Assembly: GCA_046290215.1 (NCBI GenBank)
Contig: JBKAGC010000001.1
Span: 2,936 to 66,935, forward strand
DNA length: 64,000 nt
Reading direction: 5' to 3'
From: Pseudomonadales bacterium
Lineage (GTDB): Bacteria > Pseudomonadota > Gammaproteobacteria > Pseudomonadales > Azotimanducaceae
This document shows positions 1-64,000 of this stretch, piece by piece. A program made the translations under genes and the position numbers. The notes beneath the pieces are model-generated. The model was given only the letters and a program-made list of their open reading frames with translations, had not been told where the DNA came from and made no database searches. Every line of letters begins with the position of its first letter. Position 1 is the stretch's first letter.

Positions 1-484
1 GAATTTGTGGCTCAGGATTAAATTGCACTCGCCAACCGGACCCGGCTTGTTCTGCCTCCGGCACATTGATGGTTTCAGCAGCAACCCCTGAACCGTCGGA
101 ATTCAAGATGGCTTCGAAGCGCTGAATCAGTTCACTTGAGTGAGTTGTATCTACTTCTGTTTCAGCCTGGAGGGACTCAACCAGGCCTCGCAGGCAATCC
201 ACTGATTCAAGAAACAGGTCGATCTCGTCCTGAGAAATACTACGGCTGCCATCGCGCACCTGGTCGAGCAAGGTCTCCAGTACGTGGGTAAATTCGGAAA
301 CCGCGGTAAAACTAAACGTGGCGCTGCCACCTTTGATTGAATGTGCCGCGCGAAAAATCGCGTTCACCGTCTCATTATCAATCGCCGCCGGGTCTAGTTC
401 GAGCAACCCAGTTTCCATAACTTCAAGACCTTCGAAACACTCTTCGAAGAAAACCTGGTGAAATTGCGATAGATCTACGGACAC
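1..484 (-). CDS. cheA: chemotaxis histidine kinase CheA, N-terminal Hpt/P1 part (3' end runs off the window)
   Basis: Not in the ORF track because it is open to the window edge. GTG at 484-482 is preceded by a G-rich RBS. My translation is VSVDLSQFHQVFFEECFEGLEVMETGLLELD...AIFRAAHSIKGGSATFSF..., with the Hpt phospho-His motif HSIKGG. It lies directly downstream of cheY. Confidence 0.75.
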   Translation of the reverse strand, partial: MSVDLSQFHQVFFEECFEGLEVMETGLLELDPAAIDNETVNAIFRAAHSIKGGSATFSFTAVSEFTHVLETLLDQVRDGSRSISQDEIDLFLESVDCLRGLVESLQAETEVDTTHSSELIQRFEAILNSDGSGVAAETINVPEAEQAGSGWRVQFNPEPQI

Positions 485-493
485 TTTAGCCCC

Positions 494-856
494 CTAGCCC
501 ATAACCCGCTTGACCGTATTAAGAAGCTGGTCAGGGTTAAATGGCTTCACAATCCAACCGGTAGCGCCGGCGGACTTGCCTTCCATTTTCTTGTCGCCAC
601 CGGTTTCTGTGGTGAGCACCAGAATCGGTGTGAATTTGTAACCCGGCAAACTTCGTAACTCCCGGGTCAGGGTAATGCCATCCATATTCGGCATATTCAC
701 GTCTGATAATACGAGATCAAACTGGCCGGTCTTGGCAAGCTCCAACGCCTCAACGCCATCACATGCTTGTTCGACGTCATATCCTGCACCTTGCAAGGTA
801 AACGACACCATTTGTCGCATGGACGCAGAATCATCTACCGCTAAAATCTTGCCCAT
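494..856 (-). CDS. cheY: CheY-like single-domain response regulator
   Basis: 120 aa. Receiver motifs are present: ILAVDDS, DLVLSDVNMPNMDG, and a conserved Lys in WIVKPF. It lies between the STAS gene and cheA. Confidence 0.85.
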   Translation of the reverse strand: MGKILAVDDSASMRQMVSFTLQGAGYDVEQACDGVEALELAKTGQFDLVLSDVNMPNMDGITLTRELRSLPGYKFTPILVLTTETGGDKKMEGKSAGATGWIVKPFNPDQLLNTVKRVMG

Positions 857-862
857 ATTTCC

Positions 863-1162
863 CTAAGCCTCCACAACCACTGTTTCGTTTAAGCCAACTT
901 CGGCTGTTAAATTAAAAAAGTTAATGGCTTCCTGGATCGTCTCAGAGGGCTGATTCCAGGAAACGTCTAGATGCTGTTTGCTCGCTTCCCTGAACAAACC
1001 TAGCAACAACTGCACTCCGGACGTGTCGATTTTGCCAACCCTGGCGGCGTTTAACTGAATAGGCATACCATCGCTCAGCGCCGCTTCAAGGGTCAGGTGA
1101 AGTTGCTCGGCAGAGGCGATATCCATTCGGTCGGGTAAATCTATTGCAACACGCTCGGTCAT
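863..1162 (-). CDS. STAS-domain protein (anti-sigma-factor-antagonist-like)
   Basis: 99 aa. The size and the pattern (...IDTSGVQLLLGLFREA...) are typical of SpoIIAA/STAS proteins. It sits immediately upstream of cheY-cheA. Confidence 0.6.
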   Translation of the reverse strand: MTERVAIDLPDRMDIASAEQLHLTLEAALSDGMPIQLNAARVGKIDTSGVQLLLGLFREASKQHLDVSWNQPSETIQEAINFFNLTAEVGLNETVVVEA

Positions 1163-1222
1163 AAGTTTTTGTCCTTCACGTTAAGCGTAGCTGGCGATTG
1201 TTAAATTGCCTGTTTCAGTAAC

Positions 1223-1645
1223 CTAACGCTGGGTGGTTCGACTACTGAGTTCATCCAGCTCTTTTTGCTCGTAGCGGGCGGCATCACGCTGTTGCTTGAG
1301 GCCACGTTTTTCAATGACTTTCTCAACGGACATACGTTCCTGGCGACGCCCTTGCCAGTGCCCTTGAGTGGTATGGACCTGTTCCAGGAGTTGCTCCACC
1401 TGCTGCTCTTGCTGGTCGATGGCCTGGGATAATTGGTTTAAAAACTGCCGGGTCGACTGGAATCGATTGGCTGACTGAGCTGTAACCGGGGGCTGATACT
1501 CATCCCGGAAGGCGCGCAATTCATCGAGCTTCTCTTGATTAAAAGCCCAATCCTGCTTGTGTTTGGAGTAAATTGCTGCGGCGTTGCTCTCTTTTGATTC
1601 GGCAATTTGCAAGATGCCACTGAGGCGATCTTTCTTCTTTGTCAT
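1223..1645 (-). CDS. fliJ: flagellar export chaperone FliJ
   Basis: 140 aa, coiled-coil and Q/E/R-rich. It lies immediately downstream of fliI, the canonical position. Confidence 0.8.
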   Translation of the reverse strand: MTKKKDRLSGILQIAESKESNAAAIYSKHKQDWAFNQEKLDELRAFRDEYQPPVTAQSANRFQSTRQFLNQLSQAIDQQEQQVEQLLEQVHTTQGHWQGRRQERMSVEKVIEKRGLKQQRDAARYEQKELDELSSRTTQR

Positions 1646-1687
1646 ACTTCACCTTACGCTCTTACCACAAAATCTTCAGAGTCAGGA

Positions 1688-2941
1688 TCAGATCAACGTT
1701 TGTAACTTCTCCAGACTCTCTTCTAAGCGTAGTCCCTCATGAATTCCTTGCTGAAGAAATTGCTGTAAAAGTGGAAATTTTTCGATGGCGTAGTCCAAAT
1801 CCACGTCTGTACCCACGGTATAAGCGCCCACGGTGATTAAATCCTCGTTCTGACGGTACCTGGCGTACACCTGGCGGAACTTCTTCGCCACCTGCAAATG
1901 CGCCTCAGAGACGATATTCGGCATGGTTCGGCTGACCGAGGCCTCGATATCGATTGCTGGATAGTGGCCGGACTCGGCCAAACTGCGGGACAAGGTGATA
2001 TGGCCATCTAGAATTGCCCGGGCAGAGTCAGCCACCGGATCTTGTGGATCATCACCTTCCGTTAGCACGGTGTAAAATGCCGTGACCGAGCCACCGCCTA
2101 CCTCGCCATTCCCGGCCCGCTCAACCAATTCAGGAATCTTGGCAAAAACTGTCGGCGGATAGCCTTTAGTTGAGGGAGGTTCGCCCGCTGCCAGGGAAAT
2201 CTGCCGCTGTGCCTGGGCAACCCGGGTCAGCGAGTCCATTAAGAGCAGGACATCCTTGCCCTGATCGCGATAATACTCCGCCAGCCGCGTCGCAAGAAAA
2301 CTCGCGCGGATTTTCATGGTGGGAGAATCATCGGCGGGTGCCGCTACCACAATTGCCCGGGTTTGGCCTTTGGCATCGAGAATCTGCTCAATAAACTCTT
2401 GCACTTCCCGGCCCCGTTCGCCAATCAGACCCACCACGATCACATCCGCCTCGGTGTAACGAGTCATCATGCCAAGTAAGACACTTTTGCCCACGCCACT
2501 ACCTGCAAACAGCCCTAACCGCTGACCTCGACCCACTGTCATCAAGCTGTTAATGGCCACAATGCCAGTGTCTAATACCTCACTAATGGGTTTGCGATGC
2601 AGCGGGTTAATGGCGTCTGGGGTAATTTTTACGCGGCCGCTAGCTTCTATGGCGCCGCGACCATCCAGGGGTTTACCGTTACCATCAATTACTCGGCCTA
2701 GATAAGCATCGCCTACACCGATCAAGGGATCCGGCATAGGTTTGACTAACGCGCCGGGTTTTAAGCGGCCAAGATTACCCACCGGCATCATGAATATTTT
2801 TTCACCTTCAAAGCCAACTACCTCAGCCTCGATAGAATCCTCACCATCCACAATTTCACAAATACCGCCAAGCCGGGTTTGGCAACCCACGGCCTCAATC
2901 AACATGCCGGTGACGCGGGTCAGTTTGCCGGTGGCCTGCAA
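1688..2941 (-). CDS. fliI: flagellum-specific ATPase FliI (start codon uncertain; TTG at 2941 probably too far downstream)
   Basis: Walker A motif GSGVGKS is present and the layout is F1-ATPase-like. The reading frame stays open upstream to 3037 with no ATG, GTG or TTG. Confidence 0.9.
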   Translation of the reverse strand: MQATGKLTRVTGMLIEAVGCQTRLGGICEIVDGEDSIEAEVVGFEGEKIFMMPVGNLGRLKPGALVKPMPDPLIGVGDAYLGRVIDGNGKPLDGRGAIEASGRVKITPDAINPLHRKPISEVLDTGIVAINSLMTVGRGQRLGLFAGSGVGKSVLLGMMTRYTEADVIVVGLIGERGREVQEFIEQILDAKGQTRAIVVAAPADDSPTMKIRASFLATRLAEYYRDQGKDVLLLMDSLTRVAQAQRQISLAAGEPPSTKGYPPTVFAKIPELVERAGNGEVGGGSVTAFYTVLTEGDDPQDPVADSARAILDGHITLSRSLAESGHYPAIDIEASVSRTMPNIVSEAHLQVAKKFRQVYARYRQNEDLITVGAYTVGTDVDLDYAIEKFPLLQQFLQQGIHEGLRLEESLEKLQTLI

Positions 2942-3000
2942 CTCTGGTTCGAACGCGGCAAGATTCGCTAATGCCGATTTTATGGTGTCGATGCTCAGGG

Positions 3001-4047
3001 CTATAACTCCGACTCTAGTTGCTGCAGGCTTTGCGTATCAGCAACTTCAACATCATCGGTTTTCCATGCCGCCACAAGCGCTTCACGGAGTCGGCTGGTG
3101 AGATCCGCTGTTACCTGGGAGTCCGCAGTTTCAACGCGACAGCCACCGCGAACCAATCCTGCATCAGCCACTAGCTCCACGTCTGAGCCAACCGCCTCTT
3201 GAAGCCATTCCATATCTGACGGGTTAACAAAGGCCCGGGGGGCAGTAGCATTATGAGGCAGCGCCTCGAGAGCTTTTCTAATCACCCGTTTGATATGTGC
3301 TGACTCGGTTTTTAGCTCACCCATCAATACTGTTTGGCATATTTGGGTGACCAGCGGCAGCAATGCAGCTTCAAAATTATCAACCTGATCATTGGGTTGG
3401 GAGAATCCCTGGACCAGGGTATTAAGCAGATCGCGCTGCTTTGCCACCTCATTAGTAAAAGCTTGTTCCGCTGCTTCGCGACCAGATTTACTCCCGGCTT
3501 CGTGGCCTGCCTCATAACCGGCCTGCTCACCTTTGACGAAACCTTCGGTTTCACCTTTTTGATAACCCTCGGCATAACCGACTTCCGCATTGGCGCTAGT
3601 ATCGGTCTTAGGAACGTGGGCTGCTTCGGCCTGATCTGGTTGCTCGTGACTTACATCTGGTGCAGTTGGCGCTGCTTCGGGGGTCGGCGCTACAGGAGGC
3701 TGGTCGTTTGAGGGTTGTCCATTGGCTGAGGGCTGTCCATTAGCTGAGGGCTCTTTATTAGCTGAAGGCTCTTTACTGGCTGAAGGCTCTTTATTAGCTG
3801 AGGGCTCTTTATCCGCTGAAGGCTCTTTACTAGCTGAAGGCTCTTTATTAGCTGAAGGCTCTTGCCCGCCACCGTTGGCGGAGGCGGTGGTTTTTTCCGG
3901 TGCGCGGTTAGTCCGACTGGCGGGAATCTTGCGATCTTTGGCGGTGTTTCTCAGGCGAATGGTCTTGGTCCCGCCCAGTTCAGGTGGTTGCCAACCTCCA
4001 GCGGCCTGGACCTGTTCTGGAGTTAATTTTGCCGGAAGCTTCGCCAT
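3001..4047 (-). CDS. fliH: flagellar assembly protein FliH with a repeat-expanded N-terminal region
   Basis: 348 aa. The C-terminal half is FliH-like (...GGCRVETADSQVTADLTSRL...). It lies between fliG and fliI. The N-terminal part carries PSA(N/S/D)KE hexapeptide repeats. Confidence 0.85.
   Translation of the reverse strand: MAKLPAKLTPEQVQAAGGWQPPELGGTKTIRLRNTAKDRKIPASRTNRAPEKTTASANGGGQEPSANKEPSASKEPSADKEPSANKEPSASKEPSANKEPSANGQPSANGQPSNDQPPVAPTPEAAPTAPDVSHEQPDQAEAAHVPKTDTSANAEVGYAEGYQKGETEGFVKGEQAGYEAGHEAGSKSGREAAEQAFTNEVAKQRDLLNTLVQGFSQPNDQVDNFEAALLPLVTQICQTVLMGELKTESAHIKRVIRKALEALPHNATAPRAFVNPSDMEWLQEAVGSDVELVADAGLVRGGCRVETADSQVTADLTSRLREALVAAWKTDDVEVADTQSLQQLESEL
3708..3869. repeat. 18-bp tandem repeat x9 inside fliH (in frame; hexapeptide repeat)
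   Basis: The plus-strand unit is ctgaaggctctttattag. Nine consecutive copies carry a few substitutions and encode EPSANK/EPSASK/EPSADK...GQPSAN. Confidence 0.95.
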
Positions 4048-4054
4048 GGCGAAC

Positions 4055-5071
4055 CTATATCATCTGATCGCCGCCGCCCGACAAAATAATGTCGCCGGCA
4101 TCTGCCATCTTACGTGCCACACCCAGAATTTCACGCTGCGCAGCTTCAACATCACTGACGCGTACTGGCCCTTTGGCTTCCAGATCATCTTGCAAGAGTT
4201 CAGCTGCACGCTTCGACATATTCTTGAAGATCTTTTCTTGCATCGCATCGTCGGCGCCTTTCAGCGCGGTGATCAGCACCTCGGAAGAAATCTCCCGGAG
4301 TAGCGTTTGAATGCCGCGATCATCCACATCCACCAGATTATCAAAGACAAACATCAGATCTTGAATTTCCACGGCCAACTCTTCGTCCACTTCAGAGATC
4401 GCGGTCATAATGTCGCTTTCCATGGTGGAATCCACGTTGTTCATAATCTCGGCCGCCACCTTAGTACCACCCATGGCGCTACTCTGGGTATTAGAACCTG
4501 AGAACTGCTTCTCAAGGATATCGTTCAATTCTTGTAAGGCTGCCGGTTGGACCGAGTCCAGTGCTGCCACACGCATCATTAAATCCTGGCGAACACGCGG
4601 ATCTTGCATGTTAGATAGCACCTGCGCGGAATGGTCAGCATCTAGATAAGCCAGAACGATAGCTTGAATTTGCGGGTGCTCATAACGAATAATTTCTGAT
4701 ACTGAACGGGCATCCATCCATTTTAAGGTATCGAGACCGGTGGTATTGCCACCCATCAGGATGCGATCAATCAGACCTCCGGCTTTATCTGCACCCAGGG
4801 CTTTCACCAGGGTTGCTTTAATATAGTCGTCTGAACCAATACCCAGCCCGGTTTGACTCTCTACCTCTTGCATCATTTTGCTCATAACAAACTCCACCTG
4901 GTCATTGGTGATGTTTGCAAGATTAGCCATAGCAGAACCGACCCGCTGGACTTCCTTTGGGCCAAGGTGTGTTAGGACCTGCGCAGCAGAGCTTTCACCA
5001 AGCGTCATCAACAGCACAGCAGCCATATCCAGCTTGGCCATCTTTAACGCCGGACGAGTTTCATCGACCAT
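4055..5071 (-). CDS. fliG: flagellar motor switch protein FliG
   Basis: 338 aa. The sequence is typical of FliG (...MFVFDNL..., C-terminal torque helix region). It lies between fliF and fliH. Confidence 0.95.
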   Translation of the reverse strand: MVDETRPALKMAKLDMAAVLLMTLGESSAAQVLTHLGPKEVQRVGSAMANLANITNDQVEFVMSKMMQEVESQTGLGIGSDDYIKATLVKALGADKAGGLIDRILMGGNTTGLDTLKWMDARSVSEIIRYEHPQIQAIVLAYLDADHSAQVLSNMQDPRVRQDLMMRVAALDSVQPAALQELNDILEKQFSGSNTQSSAMGGTKVAAEIMNNVDSTMESDIMTAISEVDEELAVEIQDLMFVFDNLVDVDDRGIQTLLREISSEVLITALKGADDAMQEKIFKNMSKRAAELLQDDLEAKGPVRVSDVEAAQREILGVARKMADAGDIILSGGGDQMI

Positions 5072-5097
5072 ATCGCCTCCTGCCCTGTGTTATTTGC

Positions 5098-6852
5098 TTA
5101 ACCATCAGATGCAACCCACTCTTTCAATACCTGAGCCACGCGCGCCGGATTCTCTTCCACCAATGCCTTGATCGTATCAAGCTGCCTGGCGTACATATCC
5201 CCTGGTCCTGGCAAGAGCAGTTCTTCCCCACCACTTAAGGTGACGGTTTCTTGCATGGCTTCTTCTTCCGCTTCCAGTTCCTGCTCGGCCAGACGTTCCA
5301 ACTCTTGCTCGGCAAGCAGGTCTTTCATGCGATCTTCGGCACTCGGACCCGCTAACAAATTCAATACGGGGCGAAGCACAAAGAAGGTTAAGAAGATTAC
5401 CAACAAGCCGAACATCACCTGGCGGAAGATGTCCAGGAACCAGCTTTCCGTCCAAAAGCCCGGTGGATCCAGGACCACCTCTTCTACTTCACCAAACGGC
5501 TCGTTGATCACCGTAACCCGGTCGCCGCGGATATTGTTAAAACCAATGGCATCGCGAATCAATTGATTAAAACGCAATAACGACTCATCTTCCCAGGGGA
5601 TGGTTTGAACTTCACCAGTTTCTGGGTTTATTACTTTGCGATTATCCAATACCACCGCCACCGTGAGACGGCTGATACGACCAACGGGATGGCGAGTATG
5701 ACTAATGGTTCGATCTAACTCATAGTTACGCGTGGCCTGGGTACGCTGGCGGTTGATCACTGGCGCTGCTTCACCGTCTTCGCCCACTGCTTCTTCTGGC
5801 GCAGCAGCAGGATCTGGGGGCTGATTTGCCAGGGCACCTGGAATACCGCCTTCATCACCCCCGGCGCGGATCTCTTCTAAAGTCTCTTCGCTACGGATGG
5901 CGGGCAAATCCGGGTTGTACATTTCTTCTGTCTGTTCCACCCAGGTGAAATCCACCTCGGCAGCCACCTGGGCATTAAATTCCGTTTCACCCAGAACCGG
6001 CATCAAAATCTTTTGCACCTTCTCTAGCAACTCTGATTCAACCTTCTGGGAGAACTGAAACTGCTTCTCGGTTTCACCGATATTGCTGTCATCTTCAAAG
6101 TCAGATAACAAAGCCCCGCTTTGATTCACCACGGTGACATCTTCCGCTTTCATTTCCGGTACGCTATTAGCCACCAGATGCATAATAGACTTCACTTGCT
6201 GTCGCTCTAGCTCAAGCCCTGACATCAATTCAACAAACACTGACGCGGAGGGCTTTCGACCATCACGAACAAACACCGACTGTTTTGGGATCGCCAGCAG
6301 AACCCGGGCGTTGCGCACAGGTTTTAAACTAGCAATGGTTTTGGCGAGTTCACCTTCTATAGCGCGATGATAGCGGGCAGTTTCCATAAACTGACTGGTA
6401 CCCAGTTCTTGTTCCTGATCAAGAATCAGATAGCCAGTGTCCTGGGGACCAATGACATCGGCGGCGGCTACCTTCATTCGCGCCTCATGAATTTCGTTGG
6501 TAGGCACCAACACCATGCCTGTCTCAGGTTCAACGGTGAAGTTGACACCCGCCTCATCTAGGACCCTGGCGATTTGTGAAGCCTGGCTGGCATCCAGATT
6601 ACTGTACAGCGGGCGATAATCAGGAGTTTGACTCCACATTAAAACCAGTACAGAAAAGGTGATGACACAAGCAAAGCCAATCAACAAACCAACCTGCCGG
6701 AGTAACGGCAAGCCGAGAAAGCCAGATACCACGTCATTAGAACGGTAGCGCGTTGAATCCATACCAGGATCCGCGACCGGCACCGGGTCGGACTCCATGG
6801 GAGTTCCAACTTCTGGCGGGTGTTCTAATTCCGCGACGGCTGTTTCGGACAT
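5098..6852 (-). CDS. fliF: flagellar MS-ring protein FliF
   Basis: 584 aa with N- and C-terminal TM segments and a YscJ/FliF-like core. It lies between fliE and fliG. Confidence 0.95.
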   Translation of the reverse strand: MSETAVAELEHPPEVGTPMESDPVPVADPGMDSTRYRSNDVVSGFLGLPLLRQVGLLIGFACVITFSVLVLMWSQTPDYRPLYSNLDASQASQIARVLDEAGVNFTVEPETGMVLVPTNEIHEARMKVAAADVIGPQDTGYLILDQEQELGTSQFMETARYHRAIEGELAKTIASLKPVRNARVLLAIPKQSVFVRDGRKPSASVFVELMSGLELERQQVKSIMHLVANSVPEMKAEDVTVVNQSGALLSDFEDDSNIGETEKQFQFSQKVESELLEKVQKILMPVLGETEFNAQVAAEVDFTWVEQTEEMYNPDLPAIRSEETLEEIRAGGDEGGIPGALANQPPDPAAAPEEAVGEDGEAAPVINRQRTQATRNYELDRTISHTRHPVGRISRLTVAVVLDNRKVINPETGEVQTIPWEDESLLRFNQLIRDAIGFNNIRGDRVTVINEPFGEVEEVVLDPPGFWTESWFLDIFRQVMFGLLVIFLTFFVLRPVLNLLAGPSAEDRMKDLLAEQELERLAEQELEAEEEAMQETVTLSGGEELLLPGPGDMYARQLDTIKALVEENPARVAQVLKEWVASDG

Positions 6853-6867
6853 GCGCTATAACCTCCG

Positions 6868-7224
6868 TTAGACAGGCATGTTCATGATTTTTTCATAGGC
6901 GTTGACAAGCTTGTTACGCGCCTCAGATACCGCCTGAAAAGCCACGGAAGCTTTTTGCGAGGCAATCATCGCTTGCGTCAAGGTCACGCCTTCTTCGCCT
7001 TGTTCAATGGCTGTTTGCAAACGGCCTGACTCTTTTTGCAAATCCGTGACCGTATCCAGAGCGTTAGACATGAGATCCTGAAAACTCGGCGCATCACTGG
7101 GGCGCTCGAGTCGGGTCGGGTCTGCCGCCTGGTCCGCCCGGACAAAGGCCTCCGGCCCCTGGCTTTGCAGCTTCATGGTGCGCATTTGCGAGAGTACGTT
7201 TTGGATGTCCATCCGATCAGCCAT
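6868..7224 (-). CDS. fliE: flagellar hook-basal body protein FliE
   Basis: I prefer the ATG at 7224 (MADRMDIQNVLSQMRTM...), which is preceded by AAGGAG at 7231-7236. The track start at 7275 would overlap fleR. The C-terminus ...ARNKLVNAYEKIMNMPV is FliE-like. Confidence 0.85.
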   Translation of the reverse strand: MADRMDIQNVLSQMRTMKLQSQGPEAFVRADQAADPTRLERPSDAPSFQDLMSNALDTVTDLQKESGRLQTAIEQGEEGVTLTQAMIASQKASVAFQAVSEARNKLVNAYEKIMNMPV

Positions 7225-7235
7225 GATGCTTCTCC

Positions 7236-8627
7236 TTAACCGACTGCCAATTCGGCGTTGATATCGATGCCACAATCGCGCATGCGAGCAAGTTTATAAC
7301 GCAGTGTTCTCGCACTAATGCCTAGCTGCTCAGCGGTTTTGCTGCGACTCCCGCCTTCTTTGCGGAGCACATCGATGATGAGTTGAAATTCCTTATGCTT
7401 GAGATTCTCTTCTAAATTGCCATCTTGCTCAGGGTCTTCGCTGGTCACTGTGGCGCTAGTTCCTGGCGCTGCAACCGCGGGTAACGGTTGACCGGCATTG
7501 AGCATCGGATCCAGAAACAAGTCAGACTCCCCTACCAACTGACCGGGTTGCAGGATCAGCGAGCGCTGTACCGCATTTTCTAACTCGCGGACATTGCCCG
7601 GCCAGTCATAGTCCTTCAGCGCTTGCGCCGCGGCTTCATCAAACTCGGCAATGGGTCGGTTCATGCGGCGGCAGTAATTTTCGAGCATTTGTTCCGCCAG
7701 CGGCAGAATGTCACCACGACGATGCCGCAATGGTTCAATCGCCAGGGGGAAAACACTAATGCGGTAATAGAGGTCTTCGCGGAACTTGCCTGCCTGCACA
7801 TACTCCACCAGGTTACGGTTAGTGGTGGCAATTACCCGGACATCCACCTTGCGCACGGTTTTACCGCCAAGGCGTTCCACTTCACGCTCTTGTAGAACCC
7901 GCAGCAACTTTGCCTGTAAACCAAGGTCCATTTCAGAAATTTCATCTAGCAGCAAGGTACCGCCGTCGGCTTGTTCAAACTTACCTTCCCGAGCATTGAC
8001 CGCACCGGTGTAAGCGCCTTTTTCATGACCAAACAAAGTGGCTTCCAGCATGTTCTCTGGAATCGCAGCACAGTTGATAGCCACGAACGGCTTGCTAGCC
8101 CGGGGTGACTCTTCATGAATAAAACGCGAAATGACTTCTTTACCCACGCCGCTTTCACCTAGCAGCAATACTGTGGAATCCGCCACGGCGACTTTCTTAG
8201 CTAGCAGATAAAGTTTTCGCGATACCGGATCAACTACTACTGGCTGGACGCCAGTTTGATCGCCTGCTTGCTGACGGACGGTTTCAATTAAGGCGGTGGG
8301 CTCAAACGGTTTAATCATAAAGTCCACCGCACCAAGGCGCATAGCGGAGACTGCCTTGTCCACATCGGCATAGGCCGTGACCATCAATACCGGGAGCTGG
8401 CCATGCCGACCGCGGATGTTTTCCAGTAGTTCGATACCATCCATGCCATCCATATTGACATCGGATACCACCATATCCACCTCAGATCGAGACAATACGT
8501 CAAGCGCCTCAATACCATTGTTTGCAGTGCGTACTTTGAAACCAGCAAGCTTTAACGTTTCCGCGACGGCTTCTTGCAGCTCAAAATCATCTTCAACTAC
8601 GAGTACACATTTTTTGGTCATGCTCAC
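7236..8627 (-). CDS. fleR: sigma54-dependent two-component response regulator (FleR/FlrC type)
   Basis: 463 aa. It has a receiver domain, an AAA+ domain (GESGVGKE, GAYTGA) and a C-terminal HTH. It overlaps the upstream kinase gene by 4 nt. Confidence 0.9.
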   Translation of the reverse strand: MSMTKKCVLVVEDDFELQEAVAETLKLAGFKVRTANNGIEALDVLSRSEVDMVVSDVNMDGMDGIELLENIRGRHGQLPVLMVTAYADVDKAVSAMRLGAVDFMIKPFEPTALIETVRQQAGDQTGVQPVVVDPVSRKLYLLAKKVAVADSTVLLLGESGVGKEVISRFIHEESPRASKPFVAINCAAIPENMLEATLFGHEKGAYTGAVNAREGKFEQADGGTLLLDEISEMDLGLQAKLLRVLQEREVERLGGKTVRKVDVRVIATTNRNLVEYVQAGKFREDLYYRISVFPLAIEPLRHRRGDILPLAEQMLENYCRRMNRPIAEFDEAAAQALKDYDWPGNVRELENAVQRSLILQPGQLVGESDLFLDPMLNAGQPLPAVAAPGTSATVTSEDPEQDGNLEENLKHKEFQLIIDVLRKEGGSRSKTAEQLGISARTLRYKLARMRDCGIDINAELAVG

Positions 8628-9877
8628 TTCCTTTGCTCTTTGGCCACAGTCTCGGCCAACAGGTCCGCTTGTGTTTTTGCTGGGATAGATAATTCCACGG
8701 TCAAGCCGCCACTACGATTTGTCCCGAGTCTAAGTTTGCCGCCCAGGGACTCCACCACCGCCTGAACCACAGCGAGCCCTAAACCTGTGCCTTTGACTTT
8801 GGTGGTATAGAACGGCTCAAGGACCCGGCCAATTTCCGTCTTAGAAATGCCCGGGCCGTTATCTTCGATTGTTAGTAACAGTTGATCATGCGTTGCAGTG
8901 CCAGTGATATTAATGGTCAAGCGGGACTGCTCCGAGGACTCAATATGGGCTTCCTGGGCATTATTGATGAGGTTTAAAACGGCGCTAATCAGGGCCGCTG
9001 GATTACAGGTTAAATGCAGGTCTTTAGTTTTGTTTTCGTATTGCACAGCGACACCTTCTAGTTTCGGTGTTGCCGCCACTTCCTTTTGCAGGCGCCAGAA
9101 TAGGTCCTGCACAGTAATATATTGGTCGCGCGTTTGACTGCCACTGGCGAAGATCAACAGGTCGCTAATTTGTTGCTCGACATTTTTTAACTGCCGCAGC
9201 AACTTGGCAGCAAAAGGTGTTTTCTGCGCGGCGGGCAAAGTCTCATCCTGGAGATGCCCCGCATACAACATGGCTGATGACAAAGGCGTGCGGATCTGAT
9301 GGGCAAGATACGCCACCATCTTGCCCATGGTGGTCAAGCGATCCTGACGACTCAACTGGGCTTGTAGAGCACGCGTTTCGGTTTGGTCGGTGAGCAAAAT
9401 AAGTTGGCCGTCGCCACCAGGTAGACCAGCGCCAATCATAGAGCGCGTGGCAATGCTTAAGCGGCGGCCATCACGTAACGAGATTTCATGACCGTCATCA
9501 ACTTGCGGAGCGAATTTGGCTTCGATTATTTCCGTCCAGCGCCCGCCTAGTAACTCAGGACCGAGAAAATCTTCCGCGGCAGGGTTACATTGTTGCACGA
9601 CACCGTGTGAATCCAGCACCACAACACCACCTGGCAGTAGGGTCAACAAGTGCTCCAGCCGGGTTGCGATGTGCTGCCGGTCGATGGAAGCACGAAGCTT
9701 TTCTTTGTGGCTTTCCACCAGTTCCTGTTGCAACTCTGAGACGTGATCTTGAAGCTGCTGGTAAGACTCGGTGAGTTGTGCCGACACAGCAGAAAACGTC
9801 GCAAACGCGGACTCCAGACCCATGCGATCTTCGGCCTGGGCTTGCTCACTGGTTACTACCCTTTGCGATTTACTCAA
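8624..9877 (-). CDS. fleS: sensor histidine kinase (FleS/FlrB type)
   Basis: 417 aa. It has a PAS-like region, an H-box (AYLAHQIRTPL) and HATPase N/G boxes (NLINNAQEA, GTGLGLAVV). Confidence 0.9.
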   Translation of the reverse strand: MSKSQRVVTSEQAQAEDRMGLESAFATFSAVSAQLTESYQQLQDHVSELQQELVESHKEKLRASIDRQHIATRLEHLLTLLPGGVVVLDSHGVVQQCNPAAEDFLGPELLGGRWTEIIEAKFAPQVDDGHEISLRDGRRLSIATRSMIGAGLPGGDGQLILLTDQTETRALQAQLSRQDRLTTMGKMVAYLAHQIRTPLSSAMLYAGHLQDETLPAAQKTPFAAKLLRQLKNVEQQISDLLIFASGSQTRDQYITVQDLFWRLQKEVAATPKLEGVAVQYENKTKDLHLTCNPAALISAVLNLINNAQEAHIESSEQSRLTINITGTATHDQLLLTIEDNGPGISKTEIGRVLEPFYTTKVKGTGLGLAVVQAVVESLGGKLRLGTNRSGGLTVELSIPAKTQADLLAETVAKEQRK

Positions 9878-10058
9878 CGGTTCAATCCTTTGTTCGCTGC
9901 GTGGTCAAATAAATTGGCGTGACAACTGCGTTGCTTTCCCTGACGATTCCTTTACGGCTATCTACTTCCGTATCCCTGTACCAGGAGGTTGCCCTCGAGG
10001 TTCCTTGCCGTTCCGCCGTCAACATCCCGTCGACTTGTTGTCACGCCACCTATCTTTT

Positions 10059-10074
10059 TGCATATAGCGTGCCA
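10059..10074 (-). promoter_or_regulatory. sigma54 (-24/-12) promoter candidate for fleS-fleR
   Basis: The minus strand reads TGGCACgctatATGCA, which fits GG-N10-GC. It lies about 180 nt upstream of the fleS start. Confidence 0.6.
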
Positions 10075-10180
10075 GCTAAAAAATATATCTACATATCAAT
10101 AGGTTAGATCTTGCCTTCGATACTAAAAGGCATTTTGATGACTGTTTTCTGGCGGCAATTTGCCGGCATAAATCGCGCCC

Positions 10181-10208
10181 AGAAAAAAAGGAGGCAAGCC
10201 TCCTTTTT
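10181..10208 (-). terminator. rho-independent terminator after fleQ
   Basis: The minus strand reads aaaaaGGAGGcttgCCTCCttttttt, starting about 28 nt after the fleQ stop. Confidence 0.75.
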
Positions 10209-10235
10209 CACGATGATGGTACTGAAGTAACCCGG

Positions 10236-11678
10236 CTATTTTTGCAAACCATACTTACGCATTTTTTCTACCAGGGTGGTGCGTCGAATGTGCAGCTTAT
10301 CCGCTGCTCGTGCTACCACACTGTTAGAATCATCCAATGCTTGTTGAATCAGGTCTTTCTCCAACTTGGTGAGATAGTCCTTCAGGTTCAAGCCATTAAC
10401 GGGCAACAGCGCGGTATCGTTCATGTTAACGATCTTTGGCGTTGACCCAATGTCAGACTCAAGCACTTCAACCACATCATCTTCATCGCCAGGATCAACA
10501 TGGCGAAACTTCTCGGGCAAATCCTGGACGCCAATTACGCCGTACGGATGCAAAATGGTCATGCGCTCCACCAGGTTGGCAAGTTCACGAACATTGCCAG
10601 ACCATTCGTGACGGCATAACGACATAATGGCGGCAGAGTTAAAGCGAATAGAACCGCGTTTCTCATTTTCCATACGGGTAATCAGGTCATTTAACAGCAG
10701 CGGGATGTCCTCAACCCGTTCTTTCAGGCAAGGCATCTCGATGGGGAAGACATTCAAGCGATAGTACAAATCCTCACGGAAGCTGCCGTCGCTAATCATG
10801 TCTTCTAGATTTTTATGAGTGGCGGCGATGATTCGCACATTAGTGCTGATGCTCTCGTTACTACCCACTCGTTCGAAAGAGCGCTCCTGCAACACGCGCA
10901 AAATCTTTACTTGCATATGCAGCGGCATATCGCCAATTTCATCGAGGAACAAGGTACCGCCCTGGGCCAATTCAAAACGGCCCTGGCGATTTGAAATTGC
11001 CCCGGTAAATGAACCCTTTTCGTGCCCGAACAATTCACTCTCTAAAAGTTCTGAAGGAATCGCACCGCAATTGACGGGCACGAAAGGTTCATCTCTCCTC
11101 GGCGAGTTATAGTGCAGATTCCGTGCAACCACCTCTTTACCCGTACCAGAAGCACCGGTAATTAATACCGTCACATCTTTGTCGGCCACCTGGGCCATCA
11201 TTTCTCGCACTTCGCTGACCTTGCGAGAAGTGCCTACCAGAGATCGGAACAGCTTGGCGTTGCGGCCCTGTTCACGTTGCCGGTTGATGTCGTAATGCTC
11301 GCGGTAAACCTGGGCGCGATGGAGGGAATCTAATAGTTTGTTATAGCTTGGCGGCATGGCGATATTGGCGATGACGTTGCTCTGGTACTCGTCTGAAAGC
11401 ACTTCTTTGGCAATGTCGCCCAGCAGCAACACCGGCACGGTTGAATCCCATTGATCAATCGCATCAAGCGCTAGTTCCAGGGTTTCCTCATCACAGTGCA
11501 CGCCAAATAGCACACAGGAAATTTCCCGCGAATCGGCAACCTGTTCTTCTACGACATCACGCCAGTCACCAAGGCTGGTGCTGATAACGGATTCACCCAG
11601 GAAACGTAGGATCGTTTCCATATCGCGACGCTGATCCACGTCGTCTTCAATTAGGAGTACTTTGATTTCTCGCCACAT
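10236..11678 (-). CDS. fleQ: sigma54-dependent flagellar master regulator (FleQ/FlrA type)
   Basis: 480 aa. It has a FleQ-type N-terminal pseudo-receiver, an AAA+ domain (GASGTGKE, GSFTGA) and a C-terminal HTH. It sits in the canonical position upstream of fleSR. Confidence 0.9.
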   Translation of the reverse strand: MWREIKVLLIEDDVDQRRDMETILRFLGESVISTSLGDWRDVVEEQVADSREISCVLFGVHCDEETLELALDAIDQWDSTVPVLLLGDIAKEVLSDEYQSNVIANIAMPPSYNKLLDSLHRAQVYREHYDINRQREQGRNAKLFRSLVGTSRKVSEVREMMAQVADKDVTVLITGASGTGKEVVARNLHYNSPRRDEPFVPVNCGAIPSELLESELFGHEKGSFTGAISNRQGRFELAQGGTLFLDEIGDMPLHMQVKILRVLQERSFERVGSNESISTNVRIIAATHKNLEDMISDGSFREDLYYRLNVFPIEMPCLKERVEDIPLLLNDLITRMENEKRGSIRFNSAAIMSLCRHEWSGNVRELANLVERMTILHPYGVIGVQDLPEKFRHVDPGDEDDVVEVLESDIGSTPKIVNMNDTALLPVNGLNLKDYLTKLEKDLIQQALDDSNSVVARAADKLHIRRTTLVEKMRKYGLQK

Positions 11679-11764
11679 GTCACTGACTGCCCTTGTTTGC
11701 CGCTTAATAACTCAATCTCAAGCCGGTGATCTGAATGACGTAAATTCGTCACCGGCAGTATTGA

Positions 11765-11791
11765 GTAAAGACGGAAATCGGGCATTGTCAA
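11765..11791 (-). promoter_or_regulatory. sigma70-type promoter candidate for fleQ
   Basis: The minus strand has TTGACA, a 16-nt spacer, then TTTACT, about 80 nt upstream of the fleQ ATG. Confidence 0.35.
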
Positions 11792-11817
11792 ATCAATGAC
11801 GATAAAAAATTTAATTC

Positions 11818-11852
11818 GTCAGTTTTTTGTCTTCTTGCTGGACAAAACTGAC
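11818..11852 (-). terminator. stem-loop just after the fliT-like gene (possible terminator or attenuator)
   Basis: GTCAGTTTTGTC / GACAAAA(AA)CTGAC arms with a 9-nt loop. A T-run lies a few nt further on. Confidence 0.4.
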
Positions 11853-11863
11853 ATTTTGGGCTT

Positions 11864-12190
11864 CTAGCGCACCACGCTCATTTGCCGGTACACCTGATTG
11901 CGCGATTGCGCCCTGCGGAGCTGCAATACCTCAGCAGAGATACTGCCCTTTTGCTCATTAAACTCACTGAGGAGTTCGCGATAAAAGGCCAGAGTTTCAC
12001 GCAGCATTTCAAATAAATGCTCATCGCTGGCGTCAATAATTCGCTTGACCAACGAACGGCAGTGTTTGTCCAGATCGGCAAGATCTTGCCACCGTCCCTG
12101 GTGGAAAGCGGTTCGCATGCCGCGGCGGATGTCGATGAGCTCATCAGCCATCGTTAACTCGCTATGGCGATTTACAGGGGTATCGATCAT
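11864..12190 (-). CDS. small helical protein, putative FliT-like flagellar chaperone
   Basis: 108 aa. It overlaps the fliS stop by 4 nt, which is the canonical fliS-fliT position. The GRWQDLADLDKHCRSLV motif resembles the FliT W..L..L core. Confidence 0.4.
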   Translation of the reverse strand: MIDTPVNRHSELTMADELIDIRRGMRTAFHQGRWQDLADLDKHCRSLVKRIIDASDEHLFEMLRETLAFYRELLSEFNEQKGSISAEVLQLRRAQSRNQVYRQMSVVR

Positions 12191-12579
12191 CGCGCTTCAA
12201 CCTCATCCTTGATGCCATCCCAACCTTCTTTGATGGTCTTTACCAGACCAATCACTTCATCAATGATGTCCGTGTCATTGGCCACGCCCGCGGCAAACAC
12301 GCGGCGGGTCATATAAAGATAGAGGCGATCCAGGTTTTCTGCAATTTCACCACCACGTTCAGCGTCCAGGGCATCTTGCAATGCACCGATAATAGTGATG
12401 GCAGAGCCCAGCGCACGGGACTTACCCTCATAATCCTTGCGACCGATAAAGCCCTTGGCAGTGGCCAGACGACCAATCAAACCGTCGAACATCATGGTAA
12501 TTAGCTGATGTGGACTGGCGTCCATGACACTGGTTTGCACATTCATTTGTTGGTATTGCTTGGCGCCTGATCCGTACAT
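12187..12579 (-). CDS. fliS: flagellin-specific chaperone FliS
   Basis: 130 aa. The sequence (...ASPHQLITMMFDGL...LYLYMTRRV...) is typical of FliS. Confidence 0.9.
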   Translation of the reverse strand: MYGSGAKQYQQMNVQTSVMDASPHQLITMMFDGLIGRLATAKGFIGRKDYEGKSRALGSAITIIGALQDALDAERGGEIAENLDRLYLYMTRRVFAAGVANDTDIIDEVIGLVKTIKEGWDGIKDEVEAR

Positions 12580-12663
12580 GAGTCGCTGTCCTTTTTCGTA
12601 ATGCCCACTACAACCTGCAGGAGTCTGTTTGGCTCATCGACTCTACTGCGGTGACTAAATAAG

Positions 12664-12691
12664 TTGACGGCTGCTGGTGAAATTTCTTTAG
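12664..12691 (-). promoter_or_regulatory. sigma28 (FliA) promoter candidate for fliS
   Basis: The minus strand reads cTAAAg-N14-GCCGTCAA. The consensus is TAAA-N15-GCCGATAA. Confidence 0.55.
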
Positions 12692-12724
12692 ACAAAATAT
12701 TTTTTTAAAGATGCTTTCAAAGGT

Positions 12725-12739
12725 TGGCCCGCCTTTTGC
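12725..12739 (+). promoter_or_regulatory. sigma54 promoter candidate for the methyltransferase-hydrolase-GGDEF unit
   Basis: TGGCCCgccttTTGC fits GG-N10-GC. It lies about 45 nt upstream of the ATG at 12783. Confidence 0.5.
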
Positions 12740-12782
12740 TTTTTAGTGACCTACCGAATGAACCGGCAATGACGGCTAACTC

Positions 12783-14879
12783 ATGGACAATCTAAAACGA
12801 CAGTCAGAACCGAAGCAGCAAGCGAAGACCCAGATCCCGCTCGGGGTCAAGCGCAAGATCAACAAGCTGCTAGAAGAGGCAAGTTTTGCCTATGACAGTA
12901 CTTACAACGAACCGGGTGCAGATCAGAGCAGAATTCACAAGCTCAGAGGTCGAGCCAGGTCATTGGCCAATCGTGCCCTGGCACGACAACCGGACAATAT
13001 TGACGCTTTAAACTTGTTGGGGCGCATTGCCCTGGACGATGGCGACCTGAGCCGGGCTGGCAAGATCCTCGATCAAGCTTTAAGTTTCGAGCCAGATGCC
13101 ATTAGCCTGAACTATTCACGGGGTCATGTTTACCTGGCGAGTCAAAACTACGCTGCAGCTGAACAATTGTTTGCCCGGGTTGAACAACAAGCACCGGGCG
13201 CTACTCGTGCCAAGGCATCGCTAGCCTTTACCCGGACCAAACAAGGTGCCTGGGTGGAAGCGTTTGCCGACTACCGCGACTTAATCAAACACGATCAAAG
13301 CGACCCTCATATAAAAAACAAACTATTTGAATGTTTACGCCACATCAAAGCTGATTACTATGCACCCGAGTTAGAGAATGAGATCGTCACCTACTTAAGC
13401 TTTGAGGATGTTGATCATAACGAGCTATCAAATTTTGCCGCGTCGCTGCTCATTCATAAGTACGATTTGATTGGTGGGAACTCACCACTAGATCCGCAGC
13501 AGCTCTCTAACGACAAGTTCTTAAATCTGGCTTTGCGCCGCTGTCAGTTTCGCAACCCTGTGGTGGAGGAGTTTTTAACCGCTTGCCGACAGTGCATCTT
13601 GCAAGAATCCATCGACCAGCAGCGCATCGACAGTCGGTTTATGGAGTTTCTTGTGAGCATCTCTTTGCAGTGCATAAACAACGAGTTCGTTTATGCCGTG
13701 TCGTTGACGGAAGAGAAGGTGATTCATGAGCTGCGGAACATGGTCCAGGAAACCGTGCGCAGCCACGACTGGCAAACCATGGAGGTGGAATATCCACTGT
13801 TGTTGCTGAGCATGTATTCCCTGCTGCATCACAATAGCTTCCGCGATCATCTATTGCGTAAGCCGCTCTCTGCCTGGTCCAGTGAGATGCGTCCTGTGAT
13901 TGAGCCGCACTTATACGAGCCACAAAAAGAGCGTGAAATTGAACGACGAATCGAAACCCTCGGTGAAATACATCACCCAGTTTCGAAAGCCGTGGCCCAG
14001 CAGTATGAAGAGAATCCATACCCCCGTTGGCGCAAGTTAGCCTTTGCGACGCCAACCGACTATGCCCAGGCATTAAGTGCTGAACTGTTGGGATTTACAC
14101 CACCCTCGTTTCTCCACAACCAGACTATTCGTGTGTTGATTGCAGGCTGCGGCACCGGCCGCCACGCTCTGCAAGTCGCCAAGCACTTTCGCAATGTTGA
14201 AGTCACGGCAATTGATCTGTCACGCGCAAGTTTGGCTTATGGCATTAAGCAAGCCAGAGCGCTAAAGGTGGACAACATTGAGTTCTTCCAGGCTGATCTA
14301 CTGAATCTGCCAGCCACACCGAAGTATCACATCATCGAGTCATCCGGTGTTTTGCATCACATGCAAGAGCCAATTAAAGGCTGGCAGGCACTAACGAAAC
14401 TGTTGGAACCTGGCGGCTTAATGAAGGTAAGCCTCTATAGCGAGCGAGCCAGACGGATCGTCACCACGGCACGGCAAATCATTGCTGAGAACAAAATGGA
14501 CGCCATTGACGAGCATATTCGTATATTCCGCCAGGCAATTCTTGACGGTCAGATTAGCGGGGACTTTGGGCCAATCATCCAATCCAATGATTTTTACAAT
14601 CTCAGCGGAACCAGGGATTTGTTGTTCAACGTCCAGGAGCATCTGTTTTCACCGCTTGCGATCCAGGCATGTGTAAACACCGTTGGCTTAAAGTTCCTGG
14701 GTTTTGTCCATTTGCCTTATGACGTGAAACAGGTCTTCGACAAAAACTTCCCCAATGACCCAAGGCGCATCAATCTTGAGAACTGGGACAAGTTCGAAGA
14801 AGCCGCGCCAGATGTATTTGGCAACATGTATCAGTTTTACTGTCAGTTGCAATCAGACAATATCGCCAGACTGGGATAG
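12783..14879 (+). CDS. TPR-repeat protein fused to a class I SAM-dependent methyltransferase
   Basis: 698 aa. The N-terminus is TPR-like. SAM motif I is VLIAGCGTGRH, followed by IESSGVLHHM. It is a clear paralog of the 27419..29224 product. Confidence 0.8.
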   Translation: MDNLKRQSEPKQQAKTQIPLGVKRKINKLLEEASFAYDSTYNEPGADQSRIHKLRGRARSLANRALARQPDNIDALNLLGRIALDDGDLSRAGKILDQALSFEPDAISLNYSRGHVYLASQNYAAAEQLFARVEQQAPGATRAKASLAFTRTKQGAWVEAFADYRDLIKHDQSDPHIKNKLFECLRHIKADYYAPELENEIVTYLSFEDVDHNELSNFAASLLIHKYDLIGGNSPLDPQQLSNDKFLNLALRRCQFRNPVVEEFLTACRQCILQESIDQQRIDSRFMEFLVSISLQCINNEFVYAVSLTEEKVIHELRNMVQETVRSHDWQTMEVEYPLLLLSMYSLLHHNSFRDHLLRKPLSAWSSEMRPVIEPHLYEPQKEREIERRIETLGEIHHPVSKAVAQQYEENPYPRWRKLAFATPTDYAQALSAELLGFTPPSFLHNQTIRVLIAGCGTGRHALQVAKHFRNVEVTAIDLSRASLAYGIKQARALKVDNIEFFQADLLNLPATPKYHIIESSGVLHHMQEPIKGWQALTKLLEPGGLMKVSLYSERARRIVTTARQIIAENKMDAIDEHIRIFRQAILDGQISGDFGPIIQSNDFYNLSGTRDLLFNVQEHLFSPLAIQACVNTVGLKFLGFVHLPYDVKQVFDKNFPNDPRRINLENWDKFEEAAPDVFGNMYQFYCQLQSDNIARLG

Positions 14880-14918
14880 GTTCGGTACACTCTGCTCTGA
14901 ACCGGAGCAGAGTGTCCT

Positions 14919-15886
14919 ATGTTTACCACTTTGATTGTCATCCTGGTGGTCTTCGCCATCTTTAAGTTTGCGCCACGGCCAAAACTTGACGCCACGCCTC
15001 GCACCACCCAGGTCCCCAACATTGCCCTGTCACAACTGCCGAACTGGCTGGAATCCCAGGAGGGCCGTGTATCACGCTTAATTGACGGCAATGCGGCGCA
15101 TATTGAATGGGCCAACCCTGACAACCCACAACAAACCGAACTGAGTTTTTTATATCTACACGGCTTTTCTGCCACCTGGCAGGAAACCGCCCCTCTTACC
15201 AGCCGATTAGCAGCCGAACGAGGTGCTAACGTGGTCCACGGCCGTCTTGCCGGTCATGGTGAAGGTAGTGACGGTATGCTGACACCAGCTGAACACTGGC
15301 TGCAAAGTGTTACGGACCACTTCGACATTGCCACCCGGGTCGGCAAGAAGGTAGTTGTGGTAGCCACGTCCACTGGCTGTACGCTGACCACTTATCTAGT
15401 CAATCAGCCGGCACTAAGAGACAAGATCCATGCCTGTATTTTTCTTTCGCCGAATTTTCGCGTTCGCAGCCCGTTTGGTTTTTTACTCACCTGGCCATTT
15501 TCCAGCAAGTGGGTACACCTGATTCTTGGCCGCGAACACAAATGGGAGCCCATTTCCGAACAACAGGCTCAAGCCTGGACACACCAGTACTCCACCCTGG
15601 CATTAATTGAAATGCAAAAGACTGTGGACTTTGCAGCGCGACTGGATTACGGCAGCTTTAGTACGCCGTTAGCCGTGATGTATATGCAAAACGACACCAC
15701 GATTTACCCCCTGCGGCGATTGATGTGTTTAACCGCTGGGGTGCCAGAAGCAAAACCTTGATCAGGGTAGAACCGAACGGCGAGGCGGAAGAGCATGTAT
15801 TTGTCGGTGACATCGTCGCGCCCGATCGCCTGGACTGGTGTTTGGCAAGATTAAATCAATTTCTTGATGATCTAGCTCGTGATTGA
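14919..15886 (+). pseudogene. alpha/beta-hydrolase (lipase/esterase-like) with a frameshift at the C5 run 15707-15711
   Basis: The ORF 14919..15761 has the nucleophile elbow VVATSTGC. The protein-like continuation (AAIDVFNRWGARSKTLIRVEPNGEAEEHVFVGDIVAPDRLDWCLARLNQFLDDLARD*) is in another frame. It ends at 15886 in a GTGA overlap with the next gene. Confidence 0.65.
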
Positions 15887-17090
15887 ACGCATCGGCCAAA
15901 GTCTGTTTTTGCCAACGGTATTGTTTGGCTTTGCCTTTTTTGCTGCCGGACAGGAGCACAGACTACCTGCTGACGCTCGCTTGCTCCTCGGCTATTTGCC
16001 CTATGTCAGTTTACTGTTGGTGGCGGTCATCGCCAGCGCTTTTAATCGCGGCCGGTCATTAATGGCCGCGAGTTTTGGCTTGCTGGTGTTACTTGCCGAT
16101 CAATATTCTGAGCTGGCCTTGTTACCTGCCCTAATGCTGGCTGTGATCCCATTTAATGTTGCGCTACTCGCCTGGCTCCCAGAACGTGGCGCGTTAACGG
16201 CCGGTGGCATGACGCGAATCATTCTTCTGGTAGGCCAAATACTCGGTTTGTTTTATCTGGCGGATAGCTACGAGGCAGTCTTGAAGGCATGGCTCGAATG
16301 GCCTCTGTTATCGACCTGGCCGGAGATCTTTAGCCACTCACAAACTGCTGCCTTAATCGCCTTAGTCGCACTACTGATTAGCTTCGCTGCCAGTCATTTT
16401 AAGGCGGCGCCAATTAATCAATCACTGTTTGGTGCCAATGTTGGTTTCGTCGCCGTGCTGTTTCTCACCTTGCCAGCAGCAACCGAGGACGCCTTCTTGT
16501 TCACAGTTGCGTTGATGCTCGCCATTGGCTTGCTGCGGGACTACTACAATATGGCGTATCGGGATGAGCTCACGGGATTACCACAAAGACGTGCCTTAAA
16601 CGAAAGTATGACCTCCTTAGGGGGACGTTACTGTATCGCCATGCTCGACGTTGACCACTTCAAAAAATTTAATGATACCCACGGTCACGATGTGGGTGAT
16701 CAGGTACTGCAACTAGTGGCCAGCCAAATCAGGAAGGTGCAAGGAGGCGGCAAGGCGTATCGCTACGGCGGTGAAGAGTTTACCGTGGTGTTTAACAACA
16801 AAGCCGTGGATGATGCAGTGTACTTTCTTGATCAAGTGAGAAAGAACATCGAAGACTACGAAATGGTGATTCGCAACCAGGAACGTAAGCCCAATCAAGA
16901 GGACGACAAAGGCGGCAAGAAGTCCCGCAAACGCGGCTCGTACCGAAACGCCGAGAAGAAAGTCTCTGTCACCATCAGCATCGGTGTTTGTGAACGCAGC
17001 CGCGGCGAGCAACCGGACCAGGTTCTCAAAAAAGCCGATGAAGCCCTCTATCGCGCCAAAAAAGGCGGCCGCAATCAAGTAGCCACCTAG
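15879..17090 (+). CDS. membrane-anchored diguanylate cyclase (GGDEF domain, GGEEF active site)
   Basis: 403 aa. About 6 predicted TM helices are followed by a GGDEF domain (DVDHFKKFND...RYGGEEF). No RxxD I-site is present (RKVQ instead). A Lys-rich insert (KGGKKSRKRGS) sits in the domain. Confidence 0.85.
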   Translation: MIERIGQSLFLPTVLFGFAFFAAGQEHRLPADARLLLGYLPYVSLLLVAVIASAFNRGRSLMAASFGLLVLLADQYSELALLPALMLAVIPFNVALLAWLPERGALTAGGMTRIILLVGQILGLFYLADSYEAVLKAWLEWPLLSTWPEIFSHSQTAALIALVALLISFAASHFKAAPINQSLFGANVGFVAVLFLTLPAATEDAFLFTVALMLAIGLLRDYYNMAYRDELTGLPQRRALNESMTSLGGRYCIAMLDVDHFKKFNDTHGHDVGDQVLQLVASQIRKVQGGGKAYRYGGEEFTVVFNNKAVDDAVYFLDQVRKNIEDYEMVIRNQERKPNQEDDKGGKKSRKRGSYRNAEKKVSVTISIGVCERSRGEQPDQVLKKADEALYRAKKGGRNQVAT

Positions 17091-17211
17091 GGATACCTGG
17101 GGTCAGGATACCTGGGGTCAGGACCAAGTGCCAGGTCCAAATTGATACCGGGGCCGGACCAAGTCAGCTTGATTCAATGGCTGGTGACGAATTATTTTGC
17201 TGACCCCAATG
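17091..17211. repeat. composite REP-like element between the convergent GGDEF gene and fliD
   Basis: It contains a duplication (gatacctggggtcag x2), the core GGGGTCAGGACCAAGTGCCAGGTCC, a second degenerate core, and an inverted CTGACCCCAATG end. Confidence 0.8.
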
Positions 17212-17217
17212 CTTGGG

Positions 17218-20046
17218 TTAGTCTTTCTTGAAGGCTTCGCTGAGGATGCTGAGCTGTTGGCTGAGGAAATCCTCGGTGGTTTTTAGCTGGGATATAAGTC
17301 CGTCAGCGAAGGTGAACTGGCTCACCAGTTGAGCTTCAAATGCCTCGATGCGTTCATTAAGTTCAACTCGCGATTCTTCAACGCCAGCAAGCAGGTCTGA
17401 TAACGAATCCACTTTCACGTTGAGTAAGCCGTCGCTATCAAGCAAGTTATCGAACACCTCGCTCAATTTGTAAGCCGCACCCTGGATGTAACTCACCGTA
17501 CCCCGGGTACCAATGGACCCACCTATCACCCGGATTCTTAACCCGGCAGCATCGTTTTTATCACCAGTTGCATCGGTGCCCGCAGTACCGCCACCAATCG
17601 CAAAGCCAAACTGGCTAACCATATTTGCAGACAACTCGGTGAAGTTCATGGACGAGGCGATCCCCGTGGTACCCGATATCACGCCGTAAGTACCTAACCC
17701 TAAATCGAAATCTACACTAACGCTTTTCCCAGCGGCACTTAACACAGCGTCGCCATTGATGGCCGTTTCAAGAGCTGCCGCCAGCTCAGGCGCGGTGTTG
17801 TAGGTTCCCGCTGCTAATGAAATCGTGCCAGAAGCGATACCGTCAACATTTACCTTAAAGTCATAATCACCTGCTGACACCTCACCGGCAGAAACCGTTA
17901 GAGGTACATTCAAATCGTTAAGCACGCTACTTGTGACAAAACCTGGTTTTGCTGCTGCTTCACCTTCTGAGGCACGCAAGAACTGGCCGGTGCCCGTGGC
18001 CGCTTCGCCATTGATGGTACCCTTCACGTCTAAACCTGCACTTACCGTACCGACGCTGGCACCAAAACCTAACTGTGCTTCGGTATTGGTATCCACTGAG
18101 GAGAAGGAGATCGAACTCGTGGAACCATACTCGTTACTTTGGAATTCAAATCGCTGGCTATCTGAGTTGTAGCTTACCGTGACGGTATCACCGGCCTCTT
18201 CAACATTGGCGTCATTATTAATCCTAAGCTGGATCTCCTGCGCCAACAAACTCGCCGAGGCGTACTCCCCCTGACTTAAAGAGATCGTTTCTGACGTAAC
18301 GCCGTTAACGTTCACCACAAAGGAGTCATTGTCATCATCAATAGTAATAGGGTTATCCAGTGCGGCTACCGTTTCGCCCTGATAGTTACCCTGGGTGGCT
18401 ACCTGGGTTAGCTCAACCACATACGCACCCGGCTGGGTATCAAGACCGGTGTTAACTACTTCAATTAGAGGATCGGTAGATGATGTATTGGTGGCAAACA
18501 AACTCACCACCGCATCTGGGTTCTCCTCGATGGCGGCATTAAATTTGGTCGCATCGAACTCCAACAAGTAGTCGTTATCCTGGTTCGTGGTAATGCCCAC
18601 CTCGGACAAGGTACGAAACGATGAGTCCGTGATGCCATCCACCACGGTGTTCATCACATTACGGATTTGCGTATTAATGGTTCTAAGGGTTGAATCACCC
18701 AGCAGCAAGCCCCGCTCGCCTTGTTCCAGACTAAACGTGGTCAGTTCGTCGCTGATCACCTTTAGCTCGTTGTATGCATCTACGAATGACTCAATACGAG
18801 TGATAATACCAGAAGCATCACTGGCCAAATTCAAATTAATCGGTTTACCACTGTCAGCAGACTGCAGATTTAACGTCACGCCATTGATCACTTCAGTGAC
18901 CAGATTGGTTTCCCGGGTGACCGTTAAACCGTTCACTTCAATCTCAGCAGATTGCGCCGTCTGGGTTTGCACCAGGCTCCCATCAGTACCAAACCGTTGC
19001 CCTAAATTAGGATTCAAACCCAGCTCGCCGTTGTCCGCTGTCACCTCAATAGTCTGGTCAGTTCCGGTGGCAAGGGTAGTCAAGATCAAACCGCCGTCTT
19101 CTTCATCGATTGAAGCGACTACATCACCAGCAGACAAACCGGCTGCCACTAGCGCTGTATCGAGGGCTGCCTGAATCGCGATTCGATTGTCTTCCGCTGT
19201 ACCACCGCCGCCGCCAAGGTCTGTAGTGGCGTCTGCATCCACGGTGACATCGATATCCGTGGTAGCACCCACACTAAGAGTAAACGTGGCGTTGGTGCTG
19301 GCAAAATCAATGCCGGTGGATAGATCGGTAGAGCCACCCTCGGTAATTGCGCCAACGGCATCTGCACCATTGTAGGTGCCATTGTAAGCAAACTGCGATA
19401 AACCGCTGCCAGCATCGCCAGCAACGAGAATTTCCATGCTGTTGGCCACCCCTGGATCTTCTGTAGTGAGCAACAATCTAAAACCCGTACCGTCATTAAC
19501 GATACTCGCATCAACGCCGAAATCAGCGTTGTTAATGGCCGAACGTAGGGAAGACAAAGTGTTGTTACTGGAGTCAATTACCAGAGTTTTACTGGTCTTG
19601 CTCGTATCTAAATCAAAACTATCGTAATCGGCACCACTGTAATTGGTGGTACCAAAACGAAAGGTCAGCTCACCGGAGCCAACCACATCGGTAATGTTGT
19701 CGTAGGATTTGCTTACCAGCGAATGAGCTTGCGCTAACTGGTTGATGGTTACGGAATAAGAGCCGGCTTCTGCCAGGCTCGATGCGGTTGCCGTGAGGGC
19801 ACTAGAATCACTGGTGCTTGCGGCAATGGCTTGTAACGAACTAGGAGTACTCAAAGCATCGGAAGCGTTGCGAAACGTTTCCAGTGCACTGGTCACCGTA
19901 CCGAAAGCAGAGATTTCCGCTTCTAGCTCTTCCTTCTGTAAGTCGAGACGACGATCACTGGTGGCCCGTTCTGCAGCAACCAGATCATCCACCAACTCAG
20001 TGGTGAGAATGCCTGAACCTATACCTAATGATGAGATCGATGCCAC
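17218..20046 (-). CDS. fliD: flagellar filament cap protein FliD, unusually large
   Basis: 942 aa. The termini are FliD-like (MASISSLGIGSG...LDLQKEELEAEISAFG; C-terminal coiled coil). The middle region is long, T/S/G/D-rich and repetitive. Confidence 0.9.
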   Translation of the reverse strand: MASISSLGIGSGILTTELVDDLVAAERATSDRRLDLQKEELEAEISAFGTVTSALETFRNASDALSTPSSLQAIAASTSDSSALTATASSLAEAGSYSVTINQLAQAHSLVSKSYDNITDVVGSGELTFRFGTTNYSGADYDSFDLDTSKTSKTLVIDSSNNTLSSLRSAINNADFGVDASIVNDGTGFRLLLTTEDPGVANSMEILVAGDAGSGLSQFAYNGTYNGADAVGAITEGGSTDLSTGIDFASTNATFTLSVGATTDIDVTVDADATTDLGGGGGTAEDNRIAIQAALDTALVAAGLSAGDVVASIDEEDGGLILTTLATGTDQTIEVTADNGELGLNPNLGQRFGTDGSLVQTQTAQSAEIEVNGLTVTRETNLVTEVINGVTLNLQSADSGKPINLNLASDASGIITRIESFVDAYNELKVISDELTTFSLEQGERGLLLGDSTLRTINTQIRNVMNTVVDGITDSSFRTLSEVGITTNQDNDYLLEFDATKFNAAIEENPDAVVSLFATNTSSTDPLIEVVNTGLDTQPGAYVVELTQVATQGNYQGETVAALDNPITIDDDNDSFVVNVNGVTSETISLSQGEYASASLLAQEIQLRINNDANVEEAGDTVTVSYNSDSQRFEFQSNEYGSTSSISFSSVDTNTEAQLGFGASVGTVSAGLDVKGTINGEAATGTGQFLRASEGEAAAKPGFVTSSVLNDLNVPLTVSAGEVSAGDYDFKVNVDGIASGTISLAAGTYNTAPELAAALETAINGDAVLSAAGKSVSVDFDLGLGTYGVISGTTGIASSMNFTELSANMVSQFGFAIGGGTAGTDATGDKNDAAGLRIRVIGGSIGTRGTVSYIQGAAYKLSEVFDNLLDSDGLLNVKVDSLSDLLAGVEESRVELNERIEAFEAQLVSQFTFADGLISQLKTTEDFLSQQLSILSEAFKKD

Positions 20047-20190
20047 AGTTCATTACCTGAGTATTTGTTTGTCGAAAAAACGCCAAAATCGCAGCAGTGG
20101 TAACCACTACTACGATCCTGGTGGCTGCGAACCCCAACCTTCATGGCGGGGCCGCAGCGGTTACAACTTATTGTTTAAGCTAGTGCATCC

Positions 20191-20586
20191 TTACACTAAA
20201 GCGCTAAACAAAAGCAGTGGTTCTTCGTTATTCAATTTCTGTGCCAGACTCAAGGTTACCTCCTCGGGTATCTGACGAATCACTTCGTTCGACTGGCTAT
20301 CGATCACCGTAATCACCGATCGCCCGCTGTCCTCGTCAAGCGAGAACCTTAGGTCACGCTGCACAGATTGAATGTAGTCATTGAGTTGCGCCACTGCCTG
20401 CGCCACCTCTTGTCTACTCTCATCAGCTATTGCTGAAGTCTTCGCTGCGACATCCTTTGCCTCAGCTAGCGGCAATTTATTGCCACTTGAAACCACGGGA
20501 TTAGTACTCGCCTCCGTTCGTTCTCCACCCCGCGTCTCAGTACGCTGCCCAGCATTCGCTGCGCTTTGTGGATTAATGATAGTCAT
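20191..20586 (-). CDS. flaG: FlaG family protein
   Basis: 131 aa. The FlaG signature is present (...LRFSLDEDSGRSVITVIDSQSNEVIRQIPEE...). It lies between the flagellin and fliD. Confidence 0.85.
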   Translation of the reverse strand: MTIINPQSAANAGQRTETRGGERTEASTNPVVSSGNKLPLAEAKDVAAKTSAIADESRQEVAQAVAQLNDYIQSVQRDLRFSLDEDSGRSVITVIDSQSNEVIRQIPEEVTLSLAQKLNNEEPLLLFSALV

Positions 20587-20611
20587 AACGAACCTCGATG
20601 GGATTTGGTTG

Positions 20612-20654
20612 CTGGCGTTTTAGCCTGGATTTAACCTTTAAGTTAAAACGCCAG
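20612..20654 (-). other. 11-bp-stem hairpin between the flagellin stop and flaG
   Basis: CTGGCGTTTTA ... TAAAACGCCAG with a 21-nt loop. No U-tract follows. Confidence 0.5.
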
Positions 20655-20701
20655 TTTCCAGATCACTATTAAATGCTTCTCCAAAAAACCTTAGCGGCCT
20701 A

Positions 20702-23700
20702 TTACTGTAGTAGTGATAGAACCTGCTGAGGAGCAGCATTAGCCTGAGCGAGAATCGAGATACCAGCCTGCTGCAGTACCTGAGTTCGAGACAACTCGGC
20801 CGTTTCAGCGGCGAAGTCAGCGTCAAGAATTCGAGAGTTTGCAGCCTGCAGGTTCTCAACCGAAATCGACAGGTTATCGATGGTTGACTGCAAGCGGTTC
20901 TGAATCGCACCTAAGTTCGCTCGTTCGGATGATACCGAAGACAAAGCGTTATCAAGAGCGTCCAGGGCCGAAAGTGCACCGTCCACTGTAGAGATATCAA
21001 TCTCATTCAGGAACTGACCGCTATCTGCGCCGCCGTAAGTACCGGCTTTAATACCGAGACCTTCGAGACCACCGAAGCCGTCTTCACCCGTCGCACCGTT
21101 TGTACCAGCGGCCACAGTGAACTCGCTAGAAGATGACAAGCGGATGGTAGAAGAAGTGGTCGCTGCGACATCGGCGTAGCTTACGCCTTCTGCAGAGAAG
21201 TCAGCTTCTGCAATACCTTTGACACTAGAATCCAGACCAATGTTCAGACCGGTGAAGTTAGTGCCTAGAGTATCGATCGCCACAGATACGTTACGACCAT
21301 CCTCGGCAGTCAGCGTGATACCGCCACCGTTATCAGTTGCAACAACACCTGTTTGACCAGCAATCTGGTTGATCGCACTGATGGCGTTTGCGCGGTTAGT
21401 TTCTTTATCAGCACCCAGGGACAATTGACCCGCTGAGATACCGTTAATGTAAACCTCACCAGCATCGCCGTCGGCAACTCGATCCGTGTTGGCAGTACCA
21501 CCGCTAACCACAGTGGCGTTCACAGTCGCTGTGACACCTGTTGTTTCAGTTGAGCGGTTAATCGCAGCAGCGATCGCAATACCACTAGCGGCCTTGTTAG
21601 AGCTGTTGGCCAACTCATTAGAGGCTGTATCGTCAGAAGTACGTGAAGCCGCGATACTCACACCGTTGATGCGCAGGTCACCGTCGAGCAGGCTACGAAT
21701 GGTTTGAGTTTCATTTCCGTTCGCACCAGCCTGGGTGTTGATCACGCCGGCAGAAGCACTACCGTTGCCGTCGAAGCCCAGATCTGCGGCCGCGTTACCT
21801 GTGACAGCAACCACGTTGCCTTCACTGGCTTGAGTCACGTCGTTATCAGTGATGGTGATCACACCGTCTTCTGACAAGGTCGCAGTAGCGTTAGTCAGCT
21901 TGCTGTTTAACTCATCAACGATACCTTCGCGGTCTGTGTAGCTACCTTCCAGTGTAATCGTCTCGTCACCGCCTTGGAGGCCAGTGATGGTGAGCGTATT
22001 GTTTTGTGCTGGCTGATCACGACCGGTATCAGTGACACTAGTACCATTCACATTGGTTGTGATGTTGGTGTCAGAACCAGAGGCAGAGAAAGACAGCGTG
22101 TTGTAAGGCGTGGCATTACCATCACCAAGACCTAAAGCGTCAAGACCGCCACCTGCACTACCTTCAGTGAAGTTATCGATAGTGAAGGATACTCCGGCTC
22201 CAGCGTCGTTACCGGCGGTGAAGACCAGGAAGCCGTCGCTATCGAGGCTAGCAACAATATCGTTAGCATCATCAGTCACTGAATCCAGTGCTGTTTGGAT
22301 GTTAGCGATCAAAGCATCGTTGTTACCTGCTGCTGCAGTATCCAGGGTAACTGTCCCGGAAACTGGCGCTGAACCTGAACCATCATCGAAAGTGATGTCG
22401 AAGGTCACAGCTGCGTTTGCCGCATTGAAGTTGAAGGTATTATCAATCGCGGTGTCAGTGGCTTCTTTAATGGAAGCTTGTGGACCGGCGGCAGTGAAGT
22501 TTGTTGCCGTCACAGTACCTGTGTCAGCAATCTCCAGGCTGCTTGTGGTCCCAGCAGTATCAACAATCTCAATGGATGCATTGGCGTCGGTCTTGGTGTT
22601 GCTAAAGACCAGTTCACCGCTGTTGTTGACAGATACCAGAATGTCACCAGCACTGTAGCCGTTGACGCCACCACCGTAAGTGTTAGCTGCATCAGCTGCT
22701 GCGAAAGCTGCATCCAAACGAGTTTGAATATCCTGCACCAACTGGTTAGCTGTAGCGTTAGCCACACCACCACCAGCGTCCGCGACAGTGATAAAGTCAC
22801 CACCGTTGAAGGAAATATCAAAGCTGTAACCCGCGCCAGCGCCGTTTGACAGGTCAATCCCGGTTAGACCATCACCTCCAGCTGTGCTGGCAGTAGCGGC
22901 AAGGCCCACATCCTGAGCAATCTCAGGTCCGTAAGCGGCCTCGGTACCAGTTACATTCAAGGCAGCAAGGGCGTCAGCACTACCCACAAAGTTACCCACT
23001 GTGAGGTCAATATCTTCGCCTGTTGCACTGGTCTCGAATACCAGGTTGTTGTCCTGGTCGATAGAAGCAGTGACATTGGTGCCCAATGCAGACGCTGCAA
23101 TCTTGTCATTCACTTCGCTCAAGAAAGCTGCATCAGCATCATAATCAGAGCCTGTTGCAGTGAATGAGCTTGTGGTGGCAACACCAAGACCAGTCAAGCT
23201 ACCTGCAGTCTCAGATGCAAAACCAGACAGCTCGAACGACACGTCGCTGCCGCTATCGGCACTGGTGATCACAATGTTGTCATCAACAGTGTTGTAGGAA
23301 GCAATCAAGCTCTGGCTACCTAATGCGGTATCAAGAGAAGTCTGCAAGTTAGCCAGGAAAGCATCCATGTTAGCGGCCGCTGCAGTATTCAAGGTAGCAA
23401 CCGCTTCAGTAGTGACACCATCCGCTGTGTAAGACACGTTGAATGTTACCGCTTCGTTGTTACCGTTGAAGGATGTAGTTTCAGTTAAGGCACCACCGCT
23501 GAATGTTACTCGAGCAGCAGCATCGCCCTGGAACGTGCTGGAAGTTACTTCACCAGTCACACCAACTGTGTAGGCTGCGCCTTCACCTGTGGTTACGCTA
23601 GCGATCTGACCGTCGTTCGCACCGTTACCACCGTCAGCATCAATACCCAGCGTGGCTTCACCGGCTGTAGTTGCTGTGGTCAATACAATATTGTTACTAC

Positions 23701-25243
23701 TATCAATGCTAACTTTCACGTCGCCTGCTGTGTAAGCATCAGCGGCCGAGAAACCCACGTTAGCGGCAGCAAAAGCCGTATCAAGAGCGGTTTGTAAGTC
23801 AGAAACCAGACCCGCACCGGTAGTTACGTTACCAGCATTAGCAACAGTTGCTGTCACGCCGTTGTAAGTCAGGTCAAAGCTGATGTCACCTGCGTCTACC
23901 TGAGCAAATGCGCCTGTACCATCAACCGCAGAACCTGCACCAAACGTTGTCACATTATCACCATCGAGTGCGGTGCCCATGTCCAGGACAAGCGACGTAC
24001 CGCGAGGGCTGGCATCTGTATCCAGAGTAATGGTGTCGTTGGTGATAGTACCGTCGTTGTTCAAAGAGATGTCGAAAGAAACGTTGTTTCGATCAACCAG
24101 TGAACCATCGTCTCCGTAGAGGAAGTTAGTCACTGTACCGTCAAAATCAAACTCAAAGTCTGGGGCAGAACCTTCAGCTAGAGTTACTTTCGCAGTTTCA
24201 GTACCGCCAGCACCTGTGGCAACTACGCCAAGGGCACTAGACAGACCCAGAGCGTCTGCACCGGCGTTACCAGTAACAGCAGTGATCTCAAGACTCTTCT
24301 GAGAACCCTTAGGACCAGTGGTTAATGTCAGTTCATTGCTTTCAAAGCTAACCAACACTTCACCAGCGCCAAACGCGCCGTCTACCGCTGTTTGTAACGC
24401 TGCACGTAATTGCGCTTGAGTCGCATCGGTCACACCTGCAGAAGCTGCAGTGGAAACTGTCAAAGCTTCACCATTGTCGAGAGACAACTGGAACTCAACA
24501 CCACCAGCCTGATCCAGGCTAACACCAGTTGATGCAGTAGTTGTGTTTAAGCCAGCGCCGGTGCTCAGAACCGCCGAAGAAGCTTCGCCAGTTTCAAAAG
24601 CAACGGTGGACTCAGAGGCAGAACCCGCAGTAAAGCTGTTACCAGATGTATAGTAAACCGCTGCAAGGTTTTGCTCGCCAACAGTTGTAGCGTTTGCACC
24701 ATTGGTTGATACAGTACCTGTACCATCGGCGTCGTCTAGAGAGTAACCCAGGACAGAAGCAGCTTCTGCATTAGAAACTGCACCAGAACCACCGATGCCA
24801 GAAATTTCTAACACGCCGGCTTCAGCAGTATCGCGGCTGAAGACCAGATTGTTGTCAGCGTCCAAAGAAGCTGTGACACCAATGGTGGTGCTGGCATTTG
24901 TGATTGCAGTGTTGATGGCATCAACCAGTTCTTGTCCTGTAGACAAAGAGTTGATTGAGCTGCCGGCGCCCACTTCAACCGTCACAGTTTGCGCTGCCTG
25001 AGTTGCTGCACCAGAAACACTGATATCAAAGTTAATGCGGTTAGTGGCGCTAAGTACGTCGCCGCCGAGGGCTGAAGTATCAACTGCCGAACCACCTGTG
25101 GTCGAAGCCGCAACCGCGGCAACTACTGTGTCAGCGGAGATGACGTCTGCACCTTCACCAGTAGCACCTGATGTAATGCCAAGCGCACTAGCCACAGCAG
25201 CAGCATCAGTTGTACCGTTAGTACCGAAGTTTGAAACGGTCAA
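20702..25243 (-). CDS. fliC: giant flagellin, C-terminal 1513-codon fragment (no N-terminal D0/D1 domain)
   Basis: It ends with the canonical flagellin C-terminal domain (...ANLGAIQNRLQSTIDNLSISVENLQAANSRILDADFAAETAELSRTQVLQQAGISILAQANAAPQQVLSLLQ). The rest is a Cys- and Trp-free, T/S/G/A/D-rich repetitive region with IN motifs. Confidence 0.85.
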   Translation of the reverse strand: MTVSNFGTNGTTDAAAVASALGITSGATGEGADVISADTVVAAVAASTTGGSAVDTSALGGDVLSATNRINFDISVSGAATQAAQTVTVEVGAGSSINSLSTGQELVDAINTAITNASTTIGVTASLDADNNLVFSRDTAEAGVLEISGIGGSGAVSNAEAASVLGYSLDDADGTGTVSTNGANATTVGEQNLAAVYYTSGNSFTAGSASESTVAFETGEASSAVLSTGAGLNTTTASTGVSLDQAGGVEFQLSLDNGEALTVSTAASAGVTDATQAQLRAALQTAVDGAFGAGEVLVSFESNELTLTTGPKGSQKSLEITAVTGNAGADALGLSSALGVVATGAGGTETAKVTLAEGSAPDFEFDFDGTVTNFLYGDDGSLVDRNNVSFDISLNNDGTITNDTITLDTDASPRGTSLVLDMGTALDGDNVTTFGAGSAVDGTGAFAQVDAGDISFDLTYNGVTATVANAGNVTTGAGLVSDLQTALDTAFAAANVGFSAADAYTAGDVKVSIDSSNNIVLTTATTAGEATLGIDADGGNGANDGQIASVTTGEGAAYTVGVTGEVTSSTFQGDAAARVTFSGGALTETTSFNGNNEAVTFNVSYTADGVTTEAVATLNTAAAANMDAFLANLQTSLDTALGSQSLIASYNTVDDNIVITSADSGSDVSFELSGFASETAGSLTGLGVATTSSFTATGSDYDADAAFLSEVNDKIAASALGTNVTASIDQDNNLVFETSATGEDIDLTVGNFVGSADALAALNVTGTEAAYGPEIAQDVGLAATASTAGGDGLTGIDLSNGAGAGYSFDISFNGGDFITVADAGGGVANATANQLVQDIQTRLDAAFAAADAANTYGGGVNGYSAGDILVSVNNSGELVFSNTKTDANASIEIVDTAGTTSSLEIADTGTVTATNFTAAGPQASIKEATDTAIDNTFNFNAANAAVTFDITFDDGSGSAPVSGTVTLDTAAAGNNDALIANIQTALDSVTDDANDIVASLDSDGFLVFTAGNDAGAGVSFTIDNFTEGSAGGGLDALGLGDGNATPYNTLSFSASGSDTNITTNVNGTSVTDTGRDQPAQNNTLTITGLQGGDETITLEGSYTDREGIVDELNSKLTNATATLSEDGVITITDNDVTQASEGNVVAVTGNAAADLGFDGNGSASAGVINTQAGANGNETQTIRSLLDGDLRINGVSIAASRTSDDTASNELANSSNKAASGIAIAAAINRSTETTGVTATVNATVVSGGTANTDRVADGDAGEVYINGISAGQLSLGADKETNRANAISAINQIAGQTGVVATDNGGGITLTAEDGRNVSVAIDTLGTNFTGLNIGLDSSVKGIAEADFSAEGVSYADVAATTSSTIRLSSSSEFTVAAGTNGATGEDGFGGLEGLGIKAGTYGGADSGQFLNEIDISTVDGALSALDALDNALSSVSSERANLGAIQNRLQSTIDNLSISVENLQAANSRILDADFAAETAELSRTQVLQQAGISILAQANAAPQQVLSLLQ

Positions 25244-25354
25244 AGCAGTTCTGCAGAGTCACGAGAATCTGCAGGTTACCGTCATGTGACTTGCAGTGAC
25301 CGCAAGGGAATCACCAACAGAGCGTTGATGGCATCCGCCAGATCCTGAACGCTG

Positions 25355-26668
25355 TCACCGGTGGTTCTGAAACAGAAACCGTACCTGGTTCTTCCAGAAG
25401 TACCGCGGTGCGGATCGTAATGAACTCAAGGCGCCAGTTATCACCCAGAGTACCCACGCCCTGACTGTTACAGTGGCCTGCACTGCTGGTGTGTCAAAAG
25501 GCGCGCCATCTTCAGAGCAAGGCGCAACCGCTGCAGTATTAGCTGTGTAAGTGCCAGCAACCAGACCAGAGTTAGCAATGTCACCTGTGCTCTCAGAGAT
25601 CACAATGGCAGTACCGGAAGTTGTGGCGCTCAAGGTGTAACCACCAGAAGTCGTTTCCTGGGAGGTCAAACCGGTAGAAGCCGCAGAGAGATCACCGGAG
25701 CTAAATTCTAGTGTGATGTTTCGGCCATCGGCAGCTTCAAGGTTTACACCGCCAAACCGCGTTCCGGTATCAACAGCAATAACACCTGTTTCACCGCTTC
25801 GGGCGTTAATCGCAGAGACGATACCAGATCGGTCCGCCGCTTCGTCCACATCACCTGTGGCAATAGCGATTTCAACACCATTCAATGTGATAGAACCTGA
25901 AGTCGCGTTTGCACCACCGGATGCTTCGTTTTGCACACTACCTGCGGCAATGTTGGTCAAAACTTCAGCTTGTACACCTGATTGCTCAGTAGCACGGTTG
26001 ATGGCGGCGACTTTAGAGATCGCACTAGCAGGGGCGTTAGCAAAAGATGAAGTATCATCAGATGCTACAGATGGGCCGATAACAGCGCCATTGATTACAA
26101 GGTCACCGTTCGCGAGACCATTGCTTGAACCAATAGCACTGACACCAGCTGTTCGACCGCCACCTAAGTTAGAGGCTGTTAATTCAGCGATGCCGAAGCT
26201 CACTGTTTCACCAGCGTTTGCACCGACCTGGAAGGAAGCTGCAAAGTTACCGTCGAGCAAGTTAGTACCGTTAAAGTCGGTTTGCTCACCGGTTCGGGTA
26301 ATTTCAGAAATTAGCTGCTGTGCTTCCGCGTTCAATGCTTCACGGTCCACATCAGAGTTTGTCGCGTTAGAAGACTGCAAAGCCAGTTCACGTAGACGTT
26401 GCAATGAACTTGAAATCGAGTCCAAAGCACCTTCAGCAGTCTGTGCGAGGGAAATACCGTCCCCTGCGTTTCGAATCGCCACAGACAAACCTCTGATCTG
26501 TGAAGAGAAACGAGTGGAGATAGCAAGACCGGCCGCATCATCCTTCGCGCTGTTAATTCTGAGACCTGACGACAATCGCTCAAGCGAAGTCCGGTTAGCG
26601 GACTGCGATGAGTTTAGATTACGTTGAGCCGTCAGAGACGCAATATTCGTGTTAATAATTTGAGGCAT
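25355..26668 (-). CDS. fliC: giant flagellin, N-terminal fragment (no C-terminal domain; last ~60 codons out of character)
   Basis: It starts MPQIINTNIASLTAQRNLNSSQSANRTSLERLSSGLRINSAKDDAAGLAI..., the canonical flagellin N-terminal domain. It is in the same reading frame as 20702..25243 (coordinates congruent mod 3). Confidence 0.85.
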   Translation of the reverse strand: MPQIINTNIASLTAQRNLNSSQSANRTSLERLSSGLRINSAKDDAAGLAISTRFSSQIRGLSVAIRNAGDGISLAQTAEGALDSISSSLQRLRELALQSSNATNSDVDREALNAEAQQLISEITRTGEQTDFNGTNLLDGNFAASFQVGANAGETVSFGIAELTASNLGGGRTAGVSAIGSSNGLANGDLVINGAVIGPSVASDDTSSFANAPASAISKVAAINRATEQSGVQAEVLTNIAAGSVQNEASGGANATSGSITLNGVEIAIATGDVDEAADRSGIVSAINARSGETGVIAVDTGTRFGGVNLEAADGRNITLEFSSGDLSAASTGLTSQETTSGGYTLSATTSGTAIVISESTGDIANSGLVAGTYTANTAAVAPCSEDGAPFDTPAVQATVTVRAWVLWVITGALSSLRSAPRYFWKNQVRFLFQNHR

Positions 26669-26778
26669 GGTTTCTTACTCCATTAAGTCAGCGCTTGATT
26701 ACGCGTGACCGTTTGCTCAGTTAATCCAAGCACTTCCCAGAACAACAAAAACCGAAGAAGTACTACAGCTCATGACTA

Positions 26779-26805
26779 ATAACGACTGGCTGATAAATTC
26801 CTTTA
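26779..26805 (-). promoter_or_regulatory. sigma28 promoter candidate for the flagellin gene
   Basis: The minus strand reads TAAAg-N14-GTCGTTAT, about 110 nt upstream of the flagellin ATG. The -10 match is partial (5/8). Confidence 0.4.
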
Positions 26806-26849
26806 CAATTTTTTTTGATTTTTTTTGCGTGTCACGGAAGGGTGACAAA

Positions 26850-26864
26850 TGGCGCCAAAAGTGC
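26850..26864 (+). promoter_or_regulatory. weak sigma54 promoter candidate for the FliT-like/methyltransferase unit
   Basis: TGGCGCcaaaaGTGC fits GG-N10-GC, but the -12 element is imperfect. Confidence 0.3.
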
Positions 26865-26973
26865 GGCGGCGAGAAGGGAGAATTCAAGTCAAAGAAATGA
26901 CCCGGATCCCAGCAAGATTGAATATCTTGACTATACTCATAGATGTAGCGGCAAATTTATCGACAACTTGAGT

Positions 26974-27327
26974 ATGGATACACCCTCGCTAAAAACAGAG
27001 TGGACGCCGGAGGAGCTAAAGACCCAGCGTCAGCAGTGGCAAGACGTCGCCGGTCTCTCAGACAAGATCTCTAATGCTGCCATGCAGTCTGACTGGGAAA
27101 CCTTGCTTCCGCTTGCTGAACAGCGGCAGAACCTAATGGATGAGTTTTTCCAAACACCCATCTGCCTGCCACTGTTCCAGACGATTTCAGACCAATTGGC
27201 TGCCATTCAGAAACAACATGAAATGGTGGCCAATCTCATTACATCAGCAATCGGTCAAAATGAGGCAAAGGCCTCCCAGCTTATGGAGCAGCGAGATCTC
27301 ATGGTAGAGATCAGCCAGGGTCACTAA
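26974..27327 (+). CDS. small helical protein, putative FliT-like
   Basis: I prefer the ATG at 26974 (MDTPSLKTEW...), giving 117 aa. The QSDWETLLPLAEQRQNLMDEFF motif resembles the FliT core. The upstream part of the track ORF looks non-coding. Confidence 0.4.
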   Translation: MDTPSLKTEWTPEELKTQRQQWQDVAGLSDKISNAAMQSDWETLLPLAEQRQNLMDEFFQTPICLPLFQTISDQLAAIQKQHEMVANLITSAIGQNEAKASQLMEQRDLMVEISQGH

Positions 27328-27344
27328 CTCAAATCTAATTCGAC

Positions 27345-27399
27345 ACCAACGCATTACCAACGCAATACCAACGCAATACCAACGCAATACCAACGCAAC
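27345..27399. repeat. 11-bp tandem repeat x5 (ACCAACGCAAT)
   Basis: accaacgcatt accaacgcaat accaacgcaat accaacgcaat accaacgcaac. It is intergenic and ends 19 nt before the next start codon. Confidence 0.95.
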
Positions 27400-27418
27400 A
27401 AAGAAGGGAAGGACCCCT

Positions 27419-29224
27419 ATGAGTGCAACCAGCTTAACCCGCGAGCAGCAGGTCACCAGCGCGACGGAAATCATGAAAGCGTCTGAGGCCATGCAAAACA
27501 AACAGTATTCTGAGGTCATCAGTACCCTCACACCCATGCTGCAAGCCATGGATGTCGACGCACCGCGGACTAACGAGATCTTTGGTTTGCTTATGGTGGC
27601 CGATGCCCAGCGCTTTAGTGGTTTGATCGATGACGCCTACAAGAATTACGTGGTTGCCAGCGAGATTTCACCGGAGCACAAAGCGCAAATCGAGCCGCAT
27701 ATTCTAAAGTGTTTGCCAGGCATGAAGACCACGCCTGATGCACCCGTTTTCGCTGAGCACTTGAGCTTGTACTTATCAAAAGCGGACTTGCACAGCCGAG
27801 CTATTGATCCACACATCACCAACACACTGATTCGGCGCTATGATCTCAAAAACGACGACGCCGCGGTGGACCTGGCTACGGTCATCACCGACGGTTTCTT
27901 CCTGACCGCGCTTAGGCACGCCATGTTGGGCGACCCGTTCGTTGAAAAGTTTGTCTCGGATATTCGCCGTGAAATCCTTTATCTCACTGTTGAGAATGGT
28001 TTATCGAGCAATCTATCGCCCATCGTCTTGGCCCTGGCTGAGCACGCCGAATTGGTGGAATATGTGTATGACATCTCTGAGGATGAGCGCGTGCTTCTGT
28101 TGGGCTTAAAAACCCTGATGGAGACACATAGCAGCGTGTCTGACGATGCTTCTGAGTTACTCGAACCTCTGCTCATGTACCTGATGTACGAGCCGATTAC
28201 TCAGCTCCGTCTGCAAGCCAAACTCAACGCCGACAAGATCCGGCGCTGGCCTGACCCGGTTAAACAGTTGTTCAAGCTGACCCTATTAAATCCCCAGGAA
28301 GAGCGCAAACTGGCGAACGACTTACCGTGCCTCAAGCCGATTAGCGCTGAGATTTCCCAGCTGGTCATGGGTCAATATCAAGAGAACCCATATCCAAGAT
28401 GGCGCGACTTATTCACCACTGATAAACCCCTGCCATATATCAGGATTTATCCCGATCTCGCCCAGCGGATTACCAAGCCGAAGAAATTCGAACGGTCATT
28501 GAAGTGCCTGGTGGCAGGTTGTGGCACCGGAAAACATCCCATCTGGCTTGCCGCCAGCACGAAAAACATGGCGGTGACCGCAATGGATTTAAGTAAGCCT
28601 AGTCTGGCCTACGCCAAACGGCAGGCCATTGAACTTGGCGTGGCCGACAAAATCCAGTTTATGCAAGGCGATATCCTGGACCTTGAACAGCTCGACACAA
28701 ACTTTGATGTCATTGAGTGCTCTGGAGTTTTGCATCATATGGAAGATCCAGAACTGGGTTTAAGTAAGCTGGTCACGCGCTTAAAAACCCACGGGCTATT
28801 GAGAATTGGCCTGTATAGCCGAATCGCCCGTGACGCGATTGGCGTCAACGATATTCGCGCCAGTGAGCAAGCTGCCACGCTGGAAGAAATTCGCGCCCAG
28901 CGCAGTCGCATACTCGCTGCCGGTACCAGCCCGATTCTGCGCTCCAGGGACTTTTTCACCATGTCTGAATGCAGGGATTTAATTAATCATGTGCAAGAGC
29001 ATCAGTTCGAGCTGCCGCAAATCAAGGCATTGTTAGAGCGCTACAATCTGGAGTTTCTTGGTTTTACGGGGATCAACGAGGAGATCATTAGGGAATATCG
29101 CAAGCAATTTGCATACGACCCAGAAGGTCTATCTCTGGACAACTGGCATCAATTTGAGCAGGAAAATCCGTTTATCTTTAAAGCGATGTACCAGTTTCAC
29201 TGCCAGAAGCGGCCCACGCACTAA
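27419..29224 (+). CDS. helical-repeat protein fused to a class I SAM-dependent methyltransferase (paralog of 12783..14879)
   Basis: 601 aa. Blocks shared with the paralog are QYQENPYPRWR, LVAGCGTGKH, ECSGVLHHMEDP, GLYSRIAR, VQEHQF and MYQFHCQ. Confidence 0.8.
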   Translation: MSATSLTREQQVTSATEIMKASEAMQNKQYSEVISTLTPMLQAMDVDAPRTNEIFGLLMVADAQRFSGLIDDAYKNYVVASEISPEHKAQIEPHILKCLPGMKTTPDAPVFAEHLSLYLSKADLHSRAIDPHITNTLIRRYDLKNDDAAVDLATVITDGFFLTALRHAMLGDPFVEKFVSDIRREILYLTVENGLSSNLSPIVLALAEHAELVEYVYDISEDERVLLLGLKTLMETHSSVSDDASELLEPLLMYLMYEPITQLRLQAKLNADKIRRWPDPVKQLFKLTLLNPQEERKLANDLPCLKPISAEISQLVMGQYQENPYPRWRDLFTTDKPLPYIRIYPDLAQRITKPKKFERSLKCLVAGCGTGKHPIWLAASTKNMAVTAMDLSKPSLAYAKRQAIELGVADKIQFMQGDILDLEQLDTNFDVIECSGVLHHMEDPELGLSKLVTRLKTHGLLRIGLYSRIARDAIGVNDIRASEQAATLEEIRAQRSRILAAGTSPILRSRDFFTMSECRDLINHVQEHQFELPQIKALLERYNLEFLGFTGINEEIIREYRKQFAYDPEGLSLDNWHQFEQENPFIFKAMYQFHCQKRPTH

Positions 29225-29250
29225 CCGCTACCCCCTCACCTGAACCGAAT

Positions 29251-29278
29251 CTGAACGAGGTAGAAATATTTCGTTCAG
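29251..29278 (+). other. 8-bp-stem hairpin just after the methyltransferase stop
   Basis: CTGAACGA-N12-TCGTTCAG. Confidence 0.5.
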
Positions 29279-29383
29279 GTTTGAAACCATTTTTCCGTTT
29301 CCTCTGTCTTAAAGAGTAGCCCTTACTCTTTTGGATATGACTGGCGGCTTTCTCAGCAACAGTCGACGGAAGAGTCCTTTATA

Positions 29384-29412
29384 GGCCAGCAGCCCTTGCT
29401 GGCCTTTTTTTT
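29384..29412 (+). terminator. rho-independent terminator
   Basis: GGCCAGCAgccctTGCTGGCC followed by TTTTTTTT. Confidence 0.8.
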
Positions 29413-29507
29413 GCCTGATTATCCAGCAAGATTGTGCCAGGTTATTGCCGGAATTGGGATTGAGTCTATATTTAAAAAAGTAACTTTAAAACTCATCAGG
29501 AACTACC

Positions 29508-30488
29508 GTGGCTGCAGATCCATCGCTCTTGGCGCGCTTACAACCTTTTCAATTACTGGCCAAAAACACGCTGACTGAAGCCAGCCAATCTGCTCAAGTG
29601 ATGACAAAGAGCAAAGATACCGTGTTGTTCAAACGCGGCGACCCGAGAGACACAGCGCTCTGGTTGCTGGAAGGTGAAGTGGATCTGGTGGATGAAAACT
29701 TCGAGACCCAACATGTGACCCCAGAGCAGGTGCATATGCTTGATCAAGGTGATGTGCATCGCTATACGGGCATTGCCAAAGTTAACTGCCAGCTACTTGG
29801 CTTACCTCGCGACACACTGGACTTAATCATGACCGTGGATCAAGCCACCAACGAGGAGTCTGACGACGATTGGATGACACGCCTGCTGAGCTCTCGCCTA
29901 TTTGAGTTTGTACCACCGGCAAACATCCAGATGTTGTTCAAAAAGTTTACCGGGGTGAACTATGGCGCCGGTGATGAGGTGATTCGCCAGGGCGACAGCG
30001 GTGACTACTTCTATGTGGTAAAAACTGGCAGAGCAAGCATCCAACGCGTGCAAGGTGATGATAAGAAACAACTGAAACAAATTGGTCCAGGGGATTTCTT
30101 CGGTGAGGACGCTCTGATTAGCAACAAAAAGCGCAACGCCACCGTCACCATGCTGGAAAGCGGCGAACTGATGCGTCTGAATAAGCAGGACTTCAATGAA
30201 CTACTGGTTAAACCAGCTTCTGAATATGTCACCTTAAGCGAAGTTCAAGCGGTGATTGACGGCGGCGAACAGGACATTAAGTTTATTGATGTACGCCACC
30301 CCAGCGAAATTGAAGTTGAAGTGGTCGCCGGCACCAAAAACATCCCCTTGCAGTTACTCAGGCAGCAGGCAGCGGAATTGGATCAAGAAACAGTTTATGT
30401 GGTCGCCACGCCCGGTCGTCGGGCAGAGCTGGGCGCCCTACTCCTGACCCAGGCTGGATTTGACAGCTACATACTAAAAACTGAATGA
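29508..30488 (+). CDS. protein with two cyclic-nucleotide-binding domains and a C-terminal rhodanese-like domain
   Basis: 326 aa with a GTG start. cNMP-type motifs are present (FFGEDALISNKKRNATV). The rhodanese-like tail (IKFIDVRHPSE...VVATPGRRAE) has no active-site Cys. Confidence 0.7.
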   Translation: MAADPSLLARLQPFQLLAKNTLTEASQSAQVMTKSKDTVLFKRGDPRDTALWLLEGEVDLVDENFETQHVTPEQVHMLDQGDVHRYTGIAKVNCQLLGLPRDTLDLIMTVDQATNEESDDDWMTRLLSSRLFEFVPPANIQMLFKKFTGVNYGAGDEVIRQGDSGDYFYVVKTGRASIQRVQGDDKKQLKQIGPGDFFGEDALISNKKRNATVTMLESGELMRLNKQDFNELLVKPASEYVTLSEVQAVIDGGEQDIKFIDVRHPSEIEVEVVAGTKNIPLQLLRQQAAELDQETVYVVATPGRRAELGALLLTQAGFDSYILKTE

Positions 30489-30521
30489 TGCGCCTAACAA
30501 AATCTACTGTTAGGACACATC

Positions 30522-31247
30522 ATGAGCGCCAGCGACTTCTTAGTTGAACGCACCAACCTCGCAAATACCACTAGCCGTGACGCAGACATTCCTGAATTGC
30601 AATCGGGTCAGGCCCTAATTCGGGTTGATCGTTACGCTTTAACAGCCAATAACATTACCTACGGCGTGGCCGGTGACATGATTGGATACTGGAACTTTTT
30701 CCCCGCTGAAGATGGCCTTGGCCGCATCCCCGTGTGGGGCGTGGGTACGGTGGAAAAAAGCGAATGTGACGGCGTCGCAGTGGGCAGCCGCTATTACGGC
30801 TACTACCCAATGTCCTCTTACCTGCTAGTAGAACCACAACGGGTTAACGAGCGGGGCATGTCTGATGGCGCTGAACACCGCGCCAGCTTACCGCCGGTTT
30901 ACAATAGCTATAGCTTAATGACAGCAGAAAATGGTTTTGCACCCGAGTATGATAATCATCAGATGATTTATCGGCCGCTCTTTACCACTGGCTTCGTGTT
31001 GGACGACTACTTTCTCGATAACGACTTTTTTGGCGCAAAACAAATCATCTTATCCAGTGCCAGCAGCAAAACCGCTTTCTCTATGGCTTACCTGCTCAAA
31101 GACCGCGACGTTCATGTGATTGGCCTAACCTCGCCCGGTAACGTGGGTTTTGTGCAGAGTCTAGGCCTCTATGATGAGGTGGTAACTTACGACGCTGTCA
31201 CGGACATCGCTGCCAGTGTGCCCAGCGCCTATGTGGATATGTCTTAA
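30522..31247 (+). CDS. DUF2855-like protein, apparently C-terminally truncated
   Basis: 241 aa. The N-terminal pattern ...ALTANNITYGVAGDMIGYWNFFPAE..GRIPVWG...YYGYYPMS... matches my memory of the DUF2855 family, whose members I recall as about 350-370 aa. No ORF continues downstream. Confidence 0.5.
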   Translation: MSASDFLVERTNLANTTSRDADIPELQSGQALIRVDRYALTANNITYGVAGDMIGYWNFFPAEDGLGRIPVWGVGTVEKSECDGVAVGSRYYGYYPMSSYLLVEPQRVNERGMSDGAEHRASLPPVYNSYSLMTAENGFAPEYDNHQMIYRPLFTTGFVLDDYFLDNDFFGAKQIILSSASSKTAFSMAYLLKDRDVHVIGLTSPGNVGFVQSLGLYDEVVTYDAVTDIAASVPSAYVDMS

Positions 31248-31706
31248 CCAGTGTTCTATACAATCACCTTAACGCAACATGTTGCAAACTGCGGGGTTGT
31301 ACACAAACGAATCACGGGATGGCGCTGACGATCTGCCCGGGGCACCATGTTTTCCCCCGGCCAATTCAAGCAATGCCAGTACCAGAGCAATACAGGCGAA
31401 ACCTTATCAGTTGCCGATCCTTGGGTGAAAATCATTGAAAGCAGCGGTGGACTCACGCCGCAAGCTGGACGTCACAGACAAGCCGTTTGGTGACAGGGCA
31501 AGCTGAACAAGGCGTGGCTTTAAAACTGGCTGCTTCCAGCACGAGTTCCAGGCTGGCGCCTCAGCACCACATTTGCCGACAAACCAGATTGTTCATGCAG
31601 ACTGGGTACTCTCCAGGCGTGGAGCGGCACCCTTTACTCTGCCTGGTGGGCGTGTATCGAGGTTATTGATATCGCGCGACCAGGCTCCACCTGCTCACGG
31701 CCCTGA

Positions 31707-32645
31707 TCACTCACGAAAGCCCTCGACCATTCGGCCCAGGGTGGTAAGCACACTTTGCTGGGATGACGACTCGATGATAAAGCTATCGCCGGGGTCTGGC
31801 GTGCCAGTAATCCGCACGCCAATGCCTTCAAAGCGGATCTGATTACCAGACACAAAGCGTTCATTTTGCAAACCTTGAATAACCCGGTCATCCGAGGCGC
31901 GCCGTACCGTGTAATTTAGGCCGGGCGGTTCAATCGCGTCCAGTGGCTCAAATTCAATGTAAGCATCCTCCGGAAAAAACGCATCGAATTCTGCCTGATC
32001 CAAAACCTGCCCCACTGTAATATCAGCAGGTGGGACAGCTGTATTCCGCGGATTGTTCATGGTGACAAAACTCTGGGCATCAGAAGGGATTTCTTCAAAC
32101 AAAGCCTTACCACTGTCCCTTGAGGTAACAAAGGTTGTCGCGCCTATCTGTACCAGTCGCTCGCCTTCATCTCCTTGAAACTTATAACCGCCACCACCAC
32201 TGTCCACAAAAGGTTGGGTTGAGCCCTTGTAACCGGCAAAAATAAACTCACCATTGGAATCGCGACTGTTGAGTAGACCGAGCATTTCTTCAAGGCGAAT
32301 ATTCACTTCCTCCGCGAGAAAACCGCGGTCTTCCTGACTTAAAGAACCCGCACCGAGCTGGACAGCGATTTCCCTGACGCGCTGCAAGACATCACCAATT
32401 CCCGATAGCACCGAGTCCTCAAGGGACAATCGATTGGTCACCGAGGTAATATTACGTTGGTACTGTTCGCGGGCAGCAATTTCCTGATTAAGCTGCAAAA
32501 TCCGTGTGGCCGCCACAGGATCGTCCGAGGGTTTCAAAACCCGGCGACCACTGGAAATTTGCGCCTGGGTCTCATTGCCGGCATTACTTACTCGTTGGAT
32601 ATCAGCAATGCCGCGATTAAAGGTCTGAATCGTACTAATACGCAT
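31707..32645 (-). CDS. flgL: flagellar hook-filament junction protein FlgL, lacking its conserved C-terminal domain in this frame
   Basis: 312 aa. The N-terminus is canonical (MRISTIQTFNRGIADIQ...SSGRRVLKPSDDPVAATRIL). The ORF stops before the flagellin-like C-terminal helix region. Confidence 0.85.
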   Translation of the reverse strand: MRISTIQTFNRGIADIQRVSNAGNETQAQISSGRRVLKPSDDPVAATRILQLNQEIAAREQYQRNITSVTNRLSLEDSVLSGIGDVLQRVREIAVQLGAGSLSQEDRGFLAEEVNIRLEEMLGLLNSRDSNGEFIFAGYKGSTQPFVDSGGGGYKFQGDEGERLVQIGATTFVTSRDSGKALFEEIPSDAQSFVTMNNPRNTAVPPADITVGQVLDQAEFDAFFPEDAYIEFEPLDAIEPPGLNYTVRRASDDRVIQGLQNERFVSGNQIRFEGIGVRITGTPDPGDSFIIESSSQQSVLTTLGRMVEGFRE

Positions 32646-32650
32646 ACCAA

Positions 32651-35600
32651 TTACCTAAAGGTTTGTATCAAGGTATCAAAGAGACTTCGGGCCACGGAGA
32701 TCACCTGGGCCGAGGCGTTATAGGCTAGTTCGTACTTGATCAAATCTGCTGCTTCTTCATCAAGACTCACCCCGGCAATGTTGTCGCGAAGTAACTGGGA
32801 TTGTTCTAAAAGGGCTTGACTGGCCTCGGCATTGATCTGGCTCTGGGCTGTTTTAGCGCCCACCAATTCCACCAATCGACCATAGGATTCCTGCATGTTG
32901 ACAGTATTGCCCTCGAGGATACGGGCAGTTTCAATGGCAGTAAGCGCCAGACCATTACGATTATCGGAGACACCATCGGCGTTAAACTCGACGACAAACT
33001 TATCCCCGGCATCCGCAATGCCATCCATTGTGACCTGGTAGCCAAGGTAGGTGCTAAAAGCTTCCGGTTCGGATTTAAATAGGTTCCCGGTCACCTGAGT
33101 TGCACTAGAAGACAAACTGACGCCATCTTCCATCACCACGTCCAGCACACCGCCAACCGTCACCTCATTACGAACGTCCGCACCTTGAACCTGTCCAGGG
33201 ACAAATCCCAGGGCCTGATTTAACGCCGGCGACACATCAACAATTTGTATCTGGGCGTCAGATCCTCGCTCTCGCGTGGTTAAACTAATCTGTCCTTGCA
33301 GATTCATACTGACGCGAATGTCACCGCCGGTAATGTTGGAAGAATCAATTTTGTTTTGAATCTCGCGGATCACATCAGACGACAATACCCGATTACCACT
33401 GAGGACGATCTCTTCAGCATTACCACCATTGACACTAATGCTGAAACGGTACGGTCCACCGTCATTAAAGTTAAACCCAGTGGAGATATCCGCAGTACCC
33501 GTGACTTCCGCCGGAATACTACCGCCTGCGCCGTTGATATTGAGTTCACCGCCGAATTGATCCGTCATCAGAAAGCCGTCACCCGCATCGCCCCGCACCG
33601 AGACGGTAATGTCTTCGCCGCTAGCGTTACTTAACGTCAGAGTTTCGCCATTACTGCGCGCGATGATGCCAGCCTCGGCAAAATCACTATTGGCCGTGAT
33701 TAGATCGGCGAGATAATTTGGTGACAGCAATTCCGGCTCATTCGGGTCCGTGGGCTGATTGACCTGTATGCCATTAATGCTGATGACCATGGCCAGGGCA
33801 TCGTCACTGCCGTTAACAAAGTTCGACAATTCAATTTCTGTGGCGGCTTTGGCGGTCACGCCGGTCAAGCCATTGAGGCTCTGGGCGATCGAAGCTGCCG
33901 ATTCCCCCTCAGTCACTTCCACGGCTGGTTGCACACTGACAATGCCAGTGACCGGGTCAACCGTGGTAATGGTCAGGGTTTCGTTCGCGTAACCATTGGT
34001 ACTGGTTTCAATAGGTGCCAGGGATACTGAATTGGGTAATCTGCCAGCCAACTCACCGTCACTTCTGACCGCGGTCTGGCCAATGGAATCTGGCAACATC
34101 TGGTTTTGAATACCTGGGGTAAAGCGCAAATTTCTTAAGGGCGGCACCAGATCCACGGGCTTGGCTGGATTGGTGTTGTCTAACACATCGTAGGTTTCCG
34201 GTGAGGTAAACACGATCACCAGCGGCGGTGCTAGCTCGCCAGGTGTAGAAAAAGCCGGCGTGGTCACGTCTACTGCCTGGGTAGAGAGTATTTTCGCCGA
34301 GCCATTATTGCCAAGGCTCGCTTGCGCGCTAATGGCTGATGCCACGGCCAGGCGTTCTGGACGTTCGATCTCTACCGCAATGTCACGACCACCATAACGA
34401 GTGGGCGCTACCAGGAACCGATCACCTTCCTGGATCGACCCGGTTTCCACATTGATGGTAAAACCTTCTGCTTCGATACTATCTGGCAGCGCTCCGGACA
34501 GCAGGCCTTTTTGGATCACCTCGCCATCTTCAGAGCGGGTTAAAACATAACGTTGTCCCCCAGGACCGGGAAAGGACAGCACGTAATCTGATTCGGTCAG
34601 TTGATTGGTGTCATCAATGGTGACACTGAGGCGAGTTTCGATCCCAGAGGTATTGTCTTTGTCGGGCAACACTCGTCCGCGCTGATTAGCTTCGGAATTG
34701 ATATCACCAAAGAACAAACCACCAAACAAACCGTCCAGATCCAAACCCAAAGCGTGTTGTTCATTAATTTTGTCAGCAATAGTGAGCGCCAGCCGACCAA
34801 CACTGTTGATGGTTTCATCGAGGATCTGATCTCGAAAATCTAAGATGCCACCTAGCCGACCACCACTAATCAGTGACGTAACGGTTTGTTGCACATCACC
34901 GCTGGTGAACGCGAGGTCATTGCGGAACGGGTCTGTCTCACCCGGCACAGCTTTGAGCTGGCTAGCGCGATCACCCACCACTAATCCCTGACCGCTACCA
35001 ATAAACACATCCACGGCATTGCGCTCTTTACCCACCACATTCACAGAGACCAGCTCCGATAATTGCCGCAGTAACTCGTCGCGGCGATCAAGCAAATCAT
35101 TGGGTTCTGAACCCTGGCCGCGACCAGATGCTGCGACAATGCTCTTGTTGAGATCGGCAATACCGCGCGCCAGACTGGTAATCTCCGCTGCCGTGGTATC
35201 TAACTGCTGATTTAAGGTGCTATTGTGCTGCTCGAGCCTGGATTGGATGGTGCTAAATCGCTGTACCAGGCCTTCTGCCTCACTTATGACCAACTGCCGG
35301 ATCGGCACTGATGTGGGATCATCGGCAGCGGCATTTAAGGAACCAAAAAAACTTTGTATTCCTGGTGCAAGACCAGTGGTGGCATCCGCCAGGAGGGAAT
35401 CAATCTGGTCCACGTTGTCTGTGAAGGTTTGCAACTCATGATAGACGCTGCTGTCCAGGCGTAATTGACCTACCGCAAACTCATCTACAACGCGGCGGAT
35501 ACTTTGCACCTCAACGCCAGTACCCGCAAAACCAGCACCTGAAAACTGCGGCGTGGTCGTACCTTGCACCACACTCTGGCGACTATAACCAGGCGAGTCG

Positions 35601-35692
35601 GCATTGGAGATATTGTGACCGACGGTGCGCAGCGCCGCTTGATTGGCCAGCAGGCCACTAACACCAATATTTAACAACGATGGAGAACCCAT
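32651..35692 (-). CDS. flgK: flagellar hook-filament junction protein FlgK, unusually large
   Basis: 1013 aa. The N-terminus is MGSPSLLNIGVSGLLANQAALRTVGHNISNADSPGYSRQ. The C-terminus is ...SLDEEAADLIKYELAYNASAQVISVARSLFDTLIQTFR. Confidence 0.9.
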   Translation of the reverse strand: MGSPSLLNIGVSGLLANQAALRTVGHNISNADSPGYSRQSVVQGTTTPQFSGAGFAGTGVEVQSIRRVVDEFAVGQLRLDSSVYHELQTFTDNVDQIDSLLADATTGLAPGIQSFFGSLNAAADDPTSVPIRQLVISEAEGLVQRFSTIQSRLEQHNSTLNQQLDTTAAEITSLARGIADLNKSIVAASGRGQGSEPNDLLDRRDELLRQLSELVSVNVVGKERNAVDVFIGSGQGLVVGDRASQLKAVPGETDPFRNDLAFTSGDVQQTVTSLISGGRLGGILDFRDQILDETINSVGRLALTIADKINEQHALGLDLDGLFGGLFFGDINSEANQRGRVLPDKDNTSGIETRLSVTIDDTNQLTESDYVLSFPGPGGQRYVLTRSEDGEVIQKGLLSGALPDSIEAEGFTINVETGSIQEGDRFLVAPTRYGGRDIAVEIERPERLAVASAISAQASLGNNGSAKILSTQAVDVTTPAFSTPGELAPPLVIVFTSPETYDVLDNTNPAKPVDLVPPLRNLRFTPGIQNQMLPDSIGQTAVRSDGELAGRLPNSVSLAPIETSTNGYANETLTITTVDPVTGIVSVQPAVEVTEGESAASIAQSLNGLTGVTAKAATEIELSNFVNGSDDALAMVISINGIQVNQPTDPNEPELLSPNYLADLITANSDFAEAGIIARSNGETLTLSNASGEDITVSVRGDAGDGFLMTDQFGGELNINGAGGSIPAEVTGTADISTGFNFNDGGPYRFSISVNGGNAEEIVLSGNRVLSSDVIREIQNKIDSSNITGGDIRVSMNLQGQISLTTRERGSDAQIQIVDVSPALNQALGFVPGQVQGADVRNEVTVGGVLDVVMEDGVSLSSSATQVTGNLFKSEPEAFSTYLGYQVTMDGIADAGDKFVVEFNADGVSDNRNGLALTAIETARILEGNTVNMQESYGRLVELVGAKTAQSQINAEASQALLEQSQLLRDNIAGVSLDEEAADLIKYELAYNASAQVISVARSLFDTLIQTFR

Positions 35693-44919: not shown

Positions 44920-45114
44920 GGCGTGTACTCTTTAAGTTTTAGTTGGCGCTATCTTCCCACAAGGATACTGACAGGGTGGTGTCAGGAGACATTATTGGTT
45001 AACAATTAAGCAATTCATCACAACCCGGGCAAATTCGCTTCGCTAACAAGCCAATTAAGGTAGTTGGTACGAAATTGCTTTGTTATGCTGTAAAGAAAAA
45101 CGAGCCTGAACCTT

Positions 45115-45876
45115 ATGCAAGAAGCCTACGAGTTTTCGAAACAACCCCTTGGCATTGGCCAGCAACTCGATCAGTCCATCAAACTGACCCGCGCCACATA
45201 CAAATCCGCTCTTGGCGTGGTCGCCATGACCATGGTGATAGGCGTCTTAAATGCTTTCGCCTTTGGCTCCAGTCTGGCTGAGGACGGCACCATGCCAGAG
45301 ATGAGCGGCGGTGAACTTACAGCATTTATTGTCTTTATCCTGCTGCAGGTCTACCTTTACTTTTTGATGCTCACGCGCATTACCTATGCAGCCCATGGAC
45401 TCGGAGATCTTAGCGACGCGGCCTCCTTCTCGATCAAAAATCTCCATCGTATTATTGGGCTTTACCTTCTCTTTATGCTCGCCGTCATGGTTGGCTATGT
45501 ATTGCTGATTATCCCCGGGCTGATTTTGACCATTTCTCTGTCCCTTTGCTTTTACATCTTTTTGCTGGAAAAAACCGGTGTGGTGGCTTCCTTAAAGCGC
45601 TCTCATGAATTGGTCTGGGGTAACTGGATGCGCACCATGGTCGTCTTTTCGGTTGGCGGCATCATTGTTTTGATCTTTTACTTCATCATTGGGGCTGTGG
45701 CTGGACTCGCCGCATTCGGCACCACAACCAACGCTGAAGTTGCGATCAACTTGATTAGTGCCGTGCTCTCGCCGCTGGTGCAGCCTTATTTCATCGCCCT
45801 GTGTCTAGTGGTTTATCATGACGTCCGCCTACGTAAAGAAGGCGACGATCTTTCTACCGAGCTCGATAGCTTGTAG
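45115..45876 (+). CDS. polytopic membrane protein, first gene of the MoxR-associated cluster
   Basis: 253 aa with about 5-6 hydrophobic helices. The family is not recognised with confidence. Confidence 0.5.
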   Translation: MQEAYEFSKQPLGIGQQLDQSIKLTRATYKSALGVVAMTMVIGVLNAFAFGSSLAEDGTMPEMSGGELTAFIVFILLQVYLYFLMLTRITYAAHGLGDLSDAASFSIKNLHRIIGLYLLFMLAVMVGYVLLIIPGLILTISLSLCFYIFLLEKTGVVASLKRSHELVWGNWMRTMVVFSVGGIIVLIFYFIIGAVAGLAAFGTTTNAEVAINLISAVLSPLVQPYFIALCLVVYHDVRLRKEGDDLSTELDSL

Positions 45877-45881
45877 GCACA

Positions 45882-46535
45882 ATGAGCTCTGATTTACTTG
45901 ATGAGCTAACCGTTGAAGACCAGAGAACCATTGCGCTATCTGAGCTGGACCCTTTTCTAGCTGAAGTCACCCCACAGCCAGAGGAAGTTAGCTTCTGGCT
46001 TCGAGTCATTGAGTGGCTCTGGGAGCGCCTTGCGGACAGCGAGATGGCACAGAACCAATGGTTCACGGCCTTTGGTGAGTGGCTATTCAGTCACTGGCAG
46101 TTGCTGGTGTATTTCTTCTACATCTCCGCCGGGGCAACGGTGTTGTTCGGCTTATACCTTCTCTATCGCGTTTTCCAGGGAATTGATGGCTTCGGCCGGC
46201 GTCCAGCACAAGCCGCTAATTCCGCTGTATCCCAGTCCATTATCGCCGAGCAATTTTTTACCAGCGAAGACCCGGTCATCCAGGCCTATGGCGAGTTTCT
46301 ATTTCAGATGGAGGAAACTCATTATGTAGAGCAGGCGTTTACTTTGAGTCCAAGGGAGTTGGCGGATCATTTACATCAAAACGCCGCACCTGCATCGCTT
46401 CGTCAGCGTTTCAGCTCACTGTTTCCACAAATCGATCGCTATTTGTACGGGAAGCAAGCCAAACCACCACAGCCCCAGTTGGTGGATGAGCTTCATCAAG
46501 TAACGGCCCTCGCCCAGCGTGCCACTGATGAGTGA
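45882..46535 (+). CDS. membrane protein, DUF4129-like
   Basis: 217 aa. It has a central TM helix. The C-terminal pattern (TLSPRELADHL......RYLYG) resembles DUF4129 proteins found next to MoxR/DUF58. Confidence 0.4.
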   Translation: MSSDLLDELTVEDQRTIALSELDPFLAEVTPQPEEVSFWLRVIEWLWERLADSEMAQNQWFTAFGEWLFSHWQLLVYFFYISAGATVLFGLYLLYRVFQGIDGFGRRPAQAANSAVSQSIIAEQFFTSEDPVIQAYGEFLFQMEETHYVEQAFTLSPRELADHLHQNAAPASLRQRFSSLFPQIDRYLYGKQAKPPQPQLVDELHQVTALAQRATDE

Positions 46536-47772
46536 ACAACTAAAAAACCTGCTCGCAGCATTGGCCGCACTGCTGCTACTGGCCATATTGCTCTCACCAG
46601 GGCAGCAGATAGGCCCTACATCCTTCGCCAACACGGAGGACAAAGATGAACGAGGTCTGTATGCCATGAGCCAGTGGTTGCAAGCTTCCGGTTACAAGGT
46701 GATTAGCCACCGCACCCGCTTTGACAGTTTGATGCAGTACAGTCAGGCCGCCACATTGGTGGTGAATCTACCCACTTCCACCGCGATTCAGTTTCGGGAC
46801 TTTGACACCTTACAAACCTGGCTGCGCTCTGGTGACCAACTGATCGTGGTGGTGGACAACAGCTACTATAACGGCGAAGAAGAGTTAAGGCTGTTTTTAC
46901 AGAGCCTGGGGATCTGGCTCTCCCACAGCGACACCAGCGATTCTGAAGAGTCTGAGGCAGAGCAAAGCGACGACCATCAGTCCGATGAGCAACTTGAGTT
47001 CCCGGATTTCAATTTCGAAAATATTGAATACAGTGCGTTTTCCGAACACCCGTTATTTAACGATGTGGCAAGCATCTCGCTACAAAACGCTGTAAACCTG
47101 TTTGCGTTCCAGTTTGCTAGTGAAGTAGAAGTTGTGCCGCTGTATACCGATCTCAGCACAGGTTCCGGCCCTGCCTGGCTACTTCGCTCTACAGAATATC
47201 CTGGCGGCATCTTTGTGCTTGGCCATAGCGACTTCATGAGTAATCAGGGCCTGCTCTCAACGGAGCAGCAGGTGTTTGCGAAAAACCTGTTTGAGCAATT
47301 TGTTGCCCGGGACGAAACCATTATCTTTGCTGATTTTTATCAGGGCTTAAGTGAACTCTACGACATTCAAGCTTTGCTCAGTGACTCACGTTTTCATATG
47401 AGTTTATTCGCGGTGCTACTGACCTGGCTGGCCTATGTGGTGTTTTACAACATGCGCCTTGGGCCAGTATGGGCACCCCGGCTTAAGTTCTCCAATCGCG
47501 ATTTTTCCATGGCGGCAGGAAACCTATATGCACGCCACACTGACAATGCTGAGGTCAACCAGCAGCTTCTAAAGCGCTTTAACAATACGTATCGGCACAA
47601 ACACCGCCTGGCGAAAAATGGCCGCAGCGTGCTGGCCCATATGCAAACCACGCATCTATTTTCCAGAAACCTGCAGTCGCAACTGCAGCATCTAGAGACT
47701 CATCTCAATACTGAGCCTATGAAGACACAGCGTCTTCTCCACACCCTTTACCAGAGATTGGATACCCCATGA
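46528..47772 (+). CDS. membrane-anchored protein, DUF4350-like
   Basis: About 414 aa from ATG 46528 (GTG 46519 is also possible). It has an N-terminal TM helix, an acidic S/D/E tract and a late TM helix. It overlaps both neighbours. Confidence 0.4.
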   Translation: MSEQLKNLLAALAALLLLAILLSPGQQIGPTSFANTEDKDERGLYAMSQWLQASGYKVISHRTRFDSLMQYSQAATLVVNLPTSTAIQFRDFDTLQTWLRSGDQLIVVVDNSYYNGEEELRLFLQSLGIWLSHSDTSDSEESEAEQSDDHQSDEQLEFPDFNFENIEYSAFSEHPLFNDVASISLQNAVNLFAFQFASEVEVVPLYTDLSTGSGPAWLLRSTEYPGGIFVLGHSDFMSNQGLLSTEQQVFAKNLFEQFVARDETIIFADFYQGLSELYDIQALLSDSRFHMSLFAVLLTWLAYVVFYNMRLGPVWAPRLKFSNRDFSMAAGNLYARHTDNAEVNQQLLKRFNNTYRHKHRLAKNGRSVLAHMQTTHLFSRNLQSQLQHLETHLNTEPMKTQRLLHTLYQRLDTP

Positions 47773-48707
47773 GTGTCAAAGACTTTCATAGCGAGTTGAA
47801 ATTGCAGTTAGGTCAACAACTGTTTGGCCTTGAAGAAACCATCGATTGGTTAAGCATCGCTTTAATCGCCCGTGGCCACGTCTTGCTGGAAGGATTTCCT
47901 GGTTCCGGTAAAACCTCTATGGCGCGAGCACTGGCCCAATGCCTCGGCGGGGATTTTGGCCGCATTCAGTGCACGGCAGACTTGATGCCATCGGATATGA
48001 CAGGCATCAGAATCTTTGATGAAACCCGCGGCAGCTTTGAGCTCGTCAAGGGCCCGCTGTTTTCAGACGTGGTGATTGTGGATGAAATTAACCGCACCAG
48101 CCCCAAAACCCAGTCTGCCATGCTGGAAGCCATGGAGGAGCGGCGCATCACGATTGATCGTGAATCCTACCCACTCAAAGAAGACTTCTTTGTCATCGCC
48201 ACACAAAACCCCCATGAGTTTGAAGGGACCTATCCCTTGCCAGAATCACAGATTGACCGATTCTTTCTGAAGCTAGATGTAATGTATCCGACCGTAGACC
48301 ATGAAGTTGCAGTACTAAAAACTTATGGCGCCGTTGCACCTGCCGCATTAAACACTTTAAGTGAGATGCCAAAAGAACTACTAGCCAGTGCAAGAGAAGA
48401 GGCAAATCAGGTCGCGGTGAGCGATGCTGTTTATCAATATATCGTTGCTCTTGCCGCTGCCACCCGCGCTGCGCCAAGTGTCTCGCTGGGGCTTTCTACC
48501 CGAGGGGTACTTGCCCTGCTCCGCTGCGCAAAAATCCTCGCCGCACGTGAGGGTTATGACTACGTTTCCCCGGACCACATCAAAGCCTCCCTCGCTCCTG
48601 TAGTTCGACATCGCATTGTGCTGACACAGGAAGCTTTGTTTGACGGGCTCGATGTGGGCGAAGTACTCACCCAAATTACCAGCAATATTGAGATCCCGCG
48701 GGAATGA
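47769..48707 (+). CDS. MoxR-family AAA+ ATPase
   Basis: 312 aa. Walker A is GFPGSGKTS and Walker B is VVIVDEINR. The layout is MoxR-like. Confidence 0.9.
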   Translation: MSVKDFHSELKLQLGQQLFGLEETIDWLSIALIARGHVLLEGFPGSGKTSMARALAQCLGGDFGRIQCTADLMPSDMTGIRIFDETRGSFELVKGPLFSDVVIVDEINRTSPKTQSAMLEAMEERRITIDRESYPLKEDFFVIATQNPHEFEGTYPLPESQIDRFFLKLDVMYPTVDHEVAVLKTYGAVAPAALNTLSEMPKELLASAREEANQVAVSDAVYQYIVALAAATRAAPSVSLGLSTRGVLALLRCAKILAAREGYDYVSPDHIKASLAPVVRHRIVLTQEALFDGLDVGEVLTQITSNIEIPRE

Positions 48708-50008
48708 AGCGCTTTGGTTTAACCGGCAGAGGTTTCACGCTGGTTGTGGTCCTGACCCTGGGACTCATCATTTCACTGTGGGGTGACGGCAACCTGGAGT
48801 TGCTGTGGCGAGCACTTGCCATGCTGTCCTGCGTCGCTCTTGTCTTGGAATGGTTAGCGCAACAAAGAACCCGCATATCGGCTCACCTTAAGCACGAATC
48901 AGAGCCGACGGATGACGTAGCCATTGAAACTCGGCTAGGCAAGCGAACGCATTTGACTATCGAAATTGAGACAGACAACCAGCGCCAGTTCCGCGCTTAT
49001 CTGCCTGGCAACGAAGCCTTCGAAGTATATCGACAGAAACTGGTAAACAACCTACTCCACTGCGAGGTTATGCCGCACCAGCTCGGCTCCCATAGCCCGG
49101 GCCAACTGTTTGTACGCACGAAGGGGCTATTTTCACTGAGCACCTGGGATCATGGCGTTGCCATCGCCGAGTCGATCATCGTCAAAGCCGATCACTCCCT
49201 GGCTACTATGAACCTCAACAGTCAGAGTTTTAAACAACGATATGCCGATAAGATAAGCGGTAACGGTTTTGAATTAGATAGGCTTCGGGACTACCAGCAA
49301 GGTGACTCAGTACGCTTTATGGACTGGAAAGCAACCGCCCGACGCCGCAAGAAAACCGTCAGACAATTCACCGATGAAAATCAGCAAGAAGTATGTATTT
49401 TGTTGGATGCTTCACACTATGGGCGGGTTGAAGTGGACGGTATTAGTCGCTTCACCCATATGCTTAACACCACGGCCCGGCTATCTAGTCTGGCAAATCG
49501 CAGCGGTGACCAGGTGAGCTTTTGCGCCTATGGCGCCACCACAAAAGCCCTTATACCTCCGGGTAACTCACACCATCACCATCAAAAAGTCTTACAAAGC
49601 CTGGCCGAAGCCACCATTGATGAAGGGCCCGCTAACCATTTGATGGGCTATATGCATGCCTCAAGATTCTTAAAGCGTCGCTCGCTGCTCGTATTCATTA
49701 CTCATTTAGATCATGCCTCTGCCACGGACCATCTGGCCCAAACCATTGCCCTTGCTAGCCGCAAGCACCTGGTTGTCACGGCTTCAATTCGCGACTACGA
49801 TCTGGATAAACTTATCGCCACTGATGCGATTCGTTGGCGCGACCCATTCCACGCCCTGGCTGCAACCCAGATTAAGGATGCCACGGAAATCTTGATAGGC
49901 AAGCTACAGAGGCAAGGTGCATATGTATTACACGCCCACCCAGATACCGTGGATCGCGATCTGGTAAGCACTTATCAGCGCATCAGGGAAAGGCGCCTGG
50001 TGTCATAA
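48704..50008 (+). CDS. DUF58 (VWA-like) protein, MoxR partner
   Basis: 434 aa. It has N-terminal TM helices. The DUF58 signature is RDYQQGDSVRFMDWKATARRRK...EVCILLDAS. Confidence 0.8.
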   Translation: MKRFGLTGRGFTLVVVLTLGLIISLWGDGNLELLWRALAMLSCVALVLEWLAQQRTRISAHLKHESEPTDDVAIETRLGKRTHLTIEIETDNQRQFRAYLPGNEAFEVYRQKLVNNLLHCEVMPHQLGSHSPGQLFVRTKGLFSLSTWDHGVAIAESIIVKADHSLATMNLNSQSFKQRYADKISGNGFELDRLRDYQQGDSVRFMDWKATARRRKKTVRQFTDENQQEVCILLDASHYGRVEVDGISRFTHMLNTTARLSSLANRSGDQVSFCAYGATTKALIPPGNSHHHHQKVLQSLAEATIDEGPANHLMGYMHASRFLKRRSLLVFITHLDHASATDHLAQTIALASRKHLVVTASIRDYDLDKLIATDAIRWRDPFHALAATQIKDATEILIGKLQRQGAYVLHAHPDTVDRDLVSTYQRIRERRLVS

Positions 50009-50017
50009 CAGCAGCAT

Positions 50018-50992
50018 TTATTTTTGCATTGCTGAGTAGCGAAACGGCTTACCCGAGAGCAAATAGATGAATACCAGCCAATAACCCACGCCAACCGCCA
50101 CTTTAAAAGCAAACGGGGCATCACTGGGAGAAACGTAGCCTTCAATTATTCCGGCAATAATCAGGAACGGCACACAAACACCACAAACAATGACGCCTTC
50201 CCGGGCCACTCTGCGGAATTCAGCCATTCGACTATTTTGACCAGGATGTGCAATGGCATCGCCCAGAGCAAAACCCGCGGTTGCGGCGAGGATAATAATA
50301 CTTAGCTCCACACAACCGTGGGCAATGATGAAGTCCATCAGCCTCGGGTCCAAACCATATTGCGCCGTGTAGGAAAACGCACACCCTAACATCATGCCAT
50401 TTAGCACAACGATATACAGGGTCCCAATGCCATAAAGTGACCCCAGGGCAAACGCCATGAACGACACCATAATGTTGTTGGTCATGATACTGAACGCTGC
50501 CACAGAAGACGGCATCACATTAAAAATGCCTTCGGTCCAGAGCTCACCTCGATGGACGGCATCAATCATGGGTGGTGAAAAAAACGCTGCGATGAGTTCT
50601 GGATACTGCGCCACCATGACCCAGCTAACGGCGATGGCAAAAACAAACAGCGCTGTCATCGCTGCCAGCTTTGGAATTAACCGCATCAAAATCACTGGTA
50701 GCTCATAACCCAGCAAACCTCGCGCATCTGGAATAAGAGCCGTCACAGGTTTGGCCAGTTCTTGCGAGGTACGGATTAGCAAGGCTTCAAGACTACGAGT
50801 CAGTTCTGCCTGGGGAAGTTCAGTTCTCGCCAGAGTAAAGTCGCCCTGGGTTTGTTGATAGTCTTCAAGCAAGCGCTGGGTATCTTTGAGGCTTACCCGC
50901 CCCGACTTTTGATGCTGATCCAGGAGCTGCTCCAACTCTCGCCACTGCTCCGCACGGCGGCTAAGCCAACGCTTTACAACTTCGTCATCCAT
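50018..50992 (-). CDS. SpoIIM-like (stage II sporulation protein M family) integral membrane protein
   Basis: 324 aa. An N-terminal soluble helical region is followed by about 6 TM helices, the architecture usual for this family. Confidence 0.55.
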   Translation of the reverse strand: MDDEVVKRWLSRRAEQWRELEQLLDQHQKSGRVSLKDTQRLLEDYQQTQGDFTLARTELPQAELTRSLEALLIRTSQELAKPVTALIPDARGLLGYELPVILMRLIPKLAAMTALFVFAIAVSWVMVAQYPELIAAFFSPPMIDAVHRGELWTEGIFNVMPSSVAAFSIMTNNIMVSFMAFALGSLYGIGTLYIVVLNGMMLGCAFSYTAQYGLDPRLMDFIIAHGCVELSIIILAATAGFALGDAIAHPGQNSRMAEFRRVAREGVIVCGVCVPFLIIAGIIEGYVSPSDAPFAFKVAVGVGYWLVFIYLLSGKPFRYSAMQK

Positions 50993-50997
50993 CAGCG

Positions 50998-51693
50998 CTA
51001 CCTATTTAGTATGGCCTGAATTTCGGCGCGTAGGTCTGGCACATTGCTCGGCCGACCAAACTTCTCCAGGGCTTTCCCCCCCAGCTTGCCGCGATGCTCT
51101 GGCGTCAAATCGTCCCATCGGTCCAGTAGCTTCTGCAAAACCTCCCGTTCCCTGATGGACACACCTGTTGCTTCTTGCTCTGCTGCCGCATCTGAGGCTG
51201 ATGTCTCTGCCTGTTCGTAAACCAACAATGTACCAGCAGCGAGATCACCGATACGCACCTGATGCCGGGTGAATACACAGACCAGAACACCAATCATGTA
51301 AAAGCTTGGCAAACTGTCCAGCACCCGCATAACGTTGCGCACTAAGATTGCGCTGGCTGCGGGAATGCCACCGTCGACGGTGACTACTTTAATTTTGGCG
51401 TATCGTTTCCCCGGACTATTGCCTTGCATCATCAGTTCCAGCACGGGATGGTAAAGAAAATAAATGGCACCGGCAGGCAAAAACAACAACCAGTTGTAGG
51501 CGCTGGAACCCATCTCCACAAGGTCGAGCAGATAGACTAACAACCAGGCGATTAATACCCAGGCCATAGCCGCAAGGATTCGAATGTGCCAGTCAATGGC
51601 AAAGGCGTAGGCGCGAGAACCAAGACCTGCAACAGCCATTGAATACTCAAAGCCATAGGCAGAACGGATTGTCAGGGTATCTTCTTGCATCAA
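50998..51693 (-). CDS. RDD-family membrane protein
   Basis: 231 aa. The RDD-like N-terminal motif is GSRAYAFAIDWHIRIL and there are three TM helices. It lies adjacent to the SpoIIM-like gene. Confidence 0.55.
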   Translation of the reverse strand: MMQEDTLTIRSAYGFEYSMAVAGLGSRAYAFAIDWHIRILAAMAWVLIAWLLVYLLDLVEMGSSAYNWLLFLPAGAIYFLYHPVLELMMQGNSPGKRYAKIKVVTVDGGIPAASAILVRNVMRVLDSLPSFYMIGVLVCVFTRHQVRIGDLAAGTLLVYEQAETSASDAAAEQEATGVSIREREVLQKLLDRWDDLTPEHRGKLGGKALEKFGRPSNVPDLRAEIQAILNR

Positions 51694-51809
51694 GTATCGG
51701 GATCAAGCAAACAAGGTCATCATACCCAGCACACCACAGGGGTGAAATGGTTAGTGTTCAGAATCCCGAATAAATGCTGTATTGGCGGAAATCTGCTCGT
51801 TTAATAAGC

Positions 51810-51848
51810 AAAAAAAAGCCCCCGACCGTTACCAGTAGGAGGCTTTTT
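51810..51848 (-). terminator. rho-independent terminator after the thiolase gene
   Basis: The minus strand reads aaaaaGCCTCC-N14-GGGGGCtttttttt. A second small hairpin, AGCGAAtagTTCGCT, sits right after the stop. Confidence 0.7.
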
Positions 51849-51871
51849 GATTAGCGAACTATTCGCTCGGT

Positions 51872-53107
51872 TTAGATGCGCTCAATAATGATCGCAGGTG
51901 CCATGCCGCCAGCAGCGCACATGGTCACTAAACCAAACTGTTGGTCACGTCGCTCTAGTTCATCCAGTACTGTGCCGATCAGCATAGAACCGGTGGCACC
52001 GATTGGGTGACCCAACGCCATTGCGCCGCCATTCACATTCACCTTATCGCGATCCAAATCCAGATCACGGATGAACTTCTCAGCAACGACCGCAAACGCT
52101 TCATTGACTTCAAACAGGTCAATGTCGCTAAGGCTCATGCCGGCTTTTTTCAGAACCTTCTTCGCAGCAGGTACTGGCGCGTTCAGCATCAGTGTAGGTG
52201 AATCACCCATGTTGGCCATGGCGACAATACGAGCACGTGGCTTCAAACCATTGGCTTTGGCGTATTCCGCAGAAGACATCAATACCGCACCAGCGCCGTC
52301 CACAACACCGGATGAGTTACCAGCATGGTGGAAGTGTTCAATCTTCAGATCTGGATACTTTTGTGCCACCAACTTGCGGAACGTGGTTCCTTTGTCGTCC
52401 AGTTCAATATCAGCAATCTTCTCAAACGATGGTGGTAGTTGGCTCAAACCTTCAAGTGTGGTTTGTGGACGAGGGAATTCCTCGTGATCCAGAGCGACAC
52501 TACCGTCTTCTTTGTAAACTGTAACCAGTGACTTATCGAAGTAACCATTTTTGATGGCGTGATCAGCACGACGCTGGGATTCAACCGCCAGGCTGTCGAG
52601 TGCTTCACGGCTAATGCCTTCTAGCGTGGCAATAGTATCAGCACAAACACCTTGATGTGGCTGTGGGTGGACACTGCGCAGGCGGAAGTTGTCGTTATCC
52701 AGGAAGGGCGAACCACGGCCGCTACCAGAACCTGCCAAAGACATCATTTCAGTACCGCCACCAATGGTCAGATCTTCCATACCAGACATAATGCTGGCAG
52801 CAGCGATATTTACAGAGGTAATACCGGAACCACAGAAACGGTCCAGGGTGACACCACTGGCTTTCACATCGTAACCAGCATCCAGTGCTGCCATACGCGC
52901 CAGGTCACCACTTTGTGGGCCACGCTGGGAACTGGTACCAAACACAATGTCGTCAACTTCAGCAGTATCAAAACCAACCCGGTCATGCAGGGCTTTTAAA
53001 ACTGCCGCACCCAGGTGCTGGGGATGTTCATCAGCAAGGGCACCCTTACCTTGTTTACCAATCCCGCGCGGGGTACGACATGCATCAATAATCCAGGCTT
53101 CAGCCAT
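51872..53107 (-). CDS. acetyl-CoA C-acyltransferase (thiolase)
   Basis: 411 aa. The active-site Cys is in LDRFCGSG and the C-terminal motifs are NVNGGAMALGHPIGATG and CAAGGMA. Confidence 0.9.
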   Translation of the reverse strand: MAEAWIIDACRTPRGIGKQGKGALADEHPQHLGAAVLKALHDRVGFDTAEVDDIVFGTSSQRGPQSGDLARMAALDAGYDVKASGVTLDRFCGSGITSVNIAAASIMSGMEDLTIGGGTEMMSLAGSGSGRGSPFLDNDNFRLRSVHPQPHQGVCADTIATLEGISREALDSLAVESQRRADHAIKNGYFDKSLVTVYKEDGSVALDHEEFPRPQTTLEGLSQLPPSFEKIADIELDDKGTTFRKLVAQKYPDLKIEHFHHAGNSSGVVDGAGAVLMSSAEYAKANGLKPRARIVAMANMGDSPTLMLNAPVPAAKKVLKKAGMSLSDIDLFEVNEAFAVVAEKFIRDLDLDRDKVNVNGGAMALGHPIGATGSMLIGTVLDELERRDQQFGLVTMCAAGGMAPAIIIERI

Positions 53108-53243
53108 GAGATCGCTCCAATATTTATGAAGCAGCTACCTTACTCCCTGCACACCGTGATGTTCAAATGAAGTTTGGAATAGCCGGTATTATCGGCGAAA
53201 TACCTAGAACATAGGCCAATTGGCTATAACAAAGCGGGGAGTT

Positions 53244-54431
53244 TTAACCAATCACCCCTGCCGTGCGAAGTTCCTCAAGATCTCGCTCATCATAGCCAAA
53301 AGCGCTCAAAACACTGGCTGTATGTTGGCCGTGCGCTGGACTCGGTGAGGCGGGCTCAAGAGGCTCGCCCCCAAACCTGGCTGGCGCGCGTAAGTACCGC
53401 ATTTTGCCCATCAATGGATGTTCAACTTGCTGGAGAGAATCATTGGCGGCAAGTTGCGGCTGAGCCAACACTTCATCGAAACTCAAACAACGAGCGCAAG
53501 GCACATCGTTTTCGCCAAGGCGCTTTAGAATGTCATCCGTACTAAAGGTTAAAAATGCCTCTGCCAATTCTGCTCGATACGCTTCCATGTTACGCATCAG
53601 GGCCTCTAGTGAATTGAAACGCTCGTCTTCAAGTAACTGTTCTTTGCCCAGTGCTTTTAAAACGCCAAAACGCTGTGCATCGGTGGCAGCGGAGATGGTG
53701 ATAGCGCCGTCTTGGGTCAGGGTCAGTTGGTAAAGCAAATCCGGCAAATACGGTCCTGGCGTTACATCATCATCCAGCAAGGTGTGATCCATATAACTGT
53801 CGGGAAAAAGAAAAAACAAGCCAGAATCCAACATGGATAGATCAATGTGTTGGCCTTCCCCGGTTTTTTCCCGTAGGTACAGTGCACTGGTCACTGCCTG
53901 ACAAGCGGTATATGCCGTGACTTTGTCGCACATCAAGTTGCGAATAAAAGTGTGTTCACCCGCACCAGCGACAAACCCCTGTGCGTGGGTCATGCCAGTA
54001 TGGGCTTGAATCACCGGGTCATAAGCCGGAGCGTTTTTCATGGGGCCTTCATGGCCAAAGCCAGAAATCGCCATATAAATCAGCTTGCTGTTTGCCTCGC
54101 GCAACGCCTCACTACCCAGGCCCAGTTTATCCATCACACCCGGACGAAAATTGTGTATCACCACATCCACATCCGCGGCGAGTTGGCGCACCAGCTTTTG
54201 CCCGGCCTCCTCTTTTAAGTTCACCTTGATGGACTCTTTGCCGCGATTACAGTTCGCAAACAGCGATGAGATGCCGCCCTTGGCTGCGCCGATATAACGC
54301 ATCGGGTCGCCCGCTTCTATTGGCTCCACCTTAATGACCCGGGCGCCCTGCTCGGCCATCATCATTGCCGCAAACGAGGCTGTGATCATGGTGGAAAACT
54401 CGAGAATGGTAACCCCTGCTAATGGCTTCAC
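53244..54431 (-). CDS. family III CoA-transferase (CaiB/BaiF type)
   Basis: 395 aa. The N-terminus LAGVTILEFSTMITASFAAMMMAEQGARVIKVEP is typical of the family. Confidence 0.85.
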   Translation of the reverse strand: MKPLAGVTILEFSTMITASFAAMMMAEQGARVIKVEPIEAGDPMRYIGAAKGGISSLFANCNRGKESIKVNLKEEAGQKLVRQLAADVDVVIHNFRPGVMDKLGLGSEALREANSKLIYMAISGFGHEGPMKNAPAYDPVIQAHTGMTHAQGFVAGAGEHTFIRNLMCDKVTAYTACQAVTSALYLREKTGEGQHIDLSMLDSGLFFLFPDSYMDHTLLDDDVTPGPYLPDLLYQLTLTQDGAITISAATDAQRFGVLKALGKEQLLEDERFNSLEALMRNMEAYRAELAEAFLTFSTDDILKRLGENDVPCARCLSFDEVLAQPQLAANDSLQQVEHPLMGKMRYLRAPARFGGEPLEPASPSPAHGQHTASVLSAFGYDERDLEELRTAGVIG

Positions 54432-54510
54432 TACTGCCCCCTTTTTATTGTTAGTTTTTGTGGTGCTCTGTGGCTTTTTAACGTCGCACAGTTTTATTTG
54501 CTGAAGTTTT

Positions 54511-55206
54511 CTACTGCGCTATTAACGGCGCCAGGAGATTCTTCTCCTGAAGCCAGTCTCTTAAACCCGAGGTGCTGGGAATCATAATCTTGCCATAGCC
54601 AAGCTGTATCAAACCATCTGCCTGTAACTGACTTAGCACCTTGCCCGTTGACACTCTTGAGACACCAAGACTAAAGGCCAGTTGATCCTGGCGACAAGCA
54701 ATTTCATATCTTTCCCCGGCACCGCGCACATTCGAGAGCAGTAGCTGGGCAGTGCGGACAATTAAGGGCTGACGGCGCAAACTGTCCAGGTACTCAAGCA
54801 GGGCATGGTGACGACGCAAGGTTAAGGTCAACATGGCCTCAGCTAATTCAGGGTGTTCAGCAAAGAACTTCATAAATTTCGCTTTTGGGATCTGGCAAAC
54901 CTCAGACTCACCCTGACTGTAAATGTCGTGAGTGCTAGGTAAACCGGCAAACAACGTGAACTCGCCAAAACAGTCGCCCACATTAATGGCAGAGGTCATG
55001 AGCAAAGAACCATCCGCACCCACATTGCCGGCTATCACCTGACCTGACTGAACGATAGAGAGCCCAGGCTTCGCATCACCCCTTTGGTGAACCAGTTGCC
55101 CGTCTCGATAGCGCACGGTCTTACCCAGCTTGAGTAGTGCTGCCATCAAGTCGTCACTCAGCAAGCTGGCTAACGCCGGCGTGCCCGCTCGCAGCAGGTC
55201 GATCAT
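54511..55206 (-). CDS. Crp/Fnr-family transcriptional regulator
   Basis: 231 aa. It has a cNMP-binding-like N-terminus (GDCFGEFTLFAG) and a C-terminal HTH (DQLAFSLGVSRVSTGKVLSQL). Confidence 0.85.
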   Translation of the reverse strand: MIDLLRAGTPALASLLSDDLMAALLKLGKTVRYRDGQLVHQRGDAKPGLSIVQSGQVIAGNVGADGSLLMTSAINVGDCFGEFTLFAGLPSTHDIYSQGESEVCQIPKAKFMKFFAEHPELAEAMLTLTLRRHHALLEYLDSLRRQPLIVRTAQLLLSNVRGAGERYEIACRQDQLAFSLGVSRVSTGKVLSQLQADGLIQLGYGKIMIPSTSGLRDWLQEKNLLAPLIAQ

Positions 55207-55217
55207 GAAATTCCCGA

Positions 55218-55237
55218 AATGCTAACTTTTTAGCATT
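55218..55237. promoter_or_regulatory. perfect 8-4-8 palindrome, candidate operator for the adjacent Crp/Fnr regulator
   Basis: AATGCTAActttTTAGCATT lies in the divergent Crp/TauD intergenic region. The spacing is FNR-like (half-sites separated by 4 nt). Confidence 0.5.
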
Positions 55238-55297
55238 CTATTGCAGTTTTTATGACTAAGGTAGCGGAAACATCAGTACAGAACTGGGAGGGAAGTC

Positions 55298-56140
55298 ATG
55301 AGCCAATTAACCATCCAACCGCATCAGGGCGCCGGTGCCGAGATCTTCGGCGTTGATCTGGGCAACCTTAGCGACAACGAATTCAATGCAATACAAAAAG
55401 CCTATGTTGAATATGGCCTGGTATTTTTTCGCGACCAGACCATCACCGAGGAGCAGCATATTGAGCTGGCGAAGCGTTTCGGGCCAATCAATATCAACCG
55501 CTTTTTTACCGCTAATAGCAGCTACCCGGAAATTGCCATGGTCACCAAAGAGGCCAATCAAGAGGTCAATATTGGCGGTGGCTGGCACACGGATCACTCC
55601 TATGACCAGGAGCCTGCCATGGGTTCAATTCTGGTGGCGCGGGAGTTACCGAAACAAGGCGGCGATACCTGGTTTGTCAGCATGTACAACGCTTTAGAGG
55701 GTCTATCAGACGGTCTTCTGGACACCTTAAAGAATCTCAACGCGGTGCATTCAGCGCGACATGTGTTTGGCACCGACACCGAATATCAAAAAGGTACGGG
55801 GGATCGTCTAGGCAACAGCAACACCGCCGATCAGCTGGTGGACCCGGTACACCCTGTGATCATCAAACACCCACTGTCTGGCAAGCCTACTTTGTATGTG
55901 AATCCTGCCTTCACACGTCACTTTGCAGGCTGGACGATTGAAGAGTCCGCGCCACTACTGGGCTACCTTTATCAACATGCGGTGCAGGAAGCGCGCATTT
56001 GTAAATTTAACTGGCAGCCAGGTTCCGTGGCCTTCTGGGACAATCGCGCCACGTGGCACTTCGCCCAGAATGATTACCAGGGCGAGCGCCGTGAAATGCA
56101 TCGCATCACGTTAGATGGCTGCGCCCTGGAAGCTGCCTAG
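55298..56140 (+). CDS. TauD/TfdA-family Fe(II)/2-oxoglutarate dioxygenase
   Basis: 280 aa. The WHTDHSY metal-binding motif and a distal H (...MHRIT) fit the TauD family. Confidence 0.85.
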   Translation: MSQLTIQPHQGAGAEIFGVDLGNLSDNEFNAIQKAYVEYGLVFFRDQTITEEQHIELAKRFGPININRFFTANSSYPEIAMVTKEANQEVNIGGGWHTDHSYDQEPAMGSILVARELPKQGGDTWFVSMYNALEGLSDGLLDTLKNLNAVHSARHVFGTDTEYQKGTGDRLGNSNTADQLVDPVHPVIIKHPLSGKPTLYVNPAFTRHFAGWTIEESAPLLGYLYQHAVQEARICKFNWQPGSVAFWDNRATWHFAQNDYQGERREMHRITLDGCALEAA

Positions 56141-56155
56141 ACCTTTATTGGCCCA

Positions 56156-56908
56156 TCAAAATTCGAGCGGCGTTGGCAAATGCTGCTCGAAGATCCAATC
56201 CCGCTGTTCGATCAAGCGCTGATCAAACGACTCGATAAACTTTACAGTAGAATCGTAGGATTTGCGCAAAAACCCAGGCATCGGATTGATTTCGTGGGGT
56301 TGCGGTTGGAGTAAATTGGAAAAGTAGGCCCAGTATAAATCCGCTGCGGTGAAGCGATCGCCAATGAGATAATGACCAGGCTGTTGCGCCAGGTGGTCAG
56401 CAAGAAACGTTAAAAAGCTTTGCAGTTCTTCTTTTGCTTTGCTGACTACTTGCGGATCATAGAGATAATCTTTCAGCATGGGATTCTTAAAGGCGTTATC
56501 ACCCATGGCCTGGTAGGTGGTATCTAACATCATGGTTCTGGCGTTCCAGGCAAAACCATTTTCACCGGCAATTTCATTAATTAGCCCGACCATTTGCATG
56601 CGCAGCTCACGCTCTGCTGGCACCAGAGAGGGACCTTTGCCAAGTCGTTCAGCAAGGTCAATCAACTCTAACCAGCGCACTCTAGGTGCTTCATCGTTAT
56701 ACATGGCCACCGGCGCATTGCGATGTTTGGTCCAGGCTACCAATTCAGGGTTGGCTTGTCCGCCCTGCTGCAACACCGGGATGAACTCCACCTGATGATG
56801 ACGAAACAAAGCCTTGGCAGACTCGCTCCAGGGACCGGGTACACCGGCGGTGAGAACCAGGCGCAAGCCCGGGAGATCTTTTGCGGCTTCGACGCTTTGA
56901 TATTCCAT
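56156..56908 (-). CDS. glutathione S-transferase-like protein (tentative)
   Basis: 250 aa. A thioredoxin-like N-terminal segment and helical C-terminal half suggest a GST-like fold. No catalytic motif was confirmed. Confidence 0.35.
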   Translation of the reverse strand: MEYQSVEAAKDLPGLRLVLTAGVPGPWSESAKALFRHHQVEFIPVLQQGGQANPELVAWTKHRNAPVAMYNDEAPRVRWLELIDLAERLGKGPSLVPAERELRMQMVGLINEIAGENGFAWNARTMMLDTTYQAMGDNAFKNPMLKDYLYDPQVVSKAKEELQSFLTFLADHLAQQPGHYLIGDRFTAADLYWAYFSNLLQPQPHEINPMPGFLRKSYDSTVKFIESFDQRLIEQRDWIFEQHLPTPLEF

Positions 56909-56911
56909 GGT

Positions 56912-57316
56912 TTAACTCATTTGTAGTAATTCAACCCAGTTACCATCTGGGTCTTCTATGATAGAAATGGTGACACCCGGACGAATGTCAGTGGGCGGCA
57001 CCGCTATCTTATAACCCGCGTCCTGACACTCCTGGGTGGCGGCTTTCAGGTTACTCACAGAAATCGTGAAATACCGGTAACCAGTTGCGCCGCCAATACC
57101 GCCGGGAGGTGCAACCGCTTTCGGCGTTTTTGCATTCACAACAATTTTTAAGGTGGTGGTGCCACACTGTAAGCGCACCATTTTGCCGCCGCCGGGCATA
57201 TCCATTTCACCGTCCACCGGTAAGCCCAGCGTGTCGCGATAAAATTTGAGTACTGCCTCTGCATCCGTTGTGACCAGGCCGAGGTCAACGGAATCCTTGG
57301 TAATTTCCAAAGCCAT
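56912..57316 (-). CDS. VOC/glyoxalase-family protein
   Basis: 134 aa. The motifs are LKFYRDTLGL and ...DPDGNWVELLQ. Confidence 0.7.
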   Translation of the reverse strand: MALEITKDSVDLGLVTTDAEAVLKFYRDTLGLPVDGEMDMPGGGKMVRLQCGTTTLKIVVNAKTPKAVAPPGGIGGATGYRYFTISVSNLKAATQECQDAGYKIAVPPTDIRPGVTISIIEDPDGNWVELLQMS

Positions 57317-57341
57317 TGTCTTTCCTTAAATCTATTGAGAG

Positions 57342-57584
57342 TTAGCCGCCGACGATTCTTGGCATCACAAACACTTCGGCGCCTTCGGGAATGGGTGTTT
57401 CCCAGCTATCACGATAAATCGTGCCATTGATGGCCACGGCGATGCCGTCTTCATCAAACTGACTTAAGCCGGGATAACGATCTTTCAAGCGGGTTAAGAG
57501 TTCACGAATGGTGTCTGCCTCGACTTGCACAGAGTCAGCACCATCCATGACATCTCGTAATGGGCCAGAAACTGAAACCTTCAC
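57342..57584 (-). CDS. MoaD/ThiS-family ubiquitin-like sulfur-carrier protein
   Basis: 80 aa with a beta-grasp-like sequence ending in ...FVMPRIVGG (C-terminal Gly-Gly). Confidence 0.7.
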   Translation of the reverse strand: MKVSVSGPLRDVMDGADSVQVEADTIRELLTRLKDRYPGLSQFDEDGIAVAINGTIYRDSWETPIPEGAEVFVMPRIVGG

Positions 57585-57594
57585 GCTTCAGCCT

Positions 57595-59850
57595 TTACGC
57601 CGCATCATCCTGCTTATTTGCGTCTTGCAGGGCTTTCAAAATCCGCGGTGGCGACATGGGCACCTGGTACATACGCACACCTACCGCGTTCGAGACCGCA
57701 TTGGCAATCGCACCCAGCGGCGGCACGATCGAGGTTTCGCCAACGCCGCGAATACCGTATGGATGATTCGGGTTAGGAATCTCCAAAATCTTGGTATCAA
57801 TGGATGGCAGGTCAGAACACACCGGAATGCGGTAATCCAGGAAGCCAGCATTTTGTAGCAGACCATCGTCACCGTAGATGTATTCCTCGTTCAAGGCCCA
57901 ACCAATACCTTGCGCCGCAGCACCCTGGAATTGTCCTTCCACATAGTCCGGGTGAATGGCTTTACCAGCATCCTGCACCACGGTGTAACGAAGGATTTCA
58001 GTACGACCGGTTTCTGGGTCCACTTCAACGTCCACAATGTGGCTAGCAAAGGACACACCGGCACCATCGGCGGTGGCTTCATGGTGACCAGCAATGGGGC
58101 CACCGGTGTTGCCTGCCTTGGCGGCAATTTCTTTTAAACTCAAAGGTGGCAAGTTGCCATGCTCAGCACCAACCGCGCGGGCTTCACCGTCCTTCCACTC
58201 CACAGCTTCAACGGGGATTTGCCACATTTTCGCGGCACGAGACTTGAGAATCTCAATGGCATCCCGGGCGGCAAAAATCGCGGCCATACCGGATGAGAAC
58301 GTACCACGACTCCCCTCAGTAGTATCGTTATGACCCAGCGATGAGGTATCACCAATGCTGGTTTTCACCTGATCGTACGGGATACCCAGCTCTTCGGCGG
58401 CAATCAAGGCCAACGAAGCGCGCGCACCACCCACATCAATGGTACCCACCGTGAGGTTTACTGAGCCATCCTGGCCAATGTTTAAATCGCAGCAGGTCTG
58501 GCCACCAATGTTAAACCAGAAACCACAGGCCACGCCGCGGCCCTGGTTTTTGCCCAGCTTGGCTTTCATGTGTGGATGATTGCGCACAGCTTCGAGGGTT
58601 GGCTCAATACCAATTGGCCCCCAAACGGGGCCGTAAGGTGCCAGGGTACCTTCGCGGGCCACGTTCTTTAAACGCAGCTCAACAGGGTCCATACCTATTT
58701 CTTTCGCTACCTGGTCAATGGTGCTTTCCACGCCAAAAGCCATCATCGGCGCAGACGGTGCGCGATAAGCGGCAACCTTAGGCCGGTTACATAACACGTT
58801 AACGCCAATGGCCTTGTTGTTGGCAATGTTGTAACAGGCAAAGGCTGTCATACCGCCAAGAGTGCCCCAGATACCTGGGAAGGCGCCGCCCATATAACGA
58901 CATTCGGCGCGAGCGGCGACAATGGTGCCGTCCTTTTTCGCACCAATTTTAATATCCATCGAAGTGGAACAGGTGGGGCCAGAGGCTTTAAACACTTCCT
59001 CGCGGCTCATGACCATTTTCACTGGACGATTCGCCTTACGGGACAATGCCAGAGCAATGGGTTCCATCCACACGTGGGTTTTACCACCAAAACCACCACC
59101 AATCTCTGAAGAGGTGACTTTTAACTTGGCCACATCCATACCCAGCAGTTCGGCACAGGTATTGCGATATGAGAAGTGCCCCTGTGTGGTCACCCAGAGT
59201 TCGCCAGTACCATCAGGACTCACGCTCGCCAAACAGGCATGGGGTTCAATATACCCCTGGTGAGTCTGGCCAGTTTTGTAACTGCGCTCGACAATCACAT
59301 CGGCTTCCTTAAATCCTGCATCCACATCACCATGGCCGAACTCGGCTTTTGACATCAGGTTCGCTGGCTGACCTTCTTTGGCGTAACGAGGCTGAACCGC
59401 AGGCGCATCTGGTTTAAGCGCTTCATCCACGTCGGTAACATGGGGCAGCTTCTCGTAAGTAACCTTAATAAGTTTCAGCGCCTTTTTAGCCGTGGACTTA
59501 TCAATGGCGGCAACCGCCGCCACCGCATGGCCGTCGTACAAAACGCGATCTCGCGCCATGCAGTTTTCTAACGTGTCATACAAACCGGCATTACCGTTGG
59601 TGAGATCTGGCAAATCGGCCGCTGTCACAATGGCTTTGACACCTTTGACCTTCTCGGCCTTGCTGGTGTCGATTTTTTTGATTTTGGCGTGAGCATGAGG
59701 CGAGCGCAGCATTAAGCTAGCAAGCTGACCCGGTGCATTCATGTCTGCGCCATAACGCGCTCGTCCGGTGACCTTGTCTAAACCGTCTGGACGCTTAACT
59801 CTGCTGCCAATAACTTTAAAGTCTTGACCTGTATATGATGAATCACCCAT
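57595..59850 (-). CDS. molybdopterin-binding large subunit of a xanthine dehydrogenase / aldehyde oxidase / CODH-family hydroxylase
   Basis: 751 aa. The family pattern is present (...GGGFGGK..., ...GVGETSIVPPLGAIANAV...). It follows the FAD and 2Fe-2S subunit genes. Confidence 0.85.
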   Translation of the reverse strand: MGDSSYTGQDFKVIGSRVKRPDGLDKVTGRARYGADMNAPGQLASLMLRSPHAHAKIKKIDTSKAEKVKGVKAIVTAADLPDLTNGNAGLYDTLENCMARDRVLYDGHAVAAVAAIDKSTAKKALKLIKVTYEKLPHVTDVDEALKPDAPAVQPRYAKEGQPANLMSKAEFGHGDVDAGFKEADVIVERSYKTGQTHQGYIEPHACLASVSPDGTGELWVTTQGHFSYRNTCAELLGMDVAKLKVTSSEIGGGFGGKTHVWMEPIALALSRKANRPVKMVMSREEVFKASGPTCSTSMDIKIGAKKDGTIVAARAECRYMGGAFPGIWGTLGGMTAFACYNIANNKAIGVNVLCNRPKVAAYRAPSAPMMAFGVESTIDQVAKEIGMDPVELRLKNVAREGTLAPYGPVWGPIGIEPTLEAVRNHPHMKAKLGKNQGRGVACGFWFNIGGQTCCDLNIGQDGSVNLTVGTIDVGGARASLALIAAEELGIPYDQVKTSIGDTSSLGHNDTTEGSRGTFSSGMAAIFAARDAIEILKSRAAKMWQIPVEAVEWKDGEARAVGAEHGNLPPLSLKEIAAKAGNTGGPIAGHHEATADGAGVSFASHIVDVEVDPETGRTEILRYTVVQDAGKAIHPDYVEGQFQGAAAQGIGWALNEEYIYGDDGLLQNAGFLDYRIPVCSDLPSIDTKILEIPNPNHPYGIRGVGETSIVPPLGAIANAVSNAVGVRMYQVPMSPPRILKALQDANKQDDAA

Positions 59851-59859
59851 GTTGGCCCC

Positions 59860-60357
59860 CTACTTCTTCTTAGATTTTTTGGCTTGCTTCTTCAGGTCCT
59901 TGGCAGCTGCCTGGACCGCTTTGACGATCTTGTCGTAGCCGGTGCAACGACATAGATTGCCAGCAAGCGCGTAGCGAATTTCTGTTTCTGTTGGGTCTGG
60001 ATTCTCATCCAGCAATGCTTTAGCTGAAACCAGGAAACCTGGTGTGCAAATACCACATTGCAAGGCAGCGTTATTGATAAATTGCTCCTGCAGCGGGTGC
60101 AATTTTTCGCCGTCAGCCATACCTTCAACGGTAGTGATCTTGCGACCTTCTGCCTCAGCACCTAGCACCAGGCAAGAACACACAAGTTGACCGTCGAGGG
60201 TGATACTACAAGCGCCGCAATCTCCGGTGCCGCAGCCTTCTTTGGCACCCATCAGATTCAAACGATCTCGCAATACATCCAGTAAGGATTCATCCGCAGG
60301 ACAAACAAACTCCACCGGATCATCATTTACCGTGGTTGTTACATGTACTCCAGCCAT
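59860..60357 (-). CDS. (2Fe-2S)-binding small subunit of the molybdo-hydroxylase
   Basis: I prefer the ATG at 60357 (MAGVHVTTTVNDD...). The two Cys clusters are CGTGDCGACS and CGICTPG...CRCTGY. Confidence 0.9.
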   Translation of the reverse strand: MAGVHVTTTVNDDPVEFVCPADESLLDVLRDRLNLMGAKEGCGTGDCGACSITLDGQLVCSCLVLGAEAEGRKITTVEGMADGEKLHPLQEQFINNAALQCGICTPGFLVSAKALLDENPDPTETEIRYALAGNLCRCTGYDKIVKAVQAAAKDLKKQAKKSKKK

Positions 60358-60358
60358 C

Positions 60359-61213
60359 TTACTTACCTCCCGCTCTTTCATATGCAATCTTCGCTGCACG
60401 TTTTGCTAATACGCCCGCCACCTGCTGGCGATATTCTATTGTGCCTCGCTTATCATCAATTGGATTACACGCAGCAGAACACGCTGCCGCAAGGGCTTCT
60501 AATGCCTCGTCGTCAAGCTTCGTGCCGACAATGGCCGCCGCGGCTTCTTTCACAAGGAGCGGCGTCGGCGCGACTGCACCCAGGGCAACCCGGGCCGAGG
60601 CAATCACGCCTTTGGCCAGGGTTAAGTTTACAGCCACACCCACCACAGCAATGTCCATTTCTGTTCTTGGTGTGAATCTCAAATAAGCATCCCCGGATTT
60701 GGGTTTCCTTGCCGGCAGCGTAATCGCTTCAATCACTTCGTCTTTGGCCAGGCTGGTTTTGCCCGGGCCAGTGATGATGTTTTCTACTGCGACCGTGCGA
60801 CGCTTCTTGCCCACAACCACCGCCTTGGCGCCAGCAGCGATCATGGCAGGGACACTATCTGCAGCAGGGGACGCATTACAGAGGTTACCTGCCATGGTGC
60901 AACGACCCTGAATCTGATCAGAGCCAATTAAATTGGCCGCTTCAACCACACCGGGCCAGGCTTTTACGAGCGCTTTGTTTTTACGTAACTGCGCACCAGG
61001 TACCGCGGATCCAATCTTGAAGCCAGAAGCTGTCTTTTTGATTTCGGTCATGGCTGGCACACGTTTAATATCCACCATGAGATCCGGCTCGATCATGTCC
61101 ATACGAAGACGCACTAAGAGATCCGTGCCTCCGGCAAGCACGTAGGCTTTGCCCTTCTCCTTCCCTAATAGCGCCACCACTTCTTTGGTGGTGGTTGGAG
61201 CTTCATATCTCAT
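60359..61213 (-). CDS. FAD-binding (CoxM/XdhB-like) medium subunit of the molybdo-hydroxylase
   Basis: 284 aa. The motifs are LAGGTDLLVRL and ...RGTIEYRQ.... Confidence 0.85.
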   Translation of the reverse strand: MRYEAPTTTKEVVALLGKEKGKAYVLAGGTDLLVRLRMDMIEPDLMVDIKRVPAMTEIKKTASGFKIGSAVPGAQLRKNKALVKAWPGVVEAANLIGSDQIQGRCTMAGNLCNASPAADSVPAMIAAGAKAVVVGKKRRTVAVENIITGPGKTSLAKDEVIEAITLPARKPKSGDAYLRFTPRTEMDIAVVGVAVNLTLAKGVIASARVALGAVAPTPLLVKEAAAAIVGTKLDDEALEALAAACSAACNPIDDKRGTIEYRQQVAGVLAKRAAKIAYERAGGK

Positions 61214-61447
61214 TACGTCCCCCTTAATTTTTGGTATTTACAGCTGAGAAATTCGCGAAGCTTGAGTGTATTGGTTTACAAAGCGGAAGCAAATGGGCTC
61301 AAGCGCTTCTTTCACACCCGTTTTGGAAAAATATTATGTGACGTAGGCCACATTTCTGACAAAATCTTGCGCTTATTTACAAACTCAGCCTATTCATTGG
61401 CCATACTCTATGGAGAATCGCGTTTCCAGCTTCACACAGCACTATTT

Positions 61448-61852
61448 ATGCCTTATTCAGTTAGAGTCAACGAGCAAGCAAAAACCATCACCCTGGCTTG
61501 CTGGAGTACCATAACCATCGACCATCTAATGGACTACGAAAGAGTCTATTGGGGCGGTTTCGAGCACGTGGGTTTCCACCATATCGTTGATCTACAACTG
61601 GCGGAGCTGAATGTTAGCCTCGAGGAGGGCTTGATGCTTGCCACTCACGCCACACCTACTGATCTTAAAGCCTACTCGGGTGCGCGCAGCGCCATGGTAG
61701 CGGCAGATGACGAGCAAGAAATATTGCTACTCGCCTATCGCGACGCGAGGCACGCCATGTGCTCGCCGGATATTCGTGAGGTCAAGGTGTTCCGTGACTT
61801 AGAAGCAGCAAAAGCCTGGATCCAGGAAACTGAGACGGTATTTAACACCTGA
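61448..61852 (+). CDS. hypothetical protein
   Basis: I prefer the ATG at 61448 (MPYSVRVNEQAKT...), giving 134 aa. No family is recognised. Confidence 0.4.
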   Translation: MPYSVRVNEQAKTITLACWSTITIDHLMDYERVYWGGFEHVGFHHIVDLQLAELNVSLEEGLMLATHATPTDLKAYSGARSAMVAADDEQEILLLAYRDARHAMCSPDIREVKVFRDLEAAKAWIQETETVFNT

Positions 61853-61866
61853 TCTTATACACAGAC

Positions 61867-62352
61867 CTAGACAAATCGCCGCGCCAGGCGATCACCAAGG
61901 TAAAAGCCAGCGTAGCTAAAACCCAGCCAAACCCAGCCATTCGCCATATCGATACGATCTGGCCAGTAAAAAAACCAGACAAAGGCATCCACCAGATTCA
62001 TCATCTGGTCCACAAAAAACCTCACCAGGTCTTGAGTGTTCAGCATGTCACGCAAAGCCTGCCAGCCGGGAAAGTTCGTAACAAAGTCGAAGATTTGCTG
62101 TGCTTCAATAACACAGAACGTCAGCAGTGCCATCAGCCCATAATAGCCGCCACCAAAGCTTAGCCATTTCTGATGCAAGTAATTGTTTGAGGGCCGCTCG
62201 CCGTCCAGCGCATCGTCGATGGTCGAGTCCCAGTCATCCTCATCCTCGTCATCAGGATGAATCACGCCATCTTTATAGGCGTAGAAAGTGACGCCGAACG
62301 TGAGGGCGGCAATCGGCAAAAATGCCAGCAAAAACGCTTTGAGAATATCCAT
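61867..62352 (-). CDS. hypothetical membrane protein directly downstream of flgG
   Basis: 161 aa. It has an N-terminal TM helix, an acidic tract (DDEDEDDWD) and further hydrophobic, W/F-rich segments. It lies 75 nt after the flgG stop on the same strand. Confidence 0.5.
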   Translation of the reverse strand: MDILKAFLLAFLPIAALTFGVTFYAYKDGVIHPDDEDEDDWDSTIDDALDGERPSNNYLHQKWLSFGGGYYGLMALLTFCVIEAQQIFDFVTNFPGWQALRDMLNTQDLVRFFVDQMMNLVDAFVWFFYWPDRIDMANGWVWLGFSYAGFYLGDRLARRFV

Positions 62353-62427
62353 CGCTATACATCAGGTTATGAATCAACCACATCAATCAACAGATTGATC
62401 CAGCGAGGATAAAGCAAAATAGAACGT

Positions 62428-63213
62428 TTACAAATTCTGACTCACAAACTGCAGCATCTGGTCCGCAGTGGAAATCACCTTCGAGTTCATTTCATAAGCA
62501 CGTTGGGTAGAAATCATGTTAACCAGTTCTTCCACCACGTTGACGTTGGAATTCTCTAGTGACCCTTGCACCGTGGTACCCAGACCATTTAAGCCCGGCG
62601 TACCTTCTTGAGGCGCACCGCTAGAAGCAGTTTCGCGGAACAGGTTGCCACCGATGGCTTGTAAGCCCGCTGGATTCACAAAGTCTACCAACTGGATATT
62701 ACCAATCTCGGTGGGTTCCACCTCACCGGGTAATGCCACCGATACTGTGCCGTCGGTACCAACAGAAATTGACTGGGCCCCTTCAGGCACCGTCATCGCT
62801 GGCTGGATGGGGTCACCCTGGGACGTGACAATCTGACCATTGGCATCCAAATGGAACTGACCGTCACGGGAATATCCCAGGGTGCCATCGGGCAACTGCA
62901 CCTGTAAAAACCCGCGCCCATTAATGGCAATATCTAAAGCGTTATCAGTAATTTCTAAATCGCCATTGGTAAATACCTTTTGCGTACCCGCGGCGCGAAC
63001 CCCGGTACCTAACTGCAAACCGGATGGCAGTTGGGTTTCCTGGGAAGCCTGCGCACCTGGCTGACGCTGGATTTGATAAAGCAAATCCTGAAACACCGCT
63101 CGATCTTTTTTAAAGCCAACTGTACTAACATTCGCAAGGTTGTTAGAGATGGTAGACAACGCGGTGTCTTGCGCACTCAAACCCGTTTTACTTACCCAAA
63201 GCGCTGATAACAT
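62428..63213 (-). CDS. flgG: flagellar distal rod protein FlgG
   Basis: 261 aa. The N-terminus is MLSALWVSKTGLSAQDTALSTISNNLANVSTVGFKKDR and the C-terminus is a conserved rod motif. Confidence 0.95.
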   Translation of the reverse strand: MLSALWVSKTGLSAQDTALSTISNNLANVSTVGFKKDRAVFQDLLYQIQRQPGAQASQETQLPSGLQLGTGVRAAGTQKVFTNGDLEITDNALDIAINGRGFLQVQLPDGTLGYSRDGQFHLDANGQIVTSQGDPIQPAMTVPEGAQSISVGTDGTVSVALPGEVEPTEIGNIQLVDFVNPAGLQAIGGNLFRETASSGAPQEGTPGLNGLGTTVQGSLENSNVNVVEELVNMISTQRAYEMNSKVISTADQMLQFVSQNL

Positions 63214-63225
63214 GTCATTTCTTCC

Positions 63226-63966
63226 TTAATTTACCTGGAGCAGACGGGCTGCTGATTCATCCATTTCTTCTGCGGTGCGCATCATCTTGACCTGTAACTC
63301 AAATTGTCTTGAGAGCTCTAGAATTTCGGTCATTTCCGCCACGGCGTTAACGTTACTGGTTTCTAAAAATCCAGAAGCCAGGCCAACATCGGCAGCCTCT
63401 GGTTCGATCAGACCATCAATACGTCGGAATAAACCATCAGCACCCTTGGCAAGACCCGCGAGATCAGGGTTCACCAGTTTGATTCGGTTGACCTGGGTTA
63501 ACGCTTCAGGTGTTTGGCCCTGACCGCGAATAGAGACGGTTCCGTCGCGGCCAATCTCGAGCTTTTCAAAGGGCGGCACAACAATTGGGCCACCGTCACC
63601 TAACACAGGAATGCCAGTGCCGGTGCGCAGATTGCCAAGATCATCCACATAAAAGTCACCAGCGCGCGTGAATGCTTCTTCCAGGTTCGGACCTTCTACC
63701 GCGATAAAACCATCACCTTCGATTGCTACATCTAACTCCCGGCCCGTCTCAATCAGGTTACCCGGGCGGAAATCAGTACCTGGGTTTTCTGTGAGTGAAT
63801 ACACACGGCTGGGAAAGTGCTCACCAAATAACTGCATGCTCCGGGCCTGGGCTAAATCCGCACGAAAACCAGTGGTGCGCGCGTTTGCTAGATTGTTAGA
63901 GTGCAGTGATTGCGACTTGGCGTTGTGGCTTGCGCCGGTCATTGAGATGTAAAGCAATCTATCCAT
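63226..63966 (-). CDS. flgF: flagellar proximal rod protein FlgF
   Basis: 246 aa. The N-terminus is MDRLLYISMTGASHNAKSQSLHSNNLANARTTGFRADL.... Confidence 0.9.
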   Translation of the reverse strand: MDRLLYISMTGASHNAKSQSLHSNNLANARTTGFRADLAQARSMQLFGEHFPSRVYSLTENPGTDFRPGNLIETGRELDVAIEGDGFIAVEGPNLEEAFTRAGDFYVDDLGNLRTGTGIPVLGDGGPIVVPPFEKLEIGRDGTVSIRGQGQTPEALTQVNRIKLVNPDLAGLAKGADGLFRRIDGLIEPEAADVGLASGFLETSNVNAVAEMTEILELSRQFELQVKMMRTAEEMDESAARLLQVN

Positions 63967-63970
63967 GAGG

Positions 63971-64000
63971 TTATCTCAGGTTCATGATGGTCTGCGTTAC
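63971..64000 (-). CDS. flgE: 3' end of a flagellar hook protein gene (FlgE-like), 5' part outside the window
   Basis: The open frame ends ...VTQTIMNLR then TAA at 63973-63971, immediately upstream of flgF. Only 9 codons are visible. Confidence 0.5.
   Translation of the reverse strand, partial: VTQTIMNLR

Follow-up and report, generated by a model that had tools for sequence, protein, structure and literature searches.

A flagellin gene in the 64,000-nt window (the whole stretch of DNA analysed here) is read as two open reading frames, which raises the question of whether one giant gene has been split by faulty sequence, whether a giant gene has decayed, or whether two proteins are made. An earlier note on the sequence had left the choice between an assembly-damaged giant flagellin and a decayed gene. 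Intact relatives, Illumina contigs, further errors in the same contig and the pattern of selection all favour the former and disfavour decay; we consider it very probable that the locus holds a single genuine flagellin gene, some 2,005 codons long, and that its split is a sequence artefact. The parts of the locus are as follows.

20702..26668 (-): whole flagellin (fliC-type) gene, 5,967 nt as sequenced, colinear with intact orthologues
25355..26668 (-): ORF1, 437 aa
20702..25243 (-): ORF2, 1513 aa
25466..26668 (-): 5' true-frame part, codons 1-401, with the D0/D1 N-terminal helices, the first DE-type region and two IN-like motifs
25244..25542 (-): damaged zone with 12 deletion events and six net -1 frame shifts, holding the first of nine repeat modules
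20702..25243 (-): 3' true-frame part, codons ~493-2005, with eight further modules, the second DE-type region and the C-terminal D1/D0 helices

Two reading frames and their intact relatives

The sole Pfam domain of ORF1 is Flagellin_N (PF00669; residues 5-142, E=6e-44) and that of ORF2 is Flagellin_C (PF00700; residues 1427-1512, E=3e-25), as the earlier reading of the bare sequence had proposed; as sequenced, no flagellin in the window carries both terminal domains on one polypeptide. The start coordinates of both ORFs equal 1 modulo 3, which bears out the claim of a common frame. Cys, Trp and His are absent from the 1513 residues of ORF2 and likewise from the intact orthologues. ORF1, by comparison, ends in a 42-residue tail with three Trp, one His and a lone Cys at a deletion junction; the contrast in Cys and Trp had been seen before, and the count extends it to His. 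This tail is out-of-frame garbage. The ORF2 product is identical to NCBI MFN3235441.1, and the deposited annotation names the fragment 'beta strand repeat-containing protein'.

Aligning a conceptual in-frame repair against orthologous giant flagellins, a check that the earlier note had suggested, returned 17 full-length protein clusters (1,963-2,041 aa), each a single ORF, with 61-82% identity and 100% coverage of the repaired query. The corresponding loci of two metagenome-assembled genomes (MAGs), L001 and L002, hold intact ORFs of 2,000 and 2,154 aa, and the cluster-mate and near-neighbour P0122 (2,005 aa) is intact on contig L004. Both terminal domains lie on one polypeptide in all 17 clusters as well as in L001, L002 and P0122. 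Two further loci (L012 and L013) each gave one continuous alignment across the damaged zone. A metagenome scan returned only relatives at 72% identity or less, all intact; a same-species match was not found in that scan.

The 5' true-frame part is 94% identical to P0122 1-407 and the 3' part is 92% identical, gap-free, to P0122 493-2005. Restoring 51 missing bases yields about 6,018 nt, or 2,005 codons plus stop. The view of a single giant gene thus stands, with its length moved from the roughly 1,990 codons given before to most likely 2,005 aa by comparison with P0122. Both halves are under strong purifying selection: differences from L004 at the first, second and third codon positions number 100/57/651 in ORF2 and 30/16/142 in ORF1, and the ORF2 codon changes comprise 588 synonymous and 116 non-synonymous ones.

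Frame hops and clustered deletions

Flagellin-like peptides had been said to hop frames between the two ORFs, and they were found where reported: TTGDSVQDLADAINA (25365..25321, second frame), VGDSLAVTAS (25318..25289, main frame), HDGNLQILVTLQN (25286..25248, third frame) and LTVSNFGTNG (25243..25214, main frame again). Frameshift-aware alignment to three orthologues raised the number of hops from four to six, all -1 shifts (frames 1>2>0>1>2>0>1, near 25465, 25364, 25323, 25291, 25268 and 25248), and resolved the third of these peptides into HDGNLQ and then, in another frame, SRDSAE. The frame-hopping coding signal is not due to chance, because each frame segment is 70-100% identical to its orthologue and the indels are clustered. 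Against L004, the DNA of P0122, there are 12 gaps totalling 51 nt, all on the window side and all at 25253-25519, with zero indels in the rest of the 6-kb coding sequence. In the L001 and L002 comparisons the gaps are likewise window-only and confined to the zone (57 nt missing). The probability that 12 randomly placed indels in a 5,967-nt gene would all fall within 270 nt is about 1e-15. Two of the deletions, at ~25519 and ~25502, are in frame and lie inside the 5' true-frame span 25466..26668. The Pfam Flagellin_IN match at P0122 426-486 corresponds to the first repeat module, the one damaged in the window.

The shared frame, and the possible start codon with which each ORF opens, would suit two proteins expressed separately or a single protein produced through programmed recoding at the gap; we find either scarcely credible, given that the relatives are all single ORFs and that ORF1 ends in a Trp- and His-containing out-of-frame tail. 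Flagellin export and polymerisation need both terminal domains. Both readings, programmed frameshifting and a split protein, were rejected on two counts: they call for six -1 shifts in a row, and each fragment is without an essential terminal domain (Flagellin_C in ORF1, Flagellin_N in ORF2).

Same-population Illumina contigs and the origin of the lesions

Four Illumina-only contigs from run SRR22269038 match the window: L007 (4562..17136), L005 (17197..25288), L011 (25543..27384) and L006 (27369..30514). Over ~25.6 kb they show zero mismatches, with indels only at 25245-25298 and 15712. Contig L011 is 100% identical to 25543..26668 and L005 to 20702..25243; all differences of L005 are indels within 25245-25298, where it reads the orthologue-like SVDTDGNLQISRDSAETGTLTVSNF in frame, intact across five lesions. 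The contigs break on either side of the zone, stopping at 25543 and resuming near 25298. Look-ups of exact protein products gave no match for ORF1, ORF2 or the 1,013-aa FlgK; for the FliT-like gene they matched the 161-aa product of the GTG start and none from three alternative starts. For the central 245 nt (25299-25542) no covering same-population Illumina contig was found, and the nine indel events there are called errors solely by comparison with orthologues of 72-82% nucleotide identity.

Lesions elsewhere in the contig affect the following features.

15706..15712 (+): homopolymer, C6 in the window and C7 in three independent Illumina assemblies
31243..31735 (strand not assigned): second deletion-dense zone, 19 window-only gaps, ~186 nt in total
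30522..31247 (+): DUF2855 gene, truncated; its Pfam profile match ends at position 217 of 335
31707..32645 (-): flgL, truncated, without Flagellin_C (Pfam)

The undercall at 15712 shifts the frame of an alpha/beta-hydrolase gene (14919..15761) and is an error of the same class as those of the flagellin zone. The second zone cuts off the convergent DUF2855 and flgL genes at their 3' ends; the 414-aa FlgL of L001 has the Flagellin_C domain missing from the window flgL.

The microbiome of a diatom culture (Skeletonema tropicum) was sequenced with both QitanTech nanopore reads (above Q7; run SRR22262228) and Illumina reads, the latter being run SRR22269038; Flye/Canu served for the assembly, and Pilon and NextPolish for its polishing (PMC9872673). 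The agreement of the window with the Illumina contigs suggests that its contig belongs to this hybrid project, and the published pipeline together with the homopolymer error points to a long-read origin; most likely the MAG contig was built from low-accuracy nanopore reads and Illumina-polished. Where Illumina coverage or mapping failed (the step at which polishing presumably broke down), the raw, deletion-rich long-read consensus would have survived, and one such patch (25244-25542) would fall in the first repeat module. Residual indels in long-read assemblies polished with short reads are likewise dominated by deletions, including homopolymer undercalls such as C7 to C6; here too the differences from the Illumina assembly include no substitutions, and the errors coincide with Illumina gaps. 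The window differs by its unusually high local density of errors, and deletions of 7-9 nt with 16-28% of the bases missing count against an artefact, being heavy even for a noisy nanopore consensus.

A true recent pseudogene, in which a burst of small deletions inactivated the flagellin gene of this strain, would agree with the presence of the lesions in the deposited contig, with an NCBI protein equal to the 1513-aa product and with the truncation of flgL, which fits a loss of motility; selection on motility could have been relaxed in the diatom co-culture, which has been kept in the laboratory for over 8 years (PMC9872673), and this could explain it. We nevertheless regard a pseudogene as very improbable. 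Twelve deletions lie inside 270 nt, with the remaining 5.7 kb free of them, the same-population contigs show not one substitution, L005 is intact across its five lesions, and unrelated genes (the hydrolase and DUF2855 genes) are hit by the same type of lesion. Purifying selection on both halves, with the third-position bias of ORF2, also stands against it: neither relaxed selection nor lesions scattered along the gene, the marks of a pseudogene, were found. We know of no mutational process that gives such clustered deletions.

The Illumina breaks could in principle reflect two coexisting real haplotypes, intact and deletion-laden, with the MAG taking the minor allele and the Illumina graph breaking at the bubble. 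The ends of the Illumina contigs on either side of the zone are in keeping with this, as is the existence of strains ~98.7-98.9% identical to the window (L008-L010, from three other runs and without link to the diatom culture). The objections from clustered deletions apply equally here, and L005 passes five variant sites unbroken, so that the deletion k-mers must be absent or rare; we judge such a minority haplotype still less probable than a pseudogene. The preferred reading is thus an assembly artefact, which would make the split a quality defect of the genome record, with flgL and two other genes of the contig damaged likewise. As the damage is in all likelihood an assembly defect, the record should not be taken as evidence of lost motility.

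Architecture, gene neighbourhood and known giant flagellins

From N to C terminus the repaired protein is predicted to consist of D0/D1 helices, an outer region of the Pseudomonas/Legionella type with two IN-like motifs, a central insert, a duplicate of the outer region and D1/D0 helices. The insert, ~1,100-1,200 aa, comprises nine tandem modules of ~75-85 aa each, ~140-180 aa apart. An AlphaFold model of two repeat modules (pLDDT only 59) gives the predicted topology strand-strand-helix-strand-strand-strand. Foldseek with this model found no significant match in the PDB; its top hits there, FliD D2-D3 and P. aeruginosa FliC D2/D3 (non-significant, E=0.06-0.14), hint at a flagellar outer-domain fold of the modules but do not amount to evidence for one. 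Duplication of the outer (DE) regions was judged by alignment: ORF1 105-374 aligns to P0122 1593-1895 (31% identity, E=2e-27) and, reciprocally, ORF2 1101-1464 to P0122 105-438. The symmetric arrangement of IN-motif modules described previously agrees with this internal duplication.

The flagellin gene adjoins flaG, fliD and fliS/fliT within a flagellar gene cluster.

20191..20586 (-): flaG, directly downstream of the flagellin gene (Pfam FlaG, E=6e-21)
17218..20046 (-): fliD, filament cap gene, 942 aa (Pfam FliD_N and FliD_C), with an identical product on the Logan contig L005
26842..27327 (+): FliT-like gene, 161 aa from a GTG start (weak Pfam FliT match), divergent from the flagellin gene, with an identical product on the Logan contig L011

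The order flagellin-flaG is also present in L004 and L005. The genes fliI, fliH, fliG, fliF, fliE, fleQ, the fleS/fleR-type regulators, fliS, fliT, fliD, flaG, flgK, flgJ, flgI and flgH are intact in the cluster. A wrecked flgG was sought in the ORF-poor interval 38386-39290, where no coding signal was found. FlgK (1,013 aa) and FliD (942 aa), the junction and cap proteins, seem to be enlarged in keeping with the flagellin. No second flagellin gene was found within the 64-kb window, in which FlgL is the only other protein with a Flagellin_N domain.

On balance we lean towards the view that the ~2,005-aa protein is the sole filament subunit of an uncultured marine Pseudomonadales clade (Azotimanducaceae-like), and that its nine tandem IN-type modules would form an outer sheath of several layers, for a filament far thicker than the 30 nm or more reported for Bermanella. 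Its relatives, which fall into 17 or more clusters at the 90% level, make up a coherent family of ~2,000-aa flagellins of marine Pseudomonadales whose central insert is the nine-fold tandem module array; they are about twice as long as any flagellin whose filament has been examined. An existing diatom culture apparently supports the growth of a carrier, so that electron microscopy and mass spectrometry are feasible.

Residues 1-376 of the window protein align with P. aeruginosa B-type and Legionella-type flagellins (PDB 5wk5/5wk6, 8sug, 6b5b; E=1e-44 to 6e-60) over their D0, D1 and outer-domain half; those flagellins have 484-566 aa and are without the tandem-module insert. Among the flagellins in UniProt in 2017, the largest bacterial ones were those of Desulfosporosinus youngiae (1,965 aa), Dethiosulfovibrio peptidovorans (1,943 aa) and Aminomonas paucivorans (1,932 aa), the survey being topped by an entry of 2,628 aa that is assigned to the fungus Beauveria bassiana, and the largest gammaproteobacterial entry had 1,381 aa (PMC6248924). 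Placing a protein of some 2,000 aa at the extreme end, as had been done, is therefore fair. Those bacterial entries are of the same ~2,000-aa class and, like the window protein, are known from sequence only; they belong to other phyla (Firmicutes, Synergistetes), and a case for convergent origins has been made by Thomson et al. (PMC6248924).

The Oceanospirillales giant flagellins of Bermanella marisrubri (Q1N2Y3, 1,020 aa) and Oleibacter marinus (1,190 aa) (Thomson et al. 2018, PMC6248924) are the closest in kind; the reported diameter of the Bermanella filament is 30 nm or more. The window protein, about 2,005 aa as reconstructed, is likewise a marine gammaproteobacterial flagellin of more than 1,000 aa with conserved D0/D1 ends, is encoded by a single flagellin gene (within this window) and has no Cys, Trp or His. 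Two duplicated outer regions flank a central insert here too, matching the DE-DX-DE arrangement (PMC6248924). By analogy with the Bermanella and Oleibacter flagellins, its polymer is expected to be a filament of unusual thickness. It differs in having about twice their length. In the published description the DX insert has no internal repeats (PMC6248924), whereas the insert of the window protein is a nine-fold module array; a repeat-free DX insert homologous to those of Oleibacter, Thalassolituus and Oleispira was not found in the window protein. The giants of Oleispira, Oceanobacter and Thalassolituus cover 19-22% of the query, at its ends only. This low coverage and the nine tandem modules indicate a different, larger insert at the same position, with which the window gene adds a member to the known giant flagellins.

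The split flagellin gene and its intact relatives

The flagellin gene of the window is represented by two ORFs in a common reading frame.

25355..26668, minus strand: ORF1, 437 aa; Pfam match to Flagellin_N only
20702..25243, minus strand: ORF2, 1,513 aa; Pfam match to Flagellin_C only

The division into an N-domain and a C-domain ORF, as described in the earlier note, agrees with Pfam, and the peptides quoted there were found in place, with the frames alternating as claimed. The odd composition ascribed to the tail of the upstream ORF was also seen: the last 42 residues of ORF1 contain three Trp and one His, whereas Cys, Trp and His are absent from ORF2 and from all intact orthologues.

A scan with ORF2 (one genome per species) yielded L001 and L002, two related loci from MAGs of uncultured Pseudomonadales, each encoding its flagellin in a single unbroken ORF (2,000 aa and 2,154 aa, respectively). 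A protein search with the conceptually repaired query yielded 17 clusters (1,963-2,041 aa, 61-82% identity, 100% query cover), which are named 'flagellin' in the sources and originate from Pseudomonadales or Candidatus Azotimanducaceae MAGs. In the same search ORF2 corresponded to NCBI MFN3235441.1 ('MAG: beta strand repeat-containing protein [Pseudomonadales bacterium]'), which shares a 90% cluster with P0122, an intact flagellin of 2,005 aa on the JGI contig L004. MFN3235441.1 is encoded on a contig of 70,328 nt, which places the window in a deposited MAG. Residues 1-401 of ORF1 aligned to P0122 1-407 with 94% identity, and residues 1-1513 of ORF2 aligned to P0122 493-2005 with 92% identity and zero gaps. 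At the DNA level the window was ~82% identical to L004. The differences by codon position were 100/57/651 in ORF2 and 30/16/142 in ORF1, third positions being dominant, and the codon changes in ORF2 were 588 synonymous and 116 non-synonymous; this bias and this excess indicate that both halves evolved as coding sequence.

Between the halves lies a damaged zone (25244..25542, minus strand). With L001, L002 and P0122 as references, protein-to-DNA alignment that tolerates frameshifts revealed six -1 shifts (near 25465, 25364, 25323, 25291, 25268 and 25248) and several in-frame losses, with 70-100% identity to the orthologue in every frame segment. Compared with L004, there were 12 gaps (51 nt), all on the window side and within 25253-25519, and the rest of the 6-kb CDS was free of indels; L001 and L002 gave the same indel pattern, with 57 nt missing. 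Adding 51 nt to the span of 5,967 nt gives 6,018 nt, i.e. 2,005 codons plus stop, which equals the length of P0122 exactly. The gene itself is genuine and encodes a flagellin of, most likely, ~2,005 aa.

Origin of the damaged zone

Looking up the exact products of the neighboring genes led to four Logan-assembly contigs from the Illumina-only SRA run SRR22269038.

window 4562..17136: contig L007
window 17197..25288: contig L005
window 25543..27384: contig L011
window 27369..30514: contig L006

Over ~25.6 kb these contigs showed zero mismatches to the window, indels being the sole differences. They break off at 25543 and restart at ~25298, so that the short-read assembly gap coincides with the damaged zone. 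The 5' end of L005 extends over the final 50 nt of the zone and reads CAAGTGTGGACACTGACGGTAACCTGCAGATTTCTCGTGACTCTGCAGAAACTGGTACTTTGACC, which translates in frame to the orthologue-like SVDTDGNLQISRDSAETGTLTVSNF; relative to L005 the window lacks GTGGA, one T of TTT, one A of AAA, G and TA, and has one additional A. A minor haplotype coexisting with the intact allele is a very remote prospect, given that L005 traverses five variant sites, and k-mers of the deletions must thus be rare or absent.

Lesions also occur in unrelated genes. At 15706-15712 the window has a C6 homopolymer, which is C7 in L007 and in the contigs L008 and L009 (three runs), and which frameshifts an alpha/beta-hydrolase gene (14919..15761, plus strand); in the Illumina contigs this gene is an intact 322-aa ORF overlapping the start of the next gene, GGDEF. 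A second deletion-dense zone (31243-31735), with 19 window-only gaps (~186 nt) and flanks without gaps relative to L001, cuts the 3' ends of two convergent genes; none of the same-population Illumina contigs obtained covers this zone.

30522..31247: DUF2855 gene, 241 aa in the window vs 356 aa in L001; Pfam profile stops at 217/335
31707..32645: flgL, 312 aa in the window vs 414 aa in L001; Flagellin_C lost

[quoted passage not shown] Judging from the sequence matches, we infer that the MAG derives from this project. A hybrid contig would be flawless where short reads polish it and would elsewhere retain a deletion-rich raw consensus. The window has the pattern expected of such a contig with unpolished patches.

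The split is very probably an artefact of sequencing and assembly, and the intact relatives, the Illumina contigs and the clustering of indels support the first alternative of the earlier note, one enormous flagellin with local assembly indels. A true pseudogene, in which small deletions really inactivated the gene, is improbable: it would require 12 deletions in 270 nt and zero in the other 5.7 kb (P ~1e-15 under a uniform model), the absence of any substitution between this strain and the co-occurring population, and lesions of one type hitting unrelated genes as well. The second alternative of that note, a recently decayed gene, is disfavored on these grounds. Rejected ALTERNATIVES were a true pseudogene, programmed recoding and two functional fragments; the six shifts rule out the latter two, as does the fact that each fragment lacks one essential terminal domain.

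Contigs L008, L009 and L010 (SRR20015798, SRR20015795 and SRR20015794) represent strains 98.7-98.9% identical to window 11076-17092; the organism is thus not confined to one sample. The intergenic region at ~17090-17200, between the GGDEF gene and fliD, contains direct repeats of short length (two copies of GGATACCTGGGGTCAG, together with related CTGACCCCAATGCTTG units) and looks like a small repetitive element; L007 and L005 both end within it, and the final 20 nt of L005 differ from the window.

Flagellar cluster neighborhood

The flagellin gene lies inside a complete flagellar cluster. No second flagellin gene was found in the 64-kb window, where FlgL is the only other Flagellin_N protein. 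FliD (17218..20046, minus strand) has 942 aa (969 and 944 aa in L001 and L002) and FlgK (32651..35692, minus strand) 1,013 aa (1,011 and 1,001 aa), about twice the usual size; the E. coli proteins have ~468 aa and ~547 aa, respectively. Both may have become enlarged together with the giant flagellin. Two large methyltransferase genes flank fliD-flaG-fliC (12783..14879, plus strand, 698 aa, also with TPR matches; 27419..29224, plus strand, 601 aa). They are paralogous, with ~30-33% identity suggested by orthologue cross-alignments, and both are kept in L001; their products may be enzymes that modify flagellin. Of two FliT-like genes, one is located beside fliS (11864..12196, minus strand) and the other, a weaker match, is divergent from the flagellin gene (26842..27327, plus strand). 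Upstream of flgH lies a stretch of ~0.9 kb with few ORFs (38386-39290), after which comes an iron-type alcohol dehydrogenase gene. Neither flgG nor flgF neighbors flgH in the window, and no degraded flgG signal was detected in any frame of 38386-39290.

Protein architecture and known giant flagellins

Over residues 1-376 the window protein can be aligned with flagellins of solved structure (Pseudomonas and Legionella-type). Residues 105-374 of ORF1 have a second copy near the C-terminus (P0122 1593-1895, 31% identity, E=2e-27), and the insert of ~1,100-1,200 aa between the copies contains nine modules of ~75-85 aa each.

Modules in P0122 (iterated HMM)
Modules 1-3: 423-498, 562-641, 741-814
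Modules 4-6: 880-944, 946-1027, 1091-1167
Modules 7-9: 1174-1244, 1299-1385, 1438-1517

The Pfam Flagellin_IN match sits in module 1, the module hit by the deletions. When two modules were modelled with AlphaFold (pLDDT 59, modest confidence), the topology was strand-strand-helix-strand-strand-strand; a PDB search with the model gave no significant match, the best hits (E ~0.06-0.14) being flagellar outer domains. By analogy with the giant flagellins of Bermanella (1,020 aa) and Oleibacter (1,190 aa), whose filaments are at least 30 nm wide (PMC6248924), the protein would be expected to form a very thick filament.

A 2017 UniProt survey listed 92 proteins >1,000 aa with the flagellin N-terminal domain (pf00669); the top entry (2,628 aa) was filed under the fungus Beauveria bassiana, the largest bacterial entries (1,965, 1,943 and 1,932 aa) all belonged to Firmicutes and Synergistetes, and the gammaproteobacterial maximum was 1,381 aa (PMC6248924). 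The ~2,005-aa family stands at the top of the giant-flagellin range, and no larger gammaproteobacterial family could be documented. Giant flagellins are an established category and members of this family are already called 'flagellin' in public sources; the underlying gene is of moderate interest. Like the Oceanospirillales giants (Thomson et al., PMC6248924), the protein has two copies of an outer region, in agreement with their duplicated 'DE' regions, whereas its insert, unlike the published DX insert, which was described as repeat-free, has internal repeats; the proteins of Oleispira, Oceanobacter and Thalassolituus covered only 19-22% of the query.
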